From an uncultured Candidatus Saccharibacteria bacterium (lineage in GTDB: Bacteria; Patescibacteriota; Minisyncoccia; Phycocordibacterales; Zambryskibacteraceae): 64,000 nucleotides of DNA. This document shows, piece after piece, positions 1 to 64,000 of the stretch (positions are counted from its first letter, which is position 1; each line of letters opens with the position of its first letter). The notes beneath the pieces are model-generated. The model was not told the DNA's origin and did no database searches. It was given only the letters and a program-made list of their open reading frames with translations. The stretch spans positions 78,204 to 142,203 of the forward strand of contig CAYFFP010000001.1 of the NCBI GenBank assembly GCA_964342515.1, written 5' to 3'. The position numbers and the translations under genes were made by a program.

Positions 1-231
1 TCTCCACATAAATTGTTCAAACTCAGGATAGAAGTGCTCAAGCATAGACCTTTTCCACCTCTCATCGAGAGGTGCGGATAAAATCAGTTTTTCTGCTTCC
101 CCTTTCATTCCCAGTGACATATATTTCTTGGTTTCATTAGAAAAATACTTACGACATTTAAAACAGATGATTTTAAGATCTGCATCAGTAATGATTTCCT
201 GGCATCTTAAACATTTTTCTTGCATTATTTT
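1..231 (-). CDS. Hypothetical protein with N-terminal CxxC...CxxC zinc-ribbon; 5'-partial (continues beyond window start)
   Basis: Reverse-complement translation from ATG at 231: MQEKCLRCQEIITDADLKIICFKCRKYF... is open to the window edge. Absent from the ORF track because it is truncated. Confidence 0.4.
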
Positions 232-724
232 TTCCTAAACAAAAAGCTAGCCGGTAATAAGCTAGCGCAGATACACTGAACCCCACGCTAGCTTGCAGGC
301 CTTACGGCCCATTAACCGTTTCCAGTTAATGCTCATGGAAGAGTCGCTGAACGTGGGGTTCAGTATCTTCCATGAGTCTTGAGAACCATGCCGGCAGTCA
401 ATGCTGTCGGTTTAGGCCCTGCCCTTACGGGCTATTCAGTTGTAGAAACATCCTAATAATACGCACTGAAAAGAACTTCGCAACACACCCCTTTCCCAAA
501 AAATCTGGCGCAACTTTTTAACAGGCCTAAAATCTAAAATCAGAATTTGTTCAATTTAGGTCTCGCGGAACCGTGTTCGTACGTCTCCTCCACGCTGCCC
601 GCCGTATTCAGTACCTAGATCGATCCACCCCCCGTGCCCTTATCAGAAATACTCAATAACAGACTTAAAAACTACAGAAGTGAGGTTAAGTCATTAATAG
701 TCAAACCTCGTGCGCATGTAGTGA

Positions 725-1066
725 GTGCGCTCTAATTTATCGTTCACTAAAAAAATTATGAGATCAGTTCAAGAAATCATAACTAGTCCGTGGCGGGGTA
801 GCGAACATTCAGAAGCGGCCGTTCGTGAACAAGTTCGATTGAGATTCGGCGATGAGGTCGCAGATTCATTTTCCTCCAGAACAGACGCAATGTCCTTCGC
901 AGCTTGGCTGTCGCGAGGCTTTGTTCCCCTTAAGAATTCTAAATCTCTTAAGTCTGTCGTCATCATCGAGGTTAAGGATAAGAAGACAGGTGAAATCGTA
1001 AAGAAGATACGAAGAGTCGTGAACTTATTTCACCGCAACGATGTCGTCAAACTCAATGATCGTTAA
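725..1066 (+). CDS. Hypothetical protein
   Basis: 113-aa ORF from the ORF track; no recognisable motif. It sits in a GC-richer segment upstream of island 1. Confidence 0.3.
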   Translation: MRSNLSFTKKIMRSVQEIITSPWRGSEHSEAAVREQVRLRFGDEVADSFSSRTDAMSFAAWLSRGFVPLKNSKSLKSVVIIEVKDKKTGEIVKKIRRVVNLFHRNDVVKLNDR

Positions 1067-1475
1067 AAAACGCATGACCATTGTTCGTAACCCCGGGACA
1101 ACGGATACGCCATGCTTGAAAATAGCTAATCGGCTATTGGAAGCAAATGGTTTCAGCGTAGGAACGCCAGTTCTGGTTTCTTATCGCGCCGGGGAAATTG
1201 TTATTACTTCTAACTTAGAAAATCAACATGTACAAAACAAATTACAAAAGCCGTGTCCTCTCGCCGATTCAGCCGTCGCGGATTCACCCGGCGGAAAAGA
1301 TGCGCCGGAAGGCCTTGGATACGCAGGACGAAACTCATCCGATTCGCAAAGAAATCAGGCGAATGTGCGGAGATTATCGTTTTACGGCAACCTTTACCGA
1401 AGATACGGACGCGCTGAAGAACTTTCCTCACATTTCCGGGTTGGTAGCGGTGAAATGTTTGCTCGCGAAAGATAA
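1041..1475 (+). CDS. ORF whose N-terminal part (approx 1074-1215) resembles the SymE/AbrB-fold (SpoVT/AbrB-like) domain; C-terminal part is low-complexity and overlaps another frame (possible frameshift or pseudogene)
   Basis: The motif LKIANRLLEANGFSVGTPVLVSYRAGEIVIT resembles the SymE-toxin/AbrB swapped-hairpin signature (LKGKWLEEAGF..G..V.V....G.LVI). The remainder of the ORF is Arg/Ser-rich filler and overlaps the 1228..1842 frame. Confidence 0.3.
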   Translation: MSSNSMIVKKRMTIVRNPGTTDTPCLKIANRLLEANGFSVGTPVLVSYRAGEIVITSNLENQHVQNKLQKPCPLADSAVADSPGGKDAPEGLGYAGRNSSDSQRNQANVRRLSFYGNLYRRYGRAEELSSHFRVGSGEMFARER

Positions 1476-1842
1476 TCAGCCTCTGGCCGAGGGTCATGGT
1501 TACGCCATTCTCACACGCATTAATAAGAGCATAGAGAGAACCGCGCTGGTTTGTATCAACGCCTCGTTCCTTTCTGCGTGCAACAACGCTTGTAAAATTT
1601 GGGATTCTCTTCGGCTTGACGCGCCGGCCGTAACTGGCCCAAAGGGTCTCGGGGAAGAATACAGGATTCAAGAGGAAGAGGTCGACAACATGGCAACAAT
1701 CCGCCAAGTCGATTATTTGAAGCAATTAATTCAAATTAATCTCGACGATCCTGAACGAGAGCAGCGATTGGCAGAAGTTGAAGGGCTCACAAAAGAAGAA
1801 GCGAGTCAGGCAATTGCCCAATTTGCCAACTTCGCAAACTAA
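1228..1842 (+). CDS. Hypothetical protein
   Basis: 204-aa ORF in a different frame from 1041..1475. No known motif. It ends where composition shifts from GC-rich to AT-rich. Confidence 0.35.
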   Translation: MYKTNYKSRVLSPIQPSRIHPAEKMRRKALDTQDETHPIRKEIRRMCGDYRFTATFTEDTDALKNFPHISGLVAVKCLLAKDNQPLAEGHGYAILTRINKSIERTALVCINASFLSACNNACKIWDSLRLDAPAVTGPKGLGEEYRIQEEEVDNMATIRQVDYLKQLIQINLDDPEREQRLAEVEGLTKEEASQAIAQFANFAN

Positions 1843-1960
1843 AGCTTCACAGAATAGCGGCTTCCGGCAACGGGGCCGCTATTTTTGTGCTACGATTACC
1901 ATAATTCTATGGAAGGACTATCGCCAAAAAAAGTTGAGATTTGTTGGGATTAAATATTTT

Positions 1961-2350
1961 ATGAATAAACACATTAAAACAAGCATTATAATTATTGCCC
2001 TGCTAATTATAGTCATCGCAACCTGGTGGTTTGTAAAACAATCTAATAAAAATACTGTCTATACGGATACAGAAGATACTAAACCTTGGGGTTTAATTGG
2101 TGGAGAAGGAGAAAGGATTTATTTGGACTATGGAGTTATCTATGCAGATATAGAAAGCCCAGATAAAGAATATAATATTGTAAATTATGTAGTCCACGTA
2201 ACCGCAGAGCGATACAAGAAGTTGATATTTTTTGATACGCCAGAAGAAGCAGAAAAGGCGGGATACAAGCCATCAGAAGATTTCGCTAAAGAGTACACCT
2301 GTTTCAATGAAGGGAAAGATACTATGGAATGTTCTGGGGTGTTTGATTAG
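1961..2350 (+). CDS. Hypothetical membrane-anchored protein (N-terminal TM helix)
   Basis: Internal ATG of ORF 1778..2350 chosen to avoid overlap with the upstream gene. MNKHIKTSIIIIALLIIVIATWWF looks like a signal-anchor. AT-rich. Confidence 0.4.
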   Translation: MNKHIKTSIIIIALLIIVIATWWFVKQSNKNTVYTDTEDTKPWGLIGGEGERIYLDYGVIYADIESPDKEYNIVNYVVHVTAERYKKLIFFDTPEEAEKAGYKPSEDFAKEYTCFNEGKDTMECSGVFD

Positions 2351-2465
2351 TAATCATGGACTGACTCTGATATACTAAACACACAATGCAACGCTTTAGA
2401 TTTAGATAGCCACCAAACGAACACCACATTCTCTCGTGGTTGTTCCTGGTGGCTTTTTGGTATTT

Positions 2466-2539
2466 GCCTTTGTAGCTCAATGGTAGAGCAGCGGAGTGAA
2501 GTCCCGAAGACGGAAGTCCAATTCTTCCCAAAGGCACAA
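2466..2539 (+). tRNA. tRNA-like gene, possibly tRNA-Phe(GAA), with a weak anticodon stem (possible pseudogene)
   Basis: Acceptor GCCTTTG/CAAAGGC. D-arm GCTC-AATGGTA-GAGC. T-arm GGAAG-TCCAATT-CTTCC. Candidate loop GTGAAGT gives anticodon GAA, but the stem has only 3 Watson-Crick pairs and the T-loop has C55. No encoded CCA. Confidence 0.35.
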
Positions 2540-2540
2540 T

Positions 2541-2612
2541 GCCCTCGTACGTTAATGGATAGACGGCCTGTGTTCTATCTAGGCAGTGGGGGTCCGATTC
2601 CTCCCGAGGGCG
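2541..2612 (+). tRNA. tRNA-Arg(TCT), non-canonical (G32, C55 in T-loop)
   Basis: Acceptor GCCCTCG/CGAGGGC. D-stem CGTT/GACG with loop AATGGATA. Anticodon stem CCTGT/CTAGG (one closing mismatch), loop GTTCTAT, anticodon TCT. T-arm GGGGG-TCCGATT-CCTCC. Confidence 0.5.
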
Positions 2613-2708
2613 CACGGTGTATAATCTAAATTATGAAAATAGATCCTAAAGAACTGGCAGATTTTGCGAAGATTTATAATAAGAATATAAATTACTTCAT
2701 TAAATAAT

Positions 2709-3197
2709 ATGCTTTACATATTTTTAACTATAATAATAGGTTTACTGATTAAACTAATTTATTTCCCAAGAGATAAAGGGGTAGAAGCACAGACGTACTG
2801 GAATAATTTGTTTGGTCGTAAGATACATATTCTGGACTATAGAAAAGATGATCCGAGAAACAAAACGCACCCAGAGGAGATGGTCAGGATGAAGGATGGT
2901 AGCCTTTCACATAGAAAACTGGCAATGTTGCTTGATGTGGTACAAGAAAAAACACCAAAAGAAATAGCGGATGAACACGAAAAAGAAGCTGAAAAGTATG
3001 GTTTTAAGGTATCTAAAGAACCTTATTCTTTAGTGTCGTTCCTAAATGAAGGAAAGGGTGTTGGAGGTGTAAAGAAACTAAAAAAAGCGGAGAAAAAAGT
3101 ATTAGAAAGGTTGAAAAAAGACAAGAAACCATCAAAAATAGATTGGGCAAAACTTCATTTAGAAGCTCTCAAAAAGATAGGCAAAACTGAAAAATAA
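2709..3197 (+). CDS. Hypothetical protein, N-terminal TM helix, Lys/Glu-rich C-terminus
   Basis: 162-aa ORF in an AT-rich island; no known motif. Confidence 0.4.
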   Translation: MLYIFLTIIIGLLIKLIYFPRDKGVEAQTYWNNLFGRKIHILDYRKDDPRNKTHPEEMVRMKDGSLSHRKLAMLLDVVQEKTPKEIADEHEKEAEKYGFKVSKEPYSLVSFLNEGKGVGGVKKLKKAEKKVLERLKKDKKPSKIDWAKLHLEALKKIGKTEK

Positions 3198-3287
3198 AAG
3201 TAAACAAGGTCAATAATATAGCTTCAGCTACGCTATTTTTGTGCTAATTGTGATAATGTTCAATGATGTTACTACTCTAGCATCAAC

Positions 3288-4388
3288 ATGAAGCGCATTT
3301 ACTTATTTATATCTACCCGGATCAAGCTTGGTTTCCTATTTATAATTATTTTAGTTCCAGCAATACTTGCTCTCCCGAAACCGTTATCCTGGAAGCCTTT
3401 TTACTATAATGAATTATCTTTGATAGTAGAACTAAGTAATGTAGTTTTGGGAAATGAAAGTACGCCTTTTGTGATTCCACATAAAATTGACGCTATTGGT
3501 AAGTCTCCCTTTTTGTATCTACTAGGAATTGAAACTGGCTCAATGCCCACTTTCATAGATATAAGCAATACAAGTAAGATTATTGGTAACGATGGTGTGT
3601 TGATAGATTCTCAAACTTTTTTGGATAAAGGAGGAGTCGTCGATATCTTTGTAAACTTAAATCAAGATAACAAAGAATTGATGATTAAAGTCCCACTTGC
3701 CACATCTACGCGTGAATTTATCACCGCGACCAATGCCTCACATGTGGATGGTGAAATCAGATGGGGAGTCGGTAATACGCTACAAACAGAAAAGTTATGG
3801 AGACAGATAGTATTTGATATGACAGCGAAAATAGGGTTCGAGTTTAAATGGAACATGTATTTGGTAAACTTCTTCATATTATTAGGAGGCTGGATTATTT
3901 TCTTATCATCCCTAATACAAGTTTTTCATGTTTTAATAAAAGACAAAATGAAAAGTAAATTTTATACTGCAGGAGCCATTGAAGAAATGATGGATCTTTC
4001 AAATGAACTGATTCCAGATGAAGAGTGCGGCAAACTAGCAAAATCCCTAACGTTTTTACCGACAGAAGTGGTAGATTTTCTTGATGAAAAGTACGCGTTT
4101 TTAAGTCCTAGTGCTGATGGCTGGACATTGAATTTAAGCGATGAACGTTTGCGGGAGAAAGAGGATCTTAAGGGCTTCATTTTATTACATCCGGATCTTT
4201 GGGAAAAGGACGAGATGACGATTGCCTATACTGTGGCGCATGAATCAGTACATGCTTTCAGGCAACATGGAGATGAGAGAACGCTTGAACAGGAGAAGGA
4301 AGCGGATAAACTTGCCGTAGAGTGGCTTTCTGAACATTTTAAGAAAAAAGATTTATTGAAAGTATGTTTTTATCTCGGGAAACACTAA
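3288..4388 (+). CDS. Membrane protein with C-terminal HExxH zincin-like domain (ImmA/IrrE, M78-like)
   Basis: N-terminal signal/TM and an internal TM. C-terminus VAHESVHAF...EQEKEADKLAVEWL matches HExxH plus the downstream E..A..FA..LL pattern of the ImmA/IrrE metallopeptidase family. Confidence 0.5.
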   Translation: MKRIYLFISTRIKLGFLFIIILVPAILALPKPLSWKPFYYNELSLIVELSNVVLGNESTPFVIPHKIDAIGKSPFLYLLGIETGSMPTFIDISNTSKIIGNDGVLIDSQTFLDKGGVVDIFVNLNQDNKELMIKVPLATSTREFITATNASHVDGEIRWGVGNTLQTEKLWRQIVFDMTAKIGFEFKWNMYLVNFFILLGGWIIFLSSLIQVFHVLIKDKMKSKFYTAGAIEEMMDLSNELIPDEECGKLAKSLTFLPTEVVDFLDEKYAFLSPSADGWTLNLSDERLREKEDLKGFILLHPDLWEKDEMTIAYTVAHESVHAFRQHGDERTLEQEKEADKLAVEWLSEHFKKKDLLKVCFYLGKH

Positions 4389-4482
4389 CGGATAGAAAAA
4401 TAACCCAATGCTTGCTAGAGTATTAACTACTTTAGATGCAGGCGAAATTTCCCAGTAAAATAACAGTTTAGTTAAAGCGATT

Positions 4483-7400
4483 ATGACTACCTCGACAAAA
4501 AAGCCCACAGACACACCTATTGATCCAAAGATCAAAACAATAAGAGATTACCAGGAAAAAGTGGTAGATCTTTCTCGACGAAACCGTCTCCTGAAGTATC
4601 CTTTGAAGGCTCGCCGAATCTCATTTGATCTGAGTCTGCAAGATTTCCATGAGAATTATGGAATGTCTGAAGATTTTAGTATGGAATTTCTTCACAAACT
4701 TGTTCTTGCACAAGATGAGGATGGAAGTCAATTGCCACTATTTCACAATAAAAGGGGCAGAAAAAATGAAAATCAGAAATTCACTCCAATTACGACCCCT
4801 AAAGGAGAGAAGCTACTCAATGCTTTTATATCGCTTAGACTGGATGCCAAAAGAAAATTTGAAGAACATGGCTTAAATACTCTTTTTCTGACAATTGGAA
4901 AGATAAAGTGGAAAGAAAAACAAACAGGGAGAGGTTCTTCCGATGCGAGTGATGAATGGGATTATAATGCCCCATTACTCCTGATTCCTATAAAGATAGA
5001 GGACTACAGACAGCCGATAAAAAAGACGGTAATAAGGCAGGACTTTGAGAGCGGAGAGATTAGCGTTAATCCGATTTTGAGATTATTCCTAGAACGGCAA
5101 TACGGCATTGTAATTCCTGACCTGGAAATTCCGGAAGAAGTTGAAAATATCTCCATCCTCGTTAACAAGTTTGTAACAAAGTTTAAAAAGGCTTTTTCTG
5201 ATTCAAAAATTAAACACAATATCGATTTAGATATAGAGATTGGACAGTACTCATTCTACGGACAACAGATTTACGAGGATTTAAGGGATAACGAGGAGGA
5301 AATAGCAGACAATCCTTTCATTACTTCTTTATGTGAAAAGGCTTCCTTAACTCAAAAAAACTTTTCTGATGTTGAACCTAACCCCGAAAGACTTCTGGAT
5401 CCGGAGGAAGACTTCAGCATACTGGATGCCGACGTTAGTCAATTAGAAGTAATCCAGAAGGTCATATGGGGCCAGAGCATGGTTGTTCAAGGTCCACCGG
5501 GTACCGGCAAAAGCCAGACTATCGTAAATCTTGTTTCTAATCTGCTTGCTAGAGGTAAGAGCGTATTAGTAGTCTGCGAAAAACATGTTGCTTTGGAGGT
5601 TGTCTTGAAAAGATTAAAAGATGCCGGTCTGGACAAGCTCTGCTTACCCCTATTTCAATTCAGTACAGACAAAAGCCGTTTCGCTAAAAGTATAATCGAA
5701 GATAGAAATTACATCATTAAAAATTTCTCTTCAGAAAATAGAGCACTTCACTCTTCTTTGGAACTTAGACAAAAGAGTATAAATAAATTGAAAGATTATG
5801 CAAAAACTCTTTCAAAAATAATTGAACCATTGGGCAGAAATGTATTCTGGGTACATGGAGAATTATCTCGGATGCAGTCGATTAATTCTGACGACCCTAT
5901 CTTATGGAAGGGAAATGATCTACAGGCCATCACTTTTCCAGAATATCAAGAGTTAATTACTCTTACCGCCAATATAGCTCCGATATTAAAGAAAAAGGAA
6001 GAAAATGCAGTTGATTACTGGCAGTCAATAAAGAAAGAGCATTTCTCTCCCGACTACGCAACGCGAGTATTTCAGGCTCTGTCTGACGCTAAAAGAAATC
6101 TTAGTTCTTTAATAAAGATTAAGCCTGATTTGCTACCAATCCATTCCGTCTCCGATATTAAAAAAGCAGTAGAACTCAAGGAAAAAATAACTTCAATTTT
6201 ACCTCTAGATTTGCATAACTTGGGAATCAGAACTGACACTTCCATAGAAGATGTGATTACTGGGTTAAAAAAGCTAAATAAGATGTTGTCATTGTATGAA
6301 AAGACAAACTCTTCCTTAGCAAAGAAATACCTTGTACCGGAATCATGGTATTTACCAAACCAAAGTCATTTTGACGGCTTGAATGACAATGTCCTAATTG
6401 TTGATATTGAGAAGGCGGAAATAGAACTGAAAGCAACTGAGGACTCCTTAAAATTTACTAAGAAATTCCTATCTCAAAATAAGGCAGATTACTTAATTGC
6501 TCTACCGATCAATGAACTTTCGAAATATATTCCACTTTTCGAGCTAGATTCCGTCTTAAAGAAGCTTAGTTCATGGAATAACATTGGCTCACTTAAGTCT
6601 GCTGCTGAATCGATAGGGGTACTCTATGCGATTTATCAAAAATTGGAATCGGCTAAGCTCGAGTTTGAAAAGAGAGCCATTACTTTCGCTGATCTCAATG
6701 AATCAGAGGCCCTGGTGATCGCCGACAGATTTCAAGAGAAATATAAGTATTTTTTTAGATTTATTTTCCCTCAATACAAAAAGGATTGCATGGTAATTGC
6801 TTCATGGTGCGGAGTTGAAGTGCCGGTGAAATTCGCTGATTTCAATAAGATTGTCTTAAGTGTTCAAGATTGTTTTAGGCTTACCACGAAGTTTAAAGCT
6901 CTTTTGTCGCAGTTTAATCAGAAATGGACTCAAAAGAAAGATGGAGTTGGGTATGCTTCAATTCCAGGGTTGCATACGAATTTATCTAGATTGATCGATT
7001 GGCTCACTCTTGAAGGTAAGGAAGAACTGCCTCCTCAATTATTCAAATTTATTGAAACTAATCTAGATAATGAAGATCTGAAGACCTTGCCGTTAAGTCT
7101 GAATTCAATAAGCAAACTGTTGAACAATTTTTTAAAGGTTTTCAACTTAAATGATTCCCTATCCTTTAACGAGATTGAAAGTAAAAGAAGATCTTTGGAT
7201 AATCAAATAAAGAATATTATTCAGAACTACAGAAATGTCGTCGAGATTCTCCCAGAAAACCAACCAAAAACAGTCGACGAGATGAAGAGTGATATAGCTG
7301 CGATAAATCAACTGGCGGATGTCTTGAAAACAGTATCGAAAAAAGAACTGGATGACTTATTTCACCCAGAAACTAGCCTAAGGGAAATTGTCGGTCTCTC

Positions 7401-9396
7401 CTTACGATTCAATAAGGAAGGTGAGAAACTAGAAAAGATATCTGGGGCGGTTTCTAAATTTATTCCTGAATCAACCGCCTTAAGTTTAAGTCTGTTTAAT
7501 GATCTTCTCTTAAAATTGAACGAGAAAAGCATTCTCTGGGAACAACCTCTTGAGCAATACGAAACTTCCATTTCTAATCTTGATGGCCTCTTTGAAACTG
7601 AAGGTAGTCTAGCGCATCTTGAATTATTAAATCTTTCGGAACAGGATAAATCCCTTACTAAAATGAATTTGGATGTAGGTGGATTAGAAAATCAAATGAA
7701 TTTTGCAAGATATGCACATGTTTTTAGAGACAAAGGACATGAGTGGTTTCTCAAGGATATAAATGGCAAATCGATTGCCAACCTAAGTGCATTATTTGCT
7801 CAGTCCCTCTGGAACGCATGGCTAGATAATTATTACCGGAAAAATCCGGCCTTGAGAGACTTCAATATTCTTGAGCACAAGAAGGTCATGGCTGATTTCA
7901 AGGCGCTTGAGAGAGAAGTCTTGAAGATTAATGCCGCCCGAGTGATGGGGAAAGTCGGACCAATAGTTAAATCCCATAAATTACATTGCAATCAAGCTGA
8001 CGAGAGATATTTGGTCCATCAAAGTGAGCTCCAGCGTAGGCATAAGCCTATCCGGCAAGTAGTTACCAATTGCCCGGATCATCTCCAGGGTTATAAACCA
8101 TGTTGGATGATGAGCCCTCTGACCCTAAGCTCTTATATTCCCTATGGGAAAATGAATTTTGATGTCGTTATTTTTGACGAGGCATCTCAAATGAGAGTAG
8201 AACATGCTCTTGGTGCTATTGCTCGAGCCGGTCAAGTTGTTATATTTGGAGATGAACACCAATTGCCGCCTACCTCTTTCTTTGAAGTGACTTCCGAAGG
8301 AGACGAGGAATCCGAAGAAGAACAGGACTTTGAAAGTATTCTCCATGCCTCTAAAACGGTGCTTCCGAACGCAGACGAATCACTCTTATATCATTACCGA
8401 AGTAAACATGAGGACTTAATCGCTTTTTGCAATTATGAAGTCTATGATGGCCGTCTTATCACTTTTCCAAATCCAACTATAAGTAAGAGTGTGGGATTCG
8501 TGCATGTGGCGGATGGTGTATTTGATGGAGCAGTAAGTAGAGAAGGATATTCCGGCACAAGGAGAAATGATATCGAGGCTAAAAGAGTTGCCGAAGTCTG
8601 CGCCCAACATGCCGCTGATTATCCGGATAAATCTATCGGTGTGATCGCTTTCAGTAAGAGCCAAGAATTGGCTATAAGAGATGCCGTTATTAATCTGCTT
8701 GAGACAAATCCGGAAGTAAGGGATAAGCTGAATGAGGATGATCCTAGCTCTGATGCTTTCTTTATTAAAAATCTCGAATCAGTACAGGGTGATGAAAGAG
8801 ATATCATCGTCCTCTCAATTGGATATGCCAGAGATAAGAATGGCGATATGCATAACCGTTTCGGTCCTATAAATGCGAGAAGTGGCTATCGTAGGTTAAA
8901 TGTAGCTTTTACTCGCGCTAAAGAAAAAATTGTCTGCGTCTCCTCTATAAAGGCTACTGATATAAGGCCAGGCCCTACTGCCAGAGGAGCCAAGATGCTC
9001 CAACATTACTTGGATTATGCTGAAAATGGTCCTGCCGTATTGGTTTCTAGCCTGCTGGTCCAAAATAATGCAGTCGATGTCGATAGTCCATTTGAACTTG
9101 ATGTTGAAAAAGCCCTCATGGATCGAGGATACAAAATTGAAAGACAGGTTGGCGCTTCCGGATATAAGATCGATTTGGCGGTTATTGATCCTAAAAATGA
9201 CGGTCAATACATTTTAGGTATTGAATGCGATGGTGCTACTTACCACTCCTCTTATTCAGCTAGGGTAAATGACCGGCTTAGGCAAGATGTTCTAGAAAGG
9301 TTAGGTTGGAAAATCTATAGGGTTTGGTCTCAGCACTGGATCACTCATAAGAGTGAGATCGTTGACGACATTACTCGATCAATAAGTAAGATTTAA
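4483..9396 (+). CDS. Large SF1 (Upf1-like) helicase with N-terminal DUF4011-like region and C-terminal DUF559/Vsr-like PD-(D/E)xK endonuclease; Hhe-like
   Basis: Walker A GPPGTGKSQT. Motif II VIFDEASQM. AAA_12 motifs DERDIIVLSIGYAR and NVAFTRAKEKIVCVSS. N-terminus RRNRLLKYP is typical of DUF4011. C-terminus GYKIDLAVID...GIECDGATYHSS...RQDVLERLGWKIYRVWSQHW is a DUF559/Vsr-type nuclease fold. Confidence 0.85.
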   Translation: MTTSTKKPTDTPIDPKIKTIRDYQEKVVDLSRRNRLLKYPLKARRISFDLSLQDFHENYGMSEDFSMEFLHKLVLAQDEDGSQLPLFHNKRGRKNENQKFTPITTPKGEKLLNAFISLRLDAKRKFEEHGLNTLFLTIGKIKWKEKQTGRGSSDASDEWDYNAPLLLIPIKIEDYRQPIKKTVIRQDFESGEISVNPILRLFLERQYGIVIPDLEIPEEVENISILVNKFVTKFKKAFSDSKIKHNIDLDIEIGQYSFYGQQIYEDLRDNEEEIADNPFITSLCEKASLTQKNFSDVEPNPERLLDPEEDFSILDADVSQLEVIQKVIWGQSMVVQGPPGTGKSQTIVNLVSNLLARGKSVLVVCEKHVALEVVLKRLKDAGLDKLCLPLFQFSTDKSRFAKSIIEDRNYIIKNFSSENRALHSSLELRQKSINKLKDYAKTLSKIIEPLGRNVFWVHGELSRMQSINSDDPILWKGNDLQAITFPEYQELITLTANIAPILKKKEENAVDYWQSIKKEHFSPDYATRVFQALSDAKRNLSSLIKIKPDLLPIHSVSDIKKAVELKEKITSILPLDLHNLGIRTDTSIEDVITGLKKLNKMLSLYEKTNSSLAKKYLVPESWYLPNQSHFDGLNDNVLIVDIEKAEIELKATEDSLKFTKKFLSQNKADYLIALPINELSKYIPLFELDSVLKKLSSWNNIGSLKSAAESIGVLYAIYQKLESAKLEFEKRAITFADLNESEALVIADRFQEKYKYFFRFIFPQYKKDCMVIASWCGVEVPVKFADFNKIVLSVQDCFRLTTKFKALLSQFNQKWTQKKDGVGYASIPGLHTNLSRLIDWLTLEGKEELPPQLFKFIETNLDNEDLKTLPLSLNSISKLLNNFLKVFNLNDSLSFNEIESKRRSLDNQIKNIIQNYRNVVEILPENQPKTVDEMKSDIAAINQLADVLKTVSKKELDDLFHPETSLREIVGLSLRFNKEGEKLEKISGAVSKFIPESTALSLSLFNDLLLKLNEKSILWEQPLEQYETSISNLDGLFETEGSLAHLELLNLSEQDKSLTKMNLDVGGLENQMNFARYAHVFRDKGHEWFLKDINGKSIANLSALFAQSLWNAWLDNYYRKNPALRDFNILEHKKVMADFKALEREVLKINAARVMGKVGPIVKSHKLHCNQADERYLVHQSELQRRHKPIRQVVTNCPDHLQGYKPCWMMSPLTLSSYIPYGKMNFDVVIFDEASQMRVEHALGAIARAGQVVIFGDEHQLPPTSFFEVTSEGDEESEEEQDFESILHASKTVLPNADESLLYHYRSKHEDLIAFCNYEVYDGRLITFPNPTISKSVGFVHVADGVFDGAVSREGYSGTRRNDIEAKRVAEVCAQHAADYPDKSIGVIAFSKSQELAIRDAVINLLETNPEVRDKLNEDDPSSDAFFIKNLESVQGDERDIIVLSIGYARDKNGDMHNRFGPINARSGYRRLNVAFTRAKEKIVCVSSIKATDIRPGPTARGAKMLQHYLDYAENGPAVLVSSLLVQNNAVDVDSPFELDVEKALMDRGYKIERQVGASGYKIDLAVIDPKNDGQYILGIECDGATYHSSYSARVNDRLRQDVLERLGWKIYRVWSQHWITHKSEIVDDITRSISKI

Positions 9397-10985
9397 TGGT
9401 AATTACAAAATCAGATTATGTTTTATGGAGGGAATGTCCTCATAACTCTTGGGTAAAAAAGTGGAAGCCTGATCTTTATCACTCATCTCCATTGTCAGAC
9501 TTCGAGAAGCACCTGATTAATTCCGGAAATATGGTCGAGGAGACAGCTCGATTAAGATTTCCAGAGGGGGTGCTTATTAAAAGTAAGGGTGACGAAGCTT
9601 TAAGTAAAACTCAGGAGTTTTTAAAAAGCGATTCCGGTACTATTTTTCAAGCCTCGTTTTCAGATGGGACTCTTTTCGCCGCAGTAGATATTTTAAAACA
9701 CACTGGAAGCAAAGGGATGCAGCTTTATGAGGTTAAGGCTTCTAATTCATCAAAAACAGAATCAGAGGAGGACGAGATTAATAATGATGGAGATGAAGTA
9801 GTTAACAAGCTTGATCCAAAAGCATTAGAAAAGTACAAGAAGGAACTACTTAAGGACCACCATCTCTACGACCTTGCTTTTCAGGTCTACCTAGCCCGTA
9901 AGATTGGTCATAAGGTTACCGGGGCGTACCTTATGAGGTTGAATAAACAATATGTACGCGCTGGAGAGATTGATCTAAACAAACTTTTTGTAATTGAAGA
10001 CGTGCTTTCTTATGTCGACGAGGTACTTCCAAGAGTTAAGGAGGACATACAAATCTTAACCAAAATCCTTACTTCTTCTAGTGAACCAAAAGGGCCTTGT
10101 TGTTGTCTTAATAAAGGCAGATCCAATCATTGCACCACTTTTGCGATCCACAATAAGGATGTTCCATCCTACAGCGTCCATGACCTTACGGCTATTGGAA
10201 GAAGTAAGAAGAAACTAGATGAACTGATTGATTCTGGAATATACGACATTTTAGACATACCTGACGGTTTTGAATTTGGTAAGAAAATCCAAAAGCAAGT
10301 AGAGGTGCATAAGCGAGGCAAGGATTCTATTGATTACGAAACAATAGAGAGTGAACTTAAGACATTGCAATTTCCCCTTTACTTTCTTGACTACGAATCA
10401 TTTAATCCTGCTATACCACGTTTTTCTGGTTACAAACCATATCAACACATGCCTTTTCAGTTTTCAGTACACAGATTAGATAAACCAGATGGCGATCTAA
10501 TACATTCTGAATTTCTTTATACCGGCACAGAAGATCCAAGTCCTCTTTTTGTAGAAGCCTTAAAGAAAGCTATTGGTAAAAGCGGCAATATAATCGTGTG
10601 GTATAAACCTTTTGAAGAATCGCATATAAATAAAAAGATAGCTATTCGTATTCCCGAATGTGCTGATTTTATAAATGATTTAAACTCTCGCATGTTTGAC
10701 CTTATGACTATTTTTTCTAAACAGCTCCATATTCATCCAGATTTCCATGGTAGTGCCTCTATCAAAAAGGTCTTACCAGTTATATGTCCAGAACTTTCTT
10801 ATAAAGAAATGGAGATTGGTAATGGATCGGAAGCAATGAATACCTGGAATAAGTTAGTTATGGAAGAAGTATCAGATAAAGAGCGTCTAGGAGTAGAAAA
10901 GAATATGCTTGAATATTGTGGGCTCGATACATACGCCATGTATAAAATTTGGAAACATCTCATAGAGTTGAATAGCCACATATGA
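9396..10985 (+). CDS. DUF2779-family predicted nuclease (PD-(D/E)xK/Cas4-like N-terminus with Cys cluster, C-terminal exonuclease-like half)
   Basis: Start overlaps the helicase stop (TAATG). N-terminus KSDYVLWRECPHNSW resembles the DUF2779 SKS.F..G.QCPKRLW signature. EVKAS and DLAFQ blocks and a CCCLNKGRSNHC Cys cluster are present. Confidence 0.6.
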   Translation: MVITKSDYVLWRECPHNSWVKKWKPDLYHSSPLSDFEKHLINSGNMVEETARLRFPEGVLIKSKGDEALSKTQEFLKSDSGTIFQASFSDGTLFAAVDILKHTGSKGMQLYEVKASNSSKTESEEDEINNDGDEVVNKLDPKALEKYKKELLKDHHLYDLAFQVYLARKIGHKVTGAYLMRLNKQYVRAGEIDLNKLFVIEDVLSYVDEVLPRVKEDIQILTKILTSSSEPKGPCCCLNKGRSNHCTTFAIHNKDVPSYSVHDLTAIGRSKKKLDELIDSGIYDILDIPDGFEFGKKIQKQVEVHKRGKDSIDYETIESELKTLQFPLYFLDYESFNPAIPRFSGYKPYQHMPFQFSVHRLDKPDGDLIHSEFLYTGTEDPSPLFVEALKKAIGKSGNIIVWYKPFEESHINKKIAIRIPECADFINDLNSRMFDLMTIFSKQLHIHPDFHGSASIKKVLPVICPELSYKEMEIGNGSEAMNTWNKLVMEEVSDKERLGVEKNMLEYCGLDTYAMYKIWKHLIELNSHI

Positions 10986-11815
10986 AATATTTAAAGATAT
11001 TAGGAATATCAGTATCAGTCATCCTTATCCTGCTTGTAGTTATCGGATTCTCTCTAGGTAATCCAGAGTCAAATAAATTTTCTAGCTCGCAGGAAGTAAG
11101 CCAGGACATACCGGATAAGGAGCAAGTTCAGCAAACGGCTGCTGTAGAGACTGCAGAGCTGGATGTACCGGGAAGTCAAGGACCATATCAAGTAATCAAA
11201 GTGGTTGATGGCGATACCATAACGATTGATCTGAACGGCAAAGCGGAAACAATCCGGCTTATTGGCATCAATACTCCAGAAACAGTTGATCCAAGAAAGC
11301 CGGTGGAATGTTTCGGCGTAGAGGCTTCAAACAAGGCCAAAGAACTTTTAACAAACAAGCGCGTGTATATTGAGATGGACCCGACCCAAGGAGAGCGAGA
11401 CAAATACAGTCGCTTGCTTGCATATGTATATCGTGAGGACGGATTCTTCTTTAATAAGTCCATGATCCTTAGTGGCTATGCTTACGAATATACCTACAAC
11501 ATCCCCTATAAATACCAGAGTGAATTTAAGGAAGTACAGAGAAATGCCGAAATCAATCAAAGAGGCTTATGGGCTCCTGGTGTCTGTGAAGAAAAAGAAG
11601 CTACGCCAACACAGCAATCTACGCCGACACCTACACCTACGCAACCAACCCAATCAACTTCCGGATATTCATGCTCGGCAAATACATACAACTGCACAGA
11701 CTTCTCCACTCATGCCGAAGCTCAATCTGTTTATGAAATGTGCGGAGGGATAAATAACGATATTCATAGGCTTGATCAAGATAAAGATGGTGAAGCTTGT
11801 GAATCTTTGCCGTAG
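10982..11815 (+). CDS. Secreted thermonuclease (staphylococcal nuclease/SNase-like) with C-terminal Excalibur Ca-binding domain
   Basis: ATGA start/stop overlap with the upstream gene. N-terminal TM/signal. Block VDGDTITIDLNGKAETIRLIGINTPE...RLLAYVY...QRGLWA matches the SNase fold. C-terminus DQDKDGEACESLP is the Excalibur DxDxDGxxCE motif. A Thr/Pro/Gln linker separates the two. Confidence 0.8.
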   Translation: MKYLKILGISVSVILILLVVIGFSLGNPESNKFSSSQEVSQDIPDKEQVQQTAAVETAELDVPGSQGPYQVIKVVDGDTITIDLNGKAETIRLIGINTPETVDPRKPVECFGVEASNKAKELLTNKRVYIEMDPTQGERDKYSRLLAYVYREDGFFFNKSMILSGYAYEYTYNIPYKYQSEFKEVQRNAEINQRGLWAPGVCEEKEATPTQQSTPTPTPTQPTQSTSGYSCSANTYNCTDFSTHAEAQSVYEMCGGINNDIHRLDQDKDGEACESLP

Positions 11816-11839
11816 GAAATATATTACTATCGTACGAAA

Positions 11840-12190
11840 ATGGACGAAAAAGCAGAAAACAAAAATGATAAGCCGGTTCTATCAAAAGCCAATAAAATTC
11901 TTATATTGACTCTTGCTATATTTTTTCTTGCATTCTCCATATTCAACGTATATTCAGAAATCCGGAAACAATTTATGTGTAGCCAGATGGCGCTTTTTAA
12001 TGCCCAAGTGCCACCCTCCGACATTGATAGTTATATCTTGCGTAAAGAAGCTTTTGAAAACGTATGCCTTGAAAGAACCGGTCTCGGAAGTTACTTTTGG
12101 GCTTTTGCTAGTTTCTGGTTTCTCGGCTATGCCATAACCCTTTTCGCTAAGCATACAGAAAAAGTGCAAGTAGCCGATAAAAAGATTTAG
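11840..12190 (+). CDS. Small hypothetical membrane protein
   Basis: 116-aa ORF with two hydrophobic helices; no motif. Confidence 0.35.
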   Translation: MDEKAENKNDKPVLSKANKILILTLAIFFLAFSIFNVYSEIRKQFMCSQMALFNAQVPPSDIDSYILRKEAFENVCLERTGLGSYFWAFASFWFLGYAITLFAKHTEKVQVADKKI

Positions 12191-12269
12191 CGGAAATTAG
12201 ATGTCCATCAAATTGCCGGTATAAACCTTACAGACGGCCATAACTGCAAAATCCCGCTGAACTCAAGCT

Positions 12270-12278
12270 CCCGTGCTA
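12270..12278 (+). promoter_or_regulatory. -10-like element (TGCTATAAT) upstream of the DUF1508 gene
   Basis: tgctataat lies 8 nt upstream of ATG 12286. Confidence 0.4.
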
Positions 12279-12285
12279 TAATACG

Positions 12286-12486
12286 GTGATGGCAGGAAAA
12301 AATAGAATCGAAATAAATAGAGCGAAAAACAAGCAACTTTTTCTTACAATCAAGAGTGCTAATAATAAGAAGATTCTTCACAGCGAGACATATAAGTCCA
12401 GACAGGGAGTAGAAACTGCTGTGAAAGCCGCGAAAAAGATCATCAAGAACCCTAAGATAGTAGATAATACTAGAGGTAAGAAGTAG
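12286..12486 (+). CDS. DUF1508 (YegP-like) family small protein
   Basis: 66 aa. FLTIKSANNKKILHSETYKSRQGVETAVKAAKK matches the DUF1508 repeat signature (f.L.A.NG..i..SE.Y.s...a..gI.sVk). Confidence 0.5.
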   Translation: MMAGKNRIEINRAKNKQLFLTIKSANNKKILHSETYKSRQGVETAVKAAKKIIKNPKIVDNTRGKK

Positions 12487-12581
12487 TTTACTGGTATATA
12501 TAAATGGTTAATTCAGCGAATTTCTTAACCTTTATTTTGCTTTGTTCGTGTAATTTTGTTATCTTTGTTTTGATAGAAGAA

Positions 12582-12654
12582 GGGCCCTTAGCTTAGTTGG
12601 TAGAGCGCCGCATTTGCAATGCGGAGGTCGGGAGTTCGAATCTCCCAGGGTCCA
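12582..12654 (+). tRNA. tRNA-Ala(TGC)
   Basis: Acceptor GGGCCCT/AGGGTCC with G3:U70. D-arm GCTT-AGTTGGTAG-AGCG. Anticodon arm CCGCA-TTTGCAA-TGCGG. T-arm GGGAG-TTCGAAT-CTCCC. Discriminator A, then CC. Confidence 0.85.
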
Positions 12655-12661
12655 CCGTTTT

Positions 12662-13105
12662 ATGGAAAGAGAAAAATGGCATGTAGAAAAGTTACCTGCT
12701 GGGTATCCTACTCAATGTAGTAATGAAGATCTTAGTAATGCCTTGCAAGACTTAATAGACGAGTATCGCCAAAAAAAACTTGGCGGTAAGAATAATAAAA
12801 TATGGGAAGATATAATCTCTCAACTCATTAAGCAAGGTCGTGATGAAATGTCTAGTAGAATAGAGAAACACGGTCCAATCACTATAACCTATGCTGGCGG
12901 AGAAGGCGGTAAGGGAGGGCTTTGGAGCGGTGGAGGTGGTGGTGGAGGTGCAGGACCTGGTGGTGGCAGAGGTGGAGATGGGGGTTCAGTTGTCGTAATG
13001 CCACCAAAAACATCTGGGGTATGGAAATGGATTTTTGATCACGTTTTTCAGATTATTGTGGCAGTAATCGTAGCGGCTATAGTTTACTGGCTTGGCTGGA
13101 GTTAA
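12662..13105 (+). CDS. Hypothetical Gly-rich protein with C-terminal TM helix
   Basis: ORF 12614..13105 trimmed to the first ATG downstream of the tRNA. It contains a GGEGGKGGLWSGGGGGGGAGPGGGRGGDGG low-complexity tract. Confidence 0.35.
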   Translation: MEREKWHVEKLPAGYPTQCSNEDLSNALQDLIDEYRQKKLGGKNNKIWEDIISQLIKQGRDEMSSRIEKHGPITITYAGGEGGKGGLWSGGGGGGGAGPGGGRGGDGGSVVVMPPKTSGVWKWIFDHVFQIIVAVIVAAIVYWLGWS

Positions 13106-13138
13106 GTTATTTCTAAGTTTTATATACTATATCCACAA

Positions 13139-13327
13139 ATGAAACCGCAACATTTTGACATCCTTGGTTCATTGGCTTTTGCTTACATTACAGGGTTTGC
13201 TCTGTATGCATTGCTGAACAACGGAAACGCTCCGATGTGGAGTATCGTACTCCTTATATTTGTCGGAATCGGAGGATTAGTTGTTGACCTTGTTATCGTT
13301 TTTTTATATTTCATTCGAAAGAAGTAA
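13139..13327 (+). CDS. Small hypothetical membrane protein
   Basis: 62 aa with two TM helices. Confidence 0.3.
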   Translation: MKPQHFDILGSLAFAYITGFALYALLNNGNAPMWSIVLLIFVGIGGLVVDLVIVFLYFIRKK

Positions 13328-13423
13328 ATCCTTTGATCTTGCTAATTCTACTAACTGCCTAACTTCTTGTACGATCTGGTTCCAGTCAAATATACTTAGG
13401 TTCACCACAAAATCAGTAGATGG

Positions 13424-14323
13424 CTAAATAACCAAGTCATTCAGTGGGTGTTTGTTCATTTGCAACCTCAAATGCTCTGCGCTGGCAGAAAGGTAAATTG
13501 TGGTTGTCTTGATGTCACTGTGTCCCATTAGTCTAGAGAGGGAGAATATATCACAGCCACCAGTTAGCATTAATGTAGCATAAGTATGCCTTAGCTTATG
13601 AATTGTAAAATTGATTTTGGAAGTTTCTTTTATTTTTCTTACTAGATTTCTGAGTCCCATGTCTGTAAATCCACAATTCCGGTTGAGCGATGCAAAAAAT
13701 TCTGGACAAGTCTTATTGAGTCGTTTTCGCTCGTCCAAATAGCGTTTTAGGCTCTGGGCCAACGCGCTACACATTGGTATTATTCGATCCTTGCCACCTT
13801 TGCCTTGGTTGACGAATATGCTCAGATTTTCCACGTCTACATCGGTGTATTTCAATTTCAAAAGCTCTTTCTTTCGCAAGCCGGAGAAAAGGAAGGTTGA
13901 AAATATGGCGTGATTTCTATATCTCAAAAATTTGTAGTCGTAGGGGTAGTTATAAACAACCTCAACGAGCTTGAGAGCATCTTGTTTGGTTAGGCAGGAT
14001 GGCAGACGTTTTTCCACCTTGGGTATTTCCAGATCATCAGCTGGATTCTTTGTCAGATATTTTTCACTCACGCACCACTTAAAAAATACCGTCAGAGAAT
14101 GGTAGAAACAAATAAATGAGTTAGGTTTCCAGTTGCGTTTGGTCCTGCCGTTGAAAAAGAATTGTCGGACATTTTCTTCCGTCACTTGTTCTATTTCCGA
14201 AACTTCTGCCAACCTCGAGTACAAGTTGATCGCTTGTCTATATCGTCGAATCGTTGCTGGTCTGTAGCCACGCATATACAACGAATAATCGTAAAACTTC
14301 TGAGCCAATATTTGTATATTCAT
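13424..14323 (-). CDS. Tyrosine site-specific recombinase/integrase (phage-integrase family)
   Basis: C-terminal block HKLRHTYATLMLTGGCDIFSLSRLMGHSDIKTTTIYL carries the His/Arg/Tyr catalytic motifs. It lies adjacent to tRNA-Ala genes and a truncated tRNA copy. Confidence 0.85.
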   Translation of the reverse strand: MNIQILAQKFYDYSLYMRGYRPATIRRYRQAINLYSRLAEVSEIEQVTEENVRQFFFNGRTKRNWKPNSFICFYHSLTVFFKWCVSEKYLTKNPADDLEIPKVEKRLPSCLTKQDALKLVEVVYNYPYDYKFLRYRNHAIFSTFLFSGLRKKELLKLKYTDVDVENLSIFVNQGKGGKDRIIPMCSALAQSLKRYLDERKRLNKTCPEFFASLNRNCGFTDMGLRNLVRKIKETSKINFTIHKLRHTYATLMLTGGCDIFSLSRLMGHSDIKTTTIYLSASAEHLRLQMNKHPLNDLVI

Positions 14324-14498
14324 AATAATAACAACCTATCGCTGTTATTATTTCAAGAGAACCATTGGTGAAAACTGAATCAAAAACGGTATAAGTTTGA
14401 TGAGCCGATGACCTGTTTAGTGAATGAATAGGTCATCTAACCCCTTTAAAAACAATTTTATCCTTATTTAGAGAGATATTTGATCAATGGAGGGTAGA

Positions 14499-14543
14499 CC
14501 TATTTATTGCAAATGAGGCGCTCTACCGACTAAGCTACGGGCC
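14499..14543 (-). pseudogene. Truncated 5' portion (through anticodon loop) of a tRNA-Ala(TGC) copy, inverted relative to the intact gene; likely att-site or rearrangement remnant
   Basis: The minus strand reads GGGCCCGTAGCTTAGTCGGTAGAGCGCCTCATTTGCAAT and then diverges (AAATAGG...). It is about 36/39 identical to 12582-12620 of the intact tRNA. No T-arm or 3' acceptor follows. Confidence 0.5.
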
Positions 14544-14630
14544 CGGGAGCAAAATCTTCAATTTTCAATTTTGCAATTTTCAAATAATACTCGACAAAAT
14601 GGCTAAAATCAAGCAAAATATCGGTCCAAA

Positions 14631-14701
14631 GGGCCTATGGTATAGTAGTAACACGCGTCCATGGCATGGACGAGTCGGGGGTGCGATTCCCCCTAGGTCC
14701 A
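14631..14701 (+). tRNA. tRNA-Ala(GGC), non-canonical T-loop (TGCGATT)
   Basis: Acceptor GGGCCTA/TAGGTCC with G3:U70. Anticodon arm CGTCC-ATGGCAT-GGACG gives anticodon GGC. T-arm GGGGG-TGCGATT-CCCCC. Confidence 0.65.
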
Positions 14702-14711
14702 CACGCGTCTT

Positions 14712-14785
14712 GGGCCTATAGTTTAGTAGCAGAACACGGCATTCGCATTGCCGAGACTCGAGTGCGATTCTCGATAGGTCCACCA
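14712..14785 (+). tRNA. tRNA-Ala(CGC) with encoded CCA
   Basis: Acceptor GGGCCTA/TAGGTCC. Anticodon arm CGGCA-TTCGCAT-TGCCG. T-arm TCGAG-TGCGATT-CTCGA. A-CCA is followed immediately by ATG of the next gene. Confidence 0.65.
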
Positions 14786-15474
14786 TGACAAAATTTGATT
14801 ACAAAAAGGTGCTTCTGCCGCTCTCGGTTCTGGGAATTTTTTTCGTCATCTATCTGACGTGGCGATTCTTCGGCCTGCCGCCGGAGGAAGAGCTTCTGCG
14901 CATAGCGGGGGAGTATTTCGACCGGTACGGACTCTGGATCTTGCTCTTAAGCTCCGTTATCGAGGGCACGGTGCTTGTCGGGTGGTATTACCCCGGCTCG
15001 CTGGTAATTTTTCTCGGCGTGATTCTTGCCGGATCGGAGATACCGCGGGTAGTTGAAGCGGTGGGGACGATAAGCGTCGGACTCTATGCGGCTTACATCA
15101 TCAATTTTTTCTTAGGCAAGTACGGATGGTATAAACTGCTTCTTAAGTTCGGATTAAGAGACGCGCTAGATGACGCCAAAGAGCGGGTGCATAAGCACGG
15201 TCTTACGGCAATCTTTATAAGCTACTGGCAGCCGAACCTCGCGGCGCTTGTGGCCACCTCGGCCGGTATTCTCGATTTTTCTTTTAAAAAATTCGCGCTC
15301 TACTCCGCCGCGGCGGTTATCGTCTGGAACACGTTCTGGGGTGTATTGGTTTACTTTATCGGCGAGAGAGCGCTTTCTCTCATTGGTCTGCGTTTCGTGC
15401 TTCTCGTTATCTTTGTCTGGATTATCTACCGCATGTATAAGCAACAGAAAGACATTGATGTCCCAACCGCTTGA
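14785..15474 (+). CDS. DedA/VTT-domain family membrane protein
   Basis: Multi-TM protein. LVGWYYPGSLVIFLGVILAG and SYWQPNLAALVATSAGIL are consistent with the DedA/SNARE-associated family. Confidence 0.55.
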   Translation: MTKFDYKKVLLPLSVLGIFFVIYLTWRFFGLPPEEELLRIAGEYFDRYGLWILLLSSVIEGTVLVGWYYPGSLVIFLGVILAGSEIPRVVEAVGTISVGLYAAYIINFFLGKYGWYKLLLKFGLRDALDDAKERVHKHGLTAIFISYWQPNLAALVATSAGILDFSFKKFALYSAAAVIVWNTFWGVLVYFIGERALSLIGLRFVLLVIFVWIIYRMYKQQKDIDVPTA

Positions 15475-15531
15475 GTTGCTATTTTCCGCATATATGATAT
15501 GTGTTAGATATAGCCAAATAATCAATATCAC

Positions 15532-15690
15532 ATGGATGAACAAGTAATCGGGTATTGCGTCAAGTGCAAAGAGAAGCGGGAAATGAAGAACGTAGAGAAA
15601 GTAGAAATCAAACCCGGCCGGCCGGCGGCCAAGGGCGTCTGCACGGTTTGTGGCACCGGCATGTACAAGATTCTCCCGTCCAAGAAGTAA
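15532..15690 (+). CDS. Small zinc-ribbon protein (CxxC...CxxC), DUF5679-like
   Basis: MDEQVIGYCVKCKEKREMKNVEKVEIKPGRPAAKGVCTVCGTGMYKILPSKK. Too short for the ORF track; found by hand. Confidence 0.45.
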   Translation: MDEQVIGYCVKCKEKREMKNVEKVEIKPGRPAAKGVCTVCGTGMYKILPSKK

Positions 15691-15702
15691 CAGAGAAATA
15701 AA

Positions 15703-16521
15703 TTGAAGCTGACAGTTTCCCTGATTGTTTTAATAGCGGTTTTTTCTGTCTGGAATTCCTTCAGAGCGGGAAGCTCTCCCGCGCCGTGCGCCGAGCCGAT
15801 CGCGTACGGCGTCGGAGAGTTCGACCGCCGTTTCGACTTGTCGCAGAAAGATTTTCTAGCGGCGCTCGCCGAAGCAGAAATAATTTGGGAGAAGCCAATA
15901 AACAAAGATTTGTTCTCCTATTCTCCAGAAAAAGGCGAACTTGCGATTAATCTCATTTATGATTACCGCCAACAAGTGACGGAAGAGCTGGGAGAAATAC
16001 AGGGCGAGGTGAAGGAAGATGAAGTCACTTACAGGATACTCGAAGCGAATTACCTTGGGGCCAAAGCCAGACACGACGAGCTGAAAGGTATTTATCAGGC
16101 CCGGGTTTCGGAGTTAGAGGCCAGACAACCGATTCCCCGCGAAGAATATCAACAACTGAAAATACTTGAATCGGAGTTTAACGCGGCGGTGCGCGACGTC
16201 AACGTTCTGGTTGATAAGCTTAACAGATTAGCGAGAGTGCTCAATCTTACGGTTGAGCAATACAACACTATCGGCGCTTCCCGCGGAGAAACTTTCGCCG
16301 GCGGGCTCTACACCAGCGATGCCAGCGGCGAACGGATTGATATATTTGAATTTTCCAATCACGACAAACTGGTAAGAGTGCTCGCCCACGAACTAGGACA
16401 CACGCTCGGTCTAGACCATGTCGATGACCCGCAAGCCATCATGTATAAGCTCAACGAAGGGGAGGTGGCTAAGGCCAATGTTACCGACATTTTCGCGCTC
16501 AAGGCGCTTTGCGGTATTTAA
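15703..16521 (+). CDS. Matrixin-like zinc metalloprotease (secreted)
   Basis: Signal/TM N-terminus. VLAHELGHTLGLDHVDDPQAIMY is the HExxHxxGxxH plus Met-turn signature of metzincins/matrixins. Confidence 0.75.
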   Translation: MKLTVSLIVLIAVFSVWNSFRAGSSPAPCAEPIAYGVGEFDRRFDLSQKDFLAALAEAEIIWEKPINKDLFSYSPEKGELAINLIYDYRQQVTEELGEIQGEVKEDEVTYRILEANYLGAKARHDELKGIYQARVSELEARQPIPREEYQQLKILESEFNAAVRDVNVLVDKLNRLARVLNLTVEQYNTIGASRGETFAGGLYTSDASGERIDIFEFSNHDKLVRVLAHELGHTLGLDHVDDPQAIMYKLNEGEVAKANVTDIFALKALCGI

Positions 16522-16588
16522 TTTTTATCGGCTAATTCGCACGAATAAGAGAATAGATCCAACGGCTCAATCGGTTGAGCCGTTGGAT
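16520..16588 (+). repeat. Copy A of 69-nt dispersed repeat (palindrome ATTCGCACGAAT + hairpin AACGGCTCAA-CGGTTGAGCCGTT)
   Basis: aatttttatcggctaattcgcacgaataagagaata...aacggctcaatcggttgagccgttggat is nearly identical to 17115-17183. Core copies also occur at 52806-52835 and 53131-53151. Confidence 0.8.
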
Positions 16589-16727
16589 TGAGATAGCAAA
16601 ACACCAGCTTTCGCTGGTGTTTTGCTTCCTAAGTGCTTGCGGGCTCCAATACCAGCACTAGGCTCGGTATGTGTATAGAGTATCATAGGTAGCTATTTCT
16701 TACAAGTGTCTTGTGGATATCTTTTAA

Positions 16728-16794
16728 GCCCGCAGAGGGATTCGAACCCTCGGCACTTAGGTTACCGAGCCTAGTGCCAGACCGACTTGCGGGC
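16728..16794 (-). other. tRNA-like remnant (good acceptor and T-arm, defective D/anticodon arms)
   Basis: The minus strand gives GCCCGCA...GAGGG-TTCGAAT-CCCTC-TGCGGGC, a perfect acceptor and T-arm in 67 nt. No canonical D-stem, and only a 4-bp stem with an 8-nt loop for the anticodon arm. Confidence 0.25.
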
Positions 16795-16871
16795 CGGTAT
16801 AATTCTAGCACCTGTTTGCAATTAACCCTGATTTAAGTAAACTCGTTTCAGAACAAGATTGGAGGTTTCCG

Positions 16872-17063
16872 ATGGGTTGCGAATACCTGCTCGTCTATGG
16901 TGAAGGGCTCTCGCGAGACCGGAACCATTTCCAGTTCCACGCTGCAACTCTTGGAGATGCCGAGAAAAACGCTGAAGAAGTCATCAGGATACGGAAGCAG
17001 CAAGCGCGCAAACCAGAAAGGTTCAGCGCCACCCTTTATCGTCAAATGAAAGAATGGCGATAA
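16872..17063 (+). CDS. Small hypothetical protein
   Basis: 63 aa, preceded by TATAAT (16797-16803) and GGAGG RBS. Lies between repeat copies A and B. Confidence 0.3.
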   Translation: MGCEYLLVYGEGLSRDRNHFQFHAATLGDAEKNAEEVIRIRKQQARKPERFSATLYRQMKEWR

Positions 17064-17114
17064 ACAAACCGCCCGCCAGAGGAAGCCGTCGCGCTTTCCA
17101 AGCGAGGCGGTTTC

Positions 17115-17183
17115 AATTTTTATCGGCTAATTCGCACGAATAAGAGAATAGGTTTAACGGCTCAACCGGTTGAGCCGTTGGAT
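17115..17183 (+). repeat. Copy B of 69-nt dispersed repeat
   Basis: See copy A; about 63/69 identical. Confidence 0.8.
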
Positions 17184-17265
17184 ACACTTATATTTGCGAC
17201 CGTAAGAATATGTGTATAAAATTTTCAGCTAGCACCTAGTCGCTAGAACTTGTATACTATTTTTC

Positions 17266-17499
17266 ATGGGAATCAAAGATTTTTTCCTCAAGCAGATGCT
17301 TAAGCATAAGCTCAAAGACGTGCCGGAAGCGCAGCGCGAGATGCTTATGGAGGTGATGGAGAAGCATCCGGAATTCTTCAAAAAAATCGGAGAAGAAGTG
17401 CAAAAGCTTACCAAAGCCGGTCAGAGTGAGATGTCCGCGACGCTAATGGTAATGAGGAAGCATCAAGCGGAATTACAGAAGATAATGCAGGAGAGATGA
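17266..17499 (+). CDS. Hypothetical small helical protein
   Basis: 77 aa, preceded by TATACT (-10-like). Overlaps the start of the next gene (ATGA). Confidence 0.4.
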   Translation: MGIKDFFLKQMLKHKLKDVPEAQREMLMEVMEKHPEFFKKIGEEVQKLTKAGQSEMSATLMVMRKHQAELQKIMQER

Positions 17500-18071
17500 A
17501 AAAGATTTTTATCCTGCTCGGTCATCCGGACGAAGACAGCTTTAACTGCACTCTGGCGGACGAATATCAGAGGGGAGCGGAGCTGGCCAGACATAATGTC
17601 CGTAGAATGAATATTTCCGACATGCAATTCGACCCGGTGCTCCATCACGGCTACCGGCTACTGCAGGAGCTTGAGCCGGACCTCATCGCTTTTCAGGAAA
17701 ATATGCGTTGGTGCGAGCACTTCGTAGTCTTTTACCCATCATGGTGGTCAACGATGCCCGCTTTACTCAAGGGACTTTTTGACCGAGTGTGGTTGCCGGG
17801 GTTTGCCTTTGTCTTTACCAGCCAGTTTAGTTGGAAAAAGCTTCTGAAAGGCAGGAGCGCCACCATGTTCGTCACTTCTGACACCATTCCTCTTATTCAG
17901 CGACTTGTATTTGGCGACACCACCAACGAATTGAAGAAAGGCATTCTCTGGTTTGCCGGCTTTGGTCCTATCCGTGTAAGAAAATTTGGCTATCTCAAAC
18001 ACATGGGCTCCACCGGTCGCCGCGAAAGAATCAAACGGAAGGTCTACAATTTCGGCAAAAAAGCGAAATGA
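17496..18071 (+). CDS. Flavodoxin-like fold NAD(P)H dehydrogenase (quinone) family protein (KefF/MdaB-like)
   Basis: MKKIFILLGHPDEDSFN...YPSWWSTMPALLKGLFDRVW parallels KefF/NQO-type IYAHP...WYSIPPLLKLWIDKV. Confidence 0.6.
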   Translation: MKKIFILLGHPDEDSFNCTLADEYQRGAELARHNVRRMNISDMQFDPVLHHGYRLLQELEPDLIAFQENMRWCEHFVVFYPSWWSTMPALLKGLFDRVWLPGFAFVFTSQFSWKKLLKGRSATMFVTSDTIPLIQRLVFGDTTNELKKGILWFAGFGPIRVRKFGYLKHMGSTGRRERIKRKVYNFGKKAK

Positions 18072-18814
18072 CAAAACTCTCAATTTTTATCGCTCTGAGT
18101 TTTGTTTTAACCACGCCGGCATATGCGGACTCTCTCTTCTCCGACGGGTTCGAGTCGGATACGGAATTTTCCGGCTGGTCGCAGAATGTCCTGACCGAAT
18201 GGGATGTCATAAATAATTCCGCCGGCGCTCATGGCGGTTCAAAGCGCGCGCAAGTAAACGGCACTACTACAGGACAAACCTACGCCATCATTAGGGAACA
18301 ATCTACGTCTGATTATGAAAATATTTCTCTTTCGTTCTGGTACAAAATCAATAATGGCCTCGAATCAGATGATCATGTTCTGGCTGAATGGTCTCTAAAT
18401 GGATCAAGCTGGACTACGGTAGAGGATTTAACTAATGCTTCAACAACCTCCGGCTACACGCAAAGTATTTCGAATCTTTCGTCAGGAGCAAACGACCAAT
18501 CCGGATTCCGCTTCCGGTTCTTTGCAAACTTGGGAGCCTCAAGCGACGTGGTAAGCATTGATGATGTCGAGTTAAGCGGAACCGTGATTGCGGTCGCTAC
18601 GCCGGTGGTTGAAGAATCAAGCGGCCCGGTCGGCAGCTCCCGTCCGCCAACGCCCTCACCCCAAATTGGCGAGATTCTCGGCGCCTCGACCTCCGTTTTT
18701 ATTGAGAGGGAAGCGGCGATAAAAGACGCCGAGGCGGAACTTATCAAAATCATGGAGAATTTTATAATCCTCCTCCAATCCGAAATCGCCTCTTATCCTG
18801 CTTCGCATGTCTAA
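18068..18814 (+). CDS. Secreted hypothetical protein (signal peptide)
   Basis: MTKLSIFIALSFVLTTPAYA is signal-like. Ser/Thr-rich with a Pro-rich C-terminus. Confidence 0.45.
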   Translation: MTKLSIFIALSFVLTTPAYADSLFSDGFESDTEFSGWSQNVLTEWDVINNSAGAHGGSKRAQVNGTTTGQTYAIIREQSTSDYENISLSFWYKINNGLESDDHVLAEWSLNGSSWTTVEDLTNASTTSGYTQSISNLSSGANDQSGFRFRFFANLGASSDVVSIDDVELSGTVIAVATPVVEESSGPVGSSRPPTPSPQIGEILGASTSVFIEREAAIKDAEAELIKIMENFIILLQSEIASYPASHV

Positions 18815-18934
18815 GCTTTCTGTAGGCATGGTCTGAACACAATGCAACATGCTGTGCCATTCTTCTTTACGATAAAACTTCCTAAACCTCAAAAATTATT
18901 TGGGAATAGATAGTCAATAACTTAGCTTTTCCTC

Positions 18935-20035
18935 TTATGGATGCTCTTCGTGGTAGTCGGTTATGTAATATTTATCCCTCTTCTCTTTAACGTCCTTGTA
19001 ATCTGCTAAAAAGACAAGAAGATATTTATTCTGATAATGAATACTGTTATCCTCCATCCATTCAGGTACAGGCCATCCATCATCCTCTCTCTTATATGGA
19101 TCGACGAAATTGTCTCTACTAAGTTTTTCTAAAGATTTAGTATAGAATTTTTTATATACATCCCCGAATTTCTTTCCAGCAACCTCATCACTGGCAAATT
19201 GAGCCCTAAGGTAGCTATAATCAACCATCTCACTATTTAATTCTTTCCAGTCATGTGTCCAGTCATTTTTTGCTCCAGATAAAAGACCCTTATAGGATTC
19301 TGTAGCATACATTGAAAAATTTAGGTAATTTATAGGGATTGATTGAGATACATACATAAGAGGGAAGCTGGTGATAGTTTCCCAAGTTTTATATACAGCC
19401 AAACCTTCTTTTTGATAGAAATGGGGAGTTGTATTTTTATCAAAATCACCAATCTGAACCTTTATCTCTCCATTTACTATTAACACTCTTATCTGTATTC
19501 CACTCCAGATATTATTGTAAAAGTGTCCCTCTTCCTCTTCTTTCTGCCCTATATATTCATATGGAATGTAAATCTCATGTTCTACACTATCATTGAAATC
19601 TACCTCATTGTTTTTCCATAAAATATTGTTCTTTATATTAAATTTTGCTTTTTCCCATATATATCGGACTCCTTTGTGGACACGATCATTTTCATTATCA
19701 AAACCATATTTCTTTTTATAGTTTTCAATTAAAGTCTTAATCCATTCCGATTCGTCTTTAAATTTAAACTTCTCGTTCTCTTTAAGTTTTCTGAATAAGT
19801 TTAAAACAGATGAATGTTTAAGAATCTCTGCTATGTTTATCTTTACTTCTATTGTTATATTTGAAAGTATTTCTTTTTCAGTATTATTTATCCCTTCAAA
19901 AATCCTTTTGAGACTTTGCCCGAATAGCCTTGAGAAGAACCAAGTCAACAAAATAATTGCTACGAAGAAGTTATTTTCATAGAAAAAATATATACTTGCT
20001 CCTCCTATTATGAGAGTAAATATTCCTGACTTCAT
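18935..20035 (-). CDS. Hypothetical membrane-anchored protein
   Basis: 366 aa with N-terminal TM helices. AT-rich; first gene of island 2. Confidence 0.45.
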   Translation of the reverse strand: MKSGIFTLIIGGASIYFFYENNFFVAIILLTWFFSRLFGQSLKRIFEGINNTEKEILSNITIEVKINIAEILKHSSVLNLFRKLKENEKFKFKDESEWIKTLIENYKKKYGFDNENDRVHKGVRYIWEKAKFNIKNNILWKNNEVDFNDSVEHEIYIPYEYIGQKEEEEGHFYNNIWSGIQIRVLIVNGEIKVQIGDFDKNTTPHFYQKEGLAVYKTWETITSFPLMYVSQSIPINYLNFSMYATESYKGLLSGAKNDWTHDWKELNSEMVDYSYLRAQFASDEVAGKKFGDVYKKFYTKSLEKLSRDNFVDPYKREDDGWPVPEWMEDNSIHYQNKYLLVFLADYKDVKEKRDKYYITDYHEEHP

Positions 20036-20036
20036 A

Positions 20037-20312
20037 CTAGATACTTTCGCAGGCTATGCCATCCTTATCTCGATCTAAGCCGTGTGGGTCATAGGATGGT
20101 CCGCCATCGGATTCAAAGAATCTTTGGGCTTCAGCTTGAGAAGAGAAATCTCCACAATCCCTGTCCCCGAACTCTTCATAGCTTCTTTCTGTTGAATAAT
20201 CAGTGTCTTCTTGTAACTGCAACTTGTTTGGTTCTGGATTACCACCGCTCAAAGTCATGACTCCAAGTATTCCTGCTAAAACTACTCCTCCTGCTATAAG
20301 TGTGTTTTTCAT
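20037..20312 (-). CDS. Excalibur Ca-binding domain protein (secreted)
   Basis: Signal/TM N-terminus. DCGDFSSQAEAQRFFE...DRDKDGIACES matches the Excalibur motif and resembles the C-terminus of the 10982-11815 nuclease. Confidence 0.6.
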   Translation of the reverse strand: MKNTLIAGGVVLAGILGVMTLSGGNPEPNKLQLQEDTDYSTERSYEEFGDRDCGDFSSQAEAQRFFESDGGPSYDPHGLDRDKDGIACESI

Positions 20313-20356
20313 TTTAGTAGTAGAACTTTATAAAATTAACAATAATTCTTTGTAAG

Positions 20357-21088
20357 TTATTGGCACCACTTAGCCGTTCTTGTGAGAATAATGGGGAATC
20401 CGCTTACTTGGCGACCATTATCGGCCTTCCATTCTTGAATTGTCACACTGAATGTTCCAGGCTCTGTTATGTCCTGGGCACGGGCAAAAATGTAACTATG
20501 CAATCTACCCCCATCGGTCTGTATTCTCTCATTGAATTGATTAACAGTTACTAGATGGGAGTAAGAAGAAACTAAGATGTAAGGTGAACCACTTTCCCAA
20601 CGGGCAGTGAGCTTACCATCATCGTATTGTGTAGTGCCTGTGGCAGTAAGCCCAACTACGTTAATCTGACCGATAAGGAAATCATATTCATTACTCTGGC
20701 TACCATGCCCTTGTCCTGGAATCATGCAGTAATCAGATAATGGAGCTTGTGCCAAAAAAGTAAGTGGGGTTGGTGGTGGAGGTGGAGGCAGAGGTGGTGG
20801 CACCACTACTGGAATTGGCGTGGTGTTAGTTATTACAGTATCTACCTTCTGGCTCACGGCTCCCAATTGCGTAGCTTGAGTAGCTTGCTGGGCTATGAGT
20901 TCGGCAATCTGTGTCTGTAACTCCGCTATCCTCGCTAGAAGAATCTGAATTGTAAGGTCTTGGATTTGCTGGTTGATAGCTCGGATTTGTTCTTGCTGTT
21001 CAGCAGAAAATGTCTGGGCCCTCACAACAAAGGATGGTGTAATAAATAAACTCAGAACAACCAATGTTGATATTAAACTTTTTTTCAT
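20357..21088 (-). CDS. Secreted protein with coiled-coil, poly-Pro linker and C-terminal beta-rich domain
   Basis: Signal peptide, Gln/Ala-rich coiled coil, PPPLPPPPPPTPL. Confidence 0.45.
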   Translation of the reverse strand: MKKSLISTLVVLSLFITPSFVVRAQTFSAEQQEQIRAINQQIQDLTIQILLARIAELQTQIAELIAQQATQATQLGAVSQKVDTVITNTTPIPVVVPPPLPPPPPPTPLTFLAQAPLSDYCMIPGQGHGSQSNEYDFLIGQINVVGLTATGTTQYDDGKLTARWESGSPYILVSSYSHLVTVNQFNERIQTDGGRLHSYIFARAQDITEPGTFSVTIQEWKADNGRQVSGFPIILTRTAKWCQ

Positions 21089-21351
21089 ATCTATATCTAT
21101 CTTTATTTATAAACAGAAAGCCCACCACGGGCGGTAGCTAAGCTACCCACTGCCAGTTTCCCGACAGGACCGATGAAGGTATTCCCATGATGGGTTTTCC
21201 ATCCTTCATCGGTTTTAACCATGCTTAGCCCTTAAAAGAGCTAGGTTTAGGTTATTAAACTACATAGTCAGAGTAGCACTTTTACCCTAGAAAAATCAAC
21301 TAGGAAGTGGTATAACGTTCACGAAGTTCACTCATTCATATAGAGATAAAA

Positions 21352-22542
21352 ATGACAAAGTATTTCAACCTAGGATTTCCGACTAAGAAAAAGTGGCTCA
21401 AAAACTACTGGCAGAGGAACATCAATACCTTTCTTTACGCCATTGAGAATCCTGAAATTCAGGAAGCGATTAGGAAGTATCGGGAAATCTGGCTGACAAA
21501 TGAGATAGGTAGGACCCCCGAGGAACTAGAGCCTATCCTCAAAAGAATTTTCCTTAAAGAAGCCGAAAGTGGCAGAGATTTGGATAACCTAACTTGGGAT
21601 GGAAATAAGGTGGTGAAAGAGGATGGGGAGTACTACGTAATAGCGAAGAGAGGTAAAGATGGCTATACCAAAGTGCCACTTGGCTCCACTCTCCAAGAGA
21701 GTACGAAATGGCATTTAAGTAATCCGTTCTATATTTTCAATGATGATCAAATTCTGAAGCCAGAGTGGAAACTTAGGCTTACGAAAATGCTCGCTAATCC
21801 CAAAGAGAATAGCTGGCTTTTTGAACCGAGGTTTGCGATCAATGAAGCAATCATAGTTCACCCATCATCTCACATGGGTATTATGACACTTCACGAGCTG
21901 AGTTTTCTAAGACCTCTTGATATGCACGTACTCGGTCGTCTCAACTTAGACTACTTTGTCTTTTGGCCAATGTTTTTCTACTACGCTCTCACTGATGATA
22001 TGGATTACATAATTGAAAATGTCGGCTTCCTGACGTATCCAGTAAAAGTTTTCTTGGTGGAAGATGGAGAACACAAGAACTTAGTTTTTAGATTTTATGG
22101 CGACTGCAATTTCAACGAAATCCAGAAGTTTATTTCCGAGAATAAGGTGAACTTCGAGAAGCTAACAAAGTTACTCGGTAACCCCTCGGTAACGGGGAGT
22201 GGGATGAAAGATTTCTATATGTACAAGACAAGGCAAGTCTCTGGCGACAGTCTCATTGCTTTTTCTGAACTTGGTAAGAGAAATGTTATAAAACTCCCAA
22301 AGAAAAAGCCTGAGCAAATGAGCTACAAGGACTACTTGGCCAAGAATGTGGTCCAAGATCTAGGAGGCCTGATTGGTAGCAAGAAGTTGGTGAAGAAGCA
22401 GAACAAGAAAGAGCTTGCAAGAATCAATGTAGCTTACTCTCAAGTGAAGAAAGAGATTGGCAATCTCACTAAATACGACAAGTGGAAGGCTCTAGAGGAG
22501 GCAAAGAAGCTAGTTGATGAGATAAATAAGCCCAAACTCTAA
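21352..22542 (+). CDS. Hypothetical protein (element cargo)
   Basis: 396 aa, preceded by extended -10 TGGTATAAC at approx 21308-21316. No known motif. Confidence 0.45.
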   Translation: MTKYFNLGFPTKKKWLKNYWQRNINTFLYAIENPEIQEAIRKYREIWLTNEIGRTPEELEPILKRIFLKEAESGRDLDNLTWDGNKVVKEDGEYYVIAKRGKDGYTKVPLGSTLQESTKWHLSNPFYIFNDDQILKPEWKLRLTKMLANPKENSWLFEPRFAINEAIIVHPSSHMGIMTLHELSFLRPLDMHVLGRLNLDYFVFWPMFFYYALTDDMDYIIENVGFLTYPVKVFLVEDGEHKNLVFRFYGDCNFNEIQKFISENKVNFEKLTKLLGNPSVTGSGMKDFYMYKTRQVSGDSLIAFSELGKRNVIKLPKKKPEQMSYKDYLAKNVVQDLGGLIGSKKLVKKQNKKELARINVAYSQVKKEIGNLTKYDKWKALEEAKKLVDEINKPKL

Positions 22543-22639
22543 GTTCTAAAATCAAGGGGAAAGTGATTAACGCTACTTTGCACGGTTGCGTTAATTTTTT
22601 GCGTGGGAAAATCTCATCATTAAAAGTTAAAGATAAAAG

Positions 22640-22909
22640 ATGAAAACAGATAAAGATAGATACCTAAGGACCACCTCGTTTCCCATGACTACCTTTCTCT
22701 TTGCGAAGGGTTTTCAAATTGCGGGGATAAATCCCACGGGGGAGGGGGATCAACAGGAATTCGTGTTTGTGAGCACCCCTCAGTTAGAGGAGTTGGCTGA
22801 CCTCTACAGGTTCGGGCCAAAGAATGATGAACGGTTGCTTGTCTTGGTCCATAAGTATGAGCAGGCAAGGAATGAACTCCTGTCGGCATTAAAAGATAAA
22901 AGATTCTAA
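22640..22909 (+). CDS. Hypothetical small protein
   Basis: 89 aa. Confidence 0.35.
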   Translation: MKTDKDRYLRTTSFPMTTFLFAKGFQIAGINPTGEGDQQEFVFVSTPQLEELADLYRFGPKNDERLLVLVHKYEQARNELLSALKDKRF

Positions 22910-22920
22910 TAGAAATAAAA

Positions 22921-24288
22921 ATGAAAAAGATAGATAGAGAGAGCCGAAAGGCTTCAGTCGTTACAGATGATTTAATAGCAGAGACAATCTACGATCCCGT
23001 CAGTAAGACAACTCAATTTGCTGTGCTGTTTGCACCTAATGAAGTTGGTTTTTCTGAAGAGATACAAGTAAATGGAGAGACTATATACCCACTTGATGCC
23101 AAGAATGACATCGTAAGTAAGGGGGTGGTGCTCCTCCCATCTACAGCTACCGACTATGTAAGCGATACAGAGCTTCTAAACGGTATACAAGGCTTCATTC
23201 ACAAGTATCTGGATATAAGCCCCATGTTCGAGCGTATAGCGAGCTATTATGTGCTTTTTAGCTGGTTATATGACCGTTTCTATGAACTTCCTTATCTCAG
23301 GGCTATAGGGGACTATGGGAGTGGTAAAACAAGGTTTCTACAAGCCATAGGGTCTCTATGCTACAGGCCAATCTTTACTGGCGGAGCAACTACGACAGCA
23401 CCCATATTTCGTATTTTAGATGAGATAAAAGGGACCTTAATTCTGGATGAAGCCGATCTACGTTTCAGTGATATGACCACTGACATCGTGAAGATACTCA
23501 ATATGGGCTATCAGAGAGGTGGTTCTGTCCTAAGAATGCAGGGTAAAGAGAAGTTGGAGATGAAAGCCTTCGACGTTTTCTCTCCAAAGATAGTTGCTAC
23601 CAGAGAGACTTTCAGCGATAAAGCTCTGGAGAGTCGTTTTCTTGTAGAACATATGGGATCAAGCTCACTTCGTAAAGATATTCCAAGACGACTAAGTGAT
23701 GAGTTTTATGACGAAGCCCGTGAACTTCGTAACAAGCTTCTTATGTGGCGATTTAAGAACTATAGAAAAGAACTGCTCTTTGACGATGCTGAGATCGAAG
23801 GTATTCATCCACGACTTCACCAGATAGTTATTCCACTTCTCACCATTATTGAGGATGAGGAAATGAAAATTTCACTCAAGGATTTCGTAAAGGAATACAA
23901 CGGTGAGTTGGCGTCTGATAGGGGTCAGTCTTGGGAAGCTGATGTGACGCTAGCTATTTTAAGACTGGCTCAAGATAGGGGAGAGGACTCCCTTACAGTA
24001 AAGGAAATAAGTGAGGAGACAAATCGAATTATTGATTTTTCTGACGATCATCTTCATGCGAGGAAGGTGGGTTGGATAATGACCAAAAAACTTCACCTTA
24101 AAACTCATCGAACACGCAATGGCTATACCTTATCACTCTCCAAGAACAGAAAGACGATAGAGAGGTGGAAGGAGTGTTTCGGCATTACAGATGAGGATAT
24201 TCAAGGTAATGAGGTGAATGATGTGAATGATGTGCATGTTACTAAGGATAGCGATTCATTAAAAGATGATGACGAAATATTATTCTAA
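22921..24288 (+). CDS. P-loop NTPase, SF3 helicase-like (Walker A GDYGSGKT, Walker B LILDEADL); putative replication protein of integrated element
   Basis: The Walker A/B spacing of about 45 aa and a candidate motif C (KIVATRE) resemble D5/P4-alpha-type SF3 ATPases. C-terminal region possibly DNA-binding. Confidence 0.5.
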   Translation: MKKIDRESRKASVVTDDLIAETIYDPVSKTTQFAVLFAPNEVGFSEEIQVNGETIYPLDAKNDIVSKGVVLLPSTATDYVSDTELLNGIQGFIHKYLDISPMFERIASYYVLFSWLYDRFYELPYLRAIGDYGSGKTRFLQAIGSLCYRPIFTGGATTTAPIFRILDEIKGTLILDEADLRFSDMTTDIVKILNMGYQRGGSVLRMQGKEKLEMKAFDVFSPKIVATRETFSDKALESRFLVEHMGSSSLRKDIPRRLSDEFYDEARELRNKLLMWRFKNYRKELLFDDAEIEGIHPRLHQIVIPLLTIIEDEEMKISLKDFVKEYNGELASDRGQSWEADVTLAILRLAQDRGEDSLTVKEISEETNRIIDFSDDHLHARKVGWIMTKKLHLKTHRTRNGYTLSLSKNRKTIERWKECFGITDEDIQGNEVNDVNDVHVTKDSDSLKDDDEILF

Positions 24289-24935
24289 TGAAAAAGGAAA
24301 TTAAAAAAGCTGAAAGTACCGAAATAGTCAAAAAGTTTACTGACGAAGAAGTTGATCGGTTGCTTAAAAAAGACCTAGCAATTGAAAACGACCCTCGGAA
24401 TTTATTGAAAAAATTCAAAGATGAGGTTCTCCCATCATACTTTTCCGAAGACAAGAATAAGAAGATGAACCAAGAAGAGTTCAATGATAAGGCCAATCAA
24501 GTCATGATTGCTTTTGGCCCCGATACCCATCTCCCGCTGGCTCATGCAGTTAGTACTAAATATCAACCCTTAGCACTGGAATTAACTCGACGACTGAAGA
24601 AGGAACATGATTGCCAATCTACTTCAGAAGTAATGCTGGCTGAGACCATAGCACTCTCCCATACACGAGCACTGGAGCTATCTAGTAAGTTTGCTGTCTT
24701 CAAAGATATTGAATATCTAAGTGCCGAGAAGAATGGATATTACGGGTTGATAGCTAAGGAAATAGACCGTGCTCATCGAAGGATGATGCACTCGCTGTCA
24801 CTGCTCAAACAGATGAAGCAACCGCTGGTAGAGGTAAACATCAAGTCCAAAAACACTTTCTTGGCTCAAAATCAGCAATTCAATGCGGAAAAACCACCAG
24901 AAACCACCAAAAATGAAATCAATGACTCCAAATAA
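24288..24935 (+). CDS. Hypothetical protein
   Basis: 215 aa; ATGA-type overlap with the upstream gene. Confidence 0.4.
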   Translation: MKKEIKKAESTEIVKKFTDEEVDRLLKKDLAIENDPRNLLKKFKDEVLPSYFSEDKNKKMNQEEFNDKANQVMIAFGPDTHLPLAHAVSTKYQPLALELTRRLKKEHDCQSTSEVMLAETIALSHTRALELSSKFAVFKDIEYLSAEKNGYYGLIAKEIDRAHRRMMHSLSLLKQMKQPLVEVNIKSKNTFLAQNQQFNAEKPPETTKNEINDSK

Positions 24936-25242
24936 TTTAGGAAAGAAATTTATAGTCGAGGAGTGCCAGAGGATAACAGTCAAAGACTATCTTCAAAAGT
25001 TTCGAATCAAACTCAAGGAGGAGGTTTTGAGTTCGGTGATGGAGATCGCCCGACAAGAAGTAAGGCTTGATACTACAAACACGGGATTCGGGGGTATTCG
25101 ATACTGGTTTGATTGCCCGATTTGCTCTAGGCGAGTCGGTACTCTCTTTGCTCATCCTCTTAATGGGAAAGTCGGATGTCGGATCTGTTTAGGTTTGGAA
25201 TATAGGGGTAGGCGGTACAAGGGAATGATCGAGGGAAGTTAA
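24883..25242 (+). CDS. Small zinc-ribbon protein
   Basis: FDCPICSRRVGTLFAHPLNGKVGCRIC. Confidence 0.35.
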   Translation: MRKNHQKPPKMKSMTPNNLGKKFIVEECQRITVKDYLQKFRIKLKEEVLSSVMEIARQEVRLDTTNTGFGGIRYWFDCPICSRRVGTLFAHPLNGKVGCRICLGLEYRGRRYKGMIEGS

Positions 25243-25247
25243 ATAAT

Positions 25248-25421
25248 ATGGCCGAAGCTTACCTTAAAAGGAATAGTCTCACTCTTGAGTATCAGTTTAT
25301 GGATAAACCAGAAAAACTGGAGAAAGCATTTGATGTTCTTTTTGAGGAAGTAGCTAAGGAGTTGGAGAAACAAAAGATTGTTGAGCTATCCACACCTGCT
25401 TTGGCATCTATGCACAATTAG
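25248..25421 (+). CDS. Small hypothetical protein (57 aa)
   Basis: Hand-found: MAEAYLKRNSLTLEYQFMDKPEKLEKAFDVLFEEVAKELEKQKIVELSTPALASMHN. Confidence 0.25.
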   Translation: MAEAYLKRNSLTLEYQFMDKPEKLEKAFDVLFEEVAKELEKQKIVELSTPALASMHN

Positions 25422-25436
25422 GTATATAATATAATT

Positions 25437-25625
25437 ATGGAATTTCTTACAAACGATGAAGTTGCAGAAGCTCTAAGAGTAAACCCAAGAACAGTAGATC
25501 GCTGGCTGAATAAGGGGTTGATGGAAGGTTACAAACTTGGAAAAGGGAAGACTGCTCTCTGGCGTATACCTAAGGGTGAAGTTAAAAGATTTTTGGAGAA
25601 GCATAGAAATAGAAAAAAGAAATGA
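25437..25625 (+). CDS. Excisionase/MerR-type HTH DNA-binding protein (putative recombination directionality factor)
   Basis: LTNDEVAEALRVNPRTVDRWLNKGLMEGYKLGKG...WRIPKGEV. Lies immediately upstream of and overlapping the serine recombinase (ATGA). TATATAAT at 25422-25432. Confidence 0.55.
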   Translation: MEFLTNDEVAEALRVNPRTVDRWLNKGLMEGYKLGKGKTALWRIPKGEVKRFLEKHRNRKKK

Positions 25626-27259
25626 ATCAGGACTTATCAAAAATAGAGAAACTGACAGCAACCTATTACAGAGTCTCAACTTCTAATCAGGAAGAAGCAC
25701 AAACAATCCAGACTCAGATTTCTGCTGTCAAAGAATTTGCTAGTAAGAATCATATAAAAATTATCCAAGAGTATATGGATGACGGCTGGAGTGGAGATAC
25801 ACTGATAAGACCCGCTCTAGATCAGTTAAGAGTAGATGCTAGAAAGAAAATGTGGGAAGCAGTTTTAGTCTATGATCCAGATAGACTGGCTAGACGTTAC
25901 TCTTATCAGGAGCTGGTAATGGATGAACTTAAGGAGGCTGGTATTGAGGTAATTTTTGTAACCACTCCTGCTCCTAAAAATAGCGAAGACAAGATCTTAC
26001 ATGGGGTAAAAGGCCTATTTGCTGAGTACGAAAGGGCGAAAATATCAGAAAGATTCAGATTAGGTAAACTGAGAAAGGCAAAGGAAGGACACATCATGAC
26101 ATCGGAAGCTCTTTACGGGTATAGATATATTCCAAGAATAGATAAAGAACAGGGTCGTTATGAAATAAATGAAGAAGAAGCAAGAGTTGTGAAAATGATT
26201 TTCAAATGGGTGGGTGAGGAGGGTCTAACGCTTCGTGCTGTAGTGAAAAGATTGATGGATGTGAAGATTAGACCAAGAAAAAGTAAGAAGGGTGTATGGG
26301 CTACCAGCACGTTAACAACGATGCTTAGACATAAAGGCTATATCGGAGAAGCTCATTGGGGGAAATCATACGCTGTTGTGCCAGAGAATCCATATAAGAT
26401 TGAAAAGTATCGTAAGCAGAAAAAATCTAGTCGCAGGGATCGTCCAGAGGAGGAGTGGTATATCATTCCAATACCTAGAATTATAGATAGAGAATTATTC
26501 GAACGTGTTCGAAAGCAGTTACAAGTGAACTTCGCTTTGTGCAAGCGTAATAAGAGGAATGATTATCTTTTAGCAAGTAAAATATGGTGTTCTTGTGGTT
26601 CTAGAAGGTGTGGTTGTGGACCACAAAAGGGTAAGCATCTCTATTATCGATGTAATGACAGAATTAAAAGCTTTCCACTTCCTGCTAAATGTAAAGAGGG
26701 AGCAGTAAATGCCAGAATCGGTGATCAGTTAGTATGGGAAAGGGTGGCGAATTTAATGAGTTCACCAGAATTATTATTGAAGCAGGCAGAGAGGTGGTTA
26801 AATAATCGTCAAAGTAAAAAAGTATCATCATTGACTGACATCAAGGACTTAGAAAAGGAATCAAAAAAGCTCAAGGATCAAGAAGAGCGATACAATAAAG
26901 CTTATGGGGTAGGTCTACTAAGTATGGAACAGTTGAGAGATTACACCATACCCATCAGAGAAAGGTTGGGGGTTGTCGATTCACAAATAATAAAGACTAA
27001 AGAAGAGAACAATCAAATAGTTTCAATGGGTATGCCGAGCAAGAAAGAAGTGGAGATCTTTGCAAAGGTAGCATCCAGAAAATTACGAAACTTGAATTTC
27101 GAACTGAAACGGGAGATAGTATTGAGCACTGTAGAGAAGGTTGTTGGAAACCAAGAAAAGCTACAAGTTTATGGATATATACCAATAAATCATGTCTTAT
27201 TCAGCTCTGAGTATCGGCATTGTCGGGCTGCCGAACGTGGGGAAGTCCACGCTCTTTAA
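25622..27259 (+). CDS. Large serine recombinase (integrase) with resolvase catalytic domain, recombinase domain, zinc ribbon and coiled coil
   Basis: [10 protein letters not shown] supplies the catalytic Ser. DRLARR. Cys cluster [11 protein letters not shown]...YYRCN. A coiled-coil follows. The 3' end reads 68 nt into ychF in another frame. Confidence 0.85.
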
Positions 27260-28007
27260 CGCGCTGACGAAAAAGGGGGTGCCGGCGGAGAATTATCCTT
27301 TCTGCACCATCGACCCATCGGTGGGTATCGTGCCAGTGCCTGACGAAAGACTCGATAAATTGGCGGAGCTTTCTAAATCTAAAAAAGTCATCCCGGCTGT
27401 TGTTGAGTTTGTAGATATAGCCGGACTGGTGAAAGGGGCTAGCGAGGGCGAGGGGCTCGGAAACAAGTTCCTCTCTCACATTCGCGAAGTGGATGCCATT
27501 ATCGAGGTGGTGAGAATCTTTGAAGATAAAGATATCATCCACGTGCATGACAAAGTTGACCCGCTCTTCGATATCGAAATTATTAATCTTGAATTAGAGA
27601 AAGCGGGGATACAGAAGCCGACTCTCTATGTGCTCAATATGTCGGAAGCGGCGGAGAATTTGGAATTTAATGTTCCCGGACCTTATGTAAAAATTGATCC
27701 GGTATTTGGTACTGGTTTAGATAAATTGATAGTAGAAGCATACAAACTCCTCGATCTGATCACTTTCTTTACCACCGGAGAGAAGGAGAGTAGGGCTTGG
27801 ACGACTCGCCGCGGTTCAACTGCGCCAGAAGCGGGCAAATCCATTCATACTGATTTCCAAGAAAAATTCATCCGCGCAGAAGTGATTCACTACGACAAAC
27901 TCCTTGAAGCCGGCTCTTACGCCAACGCCCGCGCCAAGGGGTGGGTAAGAACGGAGGGAAAGGAATACATCGTCCAAGACGGCGACGTGATTGAATTTTT
28001 GATTTAA
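27192..28007 (+). CDS. ychF: Ribosome-binding ATPase YchF (Obg-like), shortened form
   Basis: [18 protein letters not shown] is the P-loop. C-terminal TGS-like block [13 protein letters not shown]...[14 protein letters not shown]...GDVIEFL follows. Confidence 0.8.
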
Positions 28008-28014
28008 GGTAATG

Positions 28015-28042
28015 TTGACACTTCATATCCGTTGTATATACT
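28015..28042 (+). promoter_or_regulatory. Sigma70-like promoter (TTGACA-16nt-TATACT) for the dinJ/yafQ-like pair, near-leaderless
   Basis: TTGACA at 28015-28020 and TATACT at 28037-28042. ATG at 28049, only 6 nt downstream of the -10. Confidence 0.5.
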
Positions 28043-28048
28043 ATAGAT

Positions 28049-28324
28049 ATGAAAACGATGCTTAATGTAAAAACCGATAGCAAACTTAAGAAAGACGCTC
28101 AAAGAACAGCCAAAGAAGCGGGTATACCTATAAGTTTAGTTGTAAATAGTGCTCTGAAGAAGTTCGTGGCGCAGCGCTCAATTATTATAGAAGCGCCGCT
28201 TATTCCTAATGCCAAAACGGCTAAAATTCTCGACAGAGCTTTGAAGGACATTAAAGCTGGTAAAAATCTTTCTCCTGTATTTAAGACTGCGGCAGAAATG
28301 GATCGCTATCTTAATTCTTTATGA
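28049..28324 (+). CDS. RelB/DinJ-family antitoxin
   Basis: KTDSKLKKDAQRTAKEAGIPISLVVNSALKKF is the ribbon-helix-helix DinJ pattern. Overlaps the toxin gene (ATGA). Confidence 0.6.
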   Translation: MKTMLNVKTDSKLKKDAQRTAKEAGIPISLVVNSALKKFVAQRSIIIEAPLIPNAKTAKILDRALKDIKAGKNLSPVFKTAAEMDRYLNSL

Positions 28325-28581
28325 ACCCCGAACTTCATCGTAGTTTCAACAAAGATTATAAAAAACTTCCAGAAAAATTAAAAAGACAATTTAAAATCCG
28401 AAGAAACCTATTTTTAGGAAACCCATTTAACCGTATTCTCAATAACCACGAGCTTCATGGCAGTTATGAAGATTGTAGGAGCATCAACATTACCGGCGAC
28501 TATCGCGCCGTCTATTTTATGAAAAAAGATGCGGCCATTTTTATCCGCATAGGCACTCACAGCGAATTGTTTGGAAAGTGA
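28321..28581 (+). CDS. YafQ/RelE-family mRNA interferase toxin
   Basis: HELHGSYEDCRSINITGDYRAVYF...IFIRIGTHSELF matches the YafQ C-terminal signature (RtGtHsdLF). Confidence 0.65.
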   Translation: MNPELHRSFNKDYKKLPEKLKRQFKIRRNLFLGNPFNRILNNHELHGSYEDCRSINITGDYRAVYFMKKDAAIFIRIGTHSELFGK

Positions 28582-28595
28582 TATAATCAAACATC

Positions 28596-29174
28596 ATGCA
28601 AAACACAGTCACAAAGTGGTCGGTAATTTTAGGTATCGTTATAGTGCTTAACTTGTTTTTCAACTACACGATTTCTCTAGTTTATGAGAGACCGGATTAC
28701 GAAGATTACTGCCCGCAGTCGCAAGTAGTGGTCGTGCCAGATACGCAGGAGGAGTGCGTGGCGGAAGGCGGACAATGGACTGACAACGCCTATTACAGCA
28801 AGCCCATTCGTCCGGAATTCCCGGAGCCAGTTGGCTACTGCGACCTTCAATACACTTGCAGACAGGAATACGAATCAGCCCACGATACTTATCAAAGAAA
28901 TGTTTTCGTCGTCTTGGTAGTGCTTGGTGCGCTCTCGGTCCTGGTTGGCTCCGCCAGCTGGCGGATTTTCAGGGGTAATGTGGTGATATCCAACGGTCTC
29001 TCGCTGGCCGGATTATTCTCCTTCATCATCGCCAGCATCCGCTACTGGGGCTCGGCAGATAATCTGATCAGAGTTATAATCCTCGCCATCGCATTGGGAA
29101 TCCTCTTCTGGATTGCGATGAAAAAATTCAATGACCAAAATGACCGAGTACGACCCGAAGGAAATAGAGAGTAA
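28596..29174 (+). CDS. Hypothetical membrane protein with Cys-rich extracytoplasmic region
   Basis: 192 aa, N- and C-terminal TM helices. Confidence 0.4.
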   Translation: MQNTVTKWSVILGIVIVLNLFFNYTISLVYERPDYEDYCPQSQVVVVPDTQEECVAEGGQWTDNAYYSKPIRPEFPEPVGYCDLQYTCRQEYESAHDTYQRNVFVVLVVLGALSVLVGSASWRIFRGNVVISNGLSLAGLFSFIIASIRYWGSADNLIRVIILAIALGILFWIAMKKFNDQNDRVRPEGNRE

Positions 29175-31908
29175 ATGGCAGAAAAATTGGGAAGAATCTG
29201 GTATTTACCGCGCGGAGGATAAGTCGAAGAAGCCAAAGTATTATACCCTCATAGAATTTCCGTATCCGTCGGGAGATGGGCTACATGTCGGACATCCGCG
29301 TCCTTACATTGGACTGGATGTTGTATCACGCAAGCGCAGGATGCAGGGTTACAACGTGCTTTATCCCATTGGCTGGGACGCTTTCGGCTTGCCCACAGAA
29401 AATTACGCGATAAAGACCGGCAAAGATCCGCGGCAGGTAACGAAAGAAAATACAAATACCTTCCGCCGGCAAATCCAATCTCTCGGCATCTCTTTCGATT
29501 GGTCAAGAGAGATTAATACTACCGACCCAAAGTATTACAAATGGACGCAATGGATTTTCTTAAAACTACTTGAGCACGGCTTGGCTTACAAAGCCAAGAT
29601 TCCGGTCAACTGGTGCCCGAAAGACAAAATTGTTTTGGCCAATGAAGAAGTGGTGAATGGCTGCTGCGAACGTTGCGGTACGCCGGTAGAACAGAAGGAG
29701 AGGGAGCAATGGATGCTCGCTATTACCAAATACGCGGACAGATTACTCTCCGGTCTCGATGAGGTTGATTATCCGGAGCGGGTGAAAGTTCAGCAGAGGA
29801 ATTGGATAGGAAAGTCTGAAGGGGCTCTCATTAAGTTCGACGATATAGAAGTTTTCACTACTCGGCCGGACACAATTTTCGGCGCGACTTTCTTGGTGAA
29901 AGCGGGCAAAGAAGATAAATTTACCGGAGAGTACGTAACTAATCCAGTGACCAAAGAAAAAATTCCTGTCTGGGAAGCGGAATATGTGTATTCCGACTAT
30001 GGCACAGGCGCGATCATGGCCGTGCCCGCTCATGATGAGCGTGATTATGAGTTTGCAAAGAAGCACGACATCCCGATACGACAAGTTATTATCCCTAAGT
30101 ACACTGATCCAAGTAACCCACATCGAGAAGGCAAAGAAACAGTTTTTAGAAACGCTGTAATTGTAATTCTTCGAAATCCGAAAACAGCTGAAATTCTTAC
30201 TTTAAAATGGAAGAAGTTACCTTGGACTACATTTGTAATGGGGGGCATTGAAAAAGAAGAAACTCCTGAACAAGCCGCTGTTAGAGAGATATTAGAAGAG
30301 ACGGGATACAAGAATGTAAGAATCATAAAACTTCTAGGTGGCCAGATACACAATGAATTTTTCGCCGAGCATAAAAATGAGAATCGAATTGTGCATACTC
30401 AGGGAATATTTGCTGAGCTTGTAGATGAGGAGCGAGAGAAAATTTCTCAGGAAGAAGGGGATAAATATGAAATTGAATGGATTAAAGAAATAGAAGTTGA
30501 TCCTAGAGATCTTAAGCATACTGAAGCAGAAGAATTATTGAGAAGAATAAATGTGGATGAATCGTATATCGGAGAGGGTTTGCTTATAAATTCTAATGGA
30601 TTTGACGGACTTACATCAGAAGAGGCCAGAGAGAAGATTACCGAAAAATTCGGCAAAAAGGTTATTAAGTACAAATTGCGTGATTGGGTCTTCTCCCGCC
30701 AGCGCTATTGGGGAGAGCCGATACCGGTGGTGCACTGCGAGAAATGTGGAGTTGTTGCCGTTCCCGAATCAGAACTTCCGGTAAAGTTGCCGGAAGTGAA
30801 GAATTATCAGCCGACCGATACTGGTGAATCGCCTTTAGCAAATATTAAAGAGTTTGTTGACACCGAGTGTCAACAGTGCGGGGGAAAGGCCAAGAGGGAA
30901 ACGGACGTGATGCCCAATTGGGCGGGTTCCTCGTGGTATTTCTTACGCTACACCGATCCGCATAATGATAAGGAGTTTGCATCAATGGAAAAATTGAAAT
31001 ACTGGATGGGGGATGCCAGCTTGCCCCGTACCGAGCGAAGCTCTGGTACTGGGGTGGATTGGTACAACGGCGGGATGGAGCATACTGTGCTTCACCTTCT
31101 CTACTCGCGCTTCTGGAATAAATTCCTTTTCGACATCGGTGCGGTACCGGTAGATGAGCCGTACAAGAAACGTACTTCCCATGGATTGATTCTCGCCGAA
31201 GGCGGGGAGAAAATGAGTAAGTCCAAGGGCAACGTCATCAATCCCGACTCGATCGTTCTACGCTTCGGCGCTGACACTCTGCGTTTGTATGAGATGTTTA
31301 TGGGACCCTTCGAGCAGGCAATCGCGTGGAATGACAGCTCGCTTGTGGGACCGAGAAGATTTCTTGAAAAAATTTGGAGACTACGGGAGAAACTTCCGAC
31401 CTCACCCGGCTTTCAGCCACCCTCTCCTAGCGCAAGGAGAGGGGCAGGGGGTGAGGTGAATTTTCATCAAGCTATCAAAAAAGTTTCCGACGATATCGAG
31501 ACGCTTGGATTTAACACGGCCGTCTCGACTCTAATGATCTTTGCTAATGATCTGGATAAGAAAGAAAAAATTTCAAAAGAAGAATACGAAACTTTGCTCA
31601 AGCTTCTCGCGCCGTTCGCGCCACACATGACAGAAGAGTTATGGCATGAACTTGGACATAAAGATTCGATACATGAAGAAGAGTGGCCGACTTACGATGA
31701 AACAAAACTTGTGCCAGAGACTGTTACGATTGTGGTTCAGGTCAACGGCAAGGTAAGGGGCAAATTTGCGGCCAGAGCAAATTTGAAAGAAAAAGAAATC
31801 CTAGAGAAAGCGAAGGAGTTGCCGGAAATACAAAAGTGGCTTGGGGACAAAAAAGTGGAGAAGTCAATTTATGTGCCGAAAAAATTGATAAATTTCGTCG
31901 TAAAATAG
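29131..31908 (+). CDS. leuS: Leucyl-tRNA synthetase with inserted NUDIX hydrolase domain
   Basis: HIGH region PYPSGDGLHVGH. Editing motif TTRPDT. AVPAHDERDYEFA. KMSKS present. C-terminus VQVNGKVRGKF. A perfect Nudix box GGIEKEETPEQAAVREILEETGY lies at approx 30235-30303, inside an AT-rich segment (approx 30120-30560). Confidence 0.9.
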   Translation: MTKMTEYDPKEIESKWQKNWEESGIYRAEDKSKKPKYYTLIEFPYPSGDGLHVGHPRPYIGLDVVSRKRRMQGYNVLYPIGWDAFGLPTENYAIKTGKDPRQVTKENTNTFRRQIQSLGISFDWSREINTTDPKYYKWTQWIFLKLLEHGLAYKAKIPVNWCPKDKIVLANEEVVNGCCERCGTPVEQKEREQWMLAITKYADRLLSGLDEVDYPERVKVQQRNWIGKSEGALIKFDDIEVFTTRPDTIFGATFLVKAGKEDKFTGEYVTNPVTKEKIPVWEAEYVYSDYGTGAIMAVPAHDERDYEFAKKHDIPIRQVIIPKYTDPSNPHREGKETVFRNAVIVILRNPKTAEILTLKWKKLPWTTFVMGGIEKEETPEQAAVREILEETGYKNVRIIKLLGGQIHNEFFAEHKNENRIVHTQGIFAELVDEEREKISQEEGDKYEIEWIKEIEVDPRDLKHTEAEELLRRINVDESYIGEGLLINSNGFDGLTSEEAREKITEKFGKKVIKYKLRDWVFSRQRYWGEPIPVVHCEKCGVVAVPESELPVKLPEVKNYQPTDTGESPLANIKEFVDTECQQCGGKAKRETDVMPNWAGSSWYFLRYTDPHNDKEFASMEKLKYWMGDASLPRTERSSGTGVDWYNGGMEHTVLHLLYSRFWNKFLFDIGAVPVDEPYKKRTSHGLILAEGGEKMSKSKGNVINPDSIVLRFGADTLRLYEMFMGPFEQAIAWNDSSLVGPRRFLEKIWRLREKLPTSPGFQPPSPSARRGAGGEVNFHQAIKKVSDDIETLGFNTAVSTLMIFANDLDKKEKISKEEYETLLKLLAPFAPHMTEELWHELGHKDSIHEEEWPTYDETKLVPETVTIVVQVNGKVRGKFAARANLKEKEILEKAKELPEIQKWLGDKKVEKSIYVPKKLINFVVK

Positions 31909-31914
31909 GCGGTC

Positions 31915-31945
31915 TTGACACGGGAAACGTCAAGTGATAGAAATA
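31915..31945 (+). promoter_or_regulatory. Sigma70-like promoter (TTGACA-17nt-TAGAAAT) upstream of 31963 gene
   Basis: cttgacacgggaaacgtcaagtgatagaaat. Confidence 0.4.
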
Positions 31946-31962
31946 GGCCAAGAAACTAAAGT

Positions 31963-32997
31963 ATGGAAAAGATTAATTTGAACTTCAAGCCCAAAGATGT
32001 GAGCAAGAAGCTCTTGTCCGCGCTTCCCAAAAGGGCGCAGGACGTTATCATTTCCCGCTATGGTCTGGGCGGCAAAGCACAGCGGCTCACTCTCGACGCC
32101 ATCGGTAAGAAGTACAACATTACCCGCGAGCGCGTGAGACAGATCGAAAATCACTCCCTCGCTATCATCAGGAAGTCCAAAGCTTACGAAGAGCTTGAAC
32201 CGGTCTTCACCGAGCTCAAAGCGCTCATCGTTGAGCTGGGCGGCATCGTGTCGGAGAAAGACCTTTTAAACCACTTGAGCAAAGACGCGAGCGCCCAGAA
32301 TCATTTCCACTTCTTGCTTGTTATCGGCGAAGAATTCGAGCGTTTTAAGGAGGATGAGGAATTCAAGCACCGCTGGCATGTCGATAAGGAGCTCGCGGAT
32401 AAAATTCACGCCGCTTTGCGCAAACTCTACTCCAAGCTTTCCGACGATGAGCTGGTCTTCGAGTCCGACATCATCGACTCCTTCCTCGACGAGGTAAAGG
32501 ATATTAACGAGAAGTACAAGAACGAAGAGGTGATCAAGCGCTGGCTCTCCATCTCGCATAAAATCGGCAAGAATCCTTTAGGCGAATGGGGCAAATCCTC
32601 TTCTTCCAACGTCAATGCCAAGGGCATGAGAGACTACGCCTTCTTAGTTATCAGGAAGCACGGTTCGCCTATCCATTTCAAGGAAGTGGCCAAGGCCATT
32701 TCGCAATACTTCAACAAGAAGGCCCATGTCGCCACCACCCACAACGAGCTCATCAAGGACCCGCGCTTCGTGCTTGTCGGCCGCGGACTCTACGCTTTAG
32801 CCGAGTGGGGTTATATGTCGGGCGTGGTCAAAGATGTCATTAAGAAAATTTTAGAGAAGGAAGGGCCGCTCTCCAAGGAGAAAATCGTGGAGAAGGTGCT
32901 CAAAGAGCGCTACGTCAAGGAGAACACTATTCTCGTCAATCTCCAGAATCCGAAATATTTCAAAAAGGACAGAGAGAACCGCTACCATAACGTTTGA
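31963..32997 (+). CDS. Protein with N-terminal sigma-70 region-4-like HTH and C-terminal helical domains
   Basis: LTLDAIGKKYNITRERVRQIENHSLAIIRK is the classic region-4.2 HTH. No region 2 was detected. Confidence 0.5.
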   Translation: MEKINLNFKPKDVSKKLLSALPKRAQDVIISRYGLGGKAQRLTLDAIGKKYNITRERVRQIENHSLAIIRKSKAYEELEPVFTELKALIVELGGIVSEKDLLNHLSKDASAQNHFHFLLVIGEEFERFKEDEEFKHRWHVDKELADKIHAALRKLYSKLSDDELVFESDIIDSFLDEVKDINEKYKNEEVIKRWLSISHKIGKNPLGEWGKSSSSNVNAKGMRDYAFLVIRKHGSPIHFKEVAKAISQYFNKKAHVATTHNELIKDPRFVLVGRGLYALAEWGYMSGVVKDVIKKILEKEGPLSKEKIVEKVLKERYVKENTILVNLQNPKYFKKDRENRYHNV

Positions 32998-33017
32998 GAG
33001 TTGTGTAAAATAGAGGA

Positions 33018-34265
33018 ATGTTAGAAGACTTCCTAGTTCTCTTTAAGCAAGAAATATTCTTAAGGGCTGTCCAAGTTCTCCTCGCTACTTGGCCGGTGTG
33101 GCTGCCGATAATAGCCATTAACGTGGCCTTCCGGTTATGGCTCGATTACATCAGGAGCTCTTGGGTGAGTTCGCAGGGTTATGTGCTCCTCGAAATAAAA
33201 TTGCCCAAAGACCAGCCCAAATCTCCGGCCGCCATGGAGTTCGTCTTAAACGGCATCTGGGAAAACGCCAATATCGCTACTCCGGCGGACGCCTTCTGGG
33301 AAGGCAAGATGAGAGAGTGGTTCTCTCTCGAGATAGTGGCGATCGGCGGAGAGGTCCGGCTTTTTGTCTGGGCTTTCCCGCGCTGGAAGAAGATTATCGA
33401 GTCGAGAATCTACGCCCAATACCCGGGGGCGGAAGTGGTCGAGGTCAAAGATTACGCCTTAGACCTTCGCTACGTTCCCGAGCAGACCTTTGTTTCGGGA
33501 GTACAGACCGCGCTGGTCAAAGCCGACGCTTATCCCATCAAGACTTATGTAGAATACGAGCTTGATAAAAAGAAAGGCGACGAGCAGGAGGAGATCGTCG
33601 ACCCCTTAACGCCGGTGCTCGAGTATCTCGGCACCTTCGGTCCGCGCGAAGTGGGCGGCATCCAGATACTTTTGCGCGCCCACGCGGCGGAGGGCTATCT
33701 TTACGGTCGTCTTATAAAGAAGAAGGACTGGAGCGACGATATCAAGGAAGAAATAAAGAAAATTATAGAAAAAGAAACTTTGGTAAAACCGGAGAAGGAC
33801 AAACCACAAACCTTGATGGCTCTGACAGAGGACCAGAAGGAAGTAATCAAGTCCATCCAGAGAAATGCCGGGAAGCTTGCCTTCGACGCCATGATCCGCC
33901 TGCTCTACGTCGCGCCGCAGGATAATCACGAAAAGACGCGGATGATGGGGCTCATCGGTTCGATGCGCCAGTTCGGCTCGAAGAACTTAAACGGCATCAA
34001 GCCCACTTTCCCCTTCAGTTTTCCTCATGCGTGGCAGGACGTGAACGGCATCCGCAAGCGGGAGCGGCTTAATATTCTCGTAGATTCCTACAAGAGGCGC
34101 GCCTTCTTCGGCCCCAAGCATCGCCACCGTTTCAATAAGCCGTATATCCTCACCACCGAGGAGGTGGCAACCCTCTTCCATATCCCCGGCGCGGTGGCTA
34201 CCACGCCGACTTTGAAACGGGCTCCCTCCAAGAAGGCCGAAGCCCCGGCCAATCTGCCGATCTGA
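33018..34265 (+). CDS. Hypothetical protein with N-terminal TM helix
   Basis: 415 aa; no motif. Confidence 0.45.
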   Translation: MLEDFLVLFKQEIFLRAVQVLLATWPVWLPIIAINVAFRLWLDYIRSSWVSSQGYVLLEIKLPKDQPKSPAAMEFVLNGIWENANIATPADAFWEGKMREWFSLEIVAIGGEVRLFVWAFPRWKKIIESRIYAQYPGAEVVEVKDYALDLRYVPEQTFVSGVQTALVKADAYPIKTYVEYELDKKKGDEQEEIVDPLTPVLEYLGTFGPREVGGIQILLRAHAAEGYLYGRLIKKKDWSDDIKEEIKKIIEKETLVKPEKDKPQTLMALTEDQKEVIKSIQRNAGKLAFDAMIRLLYVAPQDNHEKTRMMGLIGSMRQFGSKNLNGIKPTFPFSFPHAWQDVNGIRKRERLNILVDSYKRRAFFGPKHRHRFNKPYILTTEEVATLFHIPGAVATTPTLKRAPSKKAEAPANLPI

Positions 34266-35113
34266 TGTTTAAAGTTCTTGCCATCTCTTTATTAATTCTG
34301 GTCTGGGGTATCGCGCCGCCGGTAAATTTCCCGACCGATTCCATTATCGAGGCGCCGGAAGGCGCCGGCTTATATACTCTGTCGCTGAAGCTGAAAGAAG
34401 AACACGTCATCCGTTCGCCGGTGTGGTTTCGCGCCATGGCTGTTCTCATGCGCGGCGAACGCGAGATGAAAGCGGGGCAGTATTACCTGCCGCGGCCGCA
34501 AAGCGTCATAGCGATAGCGTGGAGAATTTTTGCCGGCGATTATCAGGTTGAAAGCGTAAAGCTCACTGTGCCGGAAGGATTTACCGTGGAGAAAATTTCC
34601 GCTCTCTTCAACGAACGATTCCCGTTCTTTGATAATGCGACATTCGAAGCGGCGGCTCCGCAGGGGTATCTCTTCCCGGACACGTACTTCGTGCCGGTAA
34701 CCGCCACCGCCAGCTCGACCATTAAACTTTTGGGCGATAATTTCATCAGGAAAATTTCCCCGATTTTGCCGGAAATCGAATTGTCCAAGAAGTCACTCGA
34801 AGAAGTCATTGCCATGGCCTCGCTCATAGAAGCCGAAGCCAACAATCAAGACGACCGGCTGATGGTCTCGGACGTGCTCTGGAAGCGTTTGAAGCTCGGC
34901 ATGCCGCTTCAGGTGGATGTGGAGATGAAGACCTATGAATTTCAAGGCCTGCCGAAAAGTCCGATCAATAATCCCGGCCTCCTCTCTATACAAGCCGCCC
35001 TTCGCCCGACCACTACGCCATATCTCTACTATTTGACCGGCGATGACGGCAACATGTATTATTCCCGCACTTTCGACGAACATGTCGCCAAAAAACAAAA
35101 ATACATCAGGTAA
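34265..35113 (+). CDS. mltG: Endolytic murein transglycosylase MltG (YceG family)
   Basis: ASLIEAEAN...VLWKRLKLGMPLQVD and GLPKSPINNPG blocks. Confidence 0.8.
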   Translation: MFKVLAISLLILVWGIAPPVNFPTDSIIEAPEGAGLYTLSLKLKEEHVIRSPVWFRAMAVLMRGEREMKAGQYYLPRPQSVIAIAWRIFAGDYQVESVKLTVPEGFTVEKISALFNERFPFFDNATFEAAAPQGYLFPDTYFVPVTATASSTIKLLGDNFIRKISPILPEIELSKKSLEEVIAMASLIEAEANNQDDRLMVSDVLWKRLKLGMPLQVDVEMKTYEFQGLPKSPINNPGLLSIQAALRPTTTPYLYYLTGDDGNMYYSRTFDEHVAKKQKYIR

Positions 35114-36155
35114 GGTTTACCCTGAGCGAAGTCGAAGGGTTTTTGTCGGACTCTCGGGTGGAGTAGACAGTGCTGTCTCGGCAGCACTTCTAAAAGAACA
35201 GGGGTACGATGTCACAGGAGTATTCATCAGAGCGTGGCAGCCTGAATGGATGTCATGCACTTGGAGAGAAGAGCGGCGCGACGCGATGAAGGTTTGTCTC
35301 GCTCTTGGTATCCCATTTCTCTTTTTCGATTTCGAGAAAGAATACAAGCAAGCAGTAGTGGATAAAATGCTCGCCGAATACAAGGCCGGCCGGACGCCGA
35401 ATCCGGATGTGCTCTGCAATAAGGAAATTAAATTCGGACTTTTTTGGAATAAAGCCAAAGAGCTCGGCGCCGACTGCATCGCCACCGGGCATTATCTATC
35501 GGGAGAGAAAGACCAAAGTTATTTCCTCTGGATGCTGACACAGGAAGATCTTTCTCATGCTTTGTTTCCCGTCGACCATTTAGAAAAAAGGGAAGTAAGA
35601 GAATTGGCGAAAAGATACAAACTGCCAGTGGCTGAAAAGAAGGATAGCCAAGGTATTTGCTTCATGGGGGATGTCAGTATGGAAGATTTTCTTCCTCACT
35701 TTATCGAGGCTAAATCCGGTGAGGTCTTAAATACGAAAAAAGAAATCATCGGCACCCATCGGGGCCTTGTTCATTACACCATCGGTGAGCGGCACGGGTT
35801 TGAGGTTACTAAGAAAGGTGTCGAGAGCGGGCCGTTCTATGTTGTCGGCAAAGATATTAAGAAAAATACTTTGATTGTCTCGGATGAAGAGTCGGAGATC
35901 GCAAAACTTTCACCGAAGAAAATTTCATTAAAAAATTTAAACTGGGCGGCCGAACCAGTGGAGCAGGTCGTTGCCCAAATCCGCTACCGCGGGGAGAAGT
36001 TGCCGGTAAAAATTTCACACAATATAGCGGAGTTCGAAAGTCCCGTTAGAGGCCTTTCCCTCGGCCAATCCATTGTATTCTACCCCGTAAAGTCTGGTGA
36101 CCACGGGGCAGGTCTCCCGCTCGGCGGCGCGGTAATGGACAAAGTTCTGGAGTGA
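35082..36155 (+). CDS. mnmA: tRNA-specific 2-thiouridylase MnmA
   Basis: PP-loop VFVGLSGGVDSAV. KAGRTPNPDVLCNKEIKF. DSQGICFMG. Start chosen at an internal ATG of ORF 35043..36155 (overlaps the mltG end); exact start uncertain. Confidence 0.85.
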   Translation: MSPKNKNTSGKVYPERSRRVFVGLSGGVDSAVSAALLKEQGYDVTGVFIRAWQPEWMSCTWREERRDAMKVCLALGIPFLFFDFEKEYKQAVVDKMLAEYKAGRTPNPDVLCNKEIKFGLFWNKAKELGADCIATGHYLSGEKDQSYFLWMLTQEDLSHALFPVDHLEKREVRELAKRYKLPVAEKKDSQGICFMGDVSMEDFLPHFIEAKSGEVLNTKKEIIGTHRGLVHYTIGERHGFEVTKKGVESGPFYVVGKDIKKNTLIVSDEESEIAKLSPKKISLKNLNWAAEPVEQVVAQIRYRGEKLPVKISHNIAEFESPVRGLSLGQSIVFYPVKSGDHGAGLPLGGAVMDKVLE

Positions 36156-36192
36156 TTCATCTGTGGATAATCCCAGAGTGTTGAAAATCACT

Positions 36193-36232
36193 ATACGTTA
36201 TAATTATGCGATCGCATATAGATAGCGTATGG
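36193..36232 (+). promoter_or_regulatory. 40-nt promoter/operator-like element (TATAAT + palindrome TGCGATCGCA), copy 1
   Basis: atacgttataattatgcgatcgcatatagatagcgtatgg. The ATG of the PaaX-like gene lies within it. Second copy at 36813-36852 (35/40 identical). Confidence 0.55.
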
Positions 36233-36804
36233 GGAAACTGGAAGAAAAAAGTGGGAAAAGAAGCAGAAAGAAGAATCTGCAACGGATAATCCTCTCAACT
36301 ATCGCGGGAGCGGGCATTTTGAGCGTTGGTTTGCTTGCCCCGAATGTAATAGGCGCAATGGGCAAGTTGGGCCTTATTCCCAGCAGAAGGCAGAAAGAAT
36401 ATGTAAGTTCTTCCGCCAGCAAGATGGTAAAGAAGGGATTGCTTAGATTTAACGGTAAATTTTATGAGCTTACGTTGTCGGGCCAAGAGCATCTACGCCG
36501 ATGGGAGTTTGCGGACTTTAGGTTTAAAAAGCCGAAAAAGTGGGATGGAAAATGGCGCGTGATGATATTTGATATTCCGGAGAGCAAGAAGATAGTTAGA
36601 AATAAGTTAACCACGCTTTTTCGACAGGCTGGTATTGTCCGTTTGCAAAACAGCGTATGGGTCTATCCCTATGATTGCGAAGATGTCATTGCCTTATTGA
36701 AAACGGACTTCGGAATAGGGAAGAATCTCTTATATTTAATTGTTGATGAATTGGAAAATGATAAATATCTTCGCGAAGAATTTGGGTTGACGAAGTATTT
36801 ATGA
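36229..36804 (+). CDS. PaaX-like transcriptional regulator (wHTH + PaaX_C-like domain)
   Basis: KWDGKWRVMIFDIPESKKIVRNKLTTLFRQAGIVRLQNSVWVYP resembles the PaaX C-terminal block (WdGsW..v.ydvPE...R..LR..L.wlGFG.L..svWisP). Confidence 0.45.
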   Translation: MGKLEEKSGKRSRKKNLQRIILSTIAGAGILSVGLLAPNVIGAMGKLGLIPSRRQKEYVSSSASKMVKKGLLRFNGKFYELTLSGQEHLRRWEFADFRFKKPKKWDGKWRVMIFDIPESKKIVRNKLTTLFRQAGIVRLQNSVWVYPYDCEDVIALLKTDFGIGKNLLYLIVDELENDKYLREEFGLTKYL

Positions 36805-36812
36805 CTGCTTGC

Positions 36813-36852
36813 ATACGTTATTATTATGCGGTCGCACAAAGATAGCGTAGGT
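36813..36852 (+). promoter_or_regulatory. 40-nt promoter/operator-like element, copy 2 (upstream of 36906 gene)
   Basis: atacgttattattatgcggtcgcacaaagatagcgtaggt. Confidence 0.55.
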
Positions 36853-36905
36853 GTGATGATATAAGCAAAAAGGTTGAAAAGAATTTTCAATGCTATAATT
36901 CTTTC

Positions 36906-37739
36906 ATGGCGGAGGAGATTACTATCATCAAGGCCGACGGTAGACACGAAACCTTCGACCCGGAGAAATTGCGCTTCTCGCTCCTACACTCCGGTGCCAG
37001 CGAGGAAGCGACGGAAAATGTCGTCAAGCATATCATACCGGAACTTAAGAACGGCATGACTACGCACGAGCTCTACCGGCACGCCTTTTCTATTCTGGCT
37101 ACGCTCAACCGGAAGGTGGCCAGAAGCTACTCCTTACGGCGGGCGGTGATGCAATTAGGCCCCTCCGGCTTCCCGTTCGAGGATTTCGTGGCGGAAATTT
37201 TGCGGGTCAAAGGATTCGAATGCGTTACCCGAGAGACGTGTTTAGGCGGCTGTGTGCCGCACGAAGTGGATATTGTCGCCTACAACGAAGTTAAGCTCAT
37301 GATGGTCGAGGCGAAGTTCCATAATGAGCTCGGCACGAAATCCGATCTCAAGGTAGTGCTCTACGTCAAAGCGCGCTTCGATGACCTCCGCGATAATGTT
37401 TTCAGCTATGGCGGAGATGACCGCAAAGTAACTGATGCATGGCTTGTGACCAATACCAAATTCTCCTCGACGGCTATTCACTATGGTGTTTGCAAAGACA
37501 TGACTCTTATCGGCTGGAATTATCCCGAGAAGGGCAGTTTGCAAGACATGATCGAAGAGGAAGGTTTACACCCGATCACTTGTCTGACTGCCTTGTCTGA
37601 CTCGGAGAAGAAAATCCTTTTGACTTCCGGAGTAGTACTTTGTAGTAATATTAAAAAGAGTCCGGAAGTTTTACGGCAGCTTTTGGGCTCTAACTTTAAC
37701 CAAGAAGCCGTTATCAGTGAAATAAACGAACTATCATGA
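36906..37739 (+). CDS. ATP-cone domain fused to Mrr-like PD-(D/E)xK restriction endonuclease domain
   Basis: N-terminus ITIIKADGRHETFDPEKLRFSL is ATP-cone-like. Middle block HEVDIVAYNEVKLMMVEAKFH is a D...E.K nuclease core. Confidence 0.5.
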   Translation: MAEEITIIKADGRHETFDPEKLRFSLLHSGASEEATENVVKHIIPELKNGMTTHELYRHAFSILATLNRKVARSYSLRRAVMQLGPSGFPFEDFVAEILRVKGFECVTRETCLGGCVPHEVDIVAYNEVKLMMVEAKFHNELGTKSDLKVVLYVKARFDDLRDNVFSYGGDDRKVTDAWLVTNTKFSSTAIHYGVCKDMTLIGWNYPEKGSLQDMIEEEGLHPITCLTALSDSEKKILLTSGVVLCSNIKKSPEVLRQLLGSNFNQEAVISEINELS

Positions 37740-38155
37740 TCAATCCATTTCTTACTTTAGTCATCGCATTGCTTCTTGGTTCAGCTCTCGGTCTCGAAAG
37801 AACTTTGGCCCACAAGGTCGCGGGCGTGCGCACCTATGGACTGGTCTCTATGGGTTCATGCCTCTTTATTCTCATTGCCAGATATGTCATCACGGTGGCG
37901 CAGAACACTGCCTACGACCCGTTGCGCATGGCGGCGGCCATTATCATGGGAATCGGCTTCCTGTGCGGCGGCGTGATTATCTTCAAGGACTCGACGCTGC
38001 AGGGACTGACCACGGCGGCCGGGCTCTGGGTAGCGGCCGGCATCGGCATGGCCATAGGATACGGACTGGTAATTCTTGCCATCTTTGCCACCGTTACCAC
38101 CTTGGTGGTCTTTACTCTTTTTTGGTTTATTGAACATAAACTTATCAAAAAGTGA
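37736..38155 (+). CDS. MgtC/SapB family membrane protein
   Basis: LGLERTLAHKVAGVRTYGLVSMGSCLF...GIGFLCGGVI...AAGLWVAAGIGMAIG. Confidence 0.7.
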   Translation: MINPFLTLVIALLLGSALGLERTLAHKVAGVRTYGLVSMGSCLFILIARYVITVAQNTAYDPLRMAAAIIMGIGFLCGGVIIFKDSTLQGLTTAAGLWVAAGIGMAIGYGLVILAIFATVTTLVVFTLFWFIEHKLIKK

Positions 38156-38736
38156 GTGACCGCACGGAAGAGTTGAAGAAAATCAGAGACGAAGTTATCG
38201 CCCTGACTTCCTCGCCGCTCTATCAAGAGCGGGTAAAAAATAATTATTTTCCCGTCATCGGGGAAGGGAATCACGATGCGGAGATAATGTTTATCGGCGA
38301 AGCGCCGGGGGAAAATGAGGCCAAGACCGGCCGGCCCTTCTGCGGCCGGGCGGGGCAGGTGCTCGACAAACTTCTGGAATCTGTCGGCATCGACAGGAAA
38401 AGCGTTTATGTCACCAACATCGTCAAAGACCGCCCGCCCAGCAATCGCGACCCTAGCCCTGAAGAAATTGCCGCTTACGCGCCGTTCTTGGACAGGCAGG
38501 TTGAAATCATCAAGCCGAGGGTCGTCGCCACTCTCGGCCGTTTCTCCATGCAATACGTGATGAACCGTTATGGTCTCGAGTGGGAAATAGCACCCATAAG
38601 TCTCTTGCATGGCAAGGTCTTTCAAGCAAAAGACTTCAAATTCATCCCTCTCTATCATCCCGCCGCCGCTATCTATAACCAAGAGCTTTTAAAAACTCTT
38701 GAGAACGATTTCCAAATTTTAAAGACCGTGGTATAG
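38152..38736 (+). CDS. Uracil-DNA glycosylase, family 4
   Basis: GEGNHDAEIMFIGEAPGENE...GRPFCGRAGQVLDKLL. GTG start as in the ORF track. Confidence 0.75.
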   Translation: MSDRTEELKKIRDEVIALTSSPLYQERVKNNYFPVIGEGNHDAEIMFIGEAPGENEAKTGRPFCGRAGQVLDKLLESVGIDRKSVYVTNIVKDRPPSNRDPSPEEIAAYAPFLDRQVEIIKPRVVATLGRFSMQYVMNRYGLEWEIAPISLLHGKVFQAKDFKFIPLYHPAAAIYNQELLKTLENDFQILKTVV

Positions 38737-38911
38737 TTCGTAGCGGAGGAGTTTTATGTCTTTGGAGCTGACCAGACTGAAGTTCCGCTTTCTCATAAGG
38801 AGACAGCTCTGGCGGTTCAGGGCGGTTTGCTTATGGATGCGGATCTACGATAGCATCGACGACATGGTGAGGTCTTGAGAAGGGCCTCACCATTTATGTT
38901 ATATTCATTTA

Positions 38912-40033
38912 ATGCAATCGAGAGAGATACGGGAGAAATTTCTGAAATTTTTTGAAGAGAGGGGACACACTATTGTTCCCTCATCTTCACTTGTGCCGAA
39001 GGATGATTCCTCCGTCCTCTTCACCACCGCGGGCATGCAGCAGTTCAAGCCATACTACATCGGCGGGGCCGATGTAGTAAAAGATTTCGGCTCTTCTAAT
39101 CTCGCCTCGAGCCAGAAATGCGTCAGAACTTCCGATATAGAAGAGGTCGGAGACGCCAGCCACCTGACATTTTTTGAGATGCTCGGTAATTTCTCCTTCG
39201 GGGATTATTGGAAAAAGGAAGCCATCGAGTGGGCCCACGAGTTTATTACTAAGGAACTTAGACTTACGATTGGTTACGTCTCGGTTTTCTCTGGAGAAAA
39301 TGATGTGTCGGAAGACAAAGAGTCGGAAGGAATCTGGAAATCAATTGACCCGAATATTGTTGTCAAGAAATTCGGCAGAAGCGATAATTTCTGGGGCCCG
39401 ACAGGGGAGGAAGGTCCTTGCGGCCCGACGACGGAGATCTATGTCGACGGCATAGAAATCTGGAACATTGTTTTCAACGAGTATTATCAAGATAAAGCTA
39501 AAAAGCTAACGAAGCTGACGAAGCCGGGTGTCGATACCGGCATGGGGCTTGAGCGATTGGTGAAGGTGGCGCAAAAAGTTGGAACGGTTTTTGAAACGGA
39601 TTTATTTAAACCAATCATGGAAAAAACAGATTCAAGAATTATTGCCGACCACATCCGCACCTCCTGCTTTATGATTGCCGACGGCGTCGCTCCGTCCAAT
39701 ACCGACAGGGGATATATCCTCCGCCGGCTACTGCGCCGCGCCTATGTCAAGAATAAGAACGTCTACCCGGTGATCGATGCCGTCGTTAACCATCCGAGTT
39801 ATCAAGGCCTTTACACTTTTGCTCCAAATACCAAAGAAATCGTCAGGCAAGAACTCGATAAATTCGAGGAAGCGCTCGAGCAAGGTTTGAAGCAGGTGAA
39901 AAAGGGCGCCGACCCATTCATCCTCTTTACCACATACGGCTTGCCGCCTGATATAATTGAGGAAGTCACGACAATAGATAAAGAAAAGTTTAAGAAACAG
40001 ATGGAAGAGCATAAACGGATTTCCAAGTTGTGA
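38912..40033 (+). CDS. alaS: Alanyl-tRNA synthetase catalytic (aminoacylation) domain only; split or truncated AlaRS
   Basis: Collinear with E. coli AlaRS residues approx 1-445: FTTAGMQQFK, HLTFFEMLGNFSFGDYWK, DNFWGPTGEEGPCGPTTEIY, VDTGMGLERL, IADHIR...IADGV.PSN..RGYILRRLLRRA. It stops before the tRNA-recognition, editing and C-Ala domains. Confidence 0.8.
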   Translation: MQSREIREKFLKFFEERGHTIVPSSSLVPKDDSSVLFTTAGMQQFKPYYIGGADVVKDFGSSNLASSQKCVRTSDIEEVGDASHLTFFEMLGNFSFGDYWKKEAIEWAHEFITKELRLTIGYVSVFSGENDVSEDKESEGIWKSIDPNIVVKKFGRSDNFWGPTGEEGPCGPTTEIYVDGIEIWNIVFNEYYQDKAKKLTKLTKPGVDTGMGLERLVKVAQKVGTVFETDLFKPIMEKTDSRIIADHIRTSCFMIADGVAPSNTDRGYILRRLLRRAYVKNKNVYPVIDAVVNHPSYQGLYTFAPNTKEIVRQELDKFEEALEQGLKQVKKGADPFILFTTYGLPPDIIEEVTTIDKEKFKKQMEEHKRISKL

Positions 40034-40045
40034 TATAATTTATTT

Positions 40046-41350
40046 ATGCCGAGAAAAGTCGAAGATATCATCGTGCCGGAAAGGAAGAGGAGCATCAGAA
40101 ACATTCCTATTCCCGAAAACCGGAAAAGACACTCGGTGTCTGGGGCTCCCTCGACACCGAGTGTCGGAAAAGAAGAGCCCTACAATCCGGTGCCGCCGCG
40201 CCGTTTAGAGCGGCCGCGGCGCGGCTTTCGCAAAAGAATCTGGCTCTCGAGCGGCGTCGGAGCGTTGATTTTAATATTTGCGGCGCTCTCGCTCTGGAAC
40301 GGCGCCACGCTCTCATATGTGCCGCGCTCTACGGCGCTTGCCTTCAACAACGAAGTCTATACGGCAAGGAAGACGTCCGAAAACGGCCTGCTCTACAGCG
40401 TAGTCAAGCTCTCGGGAGAAAAGAGCGATGTCGTACCGGCCGAGGGTGAACAAAGCGTGGAGAGAAAGGCGAGCGGCACTATCGTTGTCTACAACAACGC
40501 GACAGTAGAGTCGCAGCGGCTAATAGAGAATACCCGCTTCGAATCTCCCGAAGGGAAAATTTACCGGATCGCCAAAGCCATCAGCATCCCCGGCAAAACC
40601 GGCTCCAACCCCGGTGCTCTGGAAGTGATAGTGTACGCTGACGAAGCGGGAGAATCTTATAATACGGGACTGACGGACTTCACCGTGCCCGGACTCAAGG
40701 GCACGGCGCGCTACTCTACAATTTACGCGCGCTCGAAGACTCCCATAACAGGAGGCTTCGTCGGGCAAGAGAAGGTGGTCAGTCCGGCCGATACTCTCAA
40801 AGTCAAGACGGAACTCCAAACTCTCTTAAGCAAAGAACTGCTTGCCAAGGCGGCTCTGGAAGTGCCGGACGACTTTATCCTCTTCCCCGCTCTCTCCTCG
40901 GTGATATTTGAAGATCTCGTTCAGACTACAACCAGCAATGCAAACAGCGCCGCGGTAAATCTCAAGGCCAATCTCTACGGAATCATGTTTAAGAAGAGCG
41001 ACCTTGGGAAGGAGCTCTCCAAGAATAAGGCCACTATCGGCGAGACTGACCGCGTGGAACTCGAGTCCTTTGATTCTCTCAATATTTCATTTGCCGGCGC
41101 GGCTCCGACTGATCTCGTCTCCGCGACCCAGATTAACTTCAAAGTCTCCGGCAACACAAAACTTTTCTGGCTGACGGACGAAGTGGCGCTCAAATCAGAT
41201 TTGGCCGGCCGACCGAAGAGAGAGATTTCCGCCATTCTCAAAAATTACCCGACGATCTTCTCGGCGGACGCGACCGTCAGACCGTTCTGGAAAACATCAT
41301 TCCCGGACAATGCTCAAAAGATTTCCATAAAGAAATTGAAAGTAGAATAA
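40046..41350 (+). CDS. Hypothetical membrane-anchored protein
   Basis: 434 aa, TM near residue 75; not AlaRS-related. Confidence 0.45.
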   Translation: MPRKVEDIIVPERKRSIRNIPIPENRKRHSVSGAPSTPSVGKEEPYNPVPPRRLERPRRGFRKRIWLSSGVGALILIFAALSLWNGATLSYVPRSTALAFNNEVYTARKTSENGLLYSVVKLSGEKSDVVPAEGEQSVERKASGTIVVYNNATVESQRLIENTRFESPEGKIYRIAKAISIPGKTGSNPGALEVIVYADEAGESYNTGLTDFTVPGLKGTARYSTIYARSKTPITGGFVGQEKVVSPADTLKVKTELQTLLSKELLAKAALEVPDDFILFPALSSVIFEDLVQTTTSNANSAAVNLKANLYGIMFKKSDLGKELSKNKATIGETDRVELESFDSLNISFAGAAPTDLVSATQINFKVSGNTKLFWLTDEVALKSDLAGRPKREISAILKNYPTIFSADATVRPFWKTSFPDNAQKISIKKLKVE

Positions 41351-41566
41351 ATGGAACTCTCAAAACCTGTGGAGAAAACTGGAGTGGTAGTCGAATCTCT
41401 TCCTAATATCATGTTTCGGGTTAGATTAGACGGCTCCGATGAAGAAGTCCTCTCCTATCTATCCGGCAAAATGCGTCTCCACCGTATCCGGGTGCTGGTG
41501 GGAGACAAAGTGCTTCTGGAGCTTGAGCCCTACGGCGGCAAAGCCCGTATTATTAAAAGGTTATAA
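41351..41566 (+). CDS. infA: Translation initiation factor IF-1
   Basis: [51 protein letters not shown] is the S1-like IF-1 signature. Confidence 0.85.
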
Positions 41567-41625
41567 TATAATCTTTTAACGTCTATAGACAGAAAACCTA
41601 GGTTGGGTTAGAATGGGAACTTCCT

Positions 41626-41742
41626 ATGAAAGTGAAGGCGGCGGTCAGGAAAATGTGCGGCAAGTGCCAGATAGTCCGCAGAAAGGGCTATGTTTACGTA
41701 GTGTGCAAAGCCAATCCCCGTCATAAACAAAGGCAAGGTTAA
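41626..41742 (+). CDS. rpmJ: 50S ribosomal protein L36
   Basis: Hand-found: [38 protein letters not shown]. Stop overlaps the rpsM ATG. Confidence 0.85.
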
Positions 41743-42125
41743 TGAGAATACTCGGCATCACCATCCCTGATGAAAAGCGTCTTGAAATTGGCTTAACTAC
41801 GCTCTACGGCGTAGGGCGTTCCCGCGCGCGATCAATTCTTAAAGAAGCGGGGGTGCCGTTAGGAATAAAGCCCCCCGAGGCCAGCATCGAGCAGGAAAAC
41901 AAAATCCGCTCGATTATCGAAGGGCTTACTCTCGAAGGCGATCTTAAGAGAGAGAAAGCCGCCAATATCAAACGGCTCAAAGATATCAAGGCCTACAGGG
42001 GAATTCGTCATCAGCGAAGTTTGCCGGTCAGAGGACAGCGTACGAAAACAAATTCCCGCACCACCCGTCCTTACCGGGGCAGGAAGACCATGGGCACCGG
42101 CAGGAAAGTTGCTGAAAAGAAGTAA
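41742..42125 (+). CDS. rpsM: 30S ribosomal protein S13
   Basis: [29 protein letters not shown]. Confidence 0.9.
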   Translation: MRILGITIPDEKRLEIGLTTLYGVGRSRARSILKEAGVPLGIKPPEASIEQENKIRSIIEGLTLEGDLKREKAANIKRLKDIKAYRGIRHQRSLPVRGQRTKTNSRTTRPYRGRKTMGTGRKVAEKK

Positions 42126-42141
42126 GATTTAAGATTTAAGA

Positions 42142-42579
42142 ATGGGAAAAAAGAAAATAGCGACAATAGAAGAGAAGCCGGAACTTGCAGAAAAAACTGC
42201 GGAAACTCCAGCTACCAAGAGCTCAAAAAGGCGAGTGGAATCCGGCGTGCTGAATGTCGAATCGACCTACAACAATACCAAACTGGTATTAACCGATGAG
42301 AAAGGGGGCGCCTTGGCGTGGGCCACGAGCGGGTCGCTCGGATTTAAGGGGGCTAAGAAAGGCACGCCCTTCGCCGCGGCTAAAGTCGGAGAAGTTCTGG
42401 CCGGCAAAGCCCAAGAGCTTGGCGTCAAGGAGGTAAGAGTGGCGATTAAAGGAGTCGGTTCGGGCCGCGAATCGGCTATCCGCGGCTTTATCTCCAAAGG
42501 GATAAATCTTACCATCATCCAAGACCGGACGCCGGTGCCCCACAACGGCCCCAAGCCGCCGAAACCGCGCAGAACATAG
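42142..42579 (+). CDS. rpsK: 30S ribosomal protein S11
   Basis: TYNNTKLVLTDEKGGALAWATSGSLGFKGAKKGTPFAA. Confidence 0.9.
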   Translation: MGKKKIATIEEKPELAEKTAETPATKSSKRRVESGVLNVESTYNNTKLVLTDEKGGALAWATSGSLGFKGAKKGTPFAAAKVGEVLAGKAQELGVKEVRVAIKGVGSGRESAIRGFISKGINLTIIQDRTPVPHNGPKPPKPRRT

Positions 42580-42604
42580 TTCGACAAGCTTACTATAAAT
42601 AATT

Positions 42605-43213
42605 ATGAAAATCGGACCAAAATATAAAATTGCGAGGCGTCTCGGCGCGCCGGTCTTCGAGAAGACCCAGACGCAGAAGTATGTGCTCTCGCTTGCTCGC
42701 AAAGAGAAGAGCGGCAGAGTGGGTAGGAGGAGGCCCTTAAGCGAGTACGGCCTCGCTTTAAACGAGAAGCAAAAGGCCCGCTACACCTACGGCTTGTCCG
42801 AAAGGCAATTCCGCGGCTATGTTGATAAAGCCCTGCGCTCACCCCTGCCTGTCCAGAAGCTCTTCGCCTTACTCGAGGGTCGGCTCGACAACGTGCTCTA
42901 TCGCGCCGGTGTGAGTAAAACGCGGCGAGAGGCAAGACAGATGGCAAGCCACGGCCACACTCTGGTCAATGGTCGCCGTGTTACTGTACCTTCAATCCTG
43001 CTTAAAATAGGAGACAAGGTGGGTATCAGGCTCGGTTCGGCAAACTCGGTGCTCTTTGCCGAATTGGCGGAGAGAATGAAAGGAGTTTCCGCGCCGGCTT
43101 GGCTCAAAGTGGATTCGGAAGCGAGGCAGGCAGAGGTCATGGGAGTGCCGAATTATGAGCCGAACAGCGCCGTCTTTGATCTCGCGATAGTGATTGGATT
43201 CTATAACCGATAA
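42605..43213 (+). CDS. rpsD: 30S ribosomal protein S4
   Basis: N-terminal KIARRLG motif, S4 domain RLDNVLYRAG. Confidence 0.9.
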   Translation: MKIGPKYKIARRLGAPVFEKTQTQKYVLSLARKEKSGRVGRRRPLSEYGLALNEKQKARYTYGLSERQFRGYVDKALRSPLPVQKLFALLEGRLDNVLYRAGVSKTRREARQMASHGHTLVNGRRVTVPSILLKIGDKVGIRLGSANSVLFAELAERMKGVSAPAWLKVDSEARQAEVMGVPNYEPNSAVFDLAIVIGFYNR

Positions 43214-43236
43214 CTTATAAACTTATTAACTTTTGT

Positions 43237-44226
43237 ATGGCTGATTACACAATACATTTACCTTCAAAGCCGCGAGTGGTATCCGAGGAAGGGAACAACG
43301 GATGTTTCGAAATAGAAGGTCTTTACCCCGGCTACGGTCACACTTTAGGCAATAGTCTGCGCCGGATCATCCTCTCCTCCTTGCCGGGAGTGGCAATCAC
43401 TTCGGTAAAAATCTCCGGAGTAAGCCACGAGTTCTCAACCATTGATGGGATAAAGGAAGACGTCGTTACCATTCTTCTTAATCTCAAGAAAGTGCGCATG
43501 CGCTTTACCACGGATGAACCGCAAACGCTCTCCCTTAAGGTGCGGGGTTCGACTCTGACGGGGTCAGAGTCGAAAGTAGTTACCGCAACTGACATCGAAC
43601 TCCCCGGCCAAGTGGAGATTCTTACTCCGGACCAGATCATCGCCACTCTTACTTCCAAAACAGCCTCGCTTGAGATGGAAATCCGCGCCGAAAAGGGTTT
43701 GGGCTTCATGCCGAAGGAGATGATCGACAAATCCCGCGTCGACATCGGCACCATCGCTCTGGACGGCATCTTTACTCCCATCCGTAGGGCTTCTTACGAA
43801 GTAGAGAACATGCGCGTGGGCGACAGGACCGACTTCAATAAGCTGCGCTTCTTTATCGAGACGGACGGCACCGTCGCTCCGACGGAAGCGCTCTCGAGGG
43901 CGATAGAAATAATGATCAGCCAGCTTAAGGCCATCGTCGGCTTTAAGGAAGAGGAACCCGCCACGATCGTTGGCGTGGGCGAACTAAGGCCGGCAACCGC
44001 CGCTACTCCCCGCGCCGAAGTTGACCCCGAGGTGTTGAAAACCCGCATTGAATCACTCAACCTCTCGGCCAGAACGCTCAACGCTCTTACGAACGAAAGC
44101 ATCCGCACTGTCGGCGGTCTCGCGAGAAAGAAGGAGAAGGACCTCCTCGAGATCGACGGCTTAGGCGCCAAGGGCATTCAGGAAATCAGAAAGGCGCTCG
44201 GTGAATTTGGCATCACGCTCAAGTAA
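43237..44226 (+). CDS. rpoA: DNA-directed RNA polymerase alpha subunit
   Basis: 329 aa with alpha NTD and CTD (LNLSARTLNALTNESIRTVGGL). Confidence 0.9.
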   Translation: MADYTIHLPSKPRVVSEEGNNGCFEIEGLYPGYGHTLGNSLRRIILSSLPGVAITSVKISGVSHEFSTIDGIKEDVVTILLNLKKVRMRFTTDEPQTLSLKVRGSTLTGSESKVVTATDIELPGQVEILTPDQIIATLTSKTASLEMEIRAEKGLGFMPKEMIDKSRVDIGTIALDGIFTPIRRASYEVENMRVGDRTDFNKLRFFIETDGTVAPTEALSRAIEIMISQLKAIVGFKEEEPATIVGVGELRPATAATPRAEVDPEVLKTRIESLNLSARTLNALTNESIRTVGGLARKKEKDLLEIDGLGAKGIQEIRKALGEFGITLK

Positions 44227-44231
44227 TTACC

Positions 44232-44579
44232 ATGGCATTCCACAAAGCCAAGAGAAAATTCGGCAGGGAGAAGAACCAGAGAAGAGCGCTGCTCAAATCC
44301 TTGGCTTACTCGCTGGCGCTGAAGGAAAAGATTAAAACTACGGAAGAGAAAGCCAAGTCATTGCGGCCTTTTATGGAGAAGCTTGTGACGTTGGGTAAGA
44401 AGGATAATCAACCCTCGAGGCGCCTCTTGGAAGCCCGCGTGGGAGTATCGGCCGCCAAAAAGATTGCCTCCGACCTTTCACCGAGGTATAAAGGACGCGC
44501 CGGCGGCTATACCAGAATTACCAAGATCATGCCGCGCAAAAGCGACGGAGCGAAGATGGCCGTCATAGAATTTGTATGA
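44232..44579 (+). CDS. rplQ: 50S ribosomal protein L17
   Basis: Conserved L17 blocks; sits in the rpoA-rplQ context. Confidence 0.9.
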   Translation: MAFHKAKRKFGREKNQRRALLKSLAYSLALKEKIKTTEEKAKSLRPFMEKLVTLGKKDNQPSRRLLEARVGVSAAKKIASDLSPRYKGRAGGYTRITKIMPRKSDGAKMAVIEFV

Positions 44580-44908
44580 CGAAATATATTATAGATGCAA
44601 AAGATAGGGCCGCAGGCAGAGTAGCAACGGAAGTCGCAGTATTTCTCATGGGTAAAAATAGAACAGATTTTGTACGCAATAAAATTCCAACAATAGAAGT
44701 TGAAGTGGTTAACGCTAACGGCTTGAAGTTAAATCCTAAAAGCTACTACCGTCATTCCGGTTACCCGGGTAGCTTAAAGAAAGAAACTACGGAACATGTA
44801 GTGGCTAAAAAAGGAGCTAGAGAAGTTCTGCGTCGCGCGGTCTACGGCATGCTGCCGAAAAACAAGTTGCGCCCAAGAATGATGAAAAACTTGAAGATTT
44901 ATGAATAA
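44576..44908 (+). CDS. rplM: 50S ribosomal protein L13
   Basis: GRVATEVAVFLMGKNRTDF...KLRPRMMKNLKIY. Confidence 0.9.
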   Translation: MTKYIIDAKDRAAGRVATEVAVFLMGKNRTDFVRNKIPTIEVEVVNANGLKLNPKSYYRHSGYPGSLKKETTEHVVAKKGAREVLRRAVYGMLPKNKLRPRMMKNLKIYE

Positions 44909-45293
44909 AGATAAATACATCGAAGCAGTAGGGAGAAGGAAGACCTCGGTAGCGCGAGTGCGTCTCACTCCCGCTTCCAAAACCACGCTCTCGGTAAATG
45001 AACGCGAATTTGATAAATATTTCCCGACCAAAGAATTGCAGAATTCAGTTCTTGCCGTCTTTAATGATGCGCCCGAGAGTTTCGCCGTATCGGCGAAACT
45101 CTCGGGCGGAGGCATTTCTTCCCAAGCGCAAGCGCTTCGCCACGGCATTGCCCGCGCCTTAACTAAAAATGCTCCGGAGCTTCGTACTAAACTTAAGGTC
45201 AAAGGATTCTTGAAGCGCGACCCCCGCGCCAAGGAACGCCGCAAATTCGGTTTGAAAAAGGCCCGAAAGGCGCCGCAGTGGAGCAAACGATAG
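44901..45293 (+). CDS. rpsI: 30S ribosomal protein S9
   Basis: GRRKTSVARV...C-terminal [26 protein letters not shown]. Confidence 0.9.
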   Translation: MNKDKYIEAVGRRKTSVARVRLTPASKTTLSVNEREFDKYFPTKELQNSVLAVFNDAPESFAVSAKLSGGGISSQAQALRHGIARALTKNAPELRTKLKVKGFLKRDPRAKERRKFGLKKARKAPQWSKR

Positions 45294-45823
45294 AGTGTAA
45301 TTCAAAAGATATGGATGATGATAACGATATTCATTTTGAAAAAGATGAACAGCTCGACGATTCCGTCGTAGCGGAAGAGCACACTGGCGATGCTGTAAAG
45401 AAACTTAAGGGCAAACTAAAAGAAGCAGAGGGGAAGGCCAAGGAATACTTGGACGGCTGGCAGAGAAGCCAAGCGGACTTCGTCAATCTGCGCAAGAGGG
45501 ATGAGGAGACGAAAAAAGAGTTTATGAAGTTTGTAAGTTTGGAAGTTGTGAAGGATTTAATCCCAGTACTCGACGCGCTCACTATTAGTAGCAATGAACC
45601 AGTACATCGTCTTATGATGCAAACCTTGGCTAGGCATGGACTCGAAGAGAGTAATCCCATCGGCGAGCAATTCGATCCTAGGAAACATGAGTCTGTCGGT
45701 ATAGTTCAGACCGAAAAGAAAAACGAGGACCACAAAATTCTTGAAGTAGTATCAAAAGGTTATATACTATCAGGGAAAATTATCAGACCCGCAAAAGTAA
45801 AAATAGGAGAATATCATGAGTAA
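45278..45823 (+). CDS. grpE: Nucleotide exchange factor GrpE
   Basis: Coiled-coil N-terminus. [15 protein letters not shown]...[16 protein letters not shown]. Confidence 0.8.
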
Positions 45824-47708
45824 AATAATTGGAATTGATTTGGGAACAACCTTCTCCGCCGTGGCGGTGATGGAAGCCGGCGCGCCGAAAATTATCGAAA
45901 ATTCGGAAGGCGCCCGCACCACTCCTTCCATAGTGGCAGTTTCTAAAACAGGCGAGCGCCTAGCGGGACTTCTTGCCAAGCGTCAGGCGGTGACCAATCC
46001 GAAGAACACCGTCTTCGGCATCAAGCGCTTCATCGGCCACACTTTCTCCGATCCGGCCGTAGAGAAAGACAGGAAGACGGTGCCTTATGAAGTGAAAGAA
46101 GGTCCGAACGGCGGAGTTTTAGTAAAAATGAGTGAGAAAGATTACAGACCCGAAGAAATCTCCGCAATGATTCTTCAGAAACTTAAGTCTGACGCAGAAG
46201 CAAAGTTAGGCGAAAAGATAACGGAAGCTATCATCACCGTTCCCGCTTACTTCAACGACTCGCAGAGACAGGCGACCAAAGACGCGGGGCAGATCGCCGG
46301 ACTCGAGGTTAAGCGCATTATCAACGAGCCGACGGCCGCGGCGCTCGCCTACGGCTTTAACAAAAAAAAGAATGAAAAAATCGCCGTCTTCGACTTCGGC
46401 GGCGGGACCTTCGACATCTCTATTCTTGAAGTAGGGGACGATGTGGTTGAGGTGAAGTCGACTGACGGCGACTCGCATTTGGGCGGCAAGGATATTGACC
46501 AAAAGGTTTTAAACTATATTGCCGAGGAGTTTAAGAAAGAGTCGGGAATCGATGTCCGCTCCGATGCGCTGGCTCTCCAACGACTTGACGAGGCGGCCGA
46601 GAAGGCCAAGATCGAACTCTCTACTGCCACGGAAACGGAAATCAATATCCCATTTATCACTTCAGACGCTTCCGGACCGAGGCATCTCCTGATGAAGATG
46701 ACGCGGGCCAAGCTTGAGGAATTGGCGCGCGAGTTCGTGGACCGCTCGATGGAAATTACCAAGCGGGCCATGGCGGCCTCGCCCTTTAAGATTGGCGATC
46801 TCCATGAAGTGATCCTCGTCGGAGGCCAGACGCGAATGCCGATGATAGCGGAAGGAGTTAAAAAGTTTTTCGGCAAAGAACCGAACAAGAGCATTAATCC
46901 GGACGAAGTAGTGGCTCTCGGCGCCGCTATCCAAGGGGGAATACTTATGGGCGATGTCAAAGACGTGCTGCTTCTTGATGTTATTCCGCTCTCGCTCGGC
47001 ATCGAGACCATGGGAGGTGTCGCTACTAAACTTATCGAGAAGAACACTACTATTCCCACTGCCAAGTCGCAGGTCTTCTCTACCGCCGCTGACAACCAGA
47101 CCTCGGTAGAGATCCATATCGTCCAAGGCGAACGCGCGATGGCGACGGACAACAAGTCTCTGGGCCGGTTCATTCTAGATGGCATACCGCCCTCTCTTCG
47201 GGGCATGCCGCAGGTCGAAGTTACTTTCGATATCGATGCCAACGGAATCTTGAATGTGAAGGCCAAAGATAAGACAACCAACAAAGAGCAGTCTATACGT
47301 ATTGAAGCCAGCTCCGGACTCTCCAAAGAAGAAGTGGAGAAGATGCAGAAGGATGCCGAAGCCAATGCCGCCGAAGATGCCAAGAAAAAGGAGTTGGTGG
47401 ATGCCAAAAATACGGCAGAGCAGTTGATATATACTGCTGAAAAAGCTCTTAAAGATGCCCCGACTGTCTCAGAAGATATCAAGAAAGGGGTTACAGAAAA
47501 GATTGAAGCGGTGAAGTCCGCAATAAGCTCCGGCGCATCCCTTGATGTTTTGAAATCTGCGACCGAGTCGCTTTCTACCGAGATGCAGAAGATCGGGGAA
47601 TTTATGTCTAAGCAGAATCAGCCGGGGGCTGATTCTGCCGCCGGTCCAGACATTAAAGATGCGGAAGTTAAGGAAGAGCCAAAAGACGACTCTGAACAAA
47701 AAACTTGA
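45816..47708 (+). CDS. dnaK: Chaperone DnaK (Hsp70)
   Basis: [37 protein letters not shown]. Confidence 0.95.
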
Positions 47709-47923
47709 TAGATGTTATAATTAAACCCGTGGAAATTCTAGATTCAAAACTTCAAAAGCAAGTCAAACTGGTTTCAAAAAAGCTCGGTTTAAAGCCTCAG
47801 GATGTTGTAAATCGTGCGGTTTCTTCTTATCTCGGGAGTATGGAAGAATTTGCAGACCTTCAAAAGGAACTTTATCTATGGGATGTGTTGTCTGCACAAA
47901 CAATGCAAAAGTATAAATTATAA
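47705..47923 (+). CDS. Putative antitoxin (cognate of downstream MazF/PemK-like toxin)
   Basis: 72-aa ORF whose stop is adjacent to the toxin start; position is typical for MazE/PemI-type antitoxins. No strong motif. Confidence 0.4.
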
Positions 47924-47925
47924 GC

Positions 47926-48249
47926 ATGAAACCGGGCGATGTATATATCGTTCGTATTCCAGAACTTGGTACTCACGAACAGAGTGGAACACGACCAGCA
48001 GTAGTTATAGCTAGAGTTACAAAAACTATCGTGACAATTATTCCTTGTACTGGAAACAAACTTGCCCTTCGCTTTCCATACACGTACGAGGTAGAGGCAA
48101 CAAAAAGAAATGGTTTATCAGTCAGCTCTGTTGCGCTCATATTTCACATTCGTGCTATTGATTCAGCATTTCTCAAAGAGAAAATAGGTAAGCTTGATAA
48201 GAAAGTGCTTAGTAATATAAGAAAACAAGCAAGACAACTCATTGGATAA
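47926..48249 (+). CDS. MazF/PemK-family toxin
   Basis: [29 protein letters not shown]...IIPCTGN fits the PemK/MazF signature (G.v..v.fp...GsE..g.RPavVv...iiPiTs). Confidence 0.65.
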
Positions 48250-49114
48250 AATTATGAAGGATTATTATAAGATATTGGGGGTCAAAAGAGATGCTTCCGA
48301 AGAGGAAGTAAAAAAAGCGTTCAGAAAACTCGCGCATGCTTATCATCCGGATAAATCCGGCGGAGATGAAGCGAAGTTCAAAGAAGTAAGCGAGGCCTAT
48401 GCCGTGCTCTCGGACAAGAAGAAGCGGGCTCAATATGATGCTGTGGGGGCTGAAGGATTCGGGTTCGCTGGTTCTGGACCAATCCCCGATTGGTCCAGTG
48501 GATTTGATTTTAATTTCTCCGGCTTCGGTACGCAAGGTTTTGACACTGGAGATTTGAGTGATATTCTCTCGAGTATTTTCGGCGGCAGACGGGTGCGCCG
48601 CGGCCGCGATATTGCCGTTGATATCGAACTCTCTTTCCAAGAATCCATCTTCGGGGCAGAGAGGAAAGTGGTTATCAATTCCAAATACGTTAAGCAGAAG
48701 GAGGTGGCGATATCCGTGCCGGCAGGAATTGACGATGGTCAGATGATTCGTCTCGCAGGTTACGGCGAGACGCTCGAAGGCGGAGTGCCGGGAGATTTGT
48801 ATGTAAAGGTTCACGTGAGGAGGCACCCTTACTTGCGCAAAGAGGGCTATAACCTCGTAATGGACCTCCAAGCCAAACTCTCTGAAGCACTGCTCGGAGG
48901 GGAGAGGGTCATTGGCGCACTCGATGGGGAAATTACTTTGAAAATTCCCACCGGTACCAAGCACGGCACAATTTTGCGTGTCAAAGGCAGGGGCGTACCC
49001 ATGAGCCAAGTCAAAAGGGGCGATCTCTATATCCGCATTTCCGTCCAAATTCCAGAGAAACTTTCCAAAGAAGCCCGCAAAGCGGTTGAGGAATTAAAGA
49101 AACTAGGACTATAG
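48242..49114 (+). CDS. dnaJ: DnaJ-family co-chaperone lacking the Cys-rich zinc-finger domain (type II DnaJ/CbpA-like)
   Basis: J-domain [32 protein letters not shown], Gly/Phe region, C-terminal substrate-binding domains. No CxxCxGxG repeats. Confidence 0.8.
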
Positions 49115-49131
49115 ATTATTTGTAAATTTTA

Positions 49132-49178
49132 CCTCACACAAAATAAGAAAGCTATAGCTTTCTTATTTTGTGTGAGAA
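49132..49178. terminator. Perfect 19-bp inverted repeat hairpin after dnaJ (terminator-like)
   Basis: cctcacacaaaataagaaagc-tata-gctttcttattttgtgtgagaagg. Confidence 0.45.
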
Positions 49179-49276
49179 GGATTAGTTGCTCTGTGATAAC
49201 ATAAATAAGTTGTGGAAAAAAGTATTTATGTTTCCTTCTGGTCTCACCAAGCCGGAGAGTTTATTAAATAATTATT

Positions 49277-49789
49277 ATGACAGAAAAAGCGGTATTTGGC
49301 GGGGGATGTTTCTGGTGCACGGAAGCGGTTTTCAAAATACTTAAGGGAGTCAAGCTTGTTTTACCCGGCTACTCTGGCGGTAGAGAAGAAGACGCCACTT
49401 ACGAGAAGGTCTCGAGCGGCACTACAGGCCATGCCGAAGTAACTTACGTTGAATATGATCCGAAGGAGATTTCTTACCGCGATTTGCTTAAGGTCTTCTT
49501 CGCCTCTCACGACCCCACTACCGTCAACAGGCAAGGCAATGATATCGGACCGCAATATCGCTCGGTAATTTTCTATACAACCGAAGAGCAGAAAAAGGAA
49601 GCCGAGAAGTTTATCAAAGAAATTTCTGGCGCAGTCACGGAAGTGGAGCCATTCAAAAAATTCTTCGAAGCGGAAGATTACCATAAAGATTATTACCAGA
49701 GCCACAAAGACGCCCCTTATTGTCAAATAATCATCAATCCTAAACTGGAAAAGGTCCAGAAAAACTTCACAAATCTATTGACAAAGTAA
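49277..49789 (+). CDS. msrA: Peptide methionine sulfoxide reductase MsrA
   Basis: AVFGGGCFWCTEAVF active-site motif. Confidence 0.85.
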   Translation: MTEKAVFGGGCFWCTEAVFKILKGVKLVLPGYSGGREEDATYEKVSSGTTGHAEVTYVEYDPKEISYRDLLKVFFASHDPTTVNRQGNDIGPQYRSVIFYTTEEQKKEAEKFIKEISGAVTEVEPFKKFFEAEDYHKDYYQSHKDAPYCQIIINPKLEKVQKNFTNLLTK

Positions 49790-49807
49790 TAGCAATTATG
49801 CTATAAT
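49778..49807 (+). promoter_or_regulatory. Sigma70-like promoter (TTGACA-18nt-TATAAT) with GGAGGTG RBS for GTG-start gene at 49828
   Basis: ttgacaaagtaatagcaattatgctataat, then ggaggtg, then GTG. Confidence 0.5.
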
Positions 49808-49827
49808 GTAGAAAGATGGAGGTGTGA

Positions 49828-50430
49828 GTGGACAAACTCGCTTTGGCGCTTGGAGTGCTCGCGGGTTTGGTCCAACTCGCGGGTTACTGGCAATACAACA
49901 AGGCCATAACGTCGTATGACGGCCACAAGCCGAATGCGGCAAGCTGGCTCATGTGGGGCGTAGGTGGCGGAGTAGAACTCCTCATCTTCGACTCACTGGT
50001 CCGGAGCTGGTCGAAGGACTTCCTTCCCATGATGTGCGCAGTGGCGGCGGTATTCGTCTTTCTGCGCGTATGGTGGAGAGGAGCCGCTTTCGAACTAGAG
50101 CGGTGGGACAAGCTGGTGATCATCCCCCTTGATATTGCGTTGGTGGCATTCTATGTGGTCAGCCGCGACCCGATTACCTCCAATGTCTTTCTCGGGATTG
50201 ATATACTCGTTTCGTTCTGGCCGGCTCTTGTGAGCACTTACAGAGACCCGCAGAGCGAGCACCCGCGTTCGTGGCGAACTTGGACTCTCGCTTACGCGCT
50301 CCTTACGCTCGTGGTCATCATCGATTGGAAGAACGGATGGGAGCTTATCTATCCGGTTTCCTGCCTTGTTCTCCACGCGATTGTCTGGCGGCTCTCAAGC
50401 GCCGGACGCGCAAACCCCGCCGCAGTCTAA
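49828..50430 (+). CDS. Hypothetical multi-pass membrane protein (GTG start)
   Basis: 200 aa, about 6 TM helices; promoter/RBS support as above. Confidence 0.5.
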   Translation: MDKLALALGVLAGLVQLAGYWQYNKAITSYDGHKPNAASWLMWGVGGGVELLIFDSLVRSWSKDFLPMMCAVAAVFVFLRVWWRGAAFELERWDKLVIIPLDIALVAFYVVSRDPITSNVFLGIDILVSFWPALVSTYRDPQSEHPRSWRTWTLAYALLTLVVIIDWKNGWELIYPVSCLVLHAIVWRLSSAGRANPAAV

Positions 50431-50479
50431 ACGACTGCGGCGTTTTCATTCAAGCGGAAAATTAGTAAAATAAATACTC

Positions 50480-50962
50480 ATGAAGCATTTCTATATTGGT
50501 AACAGCAAAATTCAGGGCAGAGGATTGATTGCCGGAGAAGACATAAAGAAGAGCAGTGTTATTACTAGGATAAAAGGTCCCGCGAAATTCAAGGTAAATA
50601 AAAATAAAAGAGAAGCCCTTTCTCATCCAGACTGGGTTGGTGTTAAAAAAAATATCTGGATTGACCCTTTGCGCCCTCACAAGTTTCTTAATCATTCCTG
50701 TAATCCCAATGTCGGAGCGAAGGGTGTTACTCTTATTGCCATCAGAGATATAAAAGAGGGAGACGAGATCGCTATCGATTACTCAACTATCGAGGGAGAT
50801 CCTCGCTGGGAGATGGTCTGTAAATGCGGGGAAAAGAACTGTAGAAAGATCATAAGATCGGTTGAATTTTTAACTACCGAACATCTCGGAACCATCCCTC
50901 ACATTCCCGCTTACTTTCGCAAACTCCACGCGAAGAAAAACGGAACTAAAAAGAGTGTATAA
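50480..50962 (+). CDS. SET-domain protein lysine methyltransferase-like
   Basis: NHSCNPN...EGDEIAIDYS followed by post-SET CKCGEKNC. Confidence 0.7.
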   Translation: MKHFYIGNSKIQGRGLIAGEDIKKSSVITRIKGPAKFKVNKNKREALSHPDWVGVKKNIWIDPLRPHKFLNHSCNPNVGAKGVTLIAIRDIKEGDEIAIDYSTIEGDPRWEMVCKCGEKNCRKIIRSVEFLTTEHLGTIPHIPAYFRKLHAKKNGTKKSV

Positions 50963-50971
50963 TATCAGCAA

Positions 50972-51121
50972 ATGGATAAAAAATCGCAGACGCTTATAAT
51001 TATCTTTGCTATTATCGCTACTGTTTCAGTCGTAGTGACTTTCTATCGATATATGTTGCTTGAGGATGTAGTTTATGTGACGGACGAAGTGCTTTTTCAG
51101 GAGTCATTATTAGAGGAATGA
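50972..51121 (+). CDS. Small hypothetical membrane protein (49 aa)
   Basis: Hand-found: MDKKSQTLIIIFAIIATVSVVVTFYRYMLLEDVVYVTDEVLFQESLLEE. Stop is adjacent to the histidine kinase start. Confidence 0.25.
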   Translation: MDKKSQTLIIIFAIIATVSVVVTFYRYMLLEDVVYVTDEVLFQESLLEE

Positions 51122-51122
51122 T

Positions 51123-52778
51123 ATGGAACGAAGCGTAGGGGAATATATTCAAATGTGCGGATGGGACCAGACGAAGTTCTTAATCTTTTCTGACAACGTC
51201 TTCGGGAATCTCATCTACTACTCTCATCTTCTGCCACTGGTTGTTTCTCTTGCCCTAGCTTTATTTATCTTCTTTAAGAATAAGAACAGGAAGCTTCTAG
51301 CTTCGAGATGGTTTCTTGTCACAACAATTCTTCTTTCCATCTGGTTGTTATTTGACCTTATACTCTGGGCTACCGAAAAACCCGCTTATACCATGTTTTT
51401 TTGGTCGATTATCAATATGGTAGAACCGATGATTTATGCTAGCATGCTTTTCTTTCTGTACGCATTTATCGATAGCAAAGATACAAGCTTTAAAACTAAA
51501 CTGATTATCTTCGCGCTGCTTCTGCCGACCGTGATTCTTACTCCAACCCGCTTTGCTCTCACTCACTACGACCTTACCAACTGCTATCGCGAAGCGATTG
51601 AAGGTCCGCTCGCGTTTTACGGCTACATCATAGAAATTATCTTCGCGTTCTGGATTCTTATTCTAGGAATGGAGAGGTTTATTAGATTCAAAGAGGCGGC
51701 TGAAAAGAAAAAAGTAATTCTCATCACCATTGGCGCCGCGTTTTTCCTCCTTTCTTTCGCTATGGGCAACGTAGTAGGCTCGCTTTTGGTTGACTGGGAG
51801 CTGGGGCAATACGGACTCTTCGGTATTCCGGTATTTATGGCGATGCTCGCATATCTTATTGTCAAGTATCAAGCTTTCAACGTTAAGCTTATTGCCACCC
51901 AAATGCTGGTGGCGACACTGTGGATCTTGACCTTGGGAGTTCTCTTTTTGAGGAGAATAGGAACTGTCCGTGTAGTGGTGGCAGTAACACTTTTCTTATT
52001 TACCGTCCTAGGGTACCTGCTTATCAAGAGTGTCAAAAGAGAAGTCTCTTTGCGTGAAGAGCTGCAAGTCGCCAATGAGGGTCAGGCCAATCTCTTGCAC
52101 ATCATCAATCACCAGATCAAGGGTTATATGACTAAGGCAAGGTTAGTGTTCGATGACTTACTAAATGACGGGAGCTACAATCTCTCGGAGATGGCAAAGC
52201 CCATAGTCAAGCAGGGTTTCGACTCGGTGACGGAGGGCGTGGACTTCGTCCAGAATTTCTTGACGGCTTCCAACATCGAGCGGGGGACCTTTACTTACAA
52301 TATGATGCCACTTGACTTCAAGAAAATTGTAGCGGAACAGGCGGAAGAACAGAGAAGCGTGGCGGAAGAGAAGGGACTAAAGTATGAATTGAATGTTATA
52401 GATGGAAATTACAATATGAAAGGAGATGAAATACAGCTTGGCCAAGCAGTACGAAATCTTATCGATAATTCTATAAAGTACACGCCGAAGGGAACTATCA
52501 ACCTACAACTGACAACTCACCCCTCGACCAAGCTCGGGGCAAGCAAAATACTATTTACTATCCAAGATACTGGGGTAGGAATATCTGATGAACTAAAGCC
52601 CAAGCTCTTTACCAAAGGCGGCAGGGACAAAGATTCGCAAAAGATTAATGTCAATTCCACCGGCTTCGGCCTTGCCTTCGTCAGGGGCGTAGTCGAAGCG
52701 CACAAGGGCCGCGTCTGGGCCGACTCCGCCGGTCCCAACAAGGGCTCGACGTTCTACATGGAGTTGCCCGCCACTTAA
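51123..52778 (+). CDS. Sensor histidine kinase with multi-TM N-terminal sensing domain
   Basis: About 8 TM helices, H-box region IINHQIKGYM, HATPase_c NLIDNSIKYT...GFGLAFVRGVVEAHKGRVW. Confidence 0.8.
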   Translation: MERSVGEYIQMCGWDQTKFLIFSDNVFGNLIYYSHLLPLVVSLALALFIFFKNKNRKLLASRWFLVTTILLSIWLLFDLILWATEKPAYTMFFWSIINMVEPMIYASMLFFLYAFIDSKDTSFKTKLIIFALLLPTVILTPTRFALTHYDLTNCYREAIEGPLAFYGYIIEIIFAFWILILGMERFIRFKEAAEKKKVILITIGAAFFLLSFAMGNVVGSLLVDWELGQYGLFGIPVFMAMLAYLIVKYQAFNVKLIATQMLVATLWILTLGVLFLRRIGTVRVVVAVTLFLFTVLGYLLIKSVKREVSLREELQVANEGQANLLHIINHQIKGYMTKARLVFDDLLNDGSYNLSEMAKPIVKQGFDSVTEGVDFVQNFLTASNIERGTFTYNMMPLDFKKIVAEQAEEQRSVAEEKGLKYELNVIDGNYNMKGDEIQLGQAVRNLIDNSIKYTPKGTINLQLTTHPSTKLGASKILFTIQDTGVGISDELKPKLFTKGGRDKDSQKINVNSTGFGLAFVRGVVEAHKGRVWADSAGPNKGSTFYMELPAT

Positions 52779-52805
52779 TATATTTAATCTACATTATAAT
52801 TTATC

Positions 52806-52835
52806 TATCGGCTAATTCGCACGAATAAGAGAATA
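52806..52835 (+). repeat. Core copy C of dispersed repeat (TATCGGCTAATTCGCACGAATAAGAGAATA) upstream of ArsR-like gene
   Basis: Identical 30-mer to copies A and B. Confidence 0.75.
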
Positions 52836-52842
52836 AAAATAT

Positions 52843-53109
52843 ATGAATAGTAAAAATTTAGAAAAAATACTTAAGGCGGTAGCCAACAAGCGCCGATTGG
52901 CAATTCTCGATTATTTATCTAAAGAAAAAATAGTGAATGTAGGCGGCATCGCCGAACATATCAATTTATCTTTTAAATCTACCTCCAGACATCTTGCGGT
53001 TTTTAGAGCCACTGATATTGTCGATAGGGAGCAGATAGGGTTAGAAAATTTTTATAGCATTTCGAAAGACATGCCGGAAGTAGTCAAACAAATCATGCAC
53101 TATCTCTAA
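52843..53109 (+). CDS. ArsR/SmtB-family winged-helix transcriptional regulator
   Basis: LKAVANKRRLAILDYL...VGGIAEHINLSFKSTSRHLAVF is the ArsR HTH. Confidence 0.7.
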   Translation: MNSKNLEKILKAVANKRRLAILDYLSKEKIVNVGGIAEHINLSFKSTSRHLAVFRATDIVDREQIGLENFYSISKDMPEVVKQIMHYL

Positions 53110-53130
53110 TCTTCTTATCTATATGGACAT

Positions 53131-53151
53131 ATTCGTGCGAATAAGAGAATA
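53131..53151 (-). repeat. Core copy D of dispersed repeat (inverted palindrome variant ATTCGTGCGAATAAGAGAATA) downstream of ArsR-like gene
   Basis: Matches the repeat core with the palindrome centre CA>TG. Confidence 0.6.
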
Positions 53152-53221
53152 AGGGGGATGGTAGTTAATAGGATGTGAGATGAAACTTTAAAAAGCCTTT
53201 AAAATTGGTATGATATTGAAT

Positions 53222-54172
53222 ATGTCTAAAAAGATACTACTCTCTGGAGTCAAGCCCACTGGCAGGCCGCATGTCGGCAACTATTTCGGCGCGATGAAGC
53301 AGTTTGTCGAACTTCAGGGGGATTATGAATGTTTTATATTCATTGCCGACCTACATGCATTGACGACTGTCCAAGATAAGAAAGAATTGGAAGAGAATAC
53401 TACCGGCGTCCTTCTTGACTACATGGCAATAGGATTGGACCCGAAGCGTGTAACTATATTTAAGCAATCGGACGTGCCACAAGTTACCGAACTTGCGTGG
53501 ATATTTAATTGTCTAACTACCGTCCCTTATCTCATGCGCGCGCACGCTTACAAAGACGCTATAGCGAATAAAAAAGAGCCCAGCGTCGGATTATTTGATT
53601 ATCCGGTTCTCATGGCTGCTGACATCCTGATACAGAACGCCGATCTGGTGCCGACCGGCTTTGACCAGAAGCAACATGTGGAAATCACTCGCGATATTGC
53701 CGAGAAATTCAATAACGCGTTTGGTGAGTGCTTTAAATTACCGGAACCTTATATACCGGAGCAGGTAGCGATAGTGCCGGGGACAGATGGTCGCAAAATG
53801 AGTAAGAGTTACGGCAATACCATTCCGCTTTTTGGAACGGATGAGGAGATAGAAAAAGCGGTAATGAGTATCGTCACGGACTCTGGCTCGGATGTTCCGG
53901 AAAATGTGTATGCCATCCACGCGCTTCTACGAAATAAAAATGATCTCGAAGTGATTTATGCCGAGAATAAAGGTCAGTATAAAAAATTAAAAGAATTACT
54001 TATCGAGGATTTAAAAACTCTTATCAAACCTTTGCGAGAAAAGAGACAAGCGCTTGAGGAAGATAGGTCGGCCGTTCTGGAGGTTCTTAAAGAAGGTGGG
54101 AAAGTTGCTCGCGAACGCGCGGAGAAGAAGATGGAAAAAGTGAGAGAAAAAGTAGGGTTAAAATTATATTAA
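53222..54172 (+). CDS. trpS: Tryptophanyl-tRNA synthetase
   Basis: Class I HIGH-like PTGRPHVGNYFGA and KMSKSYGN. Start moved to the ATG at 53222 because 53210 lies within the extended -10 TGGTATGAT; possibly a leaderless transcript. Confidence 0.85.
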   Translation: MSKKILLSGVKPTGRPHVGNYFGAMKQFVELQGDYECFIFIADLHALTTVQDKKELEENTTGVLLDYMAIGLDPKRVTIFKQSDVPQVTELAWIFNCLTTVPYLMRAHAYKDAIANKKEPSVGLFDYPVLMAADILIQNADLVPTGFDQKQHVEITRDIAEKFNNAFGECFKLPEPYIPEQVAIVPGTDGRKMSKSYGNTIPLFGTDEEIEKAVMSIVTDSGSDVPENVYAIHALLRNKNDLEVIYAENKGQYKKLKELLIEDLKTLIKPLREKRQALEEDRSAVLEVLKEGGKVARERAEKKMEKVREKVGLKLY

Positions 54173-55414
54173 ATGATACAAGGATTCGTACACGCGCTAA
54201 GAATTCAATCTAAGATTATTTTTATCGTGGTAAGGAATCTTAAGGGTCTTACTCAAGTAGTGGTGACGGCAGAGAACTCCGAATTTGAAAGGGCGAAGAA
54301 TCTTACTCTTGAGTCGGTAATCCGTGTGACGGGTAAGATGGTCGATGCGCCGCAGGCGCCCGGAGGAAGCGAAATGCACCCAGAAAAAATTGAAATTTTG
54401 TCCGCGGCAGCGCCGGAGCTACCGATTCCCGTAGTGGTAAAAGGTTCTGATGAAGAGACCGAAGCTCCTACTCGATTCGATTACCGCTGGCTTGACTTGA
54501 GAAAGCCCGAGAAGGCAAAAATATTTAAAGTCTGGACCGAGTTCGAGAAGGGATGGAGAAAATATTGGGACGAGAACAATTTCATCCAGCTCTACCCACC
54601 GGCGCTAATGAGCACGCCGAGCGAGTCCGGAGCGGAAGTATTTGAGGTTAAGTATTTCGACCGGAAGGCCTACCTTGCCCAGTCGCCGCAATTCTACAAG
54701 CAGATGGCTATGGCGGCAGGGTTTGAGAAAGTCTTTATGGTCTCGCCAGTCTTCCGCGCCGAAGAGTCCTTTACCACTCGCCACATGACGGAATTTACCG
54801 GCTGGGACTTTGAGATTTCATATATCAAAGACCACAATGATGTTATGGACGCCGAAGAAGGGATGATAATCGCAGGATTCAAACAGCTTAAAGAAAAGTT
54901 TCCGGAATTAGATATAACAATACCAACGCGACCATTTCCGAGATTTACAATGGTTGAGGCGAAAAAGATTTTGAATAAGCTCGGTGTCGAATCTCCCGAT
55001 GAGCATGACCTTTCACCCGAAGAAGAAAGGGTGATTTCCGAATATATACTCAAGGAAAAGAATCATGAGTTTGTGTTTATCACTGAATATCACAAATCCA
55101 AATCAGCGTTCTATCACATGCGTATCGCGAGCGACCCTGAGCGAAGTCGAAGGGCTGATTTATTATACAGAGGTATAGAAGTTACCACTCTTGCCCAGCG
55201 TGAACATAGACCAGAGATACTCGAGAAACAGGCGAAGGAGAAGGGGATGGACCTCGAGTCGCTCAAAGACTACCTCAACTTCTTCCGCTACGGCTGTCCT
55301 CCGCATGGCGGCGCCGGTATCGGTCCCGGCCGCTTCATTATGAAAATCCTCGACCTTCCGAATGTCCGCGAAGCCACTTATCTTCCGCGTGATGTTAGAA
55401 GATTGAATCCGTAA
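54173..55414 (+). CDS. Class IIb aminoacyl-tRNA synthetase, archaeal/eukaryotic-type AspRS-like (AspRS or AsnRS)
   Basis: N-terminal OB anticodon-binding fold. Motif 2 FRAEESFTTRHMTEFTGWDFE. Motif 3 GCPPHGGAGIGPGRFIM. 413 aa. Confidence 0.7.
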   Translation: MIQGFVHALRIQSKIIFIVVRNLKGLTQVVVTAENSEFERAKNLTLESVIRVTGKMVDAPQAPGGSEMHPEKIEILSAAAPELPIPVVVKGSDEETEAPTRFDYRWLDLRKPEKAKIFKVWTEFEKGWRKYWDENNFIQLYPPALMSTPSESGAEVFEVKYFDRKAYLAQSPQFYKQMAMAAGFEKVFMVSPVFRAEESFTTRHMTEFTGWDFEISYIKDHNDVMDAEEGMIIAGFKQLKEKFPELDITIPTRPFPRFTMVEAKKILNKLGVESPDEHDLSPEEERVISEYILKEKNHEFVFITEYHKSKSAFYHMRIASDPERSRRADLLYRGIEVTTLAQREHRPEILEKQAKEKGMDLESLKDYLNFFRYGCPPHGGAGIGPGRFIMKILDLPNVREATYLPRDVRRLNP

Positions 55415-56148
55415 TGAAAGATTCATACACCGTAAAAACAGAGGTTTTTGAGGGTCCTTTAGACCTTCTCTTAGAGCTTGTGACAAAGAGGAAACTCTTC
55501 GTCAATGATGTCTCGCTCTCGCAGGTAACGGATGATTTCATCCGTTATATCGAGGAGCACGAGTCCGCCAACCGGCGGATTCCGATAGGGGAGTCTGCCG
55601 AATTTATTCTCGTTGCCTCGACTCTTATGCTCATCAAGAGCCGCTCCTTACTCCCGATGCTGGAGCTTACTGCTGAGGAAGAAGAGAGCATTCATGATTT
55701 GGAGAATCGCTTGCAAATCTACGCTAGGGTAAAAGAATTGGCCGCCGAATTGAAAGAGATTTTTGGCAAACAAATTATCTTCGAGAAGGAGCCATCCAAG
55801 AGTCCGCCCATCGTTTTCTCTCCTGATTCGAAAACAGATAAAGAGAGTCTCCTCTTGGCGCTTGAAAGAGTTATCGAGTCTCTGCCGAAGAAGGAAGTAT
55901 TGCCTAGGGTAGTGGTGAAGAAAGTAATAAGCATGGAAGAGATGATAGAGAAGCTCGCCGAGCGAGTTTCGAAGGCGGGTAAACTGACTTTTAAAGCGCT
56001 TAAGCATAAGGACAAAATCTCGACCATTGTGGGCTTCCTCGCCATGCTTGAACTCGTCAAGCGCGGCGCTATCCGCGTGACACAGAAAAGCCATAAAGGA
56101 GATATCGAAATTGAGAGCGAGGCCATAACCACTCCGACCTATGCTTGA
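55414..56148 (+). CDS. scpA: Segregation and condensation protein A
   Basis: FEGPLDLLLELVTKRKLFVNDVSLSQVTDDF. Confidence 0.8.
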   Translation: MKDSYTVKTEVFEGPLDLLLELVTKRKLFVNDVSLSQVTDDFIRYIEEHESANRRIPIGESAEFILVASTLMLIKSRSLLPMLELTAEEEESIHDLENRLQIYARVKELAAELKEIFGKQIIFEKEPSKSPPIVFSPDSKTDKESLLLALERVIESLPKKEVLPRVVVKKVISMEEMIEKLAERVSKAGKLTFKALKHKDKISTIVGFLAMLELVKRGAIRVTQKSHKGDIEIESEAITTPTYA

Positions 56149-56632
56149 GCAGAAGATAGAATCAATTCTTTTTTTCAAAAACGAACCCGTTGCGGCTTCG
56201 GAGCTTCAAAAGCTTCTCGGAGCTTCAAAGCTTGAGATAAAAGATGCCATACAGAAGTTGCAGGACTTCTATAAAAATCGGGGAATTGTTATTGTTACTG
56301 ACGGGGAAAGTGTCTTATTCGGCACGCATCCGGAAATGAGCTTGTTTATCGAGACAATCCGGAAAGAAGAGCTCTCAAGGGAACTTACCAGCGCGGGACT
56401 CGAGACCTTGGCCATTATTCTTTACCGCGGACCGATTTCCCGCCGGGAGATCGACCAGATCCGCGGCGTCAATTCCTATTACACCCTAAGAAATCTTTTA
56501 ATACGAGGACTTGTCGAGAAAGATGATAGAGTTTACAAACCCACCATAAAACTTCTCGAATATTTGGGTGTTGCCAAAAGGGAAGAGCTGCCGGAATTCG
56601 AAACAGCTTTTAAAAAACTCGACAATGTTTAA
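56141..56632 (+). CDS. scpB: Segregation and condensation protein B
   Basis: SILFFKNEPVAASEL...GPISRREIDQIRGVNSYYTLRNLLIRGLV. Confidence 0.8.
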   Translation: MLEQKIESILFFKNEPVAASELQKLLGASKLEIKDAIQKLQDFYKNRGIVIVTDGESVLFGTHPEMSLFIETIRKEELSRELTSAGLETLAIILYRGPISRREIDQIRGVNSYYTLRNLLIRGLVEKDDRVYKPTIKLLEYLGVAKREELPEFETAFKKLDNV

Positions 56633-57578
56633 CAGATTTTTCATTACCAGAGATTCCGAAGCGCGATTCTTCTTTATCCTCGTTATCGCGCTGGCATTTC
56701 TCTTTATTGTCTCATTTATGTTGGGACTTAGAGTGGAAAGGGGAGATAATTCAGTCCCATCTGGCACAGCAAGTAAATTCCCAGAAGTTCTACTACAAGC
56801 CAAAAGCGTTTATGTATACGATGTCCGCGCGCAAGCCGTGCTCTTCGCTAAGGAGGCGGAAGTTCGCCGGCCGCTGGCTTCGCTTACCAAGGTGATGGCC
56901 GCGCTGGTGGCGCGAGAGCTGTCACCCTCTTACTCTCACGGCACTGTGGTAGTGAGCCGTGGAGCGGTGGCGGTGGATGGCGACAACGGCCTGCGCTCGA
57001 ACGAAAAGTGGTTCCTTAAGGACTTGCTCGACTTCTCGCTCGTAAGCTCCAGTAATGACGGCATCCGAGCCGTTACTCTTTCCCTTGGTTCTATCAAAAG
57101 TATCGGGGCCAGCGAAGATGAAATCGTCAACGACTTCGTCCGCGCCATGAACAGGAAGGCGTTTGAGCTTGACCTTAAGAATACCTACTTCTGGAACGAT
57201 ACCGGCTTGGACGAGTCGGAGGTGAAGGGCGGTGCCTACGGCACGGCCAAGGACGTCTCGCTTCTGGTGGAGTACATTCTCACTTACCATCCGGAACTTC
57301 TCGAGGCCACCAAGGAAGAGAGTGTCGTACTCGCTTCGCTCGATGATTATAAGTACCAAGCCGAGAATACCAACAAAGCGATGGGGGAGATTCCCGGCCT
57401 CTTGGCATCGAAAACCGGTTTTACGGAGACCGCCGGCGGTAATCTCACCTTCGCTTTCGACCCCGAACTCGGCCGGCCGATCGTTATCACAATCCTTGGC
57501 TCAACCGAACAAGGCCGCTTCGAAGATGCGAGAACACTCGTCACTGCTACTCTTAAATATCTTAATGGCGACGAGTAA
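56625..57578 (+). CDS. D-alanyl-D-alanine carboxypeptidase-like serine peptidase (PBP5/6 family)
   Basis: SxxK ASLTKVM. SxN SSSND. KTG KTGFT. Start at the ATG 56625 overlapping the scpB end. Confidence 0.75.
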   Translation: MFNRFFITRDSEARFFFILVIALAFLFIVSFMLGLRVERGDNSVPSGTASKFPEVLLQAKSVYVYDVRAQAVLFAKEAEVRRPLASLTKVMAALVARELSPSYSHGTVVVSRGAVAVDGDNGLRSNEKWFLKDLLDFSLVSSSNDGIRAVTLSLGSIKSIGASEDEIVNDFVRAMNRKAFELDLKNTYFWNDTGLDESEVKGGAYGTAKDVSLLVEYILTYHPELLEATKEESVVLASLDDYKYQAENTNKAMGEIPGLLASKTGFTETAGGNLTFAFDPELGRPIVITILGSTEQGRFEDARTLVTATLKYLNGDE

Positions 57579-57680
57579 TTTTCAATTTACAATTACCAAT
57601 TTCCAATAAATTTTCAAATACGATTTAATTCGACTATAGTCAGCTTAAATCGTATTTGAATATCTTGAGACTTCTTGAAT

Positions 57681-57716
57681 AAAAGAAAAGCCGGCGTCCT
57701 GTGGAGACGCCGGCGG
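57681..57716 (-). terminator. Rho-independent terminator for the minus-strand gene 57734-58252
   Basis: The minus strand reads cccgccggcgtc-tccacag-gacgccggc followed by ttttctttt. Confidence 0.6.
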
Positions 57717-57733
57717 GCGGAAGAACTACAACT

Positions 57734-58252
57734 TCAGACTGTGAACGAATCGTTGTTCTTGGCGGCGCGCTTGTGAACGTGCCATACTTCGACATCGCGC
57801 GGGCCAATGCCGAAGATCTCCTCAAACTGAGCCTCGGTGGTAACGTATCGCAGCTCGTTTCTCATCGCGTCGGGACCGTGCACGCCAAGCTCGGCGGCAT
57901 TCGAGAACGGCACATATCCAGCGTTGCCTTCGATATGGCCGCCGTTCTCCTTGACCCATTCGACAAGAGCATTTTCCGTGTGAGTGGTTCCGGTGAACCA
58001 CGGCGACTTCGACTTCCTCTCGTCGTCCACGAATGTGAAGACGGGTGTTGTTGGGATGTGTGCGAGGGCGTCCTTCAACGCGTCCATATACTGCGCACGC
58101 ACCTCGGCGTCCATCTGGTTCATACCGCTCGCGATACGGTCATGCGTTGTTGCCACGAGCCCCTGATTCCTAACCACCCGTTCGGGGGTAATGCTCGTGA
58201 CTCCATTGTTGTAGTTGACGAAGAACGTCTTGCCTTCGAGACTTCGAGCCAT
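57734..58252 (-). CDS. Hypothetical protein, compositionally GC-rich (likely horizontally acquired)
   Basis: 172 aa. Strong SD AAAGGAGGCACC upstream of the ATG on the minus strand; terminator downstream. The opposing + ORF 57701..58342 is judged to be a shadow ORF. Confidence 0.5.
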   Translation of the reverse strand: MARSLEGKTFFVNYNNGVTSITPERVVRNQGLVATTHDRIASGMNQMDAEVRAQYMDALKDALAHIPTTPVFTFVDDERKSKSPWFTGTTHTENALVEWVKENGGHIEGNAGYVPFSNAAELGVHGPDAMRNELRYVTTEAQFEEIFGIGPRDVEVWHVHKRAAKNNDSFTV

Positions 58253-58453
58253 GGTGCCTCCTTTGTGGCTTGGCTCACGCCTGTTGGCGCAAGAGGCTTG
58301 GTAGTTCGAAGCTCAGCCCATCTGAGCCCTACCCAAACCTAACTTTCTTAAATATACACCTAAATCATTATTTTGTCAAGTACAACCTTGTAATTACTAA
58401 AATAAGGCTCAAAAGAGGCGTTTTTCAAGCTTTTAGGCTATAATACCCACATT

Positions 58454-60265
58454 ATGTGTGGGATTACTGGCATTACTGATACGCGAATAGGCAAGCTCGA
58501 GGATTCTATCCAGAAGATGACTCGAGCCATTGCACACCGCGGGCCGGATGATGAGGGTTATTTCATAGACGACTCTGTCGCTCTCGGCATGAGGCGCCTC
58601 TCTATTATCGATTTGTCGCGAGGCAAACAGCCGATAGCTTCTAGCGACGGACGCCATCAAATATTTTTTAACGGGGAAATTTATAACTACAGAGAAATAA
58701 AAAGGGAATTAAGCGATTATACTTTCAAAACTGATTCCGATACTGAAGTAATTCTGGCTGGATACCTAAAGTGGGGGATTGGCGTATTGAGAAAGCTGCG
58801 CGGCATGTTTGTATTTTGTATTTATGATACGAAGGACAAAAAGATTTTCCTCGCCAGAGATTTCTTCGGCATCAAACCCCTGTATTATCTGAAAAGAGAA
58901 AATAATATTGCCGCTTTTTCATCGGAAATAAAATCATTTCTCGAACTTCCCGATTTTAAACCGGAGGTCAATGACGCGGCGGTCTACAATTATCTCTCAT
59001 ATCAGTACAACCCGCTGAAAGAAACTTTCTTCAAAAATGTTTATAAGCTCCCGCCGGCGCATTACTTAGAAATAGATTTAAAGACGGGTAAGTTTGAAGA
59101 GAAGAGATATTGGCAATTCAAATTCAATCCAGATGAAAATTTAAAAGAAGAAGGTACTAAGAAAGAAATTCTGGACGTGATGAAAGACAGCGTCGCTCAC
59201 CACATGATCGCCGACGTGCCGGTGGGAGCTTTTTTGTCCGGAGGAATTGATTCAAGTATCATCGCGACCTTAATGTCCCCCTCGACTTCGCTCGGGGCAA
59301 GGAAGACAAAGACCTTTACCGTGACGTTCGGGAGTGTTTCTGAAGGTGTAGAAGCGAAAGAGACCGCCGAGCCATTAGGAACTGACCATACAGAGATCAG
59401 CGTGGGAGCCGAAGAGTATTTCGAAGCGTTGCCAAAAGTTGTGTGGCACTTCGACGAGCCAGTGGCGGATCCTTCGGCTCTCGGCATCTACTTCTTATCG
59501 CGCGAGGCGAGGAAGCATGTGAAGGTCGTACTCTCGGGCGAAGGGGCGGACGAGCTCTTCGGCGGCTACAACATCTACCTTGAACCGTATGCCAGAAGGT
59601 GGATCGCTTGGCTGCCGAAATGGATATTGAAGATTCTTTCCAAGATTCCTCTGCGCGGCAGAAACTATGCCGAGAGGGGACTAATGAGACTTGAAGATTG
59701 GTATATCGGCAATGCCTCAATTTTCAAGGATGCTGAGATTAAGAATCTCTGGATTGGAGAATCCGTATCAAGGTTTAACCTTGATAATTTATATCAGGAA
59801 GCAGAGGGTTTAAGCGATTCGGTTAAGATGCAATATATAGATATTAATACTTGGTTAGTGGGAGATATCTTGGCTAAGGCGGACAAAATGACCATGGCCC
59901 ATTCTCTCGAACTTCGCGTGCCGTTTCTGGATAGCGTCGTAGCTTCGTTAGCTTCAAAGCTTCCGGATAAATTCAAGTGGAGGAAAGGTGGCACGAAGTA
60001 TTTGCTGCGGGAAGCTTTCAAGTCAGTTTTGCCCGAATCCACGCGTCAGCGCAAAAAGCTCGGCTTCCCGACCCCTATTCGCGAGTGGATTGACAGGGAA
60101 GACGTTAAAAAAACTATTCTCGGAAATGATTATATTAAGTCGCGTTTTGACACCGGTTTGATAGAAAAGCTTTTTGAAAATGCCGGAGATAATGCCAGAA
60201 AAATCTACCTTCTCTTAATGCTCGCTATCTGGCACAATACCTTCATATGGAAATACTCAAAGTAA
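58454..60265 (+). CDS. asnB: Asparagine synthetase (glutamine-hydrolysing)
   Basis: N-terminal MCGI (Cys2 nucleophile), PP-loop SGGIDSS. TATAAT at 58439-58444 lies close upstream. Confidence 0.9.
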   Translation: MCGITGITDTRIGKLEDSIQKMTRAIAHRGPDDEGYFIDDSVALGMRRLSIIDLSRGKQPIASSDGRHQIFFNGEIYNYREIKRELSDYTFKTDSDTEVILAGYLKWGIGVLRKLRGMFVFCIYDTKDKKIFLARDFFGIKPLYYLKRENNIAAFSSEIKSFLELPDFKPEVNDAAVYNYLSYQYNPLKETFFKNVYKLPPAHYLEIDLKTGKFEEKRYWQFKFNPDENLKEEGTKKEILDVMKDSVAHHMIADVPVGAFLSGGIDSSIIATLMSPSTSLGARKTKTFTVTFGSVSEGVEAKETAEPLGTDHTEISVGAEEYFEALPKVVWHFDEPVADPSALGIYFLSREARKHVKVVLSGEGADELFGGYNIYLEPYARRWIAWLPKWILKILSKIPLRGRNYAERGLMRLEDWYIGNASIFKDAEIKNLWIGESVSRFNLDNLYQEAEGLSDSVKMQYIDINTWLVGDILAKADKMTMAHSLELRVPFLDSVVASLASKLPDKFKWRKGGTKYLLREAFKSVLPESTRQRKKLGFPTPIREWIDREDVKKTILGNDYIKSRFDTGLIEKLFENAGDNARKIYLLLMLAIWHNTFIWKYSK

Positions 60266-61314
60266 TCGTCCCCACGGTGCTTACTTTCTCCATCGGGATT
60301 TTAATCACCCCGTTTTTTACCCGCTACTTCTATCGGTACAAAATGTGGCGGAAATCATCCCGGGCGCTCTCTCAAACTTCCCAAGTGTTCGGAGAGATTC
60401 ATGACGCTTCCGCCGAAGCGTCCACTCCGCGCATCGGCGGAGTGGTCATCTGGTTTTCGGTGCTTTTGACCGTGGTAATCATATTTATACTCTCGGAACT
60501 TTTCCCCGCGGGACTTTTTGGAGGGACGGAGAGCATCTTTCGCCAGCTTAACTTCTTTAGCCGGAGCCAGACAGTGGTGCCTCTGGGAGCATTCTTCCTC
60601 GCGGCTTTCATCGGTCTCTTGGACGACCTTCTCCAGATTTTCGGGCAGGGCAGCGCCGTGAGAGATCCTCTGATCTATCGCAAGGTAAAGATCATGTTCG
60701 TCACCCTGATCGGACTCTCTATCGCTTTATGGTTCTATTATAAGCTCGACTTCGTCTCCATTCATCTGCCGTTCGCGGGCGAGTGGTTCCTCGGCCTTTG
60801 GTTTATACCGATTTTTGTCATCGTGATGCTGGCTACCTTTTCCACCTCGGTCATCGACGGACTCGACGGCTTGGCCGGAGGAGTGTTGGCGGCCTGCTTC
60901 ACGGCCTTCGCCGTGATTGCTTACATCGGCAGCCAGTTCGACATATCCGCCCTTTCCGGCGCTATCGCCGGAGGCATTTTGGCTTTTCTCTGGTTTAACG
61001 TGCCGCCGGCGCGCTTCTACATGGGGGAGACGGGAATGCTTTCTTTAACCGTGGTATTAGCGGTAATCGCCTTTCTGACCGATTCGGTATTACTTCTTCC
61101 CGTCATCGGCTTCCCTTTGGTAGTTACTTCCGCTTCGGTCATTATCCAAACTAATGTCTATAAATACTTTAATAAGAAAAGAGTTTTTCTGGTAGCGCCC
61201 CTTCACCACCACTTCCAAGCGCTCGGCTGGCCGAGAGAGAAAGTGGTCATGCGCTACTGGATCGTCTCGGTGGTCTCGGCCATTACCGGCGTGATTTTGT
61301 TTATCGTAAGTTGA
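60247..61314 (+). CDS. mraY: Phospho-N-acetylmuramoyl-pentapeptide transferase
   Basis: Multi-TM GT4 family with DDLLQ and FYMGETGMLSLTVVL blocks, followed by ftsW and murG. Confidence 0.8.
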   Translation: MEILKVIVPTVLTFSIGILITPFFTRYFYRYKMWRKSSRALSQTSQVFGEIHDASAEASTPRIGGVVIWFSVLLTVVIIFILSELFPAGLFGGTESIFRQLNFFSRSQTVVPLGAFFLAAFIGLLDDLLQIFGQGSAVRDPLIYRKVKIMFVTLIGLSIALWFYYKLDFVSIHLPFAGEWFLGLWFIPIFVIVMLATFSTSVIDGLDGLAGGVLAACFTAFAVIAYIGSQFDISALSGAIAGGILAFLWFNVPPARFYMGETGMLSLTVVLAVIAFLTDSVLLLPVIGFPLVVTSASVIIQTNVYKYFNKKRVFLVAPLHHHFQALGWPREKVVMRYWIVSVVSAITGVILFIVS

Positions 61315-61320
61315 AAAGCG

Positions 61321-62184
61321 ATGCTTAAGTGGCTTAAAAGATTTTTCATCCCGCACGTTGGTAATGCTTACCGGCCGCACTTTCTCTTAAATCAGAATAT
61401 CCGCCAGCTTCTGGGCATTATCTTCGGCTTCGAACTGATACTCTTCATCCTGCCCACCCTTTTCTATTCGAATGTCGTAAGCCAGTTTAATCTCGCCTCA
61501 GTCCTGCCGGCGGTACTCTCGACTCTGACAAACGCGGAGCGTTTGTCCAATAATCTGCCGATTCTTGCCGTCAGTCCCAAACTTACGCGGGCGGCACAGC
61601 TTAAGGCGGAAGACATGGCGGCCAAGAGCTACTTCGCCCACACTTCGCCGGAAGGGAAGAGTCCGTGGCATTGGTTTAATCTCGTCGGCTACCGGTATTA
61701 CTACGCCGGAGAAAATTTGGCGGTTAACTTCACGGACTCGAAAGAGGTGGCGAAGGCTTGGATGAATTCGCCCACCCACCGAGCCAATATCGTCGGCGGA
61801 CATTATACGGAAATCGGCACCGGTATCGCGACGGGAAAGTATAAGGGAAATGACGCGGTCTTCGTCGCTCAGCTTTACGCCAGTCCCTTCCCAGTCTCGA
61901 CTCTTGTAGGCCAAGCCTCTGATTCCATCGGCAATCTTGAATTCGCTATTGCCTCACCGAGAGATACTGCCAATACGATGCTTATCATAACGCTTGCCGT
62001 AATTTTTGCCGCGCTTCTCCTGAATATTTTTATAAAGTTCGACAGACAGCATCCGGACCTTATCAGGAACGGACTTTTTGCGGTGGTTATTATCTTGGGA
62101 ATTTATCTCACGAACAGCTACCTCTCGGAGAAAAACCTCGAAACCTCCTTCATCGCCTTCTCTGCCGAAGAGACTATCGAATAG
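61321..62184 (+). CDS. CAP (SCP/PR-1-like, YkwD-type) domain protein with flanking TM helices
   Basis: LKAEDMAAKSYFAHTSPEG...AWMNSPTHRANIVGGHYTEIGTG. Confidence 0.6.
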   Translation: MLKWLKRFFIPHVGNAYRPHFLLNQNIRQLLGIIFGFELILFILPTLFYSNVVSQFNLASVLPAVLSTLTNAERLSNNLPILAVSPKLTRAAQLKAEDMAAKSYFAHTSPEGKSPWHWFNLVGYRYYYAGENLAVNFTDSKEVAKAWMNSPTHRANIVGGHYTEIGTGIATGKYKGNDAVFVAQLYASPFPVSTLVGQASDSIGNLEFAIASPRDTANTMLIITLAVIFAALLLNIFIKFDRQHPDLIRNGLFAVVIILGIYLTNSYLSEKNLETSFIAFSAEETIE

Positions 62185-62201
62185 TGGTATAATTTTGCCC
62201 A

Positions 62202-63302
62202 ATGGCAAAAGGGATCAAAGTTGATAAGCCGTTTCTCTCCTTTACGATAATCCTTATCGTGGCGGGATTCTTCATTTTCTCCTCGGCCTCGCTGGGACTC
62301 TTGGCCAAAGAGAGCTCGAATTACGCCGAGGTGGCCTTTTCCCAAACCGTTTTAGGACTCTTCTTGGGCACTCTGGCCATGATAGTCGCGACGAGACTCG
62401 ACTTCAAAATCTGGAAAAGCTCGGCCTTCTACATCTTGCTTGCGGCCATTCTCCTCAATATCGCGGTACTTCATCCGGAGATAGGACTCGAGCACGGCGG
62501 CGCCCGCCGCTGGATAGCGCTGGGGGAATTCTCCTTCCAGCCCTCCGAACTGCTGAAGTTCGCTTTCGTCATTTACTTCGCCGCGTGGGCGGCGGGCGCC
62601 AAAGAGAAGATGAAAGACTTCATCTGGGGCTTTCTGCCGCTACTCGCCCTCCTTGCCGTTTCCGCTACACTGCTCCTCCTCCAGCCTGATACTGACACTC
62701 TTATCATTCTCGCCATAACCGGCATAGCGATGTTTATCGCCGCGGGCGGCAAATGGCGGTGGGTTCTGATAACAGGTCTTATCGGCCTTATCGGACTAAT
62801 CGGATTAATTTACACCCGTCCTTACGTAAAAGAGCGCGTCACTACTTTCTTAAACCCCGCCTCTGACGCGCTCGGCGCCTCTTACCAAATCCAGCAATCG
62901 CTCATCGCCATCGGTTCTGGAGGACTCTTCGGCAAGGGCTTCGGCCAAAGCGTGCAGAAATTTACCTACCTGCCGGAGCCGGTGGGGGACTCGATCTTCG
63001 CGGTGGCGGCGGAGGAGTTCGGCTTCGTCGGAGCCGTTTTACTCATTGCGGTATTCGTCTTGTTTGCGGTGCGCGGGCTGAAAATCGCCTCGAATGCGCC
63101 GAATGCCTTCGGTAGACTGACCATTGTCGGGATTGTTATAATGATAATCTCCCAAGCATTCGTCAATATCGGCGCCATGCTGGGGGTGCTGCCGCTCTCC
63201 GGCATTACCTTACCCTTCGTCAGTCACGGTGGCACCTCGCTTTTCGTAACGCTTTTCGAAGTTGGTATAATTTTATCTATTTCTAAATCGCAGAAAAAAT
63301 GA
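62202..63302 (+). CDS. ftsW: SEDS-family peptidoglycan glycosyltransferase FtsW/RodA
   Basis: 10-TM protein ending in PFVSHGGTSLFVTL. Confidence 0.85.
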   Translation: MAKGIKVDKPFLSFTIILIVAGFFIFSSASLGLLAKESSNYAEVAFSQTVLGLFLGTLAMIVATRLDFKIWKSSAFYILLAAILLNIAVLHPEIGLEHGGARRWIALGEFSFQPSELLKFAFVIYFAAWAAGAKEKMKDFIWGFLPLLALLAVSATLLLLQPDTDTLIILAITGIAMFIAAGGKWRWVLITGLIGLIGLIGLIYTRPYVKERVTTFLNPASDALGASYQIQQSLIAIGSGGLFGKGFGQSVQKFTYLPEPVGDSIFAVAAEEFGFVGAVLLIAVFVLFAVRGLKIASNAPNAFGRLTIVGIVIMIISQAFVNIGAMLGVLPLSGITLPFVSHGGTSLFVTLFEVGIILSISKSQKK

Positions 63303-64000
63303 GGGTCTTATTTACAGGAGGAGGAACCGGCGGGCACTTCTACCCCATAATCTCGATTGCCGAAGAGCTCAACTCTCTCGTCAAAGAGAAGCGGCTCTTG
63401 GAACTCGAGCTCTTCTATATGTCGCCCTCTCCCTACAACGAGGGGATGCTCTACGAGCGCGGCATTATTTATAAAAGGAACAGCGCGGGCAAATTGCGCG
63501 TCTCGCGCGCCGGATTCAATCTCGTCCGTAATTTCTTCGACCTCTTTAAGACCTTATGGGGTACCATTGTCTCTGTCGTCGAGATTTACCGGCTTTACCC
63601 CGATGTGGTCTTCGGCAAGGGCGGCTATGCCAGCTTCCCGGCTTTATTGGCCGCCAAACTTCTTAGAATTCCGGTGGTAATACATGAGTCGGATACCGTG
63701 CCGGGGAGGGTGAATCTCTGGGCGGGGAAATTTGCCGCGCGTATCGCTCTTTCTTACCGCGAAGCGGCGAAGTATTTCCCTGCCGGCTCGACCGCTTATA
63801 CCGGCCAGCCGGTGCGCAGAGAAATCGCTTTGCCGATTGCCTCCGGCGCCCGCGAATTTCTGAAAATCGAAGAGAACGTGCCGGTGGTCCTTATTCTCGG
63901 CGGCTCGCAGGGAGCGCAGAAGATTAATGAAGTAATATTTGAGGCGCTTAAAAGTTTAGTGGCAAAGTACGCCGTGATACACCAAGTAGGGGCGGCTAAT
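63299..64000 (+). CDS. murG: UDP-GlcNAc:undecaprenyl-PP-MurNAc-pentapeptide GlcNAc transferase MurG (3'-partial)
   Basis: Hand-translated MRVLFTGGGTGGHFYPIISIAEEL. ATG overlaps the ftsW stop (ATGA). Runs to the window end. Confidence 0.85.
   Translation, partial: MRVLFTGGGTGGHFYPIISIAEELNSLVKEKRLLELELFYMSPSPYNEGMLYERGIIYKRNSAGKLRVSRAGFNLVRNFFDLFKTLWGTIVSVVEIYRLYPDVVFGKGGYASFPALLAAKLLRIPVVIHESDTVPGRVNLWAGKFAARIALSYREAAKYFPAGSTAYTGQPVRREIALPIASGAREFLKIEENVPVVLILGGSQGAQKINEVIFEALKSLVAKYAVIHQVGAAN

What the first reader, a model, noticed from the sequence alone, without database searches (positions are those of the whole stretch)
3288..11815. Candidate defense-like nuclease cassette: Hhe-like giant helicase-Vsr/DUF559 fusion + DUF2779 nuclease + secreted thermonuclease, preceded by an ImmA-like HExxH membrane protein
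Three translationally coupled genes sit in an AT-rich island flanked by tRNAs and a tyrosine integrase. The overlaps are TAATG at 9394-9398 and ATGA at 10982-10985. The first gene is a 1637-aa DUF4011-like SF1/Upf1-like helicase with a C-terminal Vsr-like endonuclease, the architecture reported for the single-gene Hhe antiphage system. The second is a DUF2779 PD-(D/E)xK-type nuclease. The third is an exported SNase with an Excalibur domain. An HExxH (ImmA/IrrE-like) membrane protein lies immediately upstream. As far as I know this coupled combination has not been characterised. It could be a multi-nuclease anti-MGE module, or, given the secreted SNase, a nucleic-acid scavenging operon of a small-genome symbiont.
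Basis: partly seen in the sequence, partly recalled or inferred. Interest (0 to 1): 0.8.

Follow-up and report, generated by a model that had tools for sequence, protein, structure and literature searches.

The report
Helicase-nuclease paired with Cas4-DEDD nuclease
A horizontally acquired island in a small-genome (Patescibacteria-type) bacterium carries a giant Hhe-like helicase-nuclease coupled to a two-headed DUF2779 nuclease. This pairing recurs in many other genomes and looks like an undescribed two-gene variant of a known anti-phage system. The secreted nuclease and the membrane protease next to it are local add-ons.

Summary
The four ORFs, both start/stop overlaps and all domain calls are real.

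The three-nuclease cassette as a unit is not conserved. What recurs is a two-gene core:
- a giant SF1B helicase ending in a Vsr-like endonuclease (Hhe / PDC-S37 / ProA superfamily, below the equivalog cut-offs);
- a DUF2779 protein, which structure prediction shows to be a Cas4-like Fe-S PD-(D/E)xK nuclease fused to a DEDDy 3'-5' exonuclease.

In the window's DUF2779 clade, 5 of 9 independent contexts carry a giant helicase-Vsr gene next to DUF2779, and 4 of 9 carry RmuC or DUF2130. Across about 95 loci the helicase is the only large recurrent neighbour. Every helicase seen within +-10 kb abuts DUF2779. On plasmids of other phyla DUF2779 follows NACHT or AAA+ ATPases, often with a WYL gene after it.

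The SNase-Excalibur gene and the HExxH membrane protein occur only in this lineage. The HExxH domain belongs to a small zincin family whose members hit Peptidase_M78 and M48.

Best reading: a mobile anti-MGE DNA-degrading module (confidence 0.5). It is a new variant of a known kind. No experiment exists.

The parts
4483..9396 (+). 1637-aa giant helicase-nuclease. It has an N-terminal DUF4011, a split SF1B (Upf1/Dna2-like) helicase (Walker A GPPGTGKS at 337-344, DEAS at about 1232) and a C-terminal Vsr-like MTES_1575/DUF559 endonuclease (D1564, E1581-C-D1583-G, H1588). There is no DUF3320 tail.
   Evidence: Pfam. PADLOC PDC-S37 955.6 bits and Hhe 477.6 bits. NCBIfam ProA 892 bits against a 1500 cut-off, Hhe 677 against 2000. 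Motifs. PDB sequence hits to the Upf1, IGHMBP2 and Dna2 helicases.
9396..10985 (+). 529-aa DUF2779 protein, a fusion of two nucleases. The N-terminal half is a Cas4-like PD-(D/E)xK nuclease (D98, E112, K114) with four conserved Cys (C14, C235, C237, C246), consistent with an Fe-S cluster. The C-terminal half is a DEDDy 3'-5' exonuclease (D332, E334, D435, Y507, D511). Its ATG overlaps the helicase stop codon.
10982..11815 (+). 277-aa exported staphylococcal-type nuclease. It has an N-terminal signal or anchor helix, an SNase domain (67-199; R35, E43 and R87 equivalents kept, the D40 equivalent is N), a Thr/Pro/Gln linker and a C-terminal Excalibur Ca-binding domain. It is start/stop-coupled (ATGA) to DUF2779, but this arrangement occurs only in this lineage.
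   Evidence: Pfam SNase 79 bits and Excalibur 25.3. NCBIfam NucI 116 bits against a 250 cut-off. PADLOC C3a212 SNc+LTD 163 bits. Alignment to S. aureus nuclease. Absent downstream of DUF2779 in the other loci.
3288..4388 (+). 366-aa membrane protein. Layout: TM helix, beta-rich domain of about 160 aa, TM helix, then a 150-aa C-terminal minimal zincin domain (HESVH 318-322, then E-x-x-A-D). It is a lineage-specific neighbour 94 bp upstream of the helicase and is not a conserved part of the module.
   Evidence: No Pfam hit. Weak hits over the HExxH region: Lit 6e-4, U49 1.2e-3, phrog_87 metallo-protease 7.7e-4. Only three homologues, which share the N-terminal 220 aa only. The C-terminal domain has 63 mostly stand-alone relatives of about 150 aa. 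Of 40 of these, 19 hit Peptidase_M78 and 16 hit M48, and HExxH...E..AD is nearly invariant. The AlphaFold2 model is unusable (pLDDT 48.8).
11840..12190 (+). 116-aa predicted membrane protein downstream of the SNase. Function unknown. Found only in the other copies of this locus.
   Evidence: No Pfam, NCBIfam or PADLOC hit.
2466..2613 (+). Two tRNA genes to the left of the cassette. ARAGORN and Rfam both call 2541-2613 (tRNA-Arg TCT). Only Rfam calls 2466-2536.
12582..12656 (+). tRNA-Ala (TGC) to the right of the cassette. An inverted, 85% matching copy of its first 48 nt lies at 14497-14544. The two arms bracket the recombinase gene.
13424..14323 (-). 299-aa tyrosine recombinase of Xer type.
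   Evidence: Pfam Phage_integrase with SAM-like N-terminal domains. NCBIfam XerA 181, XerC 174, XerD 166 bits, all below cut-off.
1..14500 (.). Low-GC (34-46%) region holding the cassette. It continues about 5 kb beyond the window's left end.

Best explanation
The functional unit is a two-gene module on a horizontally acquired, low-GC island of a Patescibacteria-type chromosome.

Gene 1 (4483-9396) is a giant SF1B helicase with an N-terminal DUF4011 and a C-terminal Vsr-like endonuclease. It belongs to the superfamily that holds the single-gene anti-phage protein Hhe and the candidates PDC-S37 and ProA.

Gene 2 (9396-10985) is translationally coupled to gene 1. It is a DUF2779 protein that joins a Cas4-like Fe-S PD-(D/E)xK nuclease to a DEDDy 3'-5' exonuclease.

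Proposed mechanism (inferred, not shown):
1. The helicase-nuclease loads on foreign or aberrant DNA, such as phage or plasmid replication or recombination intermediates.
2. It nicks the DNA with its Vsr-like domain and unwinds it 5'->3'.
3. The DUF2779 partner destroys both displaced strands. The Cas4-like domain acts from the 5' side and the DEDD domain from the 3' side.
4. A nick thereby becomes irreversible degradation. In effect this is a split Dna2/AddAB-type resection machine turned against invaders.

The exported SNase-Excalibur nuclease is co-transcribed only in this lineage. It most likely degrades extracellular DNA, for nucleotide scavenging or as an outer barrier. The membrane-anchored zincin protein upstream is also a lineage-specific neighbour. 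Neither is part of the conserved module.
For: Shown here:
- Domain architecture and intact catalytic motifs of both proteins.
- Start/stop overlap of the two genes.
- The helicase's best models are defence models: PDC-S37 956 bits, Hhe 478, ProA 892.
- The window's DUF2779 belongs to a monophyletic clade of about 530 aa (59-73% identity) spread over different Patescibacteria classes. Typical Saccharibacteria copies are only 42-43% identical. This points to horizontal transfer.
- In that clade 5 of 9 independent contexts have a giant helicase-Vsr gene just upstream. Four of 9 have RmuC or DUF2130, and one has FtsK plus ExoX.
- Seven more pairings occur among 80 GTDB loci. The helicases fall into four divergent subfamilies, most ending in a Vsr-like motif; in L008 a DUF3320 tail follows the nuclease domain.
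- The L008 partner is a full-length PDC-S37 (1201 bits).
- The helicase family is the largest neighbour cluster of DUF2779. The other neighbours split into 130 small clusters.
- Every helicase within +-10 kb of DUF2779 is adjacent to it, or separated by one gene.
- From the helicase side, relative P0047 has a convergent PDDEXK_1 + RNase_H_2 protein of 505 aa. This is an analogous Cas4-like plus RNase H-like nuclease.
- Neighbourhoods are defence- or MGE-like: SAVED/SMODS, MmeI-type RM, Abi_C, SduA_C, N6_N4 methylases, S24 and S49 peptidases, serine recombinases.
- On plasmids of Campylobacterota, Betaproteobacteria and Cyanobacteria, DUF2779 directly follows NACHT or AAA+/IetA-like ATPases. 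WYL, PLD, MkoC-like helicase, dGTPase and toxin-antitoxin genes lie nearby.

From the literature: Hhe is a validated single-gene helicase-nuclease defence whose triggers are phage DNA-metabolism genes (bioRxiv 10.1101/2024.10.10.617714).
Against: - There is no experiment on this protein pair.
- The helicase is below the NCBIfam equivalog cut-offs for Hhe and ProA and lacks the DUF3320 tail. PDC-S37 is itself only a candidate.
- Most DUF2779 genes (about 70 of 80 GTDB loci) have no helicase neighbour. Some sit by housekeeping genes such as rpoD, dnaG and dsbA.
- DUF2779 is quasi-essential in JCVI-syn3.0 and matters for M. bovis growth in cell culture, which suggests a housekeeping role for at least part of the family.
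- Three of five helicase relatives whose contexts were read have no adjacent dual nuclease.
- DUF2779 matches no PADLOC model.
- The samples are small, many are MAG contigs, and the tree is a crude neighbour-joining tree.
Confidence: 0.5

Rival explanations
1. A DNA end-processing, recombination or repair module. The helicase-nuclease and the Cas4-DEDD nuclease, with RmuC or DUF2130 in other genomes, act as a split Dna2/AddAB/AdnAB-like resection machine. It would serve the host or the mobile element itself (replication restart, recombination, element maintenance) rather than immunity.
For: - The helicase's PDB sequence hits include Dna2.
- RmuC, DUF2130, FtsK and ExoX recur as partners.
- DUF2779 is quasi-essential in the minimal Mycoplasma cell.
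- SbcCD-like genes lie next to the Aliarcobacter plasmid copy.
Against: - The helicase's best matches are defence models.
- Distribution is patchy and transfer is horizontal.
- Neighbours include CBASS-like, RM, Shedu-like, Abi and toxin-antitoxin genes.
- The partner NTPases are interchangeable (SF1B, SNF2, AAA_13, NACHT, AAA+). That is typical of defence modules, not of a conserved repair pathway.
Confidence: 0.2
2. Chance neighbours in a variable hotspot. The helicase-nuclease is a self-sufficient single-gene defence, as Hhe is. DUF2779 is an unrelated, mostly housekeeping nuclease that happens to border a site where such genes insert.
For: - Hhe and PDC-S37 are defined as single-gene systems.
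- Three of five helicase relatives whose contexts were read have no adjacent dual nuclease.
- Most DUF2779 genes have no helicase neighbour.
- In P. aeruginosa a core DUF4011 gene flanks a defence hotspot.
Against: - The genes are start/stop-coupled or 4-7 bp apart in four lineages: the window, L020, L029 and L101.
- Four divergent helicase subfamilies pair with DUF2779 across separate branches of its tree.
- No helicase lies in a non-adjacent position within +-10 kb.
- An analogous Cas4-like plus RNase H-like protein lies next to another relative.
- ATPase-DUF2779 operons exist on plasmids in unrelated phyla.
Confidence: 0.13
3. A nucleic-acid scavenging operon of a small-genome symbiont. The exported SNase cuts environmental or host DNA. 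Imported DNA is then unwound and reduced to nucleotides by the helicase-nuclease and the two-headed DUF2779 exonuclease.
For: - The SNase is exported and start/stop-coupled to DUF2779 in this lineage.
- DUF2779 is widespread in Patescibacteria and Mycoplasma, which depend on nucleotide salvage.
- Both DUF2779 domains are exonuclease-type.
Against: - The SNase is linked to DUF2779 in this lineage only.
- The helicase and the window's DUF2779 clade are sporadic and horizontally moved, and they sit among defence or MGE genes, not salvage or competence genes.
- A 1637-aa helicase with a Vsr-like nickase is not needed for salvage.
Confidence: 0.12

Closest known systems
Hhe (single-gene anti-phage helicase-nuclease; NCBIfam NF042953, PADLOC PDLC02194)
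   Same: N-terminal DUF4011, an SF1 AAA_11/AAA_12 helicase split by a long insert, and a C-terminal Vsr-like MTES_1575/DUF559 endonuclease.
   Different: Scores 677 bits against the 2000-bit equivalog cut-off, and the match covers only residues 869-1635. There is no DUF3320 tail. Here the gene is translationally coupled to a DUF2779 nuclease, whereas Hhe is described as a single gene.
PDC-S37 (PADLOC single-gene defence candidate, PDLC05009)
   Same: It is the best-scoring model for the window helicase (955.6 bits, E 1.6e-287). A full-length PDC-S37 (1201 bits) sits upstream of RmuC and a 65%-identical DUF2779 in locus L008.
   Different: The window protein matches in three stretches rather than end to end. 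PDC-S37 is a candidate with no reported test in the library searched. It is defined without a partner gene.
ProA (NCBIfam NF058533, 'anti-phage protein ProA')
   Same: One long alignment: residues 17-1636 against profile positions 357-1705.
   Different: Scores 892 bits against a 1500-bit cut-off. The profile has about 350 extra N-terminal and about 200 extra C-terminal positions. No paper on ProA was found.
Dna2 / AddAB / AdnAB helicase-nucleases
   Different: Here the nuclease is a separate polypeptide that also carries a DEDDy exonuclease. The helicase carries its own Vsr-like endonuclease and a DUF4011 domain. The genomic context is mobile or defence-like, not core repair.
DUF2779 / PF11074 family, e.g. 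MMSYN1_0389 of JCVI-syn3.0 (Cas4-like + DEDD fusion)
   Same: The same two-domain architecture and catalytic residues.
   Different: The window protein keeps all four Cas4-type cysteines, whereas MMSYN1_0389 has two. It belongs to a mobile clade of about 530 aa with an acidic insert of about 34 aa, and it is paired with a giant helicase.
Staphylococcal nuclease / thermonuclease NucI with Excalibur domain
   Same: An SNase fold with the R35, E43 and R87 equivalents, an export signal and an extracellular Ca-binding Excalibur domain.
   Different: Below the NucI equivalog cut-off (116 against 250 bits). The D40 equivalent is N. It is coupled to an intracellular nuclease gene only in this lineage.

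Membership tests
Hhe (NF042953 / PDLC02194) | DUF4011 N-terminal domain | tested here: met
   PF13195, 58.5 bits against a 22.2 cut-off, residues 27-203.
Hhe (NF042953 / PDLC02194) | SF1 helicase core (AAA_11/AAA_12) with intact Walker A and B | tested here: met
   AAA_11 63.9 bits, AAA_12 58.7 bits. GPPGTGKS at 337 and DEAS at about 1232.
Hhe (NF042953 / PDLC02194) | C-terminal Vsr-like (MTES_1575/DUF559) endonuclease | tested here: met
   PF18741 113.9 bits at residues 1537-1633, PF04480 24.3 bits. The D...ExDG...H motif is present.
Hhe (NF042953 / PDLC02194) | Score at or above the NCBIfam equivalog cut-off (2000 bits), with full-length match | tested here: not met
   677 bits, matching residues 869-1635 only. 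PADLOC Hhe gives 478 bits over residues 1183-1636.
Hhe (NF042953 / PDLC02194) | C-terminal DUF3320 domain, present in many Hhe-like relatives | tested here: not met
   No PF11784 hit for the window protein. It is present in more distant relatives and in the L008 helicase.
Hhe (NF042953 / PDLC02194) | Protects against phage as a single gene | not testable with these tools
   Needs cloning and phage challenge.
PDC-S37 (PADLOC candidate) | Significant match to the PDLC05009 profile | tested here: met
   955.6 bits, E 1.6e-287, in three stretches; the best is residues 1014-1636 against profile 723-1340 of 1550. The match is not end to end, unlike the L008 helicase.
ProA (NF058533) | Score at or above the equivalog cut-off (1500 bits) | tested here: not met
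   892.3 bits.
DUF2779 / PF11074 Cas4-DEDD fusion | PF11074 domain above the gathering score | tested here: met
   125 bits against a 23.3 cut-off, residues 329-455.
DUF2779 / PF11074 Cas4-DEDD fusion | N-terminal Cas4-like PD-(D/E)xK fold with D...ExK and Cys ligands | tested here: met
DUF2779 / PF11074 Cas4-DEDD fusion | C-terminal DEDD(y) 3'-5' exonuclease fold with the four acidic residues and Tyr | tested here: met
DUF2779 / PF11074 Cas4-DEDD fusion | Nuclease activities and a bound Fe-S cluster | not testable with these tools
   Needs biochemistry.
ImmA/IrrE (Peptidase_M78, PF06114) | Match of the protein itself to PF06114 | tested here: not met
   No Pfam hit for the whole protein. None for the isolated C-terminal domain at E<=10.
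ImmA/IrrE (Peptidase_M78, PF06114) | HExxH plus a downstream E..A(N/D) zincin motif, and relatives that match M78 | tested here: inconclusive
   H, E, H, E, A and D are nearly invariant in a 40-member alignment. Of the 40 members, 19 hit M78 (best E 1.4e-6), 16 hit M48 and 7 hit SprT-like. This supports a zincin of the M78/M48 neighbourhood but does not prove ImmA.
ImmA/IrrE (Peptidase_M78, PF06114) | Adjacent HTH (ImmR-like) repressor partner | tested here: not met
   No HTH family was found in the neighbouring ORFs 2709-3197, 1778-2350 or 1228-1842.
Staphylococcal nuclease (PF00565) with Excalibur | SNase and Excalibur domains above cut-off, with catalytic Arg/Glu/Arg | tested here: met
   79 bits and 25.3 bits. 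The alignment to 1kdc keeps R35, E43 and R87; the D40 equivalent is N.
tRNA-targeted integrative island | Direct att repeats formed by a tRNA 3' end at both island borders | tested here: not met
   No such repeats in the window or in L001. The only tRNA-derived repeat is an inverted 48-nt copy of the tRNA-Ala 5' part.
tRNA-targeted integrative island | Deviant composition and recombinase genes | tested here: met
   GC is 34-46% over about 19 kb, against 47-54% outside. A Xer-like recombinase lies on the right and a 365-aa phage-type integrase on the left.

The most novel reading that the evidence does not exclude
DUF2779 (Cas4-like + DEDD) nucleases are a general, so far unrecognised effector or accessory module of prokaryotic immunity. 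They plug into interchangeable NTPase sensors or motors: Hhe/PDC-S37-type helicase-nucleases, SNF2, AAA_13, FtsK, NACHT and IetA-like AAA+ ATPases, often with WYL regulators. They occur from Patescibacteria to Proteobacteria. The window is one instance. The family's quasi-essential member in the minimal Mycoplasma cell would then be a domesticated relative.
Probability: 0.3. Interest if true: 0.7.

Novelty: new variant of a known kind. Interest (0 to 1): 0.52.

Why it matters
If the pairing is functional, three things follow:
- A family filed as single-gene (Hhe / PDC-S37) has a two-gene form with a dedicated strand-degrading partner.
- The widespread DUF2779 family gets a testable role as the nuclease arm of NTPase-driven DNA surveillance. 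One DUF2779 member is quasi-essential in JCVI-syn3.0 and of unknown function.
- Patescibacteria, whose immunity is poorly known, gain a defined mobile defence module.

It also warns against reading every translationally coupled gene as part of a system. The SNase and the protease are local additions.

Tried and rejected
- The metagenome scan for close DUF2779 relatives returned only 7 loci.
- IMG/VR and GenBank phages hold no DUF2779 relative, so it is not an evident phage gene.
- A PDB sequence-profile search with the DUF2779 alignment found nothing. Only the fold search worked.
- AlphaFold2 of the 366-aa protein was too poor (pLDDT 48.8) for a fold search. Its isolated domains gave no Pfam or PDB hit. 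The ORF at 18935-20035, also 366 aa, is not a paralogue.
- No att-type direct repeats mark the island ends. The 25-nt inverted pair at 3192/13281 is only 80% matched and was treated as chance.
- Promoter and terminator scans gave no more sites than shuffles and do not define the transcript.
- Literature searches for ProA, PDC-S37, PF11074 and the taxonomic range of LOOT RNA gave nothing usable.
- Cluster look-ups gave no organism names. The taxon is therefore stated only as Patescibacteria-type. This rests on the relatives' MAG labels and on two LOOT RNA hits. From memory, that RNA family is linked to oral TM7; this was not verified.
- The idea that the whole four-gene block is one system was rejected on the conservation data.

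Full report
**1. Observation**

The four ORFs lie exactly where stated:
- 3288-4388, 366 aa
- 4483-9396, 1637 aa
- 9396-10985, 529 aa
- 10982-11815, 277 aa

The junctions read TAATG at 9394-9398 and ATGA at 10982-10985.

- Helicase: DUF4011, AAA_11, AAA_12, MTES_1575 and DUF559.
- Second gene: DUF2779, 125 bits.
- Third gene: SNase and Excalibur.

The region is AT-rich, with GC of 34-43% against 47-54% further right. tRNA genes lie on both sides. A tyrosine recombinase lies at 13424-14323 on the - strand.

Two other metagenome assemblies carry the identical locus. One of them extends 5.5 kb further left. There the low-GC region continues to a 365-aa phage-type integrase, a ParB_N protein and an S49 peptidase. 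The 299-aa recombinase on the right scores best against Xer models. No att-type direct repeats were found.

**2. The helicase**

The best profile hits are to defence models:
- PADLOC PDC-S37, 955.6 bits, and Hhe, 477.6 bits.
- NCBIfam 'anti-phage protein ProA', 892 bits against a 1500 cut-off, and Hhe, 677 bits against a 2000 cut-off.

Walker A, the DEAS box and the Vsr-like D...ExDG...H motif are intact. PDB sequence hits are to the SF1B helicases Upf1, IGHMBP2 and Dna2. The protein lacks the DUF3320 tail seen in many relatives.

It is therefore a relative of Hhe, PDC-S37 and ProA, not an equivalog of any. Its nearest non-self homologue is only 48% identical. Relatives occur in Patescibacteria and Dependentiae MAGs.

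**3. The DUF2779 protein**

Published analyses describe PF11074 as an RNase H-like 3'-5' exonuclease joined to a DUF83/Cas4-like PD-(D/E)xK domain (PMC3985635 and PMC13621843). I tested this directly.

A 23-sequence alignment has these invariant or nearly invariant residues:
- D98, E112 and K114 (the PD-(D/E)xK motif).
- C235, C237 and C246 invariant, with C14 nearly invariant.
- D332, E334, D435, Y507 and D511 (the DEDDy motif).

The protein is thus a two-headed nuclease. The Pfam 'DUF2779' segment itself is the exonuclease, not the PD-(D/E)xK part.

**4. Co-conservation**

*From the DUF2779 side.* The window protein belongs to a monophyletic clade of about 530 aa, at 59-73% identity, with an acidic insert. 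Ordinary Saccharibacteria copies are only 42-43% identical. Nine independent contexts of the clade were read:

| Context | Gene order |
|---|---|
| Window | helicase - DUF2779 - SNase |
| L005 | helicase - small gene - DUF2779 |
| L008 | full-length PDC-S37 helicase - RmuC - DUF2779 |
| L009 | helicase - DUF2130 - DUF2779 |
| L101 | Fic - helicase - DUF2779 |
| L100 | FtsK - DUF2130 - DUF2779 - ExoX |
| L092 | RmuC - DUF2779 |
| L099 | GIY-YIG - DUF2779 - pyrophosphatase - NucS-like - SduA_C |
| L012 | no partner |

Among 80 GTDB species loci, seven more have a giant helicase abutting DUF2779. Four are upstream on the same strand and three are convergent.

The partner helicases fall into four subfamilies that barely align with one another. 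Most end in a Vsr-like motif; in L008 a DUF3320 tail follows the nuclease domain.

When the immediate neighbours of all loci are clustered, the helicase family is by far the largest cluster. The rest split into 130 small clusters. Every helicase seen within +-10 kb of DUF2779 is adjacent to it or one gene away. A shared-island effect alone would not predict this.

Other recurrent partners are SNF2 helicases, AAA_13 ATPases and RmuC. Some copies sit by rpoD, dnaG or dsbA instead.

*From the helicase side.* Of five relatives with readable context:
- Three have no adjacent dual nuclease. They lie among SAVED/SMODS, MmeI-type RM, Abi_C, methylase and serine-recombinase genes. One of them has a DUF2130 gene two genes upstream.
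- One has DUF2779 convergent (L054).
- One has a convergent 505-aa PDDEXK_1 + RNase_H_2 protein, an analogous Cas4-like plus RNase H-like nuclease.

*Plasmids.* Thirty-one PLSDB plasmids from other phyla carry DUF2779. In 5-6 of the 9 read, it directly follows a NACHT or AAA+/IetA-like ATPase. Three have a WYL gene after it. PLD, MkoC-like helicase, dGTPase, Fic and toxin-antitoxin genes lie nearby.

DUF2779 is absent from IMG/VR and from GenBank phages. The window protein matches no PADLOC model.

**5. The other two genes**

*SNase.* It has an N-terminal hydrophobic export helix, a complete SNase domain, a Thr/Pro/Gln linker and an Excalibur domain. The R35, E43 and R87 equivalents are kept, and the D40 equivalent is N. 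It is clearly extracytoplasmic. It is linked to DUF2779 only in this lineage.

*The 366-aa protein.* Its layout is a TM helix, a beta-rich domain, a second TM helix and a 150-aa HExxH domain.
- The whole protein has three homologues, which share only the N-terminal part. The one homologue whose context was read is not near a helicase or DUF2779.
- A full-library phmmer search with the C-terminal domain found 63 relatives, mostly stand-alone proteins of about 150 aa.
- HExxH...E..AD is nearly invariant among them.
- Of 40 relatives, 19 hit Peptidase_M78, 16 hit M48 and 7 hit SprT-like.

So 'ImmA-like' holds only at the level of a minimal zincin near M78/M48, and no HTH partner is present.

**6. 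Interpretation**

The conserved unit is the helicase-nuclease plus the DUF2779 gene. I propose the following. None of these steps has been shown.
1. The SF1B motor loads on invader or aberrant DNA.
2. Its Vsr-like domain nicks the DNA.
3. The Cas4-like and DEDD domains of the partner digest the unwound strands from the 5' and 3' sides.

This would work like a split Dna2/AddAB machine turned against mobile DNA. Hhe itself is a validated single-gene defence, triggered by phage DNA-metabolism functions.

Three rivals remain open, and each is weighed in its own section:
- a repair or recombination role;
- a chance hotspot juxtaposition;
- a scavenging operon.

**7. Novelty and limits**

The library holds only eight papers that mention DUF2779, DUF4011 or PF11074 in any relevant way. 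None describes this pairing. I rate the finding a new variant of a known kind.

Limits:
- Everything is computational.
- The samples are small, and many are MAG contigs.
- The tree is a neighbour-joining sketch.
- I could not run DefenseFinder or a genome-wide enrichment test with controls.

Noticed in passing
window 297-418 (-) and 21133-21253 (-): Two full-length matches to the LOOT RNA family (RF03000), at 76 and 71 bits against a gathering score of 46. Both lie in low-GC, mobile-looking DNA. Their function is unknown.
   Followed up: no
window 12582-12629 and 14497-14544: A 48-nt inverted repeat, 85% matched. One arm is the 5' part of tRNA-Ala(TGC). The other is a reverse-oriented tRNA fragment. 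Together they bracket the Xer-like recombinase gene and two small ORFs. This may be the scar of a rearrangement or an invertible segment.
   Followed up: partly
window 25622-28007: A large serine recombinase (545 aa, Resolvase + Recombinase) overlaps the start of a 271-aa protein that matches phrog_23947 at 361 bits. Upstream, at about 18.9-25 kb, lie several ORFs with no family match in low-GC DNA. This looks like a second mobile element or prophage remnant. Serine recombinases also flank the helicase/DUF2779 modules in other genomes.
   Followed up: partly
window 29131-31908: The leucyl-tRNA synthetase carries a NUDIX domain (residues 339-470, 54 bits) inserted next to the editing domain. 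This architecture is unusual.
   Followed up: no
window 16517-16588 and 17112-17183: A 72-nt direct repeat, 93% identical. Each copy ends in a perfect GC-rich palindrome (ATCCAACGGCTCAA..TTGAGCCGTTGGAT). The copies flank a stretch of about 0.5 kb with short ORFs. They may be terminators or a small repeat element.
   Followed up: no
window 2466-2536: Rfam calls a tRNA here at 56.9 bits. ARAGORN does not report it. It lies 5 nt upstream of tRNA-Arg(TCT).
   Followed up: no
window 12614-13105: A 163-aa ORF starts inside tRNA-Ala, so its start is probably miscalled. It encodes a glycine-rich stretch (GGEGGKGGLWSGGGGGGGAGPGGGRGGDGG) followed by a C-terminal TM helix. No family matches it.
   Followed up: no
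L003 12929-15047; L099 13447-14676; JGI contig of P0010 (no DNA held): Relatives of the module sit beside SAVED + SMODS (CBASS-like), SduA_C (Shedu-like), an MmeI-type RM enzyme and Abi_C genes in Patescibacteria MAGs. A recurrent backbone of a 424-aa N6_N4 methylase, an S24 peptidase and an S49 peptidase suggests a family of integrative elements in these bacteria.
   Followed up: partly
L105-L113 (PLSDB plasmids): ATPase - DUF2779 - WYL gene trios occur on plasmids of Rhodoferax and Diaphorobacter, and a PD-(D/E)xK nuclease - DUF2779 - WYL trio on one of Aliarcobacter. NACHT or AAA+ ATPase - DUF2779 pairs occur in Aliarcobacter, Helicobacter and Planktothrix. None of the DUF2779 proteins matches a PADLOC model, apart from weak Cas4 hits.
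   Followed up: partly

What the first reader, a model, noticed from the sequence alone, without database searches (positions are those of the whole stretch)
12582..14785. tRNA-Ala cluster with tyrosine integrase and an inverted, truncated tRNA-Ala(TGC) copy
An intact tRNA-Ala(TGC) is at 12582-12654. Tandem tRNA-Ala(GGC) and tRNA-Ala(CGC) sit at 14631-14785. Between them lie about 1.9 kb holding a Gly-rich protein, a small membrane protein and a tyrosine integrase. The integrase abuts a 45-nt fragment identical in register to the 5' half of tRNA-Ala(TGC) through the anticodon loop (36/39 identities), but on the opposite strand. A canonical tRNA-targeting insertion leaves a same-orientation 3' fragment. 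An inverted 5' fragment suggests integrase-mediated inversion or disruption of a second tRNA-Ala(TGC) gene by the element. Island 1 (helicase cassette) sits just to the left.
Basis: seen in the sequence. Interest (0 to 1): 0.55.

Follow-up and report, generated by a model that had tools for sequence, protein, structure and literature searches.

The report
Mobile element splits and replaces tRNA-Ala
The "inverted tRNA fragment" is the front half of the bacterium's own tRNA-Ala(TGC) gene, cut in two at the anticodon loop by a 19.6-kb mobile element that does not repair the gene but carries its own complete tRNA-Ala(TGC) copy, a strategy so far shown only in mycobacteriophages.

Summary
Three tRNA-Ala genes, a 299-aa tyrosine recombinase and a minus-strand 5' half of tRNA-Ala(TGC) (36/39 identities) are all present at the stated coordinates.

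In related Zambryskibacteria that lack the recombinase, tRNA-Ala(TGC) always lies head-to-head with tRNA-Ala(GGC). The fragment therefore sits at the native position and orientation.

The missing 3' half exists 5.1 kb left of the window, on the same strand. Joined to the fragment, it gives a perfect tRNA-Ala with G3:U70 and CCA. A 19,599-bp insertion, which includes the "helicase island", therefore splits the host gene at an 8-bp core, TTTGCAAT.

The junction does not regenerate a tRNA. The intact gene at 12582-12656 lies inside the insertion. Other genomes keep it linked to the recombinase despite different flanks.

The recombinase family is conserved at 60-90% identity across phyla. It repeatedly shows the same junction motif (loop + TAAAYAGGTC), orphan halves that pair with each other, a carried full tRNA, and a paralogous second recombinase on the other side of attP.

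The logic matches the "tRNA-dependent lysogeny" of actinophages. This is a new variant of it, in a CPR bacterium and apparently not a complete phage.

The parts
14507..14544 (-). Orphan 5' half of the host's native tRNA-Ala(TGC). Positions 1-31 run 14544->14514 and the anticodon loop TTTGCAA runs 14513->14507. This is the host side of attL.
   Evidence: It matches the intact tRNA at 36/39 positions and the 5'-half HMM at E=1.5e-7. It lies 86 nt from tRNA-Ala(GGC), head-to-head, as in L176, L173 and L178. It pairs perfectly (7 acceptor + 5 anticodon-stem pairs, G3:U70) with the orphan 3' half at L180 568-610, which is window -5122..-5080.
14497..14506 (-). Element-side core arm of attL, TAAATAGGTC. 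It replaces the anticodon-stem 3' strand TGAGG. The 8-bp common core with attR is TTTGCAAT (14513->14506).
   Evidence: Side by side, L176 reads gacctCCTCAttgcaaa and the window reads gacctATTTAttgcaaa. The same loop + TAAAYAGGTC junction follows orphan 5' halves of Thr, Ala-TGC and Ala-GGC genes in other loci: 25 of 54 distinct orphans match strictly and 36 of 54 loosely.
14407..14437 (.). 'Site c', an imperfect palindrome GATGACCTGTTT-AGTGAAT-GAATAGGTCATC (12-7-12). It is an attP-arm-like recombinase site between attL and the recombinase gene.
   Evidence: The motif RAAYAGGYC occurs within 150 nt upstream of the recombinase in 47 of 114 loci, against 9 of 1864 control windows. It is one of three AAAYAGGTC sites, about 100 nt apart, in the reconstructed 374-nt attP region.
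14324..14352 (-). Perfect 10-nt inverted repeat AATAATAACA-N9-TGTTATTATT ending at the recombinase ATG. It may be an operator or a translational hairpin; its function is unknown.
   Evidence: It is unique in the window. It is kept in the 88-92% relatives, with paired changes in L093 (GGCA/TGCC). It folds as a 12-bp hairpin in the MFE and centroid structures. Contigs of sample ERR1193294 break exactly here.
13424..14323 (-). Xer-like tyrosine recombinase ('int299'), next to attL.
   Evidence: Pfam and PHROG both call it an integrase. NCBIfam best hits are XerA/XerC/XerD, but all fall below the curated cut-offs (180.8 vs 220; 174 vs 335; 166 vs 330). 1908 homologues have E<=1e-10, many at 60-90% identity, in CPR, Bacteroidota, Gammaproteobacteria, Ignavibacteria and Myxococcota.
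12662..13327 (+). Two small ORFs: a Gly-rich 147-aa protein with a C-terminal hydrophobic tail (12662-13105) and a 62-aa membrane protein (13139-13327). They form a lineage-specific ~750-nt insertion between the recombinase stop and the carried tRNA.
   Evidence: They are absent in L087, L088 and L096, where the tRNA lies 15 nt after the recombinase stop. They have no Pfam, PHROG or PADLOC hits.
12582..12656 (+). Element-borne complete tRNA-Ala(TGC), convergent with the recombinase. It is the presumed functional replacement of the split host gene.
   Evidence: It scores 73.7 bits and lies inside the 19.6-kb insertion. The linkage of recombinase to an inverted full tRNA is conserved in L087, L088, L094, L095 and L096, which have different flanks. 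Its anticodon stem CCGCA/TGCGG groups with the other element copies, whereas native Zambryskibacteria genes and the reconstructed native gene have CCTCA/TGAGG plus an encoded CCA.
12531..12581 (+). Conserved upstream (promoter) region of the carried tRNA.
   Evidence: Window 12655->12531 aligns to L087 10916-11038 at 84%, extending about 50 nt beyond the tRNA 5' end. The same holds for L096.
1..12530 (.). The rest of the insertion that lies in the window. It holds the DUF1508 protein, a 116-aa ORF, an SNase/Excalibur nuclease, DUF2779, the 1637-aa DUF4011 helicase-MTES_1575 nuclease, 366-aa and 162-aa ORFs, tRNA-Arg(TCT), a tRNA-like gene, SymE-like small ORFs and a LOOT RNA. The insertion continues 5.1 kb left of the window.
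   Evidence: The window part has lower GC (about 34-44% over 1600-14600, rising to 42-48% at 1-1800) than the host DNA on the right (46-52%). The part left of the window is mostly 36-41%, against 62% for the DNA beyond attR. Domains are, including PADLOC PDC-S37 at 1.6e-287. L096 shares the SNase and DUF1508 genes beyond its carried tRNA. Left of the window lie HNH, a head-maturation protease (S49), ParB-like, a 365-aa second tyrosine recombinase, and then attR.
14545..14785 (+). Host DNA: the native divergent spacer (14545-14630), then tRNA-Ala(GGC) at 14631-14702 and tRNA-Ala(CGC) at 14712-14785, followed by the VTT/DedA gene.
   Evidence: The GGC gene is nearly identical to that of L176. 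The gene order VTT-DUF5679-M10 peptidase-76/77-aa ORF-flavodoxin downstream of the tRNA-Ala cluster recurs, with lineage-specific insertions, in the relatives. A promoter-like site TTGATT-17-TATTAT at 14612->14584 (-) lies upstream of the orphan half, but such sites occur at chance frequency here.

Best explanation
A 19,599-bp integrative element inserted into the anticodon loop of the host's native tRNA-Ala(TGC) gene. That gene natively lies on the minus strand, head-to-head with tRNA-Ala(GGC). Recombination used only an 8-bp common core (TTTGCAAT). The gene is therefore not rebuilt at either junction.

- **attL:** the native 5' half joined to the element arm TAAATAGGTC, followed by site c and the recombinase gene.
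- **attR:** 5.1 kb left of the window. The element arm GGGTACTTATTTC is joined to the native 3' half.
- **Replacement:** the element carries its own complete tRNA-Ala(TGC) at 12582-12656, which presumably supplies the lost function.

The recombinase at 13424-14323 most likely catalysed the event, possibly together with its 365-aa paralogue next to attR. In the excised form the two recombinase genes would flank a ~374-bp attP with three AAAYAGGTC sites.

**Shown:** the two halves, their strand and their perfect complementarity; the native synteny; and the recurrence of the same junction and architecture in the family.

**Inferred:** which recombinase acts, that the carried tRNA complements the loss, and that the element can still excise.
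For: 1. **Native position.** Six loci from relatives that lack the recombinase have Ala(TGC) head-to-head with Ala(GGC), 57-138 nt apart, in the Ddl...VTT region. The window fragment is 86 nt from GGC in the same geometry.
2. **Missing half found.** Contig k119_159021 is 100% identical to the window over 20.9 kb and extends 5.69 kb further left. At L180 568-610 (-) lies TTTGCAA-TGAGG-AGGTC-GCCCGTTCGAATCGGGT-CGGGTCC-ACCA (nhmmer E=7e-5). The joined halves fold as a perfect 76-nt tRNA-Ala(TGC) with G3:U70. The orphan 5' half would mispair with the carried copy at positions 7:66 and 29:41.
3. **Element-side junction is family-specific.** Loop + TAAAYAGGTC follows orphan halves of different tRNAs. 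In L105 and L172 the orphan 5' and 3' halves pair with each other and not with the carried full copy, and in L097 two nested pairs do so.
4. **The module recurs with different flanks.** L087/L088 lie after UvrC-Ddl, L094/L095 lie next to Ala-CGC and Val-CAC, and L096 is a further case.
5. **attP forms exist.** The reconstructed attP region (374 nt) matches in length and layout the 353-400-nt spacer between the paralogous recombinase and int299 in loci where attP is intact: L015, L156, L144, L025 and others.
6. **Composition.** The insertion has lower GC than both flanks.
7. **Precedent.** The same logic is experimentally established for mycobacteriophages (PMC10865867).
Against: - attR is seen in only one assembled contig (L180). 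The other assemblies stop short of it.
- The DNA left of attR (62% GC; KGG-domain and basic small ORFs) has no detectable homology to the expected Ddl side of relatives, and the contig ends 560 nt further on. Host continuity on that side is therefore not shown.
- The 19.6 kb is heterogeneous in GC and holds two recombinases and phage remnants. It may be composite, with nested or tandem elements.
- No excised or empty-site form of this particular element was found.
- Whether this is the only tRNA-Ala(UGC) in the genome cannot be checked from 70 kb.
- No expression or activity data exist.
Confidence: 0.85

Rival explanations
1. Invertible segment or phase switch. The recombinase flips the 1.9-kb segment between the two inverted tRNA 5' halves, or a past inversion created the arrangement.
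For: The 48-nt inverted repeat flanks the recombinase gene. Both arms contain a recombinase-type site in inverted orientation. TTGCAA within the loop is a palindrome. In L121 and L129 the block homologous to window 725-1842 is inverted relative to the recombinase.
Against: The arrangement is fully explained without inversion: the fragment has the native orientation and its 3' half is collinear on the same strand. A flip would create a hybrid tRNA with two stem mismatches. Three assemblies from two samples show the same orientation, and the one contig break (14330-14353) is not at the repeat.
Confidence: 0.04
2. A canonical tRNA island whose repaired junction later decayed. The element originally rebuilt tRNA-Ala at attL with a 3'-half mimic. 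That copy then degenerated, and the intact gene arose by duplication or is a second host gene.
For: Relatives of this recombinase do use the canonical mode: a full tRNA, ~120 nt, the recombinase, and a 3' fragment 1.6-3.2 kb downstream (L019, L022, L047).
Against: The sequence after the loop (TAAAYAGGTCTAC) is conserved between elements targeting Thr, Ala-TGC and Ala-GGC, so it is an element arm and not a decayed Ala 3' half. A collinear orphan 3' half that pairs with the orphan 5' half exists. The intact gene lies inside the insertion and travels with the recombinase.
Confidence: 0.05
3. The fragment belongs to the element (an attP that mimics the tRNA 5' half), and the intact tRNA-Ala(TGC) is the host gene or a host/element chimera.
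For: Islander records 159 islands with 5' tDNA fragments (PMC4383910). Homology between the window and L087 starts exactly at the fragment's 5' end. The intact copies in the window and L087 share an identical 5' half but differ in the T arm.
Against: The fragment sits at the native head-to-head position next to GGC and varies between hosts, whereas the intact copy's anticodon stem is element-type on both strands. The 3' half that pairs with the fragment lies 19.6 kb away, beyond the intact gene.
Confidence: 0.03
4. Assembly chimera: the junctions are artefacts of joining repeats in a metagenome assembly.
For: This recombinase is very often found on short contigs or at contig ends. One assembly breaks at 14330-14353.
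Against: Sequence across attL is identical in independent assemblies (L001/L004 and L005). The repeat is only 48 nt at 85% identity, far below the assembly k. The same architecture occurs in unrelated samples and genomes.
Confidence: 0.02

Closest known systems
tRNA-dependent lysogeny of actinobacteriophages (Fionnbharth/K4, cluster L, Gaia; Guerrero-Bustamante & Hatfull, mBio 2024, PMC10865867)
   Same: A tyrosine integrase recombines with an attB inside a host tRNA gene. The common core is only 8-10 bp at the anticodon region, so no functional tRNA is rebuilt. [quoted passage not shown] Here the core is 8 bp (TTTGCAAT) and the carried gene is tRNA-Ala(TGC).
   Different: The host is a CPR bacterium. 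The 19.6 kb holds only phage remnants (protease, HNH, ParB-like) plus defence-like genes. No close relative of the recombinase occurs in IMG/VR (best 34% identity). The recombinase is a small Xer-like enzyme, and a paralogous second recombinase sits on the other side of attP. Some family members are minimal, for example a ~1.9-kb element in L022. Nothing here has been tested experimentally.
Canonical tDNA-targeting genomic islands with anticodon-loop ('A') crossover (the Williams 2002 classification, as cited in the Islander paper; Islander, PMC4383910)
   Same: A tyrosine recombinase lies next to an att site, the crossover is centred on the anticodon loop, and tDNA fragments mark the island ends.
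   Different: The defining repair of the target by an attP-borne tDNA fragment is absent. Two complementary, non-overlapping halves are left, and a complete gene is carried elsewhere in the element.
Xer-type simple tyrosine recombinases (XerA/XerC/XerD)
   Same: They are the best NCBIfam and PDB sequence matches, have the same two-domain 290-300-aa build, and lack an extra arm-binding domain. JGI names relatives 'XerD'. Two paralogues possibly act on one site, as XerC and XerD do on dif (inference).
   Different: All scores are far below the curated equivalog cut-offs. The genes lie in low-GC insertions next to tRNA halves, are found at varying loci, and occur in several architectures.
tRNA-Thr(GGU) gene disruption in Caldiarchaeum subterraneum (Sugahara et al. 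2012, PMC3293823)
   Same: A 5' tRNA fragment, a ~1.8-kb recombinase-like insertion and a full tRNA of the same anticodon lie together, and fragments can end up scattered.
   Different: It is archaeal. The breakpoint is at positions ~24-27, and the element supplies a new 5' part that fuses to the native 3' part.
Split tRNA genes of Nanoarchaeum and relatives (own knowledge; the literature appeared but was not read)
   Same: The gene is cut after the anticodon loop into separately located 5' and 3' halves.
   Different: There the halves are expressed and joined into a working tRNA. Here nothing suggests joining, because a full replacement gene is present.

Membership tests
Canonical tDNA-integrating island (Islander definition) | Tyrosine-family integrase encoded next to an attachment site | tested here: met
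   int299 begins 173 nt from attL. A 365-aa paralogue lies 185 nt from attR.
Canonical tDNA-integrating island (Islander definition) | Integration site lies within a tRNA/tmRNA gene | tested here: met
   The break is at the anticodon loop of native tRNA-Ala(TGC), and the halves rejoin to a perfect tRNA.
Canonical tDNA-integrating island (Islander definition) | [quoted passage not shown] | tested here: not met
   attL continues TAAATAGGTCTACCCTCC..., with no T arm or acceptor strand. ARAGORN finds no tRNA in 14300-14640, and the 3'-half HMM has no hit there.
tRNA-dependent lysogeny (PMC10865867) | [quoted passage not shown] | tested here: met
   attL reads ...GCGCCTCA TTTGCAAT AAATAGGTC and attR reads ...CTTATTTC TTTGCAAT GAGGAGGTC, an 8-bp common core.
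tRNA-dependent lysogeny (PMC10865867) | [quoted passage not shown] | tested here: met
   tRNA-Ala(TGC) at 12582-12656 lies inside the insertion, scores 73.7 bits and has G3:U70.
tRNA-dependent lysogeny (PMC10865867) | The disrupted host tRNA is single-copy and essential, and the element tRNA is required for survival of integrants | not testable with these tools
   Only ~70 kb of the genome is available, and it contains no other Ala(TGC) gene. A test needs the full genome and genetics.
tRNA-dependent lysogeny (PMC10865867) | The element is a temperate phage | tested here: inconclusive
   PHROG hits are limited to a head-maturation protease, HNH, ParB-like and integrase, with no capsid, terminase or tail. 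The family is absent from IMG/VR at >34% identity.
XerC/XerD/XerA chromosome-dimer resolvases | Score above the curated equivalog cut-off | tested here: not met
   XerA 180.8 vs 220; XerC 174.2 vs 335; XerD 165.8 vs 330.
Tyrosine-recombinase invertible switch (Fim/shufflon-like) | Segment bounded by inverted recombinase sites and found in both orientations | tested here: inconclusive
   Inverted sites are present, but only one orientation is seen in three assemblies. No read-level data are available. The arrangement is explained by insertion alone.

The most novel reading that the evidence does not exclude
This is one instance of a cross-phylum family of 'tRNA-gene replacement' elements, found in CPR, Bacteroidota, Gammaproteobacteria, Ignavibacteria and Myxococcota. 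Each is built around a pair of paralogous Xer-like recombinases flanking attP. The element destroys an essential single-copy tRNA gene and holds the only working copy. The host therefore becomes dependent on the element, and only precise excision is tolerated.

Minimal members may carry little more than recombinase and tRNA. Successive elements replace one another's tRNA copies, as in the nested halves of L097. In many Thr-targeting members a self-splicing-type intervening sequence sits in the carried copy's anticodon loop and would shield that copy from further attack by the recombinase.
Probability: 0.35. Interest if true: 0.75.

Novelty: new variant of a known kind. Interest (0 to 1): 0.55.

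Why it matters
- **Island finders.** Tools that rely on 'intact tDNA plus displaced 3' fragment' will miss or mis-delimit such elements. Here they would call a 1.9-kb oddity instead of a 19.6-kb insertion that carries a defence-type helicase-nuclease.
- **Reach of the strategy.** The 'break the tRNA and bring your own' strategy, shown experimentally only in actinophages in 2024, would extend to ultra-small CPR bacteria and many other phyla. It would also be tied to one very conserved, easily recognised recombinase family.
- **tRNA bookkeeping in reduced genomes.** With single-copy tRNAs, the working tRNA-Ala(UGC) may be foreign. This affects tRNA-based phylogeny, estimates of gene-set completeness, and ideas on how split or intron-bearing tRNA genes arise.
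- **Testability.** Family members appear in contigs labelled as cultured Bacteroidota (Mucilaginibacter sp. X4EP1, Niastella populi, Lutibacter oceani), so the mechanism could be tested.

Tried and rejected
- **3' half inside the window.** Exact, mismatch, ungapped-scan and HMM searches all found nothing. One search used a mis-spaced pattern and is void.
- **Inversion switch.** I took this seriously after finding the same inverted module in L087. I dropped it once the native synteny and the collinear 3' half appeared.
- **Weak tRNA-like hit at 16727-16794 (-) as the lost 3' half.** Rejected: its acceptor stem is GCCCGCA/TGCGGGC, which is not Ala.
- **Contig break at 14330-14353 in ERR1193294 as evidence of population heterogeneity at the repeat.** The break lies at the hairpin before the recombinase ATG, not at the tRNA repeats, so it is left unexplained.
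- **Walking left with ORF 725-1066.** This failed because the called start codon differs. Using ORF 3288-4388 worked.
- **Reconstructed attP and the family in IMG/VR.** There was no exact attP match and no close relatives.
- **Rfam on the intervening sequences in Thr copies.** There was no group I intron hit at the gathering or E-value threshold, so the 'group I intron' label rests on resemblance only.
- **Homology of the DNA left of attR to the Ddl side of relatives.** None was found beyond the tRNA half itself.
- **Literature.** Searches for a description of this recombinase family found none.


Full report
**1. Observation**

ARAGORN and the Rfam tRNA model both recover tRNA-Ala(TGC) at 12582-12656 (+), tRNA-Ala(GGC) at 14631-14702 (+) and tRNA-Ala(CGC) at 14712-14785 (+).

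The longest inverted repeat in the first 20 kb pairs 12582-12629 with 14497-14544 (48 nt, 85%). In register, the minus-strand copy matches tRNA positions 1-39 at 36/39 positions. It then diverges: the anticodon-stem 3' strand is replaced by TAAAT, AGGTC is kept, and no T arm or acceptor strand follows. The 22-nt core occurs twice in the window, against 0 expected.

The ORF at 13424-14323 (-) is a 299-aa tyrosine recombinase, and the residues I take to be its catalytic set are invariant in the family alignment. No 3' half of tRNA-Ala(TGC) is present anywhere in the 64-kb window.

**2. The recombinase family points to the anticodon loop**

The protein has 1908 homologues at E<=1e-10, many at 60-90% identity. 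In one-genome-per-species contigs it occurs in these groups:
- Parcubacteria/Paceibacteria, Saccharibacteria, Doudnabacteria, Magasanikbacteria and Microgenomates;
- Bacteroidota, including contigs labelled Niastella populi, Mucilaginibacter sp. X4EP1 and Lutibacter oceani;
- Gammaproteobacteria, Ignavibacteria and Myxococcota.

It has no relative above 34% identity in IMG/VR. Its best curated matches are XerA, XerC and XerD, all well below their cut-offs.

About 150 loci were fetched from genomes and metagenomes. I scanned them with ARAGORN and with HMMs of tRNA 5' and 3' halves. The gene is almost always within ~300 nt of a tRNA or a half tRNA broken at the anticodon loop.

Recurrent layouts:
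- **(A)** orphan 5' half - TAAACAGGTCTAC... - palindromic site - full tRNA (mostly Thr-GGT/CGT) - 35 nt - recombinase. In many loci the full copy is interrupted in the anticodon loop by a ~200-nt sequence.
- **(B)** full tRNA - ~120 nt - recombinase, with a 3' fragment 1.6-3.2 kb downstream. This is the canonical mode.
- **(C)** 3' half - recombinase.
- **(D)** orphan 5' half - recombinase - full tRNA on the opposite strand. This is the window's layout.

There are 54 distinct orphan 5' halves upstream of the recombinase. Of these, 25 are followed strictly (36 loosely) by AA[ACT][CT]AGGTC directly after the loop, and 48 of the 54 loci also hold a full copy within 2.7 kb. RAAYAGGYC lies within 150 nt upstream of the gene in 47 of 114 loci, against 9 of 1864 control windows.

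**3. The window's layout recurs with other flanks**

Recombinases 88-92% identical sit in the same module elsewhere:
- L087/L088 (GCA_023267045.1) lie downstream of UvrB-UvrA-UvrC-Ddl, with the inverted full tRNA-Ala(TGC) 15 nt after the recombinase stop.
- L094/L095 lie next to Ala(CGC) and Val(CAC).
- L096 is a further case.
- L093, L145 and L089-L092 have an orphan half, and their contigs end right after the gene.

blastn of the window against L087 aligns 14544->13405 (79%) and 12655->12531 (84%). The two small ORFs in the window are therefore a lineage-specific ~750-nt insertion. L096 also shares the SNase and DUF1508 genes beyond its carried tRNA.

The same layout exists for Ala(GGC) in L121 and L129. 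For Lys(CTT) the site upstream of the gene is an intact non-tRNA site whose 7-nt spacer equals the Lys-CTT anticodon loop.

**4. What the fragment is**

Source names of homologues of the VTT/DedA protein next to tRNA-Ala(CGC) place the organism in or near Candidatus Zambryskibacteria. This is an inference from 69-77% identical proteins.

Six loci from relatives that lack the recombinase place their tRNA-Ala cluster between Ddl and VTT and share the downstream order VTT - DUF5679 - (M10 peptidase) - flavodoxin; four of them also have UvrB-UvrA-UvrC upstream of Ddl. In all of them Ala(TGC) is head-to-head with Ala(GGC), with 57-138 nt between the 5' ends. In the window the fragment's 5' end is 86 nt from the GGC gene in the same geometry, and the GGC gene is nearly identical to that of L176.

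Side by side, L176 and the window are the same through the loop and differ only beyond it: gacctCCTCAttgcaaa versus gacctATTTAttgcaaa. The fragment is therefore the native gene's 5' half, in its native orientation.

**5. The missing half**

Contig ena:ERZ27298651:k119_159021 is 100% identical to the window over 20.9 kb. It extends 5.69 kb left of the window (L180; window coordinate = L180 - 5690).

At L180 568-610, on the minus strand, lies TTTGCAA TGAGG AGGTC GCCCG TTCGAAT CGGGT CGGGTCC ACCA. TGAGG pairs with the orphan's CCTCA. CGGGTCC pairs with GGGCCCG, including G3:U70. The joined sequence is called a 76-nt tRNA-Ala(TGC) with a flawless cloverleaf.

Both halves are on the same strand and in the right order. 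The distance between the two loop copies is 19,599 bp. The DNA beyond is 62% GC. The insertion itself is mostly ~34-44% GC, with patches up to ~51%, and the host DNA on the right is 46-52%.

The common core of attL and attR is 8 bp, TTTGCAAT.

Native Zambryskibacteria genes and the reconstructed native gene share the anticodon stem CCTCA/TGAGG and an encoded CCA. The carried copies in the window, L087 and L096 share CCGCA/TGCGG.

Layout A shows the same logic independently. In L105 and L172 the orphan 5' and 3' halves, 4-5 kb apart, pair with each other and not with the carried copy. In L097 two nested pairs of halves record two successive insertions.

**6. Contents of the insertion**

Reading from attL:
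- site c (14407-14437);
- a hairpin at the ATG, then int299;
- two small ORFs;
- the carried tRNA-Ala(TGC);
- a DUF1508 protein and a 116-aa ORF;
- an SNase/Excalibur nuclease (PADLOC C3a212) and DUF2779;
- a 1637-aa DUF4011 helicase-MTES_1575 nuclease (PADLOC PDC-S37 at 1.6e-287; Hhe-like);
- 366-aa and 162-aa ORFs;
- tRNA-Arg(TCT) and a tRNA-like gene;
- SymE-like small ORFs and a LOOT RNA.

Outside the window it continues with an HNH-like protein, a head-maturation protease (S49), a ParB-like protein and a 365-aa tyrosine recombinase 185 nt from attR. It may be composite. It is not a recognisable complete prophage.

**7. A second recombinase and the attP form**

The 365-aa protein is 32% identical to int299. 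It is 49% identical to a 313-aa recombinase that sits ~205 nt from attR in L097.

tblastn finds this paralogue directly upstream of int299, on the same strand, at about -1300 to -370, in about 20 loci. Those loci have an intact site between the two genes. The spacer of 353-400 nt contains, in order: an AAACAGGTC site; ~90 nt; a core whose 7-nt spacer is a tRNA anticodon loop; ~90 nt; and site c.

Joining the window element's two ends gives a 374-nt region with the same three AAAYAGGTC sites at ~100-nt spacing. The integrated form in the window and the attP forms elsewhere are therefore circular permutations of one design.

Whether both recombinases act on the site, in the manner of XerC/XerD, is inference. 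At least one canonical-mode relative (L022, ~1.9 kb between the tRNA and its 3' fragment) has no detectable paralogue, which suggests that one enzyme can suffice.

**8. Mechanism and status of each step**

*Shown by sequence:*
- insertion at the anticodon loop with an 8-bp core;
- no repair at either junction;
- a complete same-anticodon tRNA inside the element;
- family-wide recurrence.

*Inferred:*
- int299, with or without its paralogue, catalysed the event;
- the carried tRNA is expressed and compensates;
- the orphan half's former promoter may read into the recombinase gene (a promoter-like site lies at 14612->14584, but such sites occur at chance frequency);
- the element can still excise (both halves are undecayed).

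**9. Comparison with what is known**

The logic is that of 'tRNA-dependent lysogeny', demonstrated for mycobacteriophages in 2024: an 8-10-bp core, no reconstruction of the tRNA, and a phage tRNA required for lysogeny (PMC10865867). The defining sequence features are met here. Essentiality and phage nature could not be shown.

The case fails the defining feature of canonical tDNA islands, which is repair by an attP-borne fragment (PMC4383910).

An archaeal case leaves a 5' fragment next to a recombinase-like gene but fuses a new 5' part to the old 3' part (PMC3293823).

Five literature searches found no description of this recombinase family or of its two-recombinase attP layout. Absence from the searched library is not proof of novelty.

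**10. Verdict**

The 'inversion' reading is unnecessary. The principle is known; this is a new variant in host range, enzyme type and architecture. Interest is moderate (0.55). It would be higher if the family-wide 'tRNA hostage' reading holds.

Noticed in passing
L180 795-1892 (-), i.e. window -4895..-3798 (outside the window): A second tyrosine recombinase (365 aa) lies 185 nt from attR. It is 32% identical to int299 and 49% identical to the recombinase next to attR in L097. In about 20 other loci this paralogue sits directly upstream of int299, with an intact attP-like region of 353-400 nt between them.
   Followed up: partly
L010, L012, L014, L018, L028, L035, L045, L097-L100, L113, L116-L119, L130-L132, L135, L147, L160, L168, L170 (about -310 to -40 relative to the recombinase start): The carried tRNA-Thr(GGT) copy is interrupted in the anticodon loop by a ~200-nt sequence that looks like a group I intron. 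Rfam does not call it. It may be the 'divergent group I introns' reported for Patescibacteria tRNA-Thr (PMC13011429). It would destroy the recombinase site in the carried copy.
   Followed up: partly
L097 (-582, -469, +3289, +3353 relative to the recombinase start); L089-L092 (two tandem orphan 5' halves): Nested or tandem orphan halves record successive replacements of the same tRNA gene. In L089-L092 the older Ala 5' half carries a 45-nt palindromic insertion in its D loop.
   Followed up: partly
window 14324-14352 and contig ends at 14330/14353: A perfect 10-nt inverted repeat ends at the recombinase ATG, with compensatory changes in L093. Both the megahit and the Logan contigs of sample ERR1193294 stop here, overlapping by only 24 nt. 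The cause is unknown.
   Followed up: partly
window 2466-2536 (+): A tRNA-like gene scores 56.9 bits on the Rfam tRNA model but is not called by ARAGORN. It has two mismatches in the anticodon stem and a GAA-like anticodon. It lies directly before tRNA-Arg(TCT) at 2541-2613, and both are inside the insertion.
   Followed up: no
window 297-418 (-): A LOOT RNA motif matches at 76.2 bits (gathering score 46.4), inside the insertion.
   Followed up: no
window 16727-16794 (-), 16517-16588 and 17112-17183: A weak tRNA-like structure (27.2 bits) has a reduced D arm and a good T arm and acceptor stem. It is flanked by two 72-nt direct repeats (93% identical), each ending in a 28-nt palindrome.
   Followed up: partly
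window 4483-9396 (+) and 10982-11815 (+): The 1637-aa DUF4011 helicase with a C-terminal MTES_1575 nuclease matches the PADLOC candidate system PDC-S37 (1.6e-287) and Hhe. The SNase/Excalibur protein matches PADLOC C3a212. This is defence-type cargo of the element.
   Followed up: partly
L121 and L129 versus window 725-1842 and 17600-17960: Related Parcubacteria carry the same layout at tRNA-Ala(GGC). L129 has homologues of window sequences on both sides of the module. In both L121 and L129 the block matching window 725-1842 is inverted relative to the recombinase, so this neighbourhood has been rearranged between lineages.
   Followed up: no
window 18800-20200: A sharp low-GC patch (31-36%) with negative GC skew lies in otherwise 46-52% GC host DNA.
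   Followed up: no

What the first reader, a model, noticed from the sequence alone, without database searches (positions are those of the whole stretch)
16520..17183. 69-nt dispersed repeat with two palindromes; also brackets an ArsR-like regulator gene (candidate operator/regulon or MITE)
Two near-identical 69-nt units (16520-16588 and 17115-17183) contain the palindrome ATTCGCACGAAT and the hairpin AACGGCTCAAYCGGTTGAGCCGTT. They bracket a 0.5-kb segment holding a degenerate tRNA-like remnant (16728-16794) and a 63-aa ORF. The 30-nt core recurs immediately upstream (52806-52835) and, inverted, downstream (53131-53151) of an ArsR/SmtB-family repressor gene. The 12-bp palindrome is a plausible operator for that repressor. 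That would link the matrixin/flavodoxin-like/secreted-protein locus at 15.7-18.8 kb to an ArsR regulon. Alternatively this is a miniature inverted-repeat element family.
Basis: seen in the sequence. Interest (0 to 1): 0.5.

Follow-up and report, generated by a model that had tools for sequence, protein, structure and literature searches.

The report
Binding site of a small regulator
The repeated 30-base core is a copy of a near-palindromic DNA site that flanks, on both sides, the gene of a small ArsR-type DNA-binding protein in many Patescibacteria (CPR) lineages; it is most likely that protein's binding site, and I found no description of it in the searched literature.

Summary
The repeats are real. 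A 72-78-nt unit occurs twice (16511-16588 and 17107-17183, 92-93% identical). Its 30-nt core occurs four times in the window: three exact copies and one at 80%. All other positions are at least 9 mismatches from the consensus.

The core belongs to a 14-2-14 quasi-palindrome found across Patescibacteria, TATTCTCT[T/A]ATTCG-YR-CGAAT[A/T]AGAGAATA. Among 106 distinct homologues of the window's 88-aa ArsR-type protein, 93 of 97 have this site upstream and 96 of 102 have one at or just after the stop codon. Upstream sites sit at fixed distances from -10 boxes of mostly leaderless genes. That fits an operator for autorepression.

The proposed regulon link to the matrixin/flavodoxin locus is weak. Positions 16522-17228 are a lineage-specific insertion. 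The 77-aa/flavodoxin genes have their own conserved promoter 115 nt downstream of site 2.

The 69-nt unit is not a MITE. However, a relative carries the same terminator-plus-hairpin module without the 34 nt that hold the site, so the site itself can be a discrete indel.

Two features do not fit a simple operator. Sites lie in-frame inside housekeeping genes at positions conserved between orthologues. Perfect palindromes also lie between convergent gene ends.

The parts
16526..16555 (+). Site 1: TATCGGCTAATTCGCACGAATAAGAGAATA, starting 5 nt after the matrixin stop codon
   Evidence: Exact copy. It is 4 mismatches from the clade consensus, while the window background is at 9 or more.
17121..17150 (+). 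Site 2: identical 30-mer. It lies after the terminator of the 63-aa gene and 115 nt upstream of the 77-aa gene's own -10 box.
   Evidence: The relative L211 has the same terminator-plus-hairpin module without these 34 nt.
52806..52835 (+). Site 3: identical 30-mer ending 8 nt before the ArsR-type start codon. This is the presumed auto-operator. GAGAAT (52829-52834) is a possible -10 box for a leaderless mRNA, and TATAAT at 52795-52800 is an alternative -10.
   Evidence: An identical site lies upstream of the 76%-identical homologue in L200.
53122..53151 (+). Site 4: TATGGACATATTCGTGCGAATAAGAGAATA, 12 nt after the ArsR-type stop codon and about 73 nt upstream of the trpS -10 box (53209-53214)
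   Evidence: D2, 80%. A site at or just after the stop codon occurs in 96 of 102 homologues.
52843..53109 (+). 88-aa ArsR/SmtB-type winged-helix protein with no cysteine. It is the presumed binder of the sites.
   Evidence: Pfam HTH_5 scores 29.6 bits against a cut-off of 22. NCBIfam NF033788 scores 57.2 against 55. The nearest solved structures are NolR, HlyU and PagR. The family alignment is A1.
16511..16588 (+). Repeat unit 1: last bases of matrixin, then the site, then the hairpin
17107..17183 (+). Repeat unit 2: end of a terminator, then the site, then the hairpin
16557..16588 (+). Hairpin ATCCAACGGCTCAATCGGTTGAGCCGTTGGAT, with a second copy at 17152-17183. It is an older element found without the site in L211.
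16594..16624 (.). Terminator-like hairpin GCAAAACACCAGC-TTTC-GCTGGTGTTTTGC, followed by TTTTGC-type tails on both strands
   Evidence: Folds; read from the sequence
16727..16794 (-). Degenerate tRNA-like remnant. The acceptor stem and T arm are intact, while the D arm and anticodon arm are defective.
16629..16665 (.). Scrambled, partly inverted copy of pieces of the tRNA-like sequence. It can pair with the remnant.
   Evidence: Sequence reading; fold
16872..17063 (+). 63-aa conserved small gene with its own GGAGG ribosome-binding site and an upstream TATAAT (16798-16803)
   Evidence: Homologues are 67-78% identical and sit in other genomic contexts, with no site beside the gene; L205/L206 carry one unrelated site about 650 nt downstream.
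17066..17113 (+). Terminator hairpin after the 63-aa gene, homologous to L211 5309-5356
16522..17228 (.). Block of about 707 nt that is absent between matrixin and the 77-aa gene in the nearest relative, L209
17266..18071 (+). Conserved 77-aa gene plus the Flavodoxin_2 gene. Their own -10 box (TG-TATACT, 17251-17258) lies 7 nt before the ATG, which implies a leaderless mRNA.

Best explanation
The 30-nt core is the DNA-binding site of the 88-aa ArsR/SmtB-type winged-helix protein encoded at 52843-53109.

Shown here:
- The site is a 14-2-14 quasi-palindrome with an invariant centre ATTCG-YR-CGAAT and semi-conserved outer TAT/ATA.
- Many Patescibacteria lineages share it.
- It brackets the regulator's gene on both sides.

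Inferred:
- The upstream copy overlaps or abuts the -10 box of a mostly leaderless gene. Bound protein would then block RNA polymerase, giving autorepression.
- The copy at the stop codon, and the dispersed copies, would act as auxiliary operators or roadblocks. In a minority of cases they would act as operator-plus-(-10) modules for the next gene.

In this window:
- Sites 3 and 4 are the conserved pair around the regulator gene.
- Sites 1 and 2 are exact copies of the upstream operator. They sit in a duplicated 78-nt unit (site plus an older hairpin) at the two ends of a lineage-specific 0.7-kb insertion. That insertion carries a tRNA-like remnant and a small conserved gene.
- Sites 1 and 2 are probably bound by the same protein. 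They are not placed to repress the conserved promoter of the 77-aa/flavodoxin genes.

The protein has no cysteine and no conserved metal-ligand set, so it is not a classical metal sensor. Its signal is unknown.
For: 1. Enrichment. The core ATTCGNNCGAAT occurs 155 times in 271.5 kb of loci chosen by protein homology alone, against 0.4 in shuffles. It occurs 4 times in the window, against 0.59 expected for matches with up to 1 mismatch.
2. Association, tested in both directions. 38 of 115 loci found through the DNA motif hold an ~88-aa homologue next to the site. Of 106 distinct homologues, 93 of 97 have a site within 220 nt upstream and 96 of 102 have one at or after the stop codon.
3. Promoter geometry. 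In 94 upstream sites, -10-like hexamers start at +8 (20 cases), +18/+19 (22) and +28 (9) from the site centre. The start codon usually follows the -10 box by 6-8 nt.
4. Protein conservation. The recognition helix LSFKSTS(K/R)HL is nearly invariant, matching the invariant core.
5. Family. HTH_5 and NF033788 score above their cut-offs. The nearest structures are NolR, HlyU and PagR. To my knowledge, 12-2-12 inverted-repeat operators overlapping the regulator's own promoter are typical of this family.
6. Close relatives (72-76% identical protein) keep the same two sites. L200 has an identical upstream 30-mer.
7. Dispersed sites are mostly intergenic. Gene starts are commoner on the side of a -10-like arm (55 of 154 against 19 of 124).
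Against: - No binding experiment exists. The protein-site link is by association only.
- Many sites are badly placed for promoter control. With a crude gene map, 23 sites lie between convergent gene ends against 6 between divergent starts.
- 27 sites lie inside ORFs of at least 200 aa. Ten of them were scanned with Pfam, and in nine the site falls inside a matched domain; for the L013 aminotransferase the listed best stretch ends before the site. Three of the sites sit at orthologous positions.
- Downstream and dispersed sites lack the +18/+19 peak of -10 boxes.
- Neighbouring genes are functionally diverse.
- Within a site, the variable middle of the two arms is symmetric more often than shuffling predicts: 30 perfect cases against 7.7 expected. 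A simple operator does not require this.
- The half-site cores are only about 7 bp apart (my reading of the consensus). To my knowledge that is unusually close for one ArsR-type dimer.
- In the window, sites 1, 2 and 4 do not overlap any recognisable promoter.
Confidence: 0.68

Rival explanations
1. The site is a miniature mobile or copy-spread palindromic element (REP- or MITE-like) that has proliferated in these genomes. Under this reading the ArsR-type gene is flanked by it the way a RAYT transposase gene is flanked by REPs, and regulation is secondary.
For: - A filled-versus-empty pair: L211 has ...GGCGGTTTCAATTTTT|AACGGCTCAAC... contiguous. Window unit 2 has 34 nt (ATCGGCTAATTCGCACGAATAAGAGAATAGGTTT) at that point, with TTT repeated at both edges.
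- Three copies in the window are 30/30 identical, including an unusual left arm.
- One MAG (KR11_S3.mb.10) has at least 7 perfect 32-bp palindromes.
- Perfect palindromes often extend into variable complementary flanks and lie between convergent genes.
- Arm symmetry exceeds shuffles.
- Sites occur in-frame inside genes, as is reported (from my own knowledge) for Rickettsia palindromic elements.
Against: - The core is invariant across very distant lineages, whereas REP and MITE families are, to my knowledge, species-specific.
- There is a fixed register with -10 boxes and with the regulator's stop codon.
- The flanked gene has no transposase or nuclease domain.
- In YchF the site replaces an equally long stretch rather than adding 10 codons.
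- The indel could equally be a deletion between TTT repeats.
- No copies were found in viral contigs.
Confidence: 0.14
2. The protein-site pair is architectural rather than a promoter switch. It would be a roadblock or termination-boundary system, or a chromosome-organising system comparable to parS/ParB or Ter/RTP. Sites would mark gene ends and some conserved intragenic positions.
For: - Sites sit at the stop codon of the regulator gene in a fixed register (centre at +5 in 28 cases and at -8 in 14).
- Sites lie next to terminators and between convergent genes.
- Intragenic sites are conserved at orthologous positions in dinB, ychF and an aminotransferase, in genes that are only 55-67% identical overall at the DNA level.
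- All four window sites point the same way on the leading-strand side, where cumulative GC skew rises across nearly the whole window.
- From my own knowledge: RTP is also a small winged-helix protein with 30-bp sites next to its own gene.
Against: - Sites are strongly biased to intergenic DNA, unlike parS.
- Many sites are perfect palindromes and so have no polarity.
- The density, about one per 16 kb, is high for Ter sites.
- UP-to-DN spacing shows no helical phasing.
- Nothing here tests termination or chromosome organisation directly.
Confidence: 0.12
3. The palindrome works as an RNA hairpin, for example as a terminator, an mRNA stabiliser, or a structure that hides the ribosome-binding site.
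For: - The element is palindromic.
- Some copies have A-runs and T-runs on their flanks, like bidirectional terminators.
- The purine-rich arm (AGGAGA, AAGAGA) resembles a ribosome-binding site.
Against: - In 189 sites flanking the regulator gene, non-Watson-Crick positions in the arms are mostly not wobble pairs: 479 other, 113 G-U and 86 A-C. Pair 9/22 is unpaired in 57% of sites.
- The window's own copies have non-complementary arms and no T-run.
- No Rfam family matches any of the four sites.
- The regulator genes look leaderless, so the upstream site is mostly not transcribed.
Confidence: 0.05

Closest known systems
ArsR/SmtB-family autorepressors with 12-2-12 inverted-repeat operators (SmtB, CzrA, CadC; non-metal members NolR, HlyU, PagR, SdpR)
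   Same: It is a small winged-helix protein, with HTH_5 and NF033788 above their cut-offs. It has a long inverted-repeat site overlapping its own promoter, and the expected logic is autorepression.
   Different: - No cysteine and no conserved metal-ligand set.
- The site is 14-2-14, with the invariant bases at the centre rather than towards the ends.
- A second site at the stop codon of the gene is nearly universal.
- Copies lie inside housekeeping genes.
- The site sequence is shared by many Patescibacteria lineages.
REP elements with their RAYT gene (REPtrons)
   Same: A gene is flanked on both sides by copies of a short palindrome that is also dispersed in the genome, often at gene ends.
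   Different: The flanked gene encodes a DNA-binding protein, not a Y1 transposase. The palindrome is conserved across very distant lineages. Copy density is low, about one per 16 kb.
Auxiliary-operator systems (lac O1/O2, gal OE/OI) and lambda OR/OL
   Same: There are two operators, one at the promoter and one a few hundred bp downstream, around or inside the regulated unit.
   Different: The 293-468-nt spacing shows no helical phasing. Looping is untested.
Centromere-like or terminus sites next to their binder's gene (parS/ParB, Ter/RTP, TerB/Tus)
   Same: The site is conserved, present in a few tens of copies, adjacent to the binder's gene, and sometimes intragenic.
   Different: The location is mostly intergenic and many sites are fully symmetric. 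There is no evidence on replication or segregation.

Membership tests
ArsR/SmtB transcription factor family | Winged helix-turn-helix of the HTH_5 type | tested here: met
   Pfam HTH_5 has E = 6.3e-07 and 29.6 bits against a cut-off of 22. NF033788 scores 57.2 against 55. PDB NolR has E = 1.8e-07.
ArsR/SmtB transcription factor family | Inverted-repeat operator at the regulator's own promoter | tested here: met
   93 of 97 homologues have the site within 220 nt upstream. -10 boxes sit at fixed offsets of +8, +18/+19 and +28.
ArsR/SmtB transcription factor family | Metal or metalloid ligand residues (alpha3 Cys pair, or alpha5 Asp/His/Glu set) | tested here: not met
   The window protein has no Cys. 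No Cys, and no His/Asp/Glu cluster, is conserved in alignment A1. The invariant residues are N15, R17, R18, V33, S43, T47, S48, H50, Q64 and Y71.
ArsR/SmtB transcription factor family | The protein binds the operator and is released by a signal | not testable with these tools
   This needs EMSA, DAP-seq or ChIP.
MITE | Many dispersed copies of a 50-800-bp non-coding unit with terminal inverted repeats and target-site duplications | tested here: not met
   The 72-78-nt unit has two copies 595 nt apart. The hairpin half occurs only in the window and in L211. The unit has no terminal inverted repeats.
MITE | Filled versus empty sites with a short duplication, applied to the 30-34-nt site alone | tested here: inconclusive
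   There is one pair, window unit 2 against L211, with TTT at both edges. Deletion between the repeats explains it equally well. In YchF the site is not an insertion.
REP/RAYT (REPtron) | Palindromes flank a Y1 (HUH) transposase gene | tested here: not met
   The flanked gene is an HTH_5 protein of 86-93 aa.
Intrinsic terminator | G+C-rich stem followed by a T-run | tested here: not met
   The terminator scan flags none of the four sites on the + strand. The arms in the window are not complementary. Some copies in other genomes do have A/T-run flanks.
tRNA gene (for 16727-16794) | Scores as a tRNA with a complete cloverleaf | tested here: not met
   Rfam scores 27.2 bits, below 29. ARAGORN default and -ps settings find nothing.
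DNA uptake sequence | About one copy per 1-2 kb, throughout coding DNA | tested here: not met
   Density is about one per 16 kb, both in the window and outside the regulator flanks in the unbiased loci (13 sites in 214 kb). Sites are mostly intergenic. A reading-frame bias inside genes does exist (21 of 27).

The most novel reading that the evidence does not exclude
The small ArsR-type protein and its 30-bp palindrome could form a system found across Patescibacteria in which the binding site spreads as a discrete ~30-34-bp unit. This unit would act as a portable operator/-10 module, or as a boundary element. It would be maintained even inside housekeeping genes at conserved positions. That would make the system a protein-partnered, REPtron-like or roadblock-type genome feature, not an ordinary regulon.
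Probability: 0.18. Interest if true: 0.8.

Novelty: new variant of a known kind. Interest (0 to 1): 0.55.

Why it matters
Patescibacteria have tiny genomes and few regulators, and almost nothing is known about how they control transcription. This work yields a regulator-site pair shared by many of their lineages, with a clear and testable site model.

It also suggests that these genes are commonly leaderless, with operators fused to -10 boxes. This gives a direct handle for DAP-seq or EMSA and for reading metatranscriptomes.

The conserved in-frame sites inside polA, dinB, ychF, tatD and other genes, and the sites at gene ends, suggest a role beyond classical promoter repression.

Tried and rejected
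- **Heat-shock repressor idea.** The gene follows grpE-dnaK-dnaJ in Zambryskibacteria, as hspR does in actinobacteria. I rejected the idea because there is no site near grpE/dnaK in the window or in L198-L201.
- **DNA looping with helical phasing.** The Rayleigh test on 94 UP-to-DN distances shows no periodicity at 10-11.5 bp.
- **RNA hairpin.** Mismatches in the arms are mostly non-wobble.
- **Phage or mobile origin.** The motif, the tRNA-like piece and the 63-aa protein give no hits in viral contigs.
- **Similarity of the 0.5-kb segment to other loci.** None was found beyond the ORF and its terminator.
- **Known RNA family.** Rfam finds nothing at the sites. The rsmX-like hit (26.8 bits against a gathering score of 56) only reflects a hairpin-plus-terminator shape.
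- **Literature.** Exact motif strings and searches combining CPR or Patescibacteria with ArsR found no description.
- **Exact look-up of the window's ArsR protein.** It was not on record in the contig index, although an identical NCBI protein exists on a 184.9-kb contig.
- **A coherent regulon function.** The neighbours are diverse: NUDIX, TrpRS/TyrRS, AIR-synthase-like, ABC, PIF1, GH1 and others.
Full report
**1. The observation**

The sequence is as described, with corrections.
- A direct repeat of 72 nt (16517-16588 / 17112-17183, 93% identical) is found by the repeat finder. BLAST extends it to 78 nt.
- The 30-nt core TATCGGCTAATTCGCACGAATAAGAGAATA is exact at 16526, 17121 and 52806.
- A fourth copy at 53122-53151 (TATGGACATATTCGTGCGAATAAGAGAATA) is 80% identical in direct orientation.
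- The 12-mer ATTCGCACGAAT is ATTCG-CA-CGAAT, not a perfect palindrome.
- A scan with the 30-bp consensus derived later finds exactly these four sites, each 4 mismatches away. Everything else in the 64 kb is at 9 or more mismatches.
- The second hairpin occurs only in the two units.
- The tRNA-like sequence on the minus strand scores just under the Rfam threshold, and ARAGORN does not call it by default.
- The ArsR-type gene is 52843-53109.

**2. The core belongs to a site shared by many Patescibacteria lineages**

I scanned one genome per species with ATTCGNNCGAATAAGAGAATA. This gave 115 stretches, nearly all in Patescibacteria MAGs. They include Saccharibacteria and many Parcubacteria lineages, plus a few bins labelled as other phyla.
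- At 44 of the 122 sites the pattern matches on both strands. These sites are full 30-bp palindromes, TATTCTCTTATTCG-NN-CGAATAAGAGAATA.
- The left arm seen in the window, TATCGGCTA, recurs unchanged in several unrelated MAGs.

**3. Association with the ArsR-type gene, tested in both directions**

- Of the 115 motif-selected loci, 38 hold an 86-100-aa homologue. Most have the site just before the start codon or just after the stop codon.
- For an unbiased test I aligned 30 homologues (A1) and fetched 80 metagenome loci by the peptide pattern of the recognition helix alone.
- Almost every one of those loci has the core both upstream of the gene and at its end.
- Over all 106 distinct genes, 93 of 97 have an upstream site and 96 of 102 a downstream one.
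- The stop codon is often part of the site. The site centre is 5 nt after the stop in 28 cases and 8 nt before its end in 14.
- The core occurs 155 times in these 271.5 kb, against 0.4 in shuffles.
- Outside the gene flanks there are 13 good sites in 214 kb, about one per 16 kb. That matches the window's density.

**4. Anatomy of the site**

- Positions 10-14 and 17-21 (ATTCG / CGAAT) are invariant.
- The centre is YR.
- The outer TAT/ATA is about 70% conserved.
- The six bases in the middle of each arm vary between genomes. Examples are AAGAGA, GGTAGA, AGGTAA, TAGCCG, ATGTCC and AAGCCT.
- Within a site the two arm middles are complementary more often than shuffling predicts. There are 30 perfect cases against 7.7 expected, with a maximum of 18 in 1000 shuffles.
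- The non-complementary positions are mostly neither G-U nor A-C, and pair 9/22 is unpaired in 57% of sites. A conserved RNA helix is therefore unlikely.
- The symmetry could come from symmetric protein contacts. It could also come from template-switch correction of quasi-palindromes; that is an inference.

**5. Promoter geometry**

- Relative to the centre of 94 upstream sites, -10-like hexamers start at +8 (20 cases; TAGAAT or GAGAAT inside the right arm, often as TGGTAGAAT). They also start at +18/+19 (22 cases) and at +28 (9 cases).
- The start codon typically follows the -10 box by 6-8 nt. From that spacing I infer that the regulator genes are mostly leaderless and that the site overlaps or abuts the -10 box. 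This is the classical arrangement for autorepression.
- In the window, GAGAAT (52829-52834) lies 8 nt before the ATG. A TATAAT at 52795-52800 is an alternative -10 box.
- Downstream and dispersed sites lack the +18/+19 peak.
- Gene starts are still commoner on the side of a -10-like arm (55 of 154 against 19 of 124). About 13 of them are at leaderless-compatible distance.
- So only a subset of the other sites look like promoter-operator modules.

**6. Features that do not fit a plain operator**

- With a crude gene map, 23 sites lie between convergent gene ends and 6 between divergent starts. Perfect palindromes in AT-rich MAGs often have A-run and T-run flanks and neighbouring terminator hairpins.
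- 27 sites lie inside ORFs of at least 200 aa, and 21 of these are in one reading frame encoding (Y)SLIR(A/T)NKRI.
- I scanned ten of these ORFs with Pfam. They are real genes: PolA, TatD, DinB, two class-V aminotransferases, PPDK, KsgA, MnmA, MiaA and YchF. In nine of the ten the site falls inside a matched domain stretch; for the L013 aminotransferase the listed best stretch ends before the site.
- In three orthologous pairs the site is at the same position and is far better conserved than its flanks. The pairs are dinB, ychF and an aminotransferase, at 55-67% overall DNA identity.
- In YchF the site replaces a stretch of similar length rather than adding ten codons.
- Genes next to sites are diverse.

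**7. The local structure at 16.5-17.3 kb**

- The same sequence appears in an independent ENA assembly. A Logan contig breaks exactly at repeat 2.
- The 77-aa protein is highly conserved, with more than 250 homologues.
- In the nearest relative (L209, 86% identical) the order is VTT-domain gene, DUF5679, matrixin, a 31-nt gap, the 77-aa gene, then flavodoxin. Window positions 16522-17228 are therefore an insertion.
- The 77-aa gene keeps its own -10 box (TG-TATACT, 17251-17258) 7 nt before the ATG. L209, L210 and L211 show equivalent boxes.
- The 63-aa ORF is a real small gene. In relatives it sits elsewhere, without sites, hairpin or tRNA-like sequence beside it.
- L211 carries the same terminator and the same hairpin (AACGGCTCAACTGGTTGAGCCGTT) directly adjacent to each other.
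- Window unit 2 differs from L211 by 34 extra nucleotides holding the site, with TTT at both edges.
- The hairpin is therefore older than the site at this place. The site was gained here or lost in L211 as a discrete piece.
- L209 has a site after its flavodoxin gene (4880-4909). The locus is thus associated with a site in two relatives, but at different positions.

**8. Context of the regulator gene**

- The window has grpE-dnaK-dnaJ-msrA-(200 aa)-SET-histidine kinase-ArsR-trpS-aspS/asnS-scpA.
- Relatives have dnaJ-(NUDIX or PIF1)-ArsR-trpS-aspS, with only the two flanking sites in 12-20 kb. A heat-shock role is therefore not supported.
- By my reading of the sequence, trpS has its own extended -10 box (TGGTATGAT, 53206-53214) about 73 nt downstream of site 4. 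One search reports TATGAT with TG before it at this place.

**9. Comparison with known systems, and novelty**

- The protein passes the sequence tests for ArsR/SmtB but lacks metal-ligand residues.
- The system works like an ArsR-type autorepressor with an inverted-repeat operator.
- It differs in four ways. Its invariant bases lie at the centre of the site. A second site at the stop codon is nearly universal. The site sequence is shared by many Patescibacteria lineages. Copies are conserved inside genes.
- It resembles a REPtron in layout but has no transposase.
- Literature searches found no description.

**10. Verdict**

The regulon link to the matrixin/flavodoxin locus is weak. The 69-nt unit is not a MITE, but the site itself may spread as a small unit.

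Noticed in passing
window 297-418 (-) and 21133-21253 (-): Two LOOT RNA matches score well above the Rfam gathering score: 76.2 and 70.7 bits against 46.4.
   Followed up: no
window 12582-12629 and 14497-14544; 13424-14323 (-): An inverted, 85%-complementary copy of the 5' two-thirds of tRNA-Ala(TGC) lies beside two tRNA-Ala genes and a tyrosine recombinase gene (Phage_integrase). This may be an integration or rearrangement hotspot just upstream of the finding.
   Followed up: partly
window 18807-18836; L209 4918-4947: A 9-codon micro-ORF, MSKLSVGMV, is conserved at the amino-acid level with synonymous changes between the window and a relative. In L209 it starts 8 nt after a site's GAGAAT arm.
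   Followed up: partly
window 17253-17258, 53209-53214, 52829-52834; L209-L211 upstream of the 77-aa gene: -10 boxes sit 6-8 nt before start codons with no ribosome-binding site. This suggests that leaderless mRNAs are common in this lineage.
   Followed up: partly
L004, L008, L009, L011, L013, L035, L047, L067, L080, L100 (coordinates): The 30-bp site lies in-frame inside housekeeping genes (polA, tatD, dinB, ppdK, ksgA, mnmA, miaA, ychF and aminotransferases). It encodes (Y)SLIR(A/T)NKRI, and its position is conserved between orthologues.
   Followed up: yes
window 49133-49176: A perfect 44-bp palindrome, CTCACACAAAATAAGAAAGCTAT|ATAGCTTTCTTATTTTGTGTGAG, lies between dnaJ and msrA.
   Followed up: no
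window 16629-16665 versus 16727-16794: Scrambled, partly inverted pieces of the tRNA-like sequence could pair with it. The fold would keep the T arm between two 9-bp helices.
   Followed up: partly
window 2466-2536: Rfam finds a tRNA here (56.9 bits) that ARAGORN did not list.
   Followed up: no
L036, L053, L108, L131, L160, L162 (sites listed): Half-sites such as TCTCTAATTCGCGCG are followed by a G+C-rich hairpin (CCTGCC...GGCAGG) instead of the second arm. This may be a second element class joined to the core.
   Followed up: no
window 12930-12998 and 20764-20814: GGT-rich repeats are shared between two genes. They probably encode glycine-rich protein segments.
   Followed up: no
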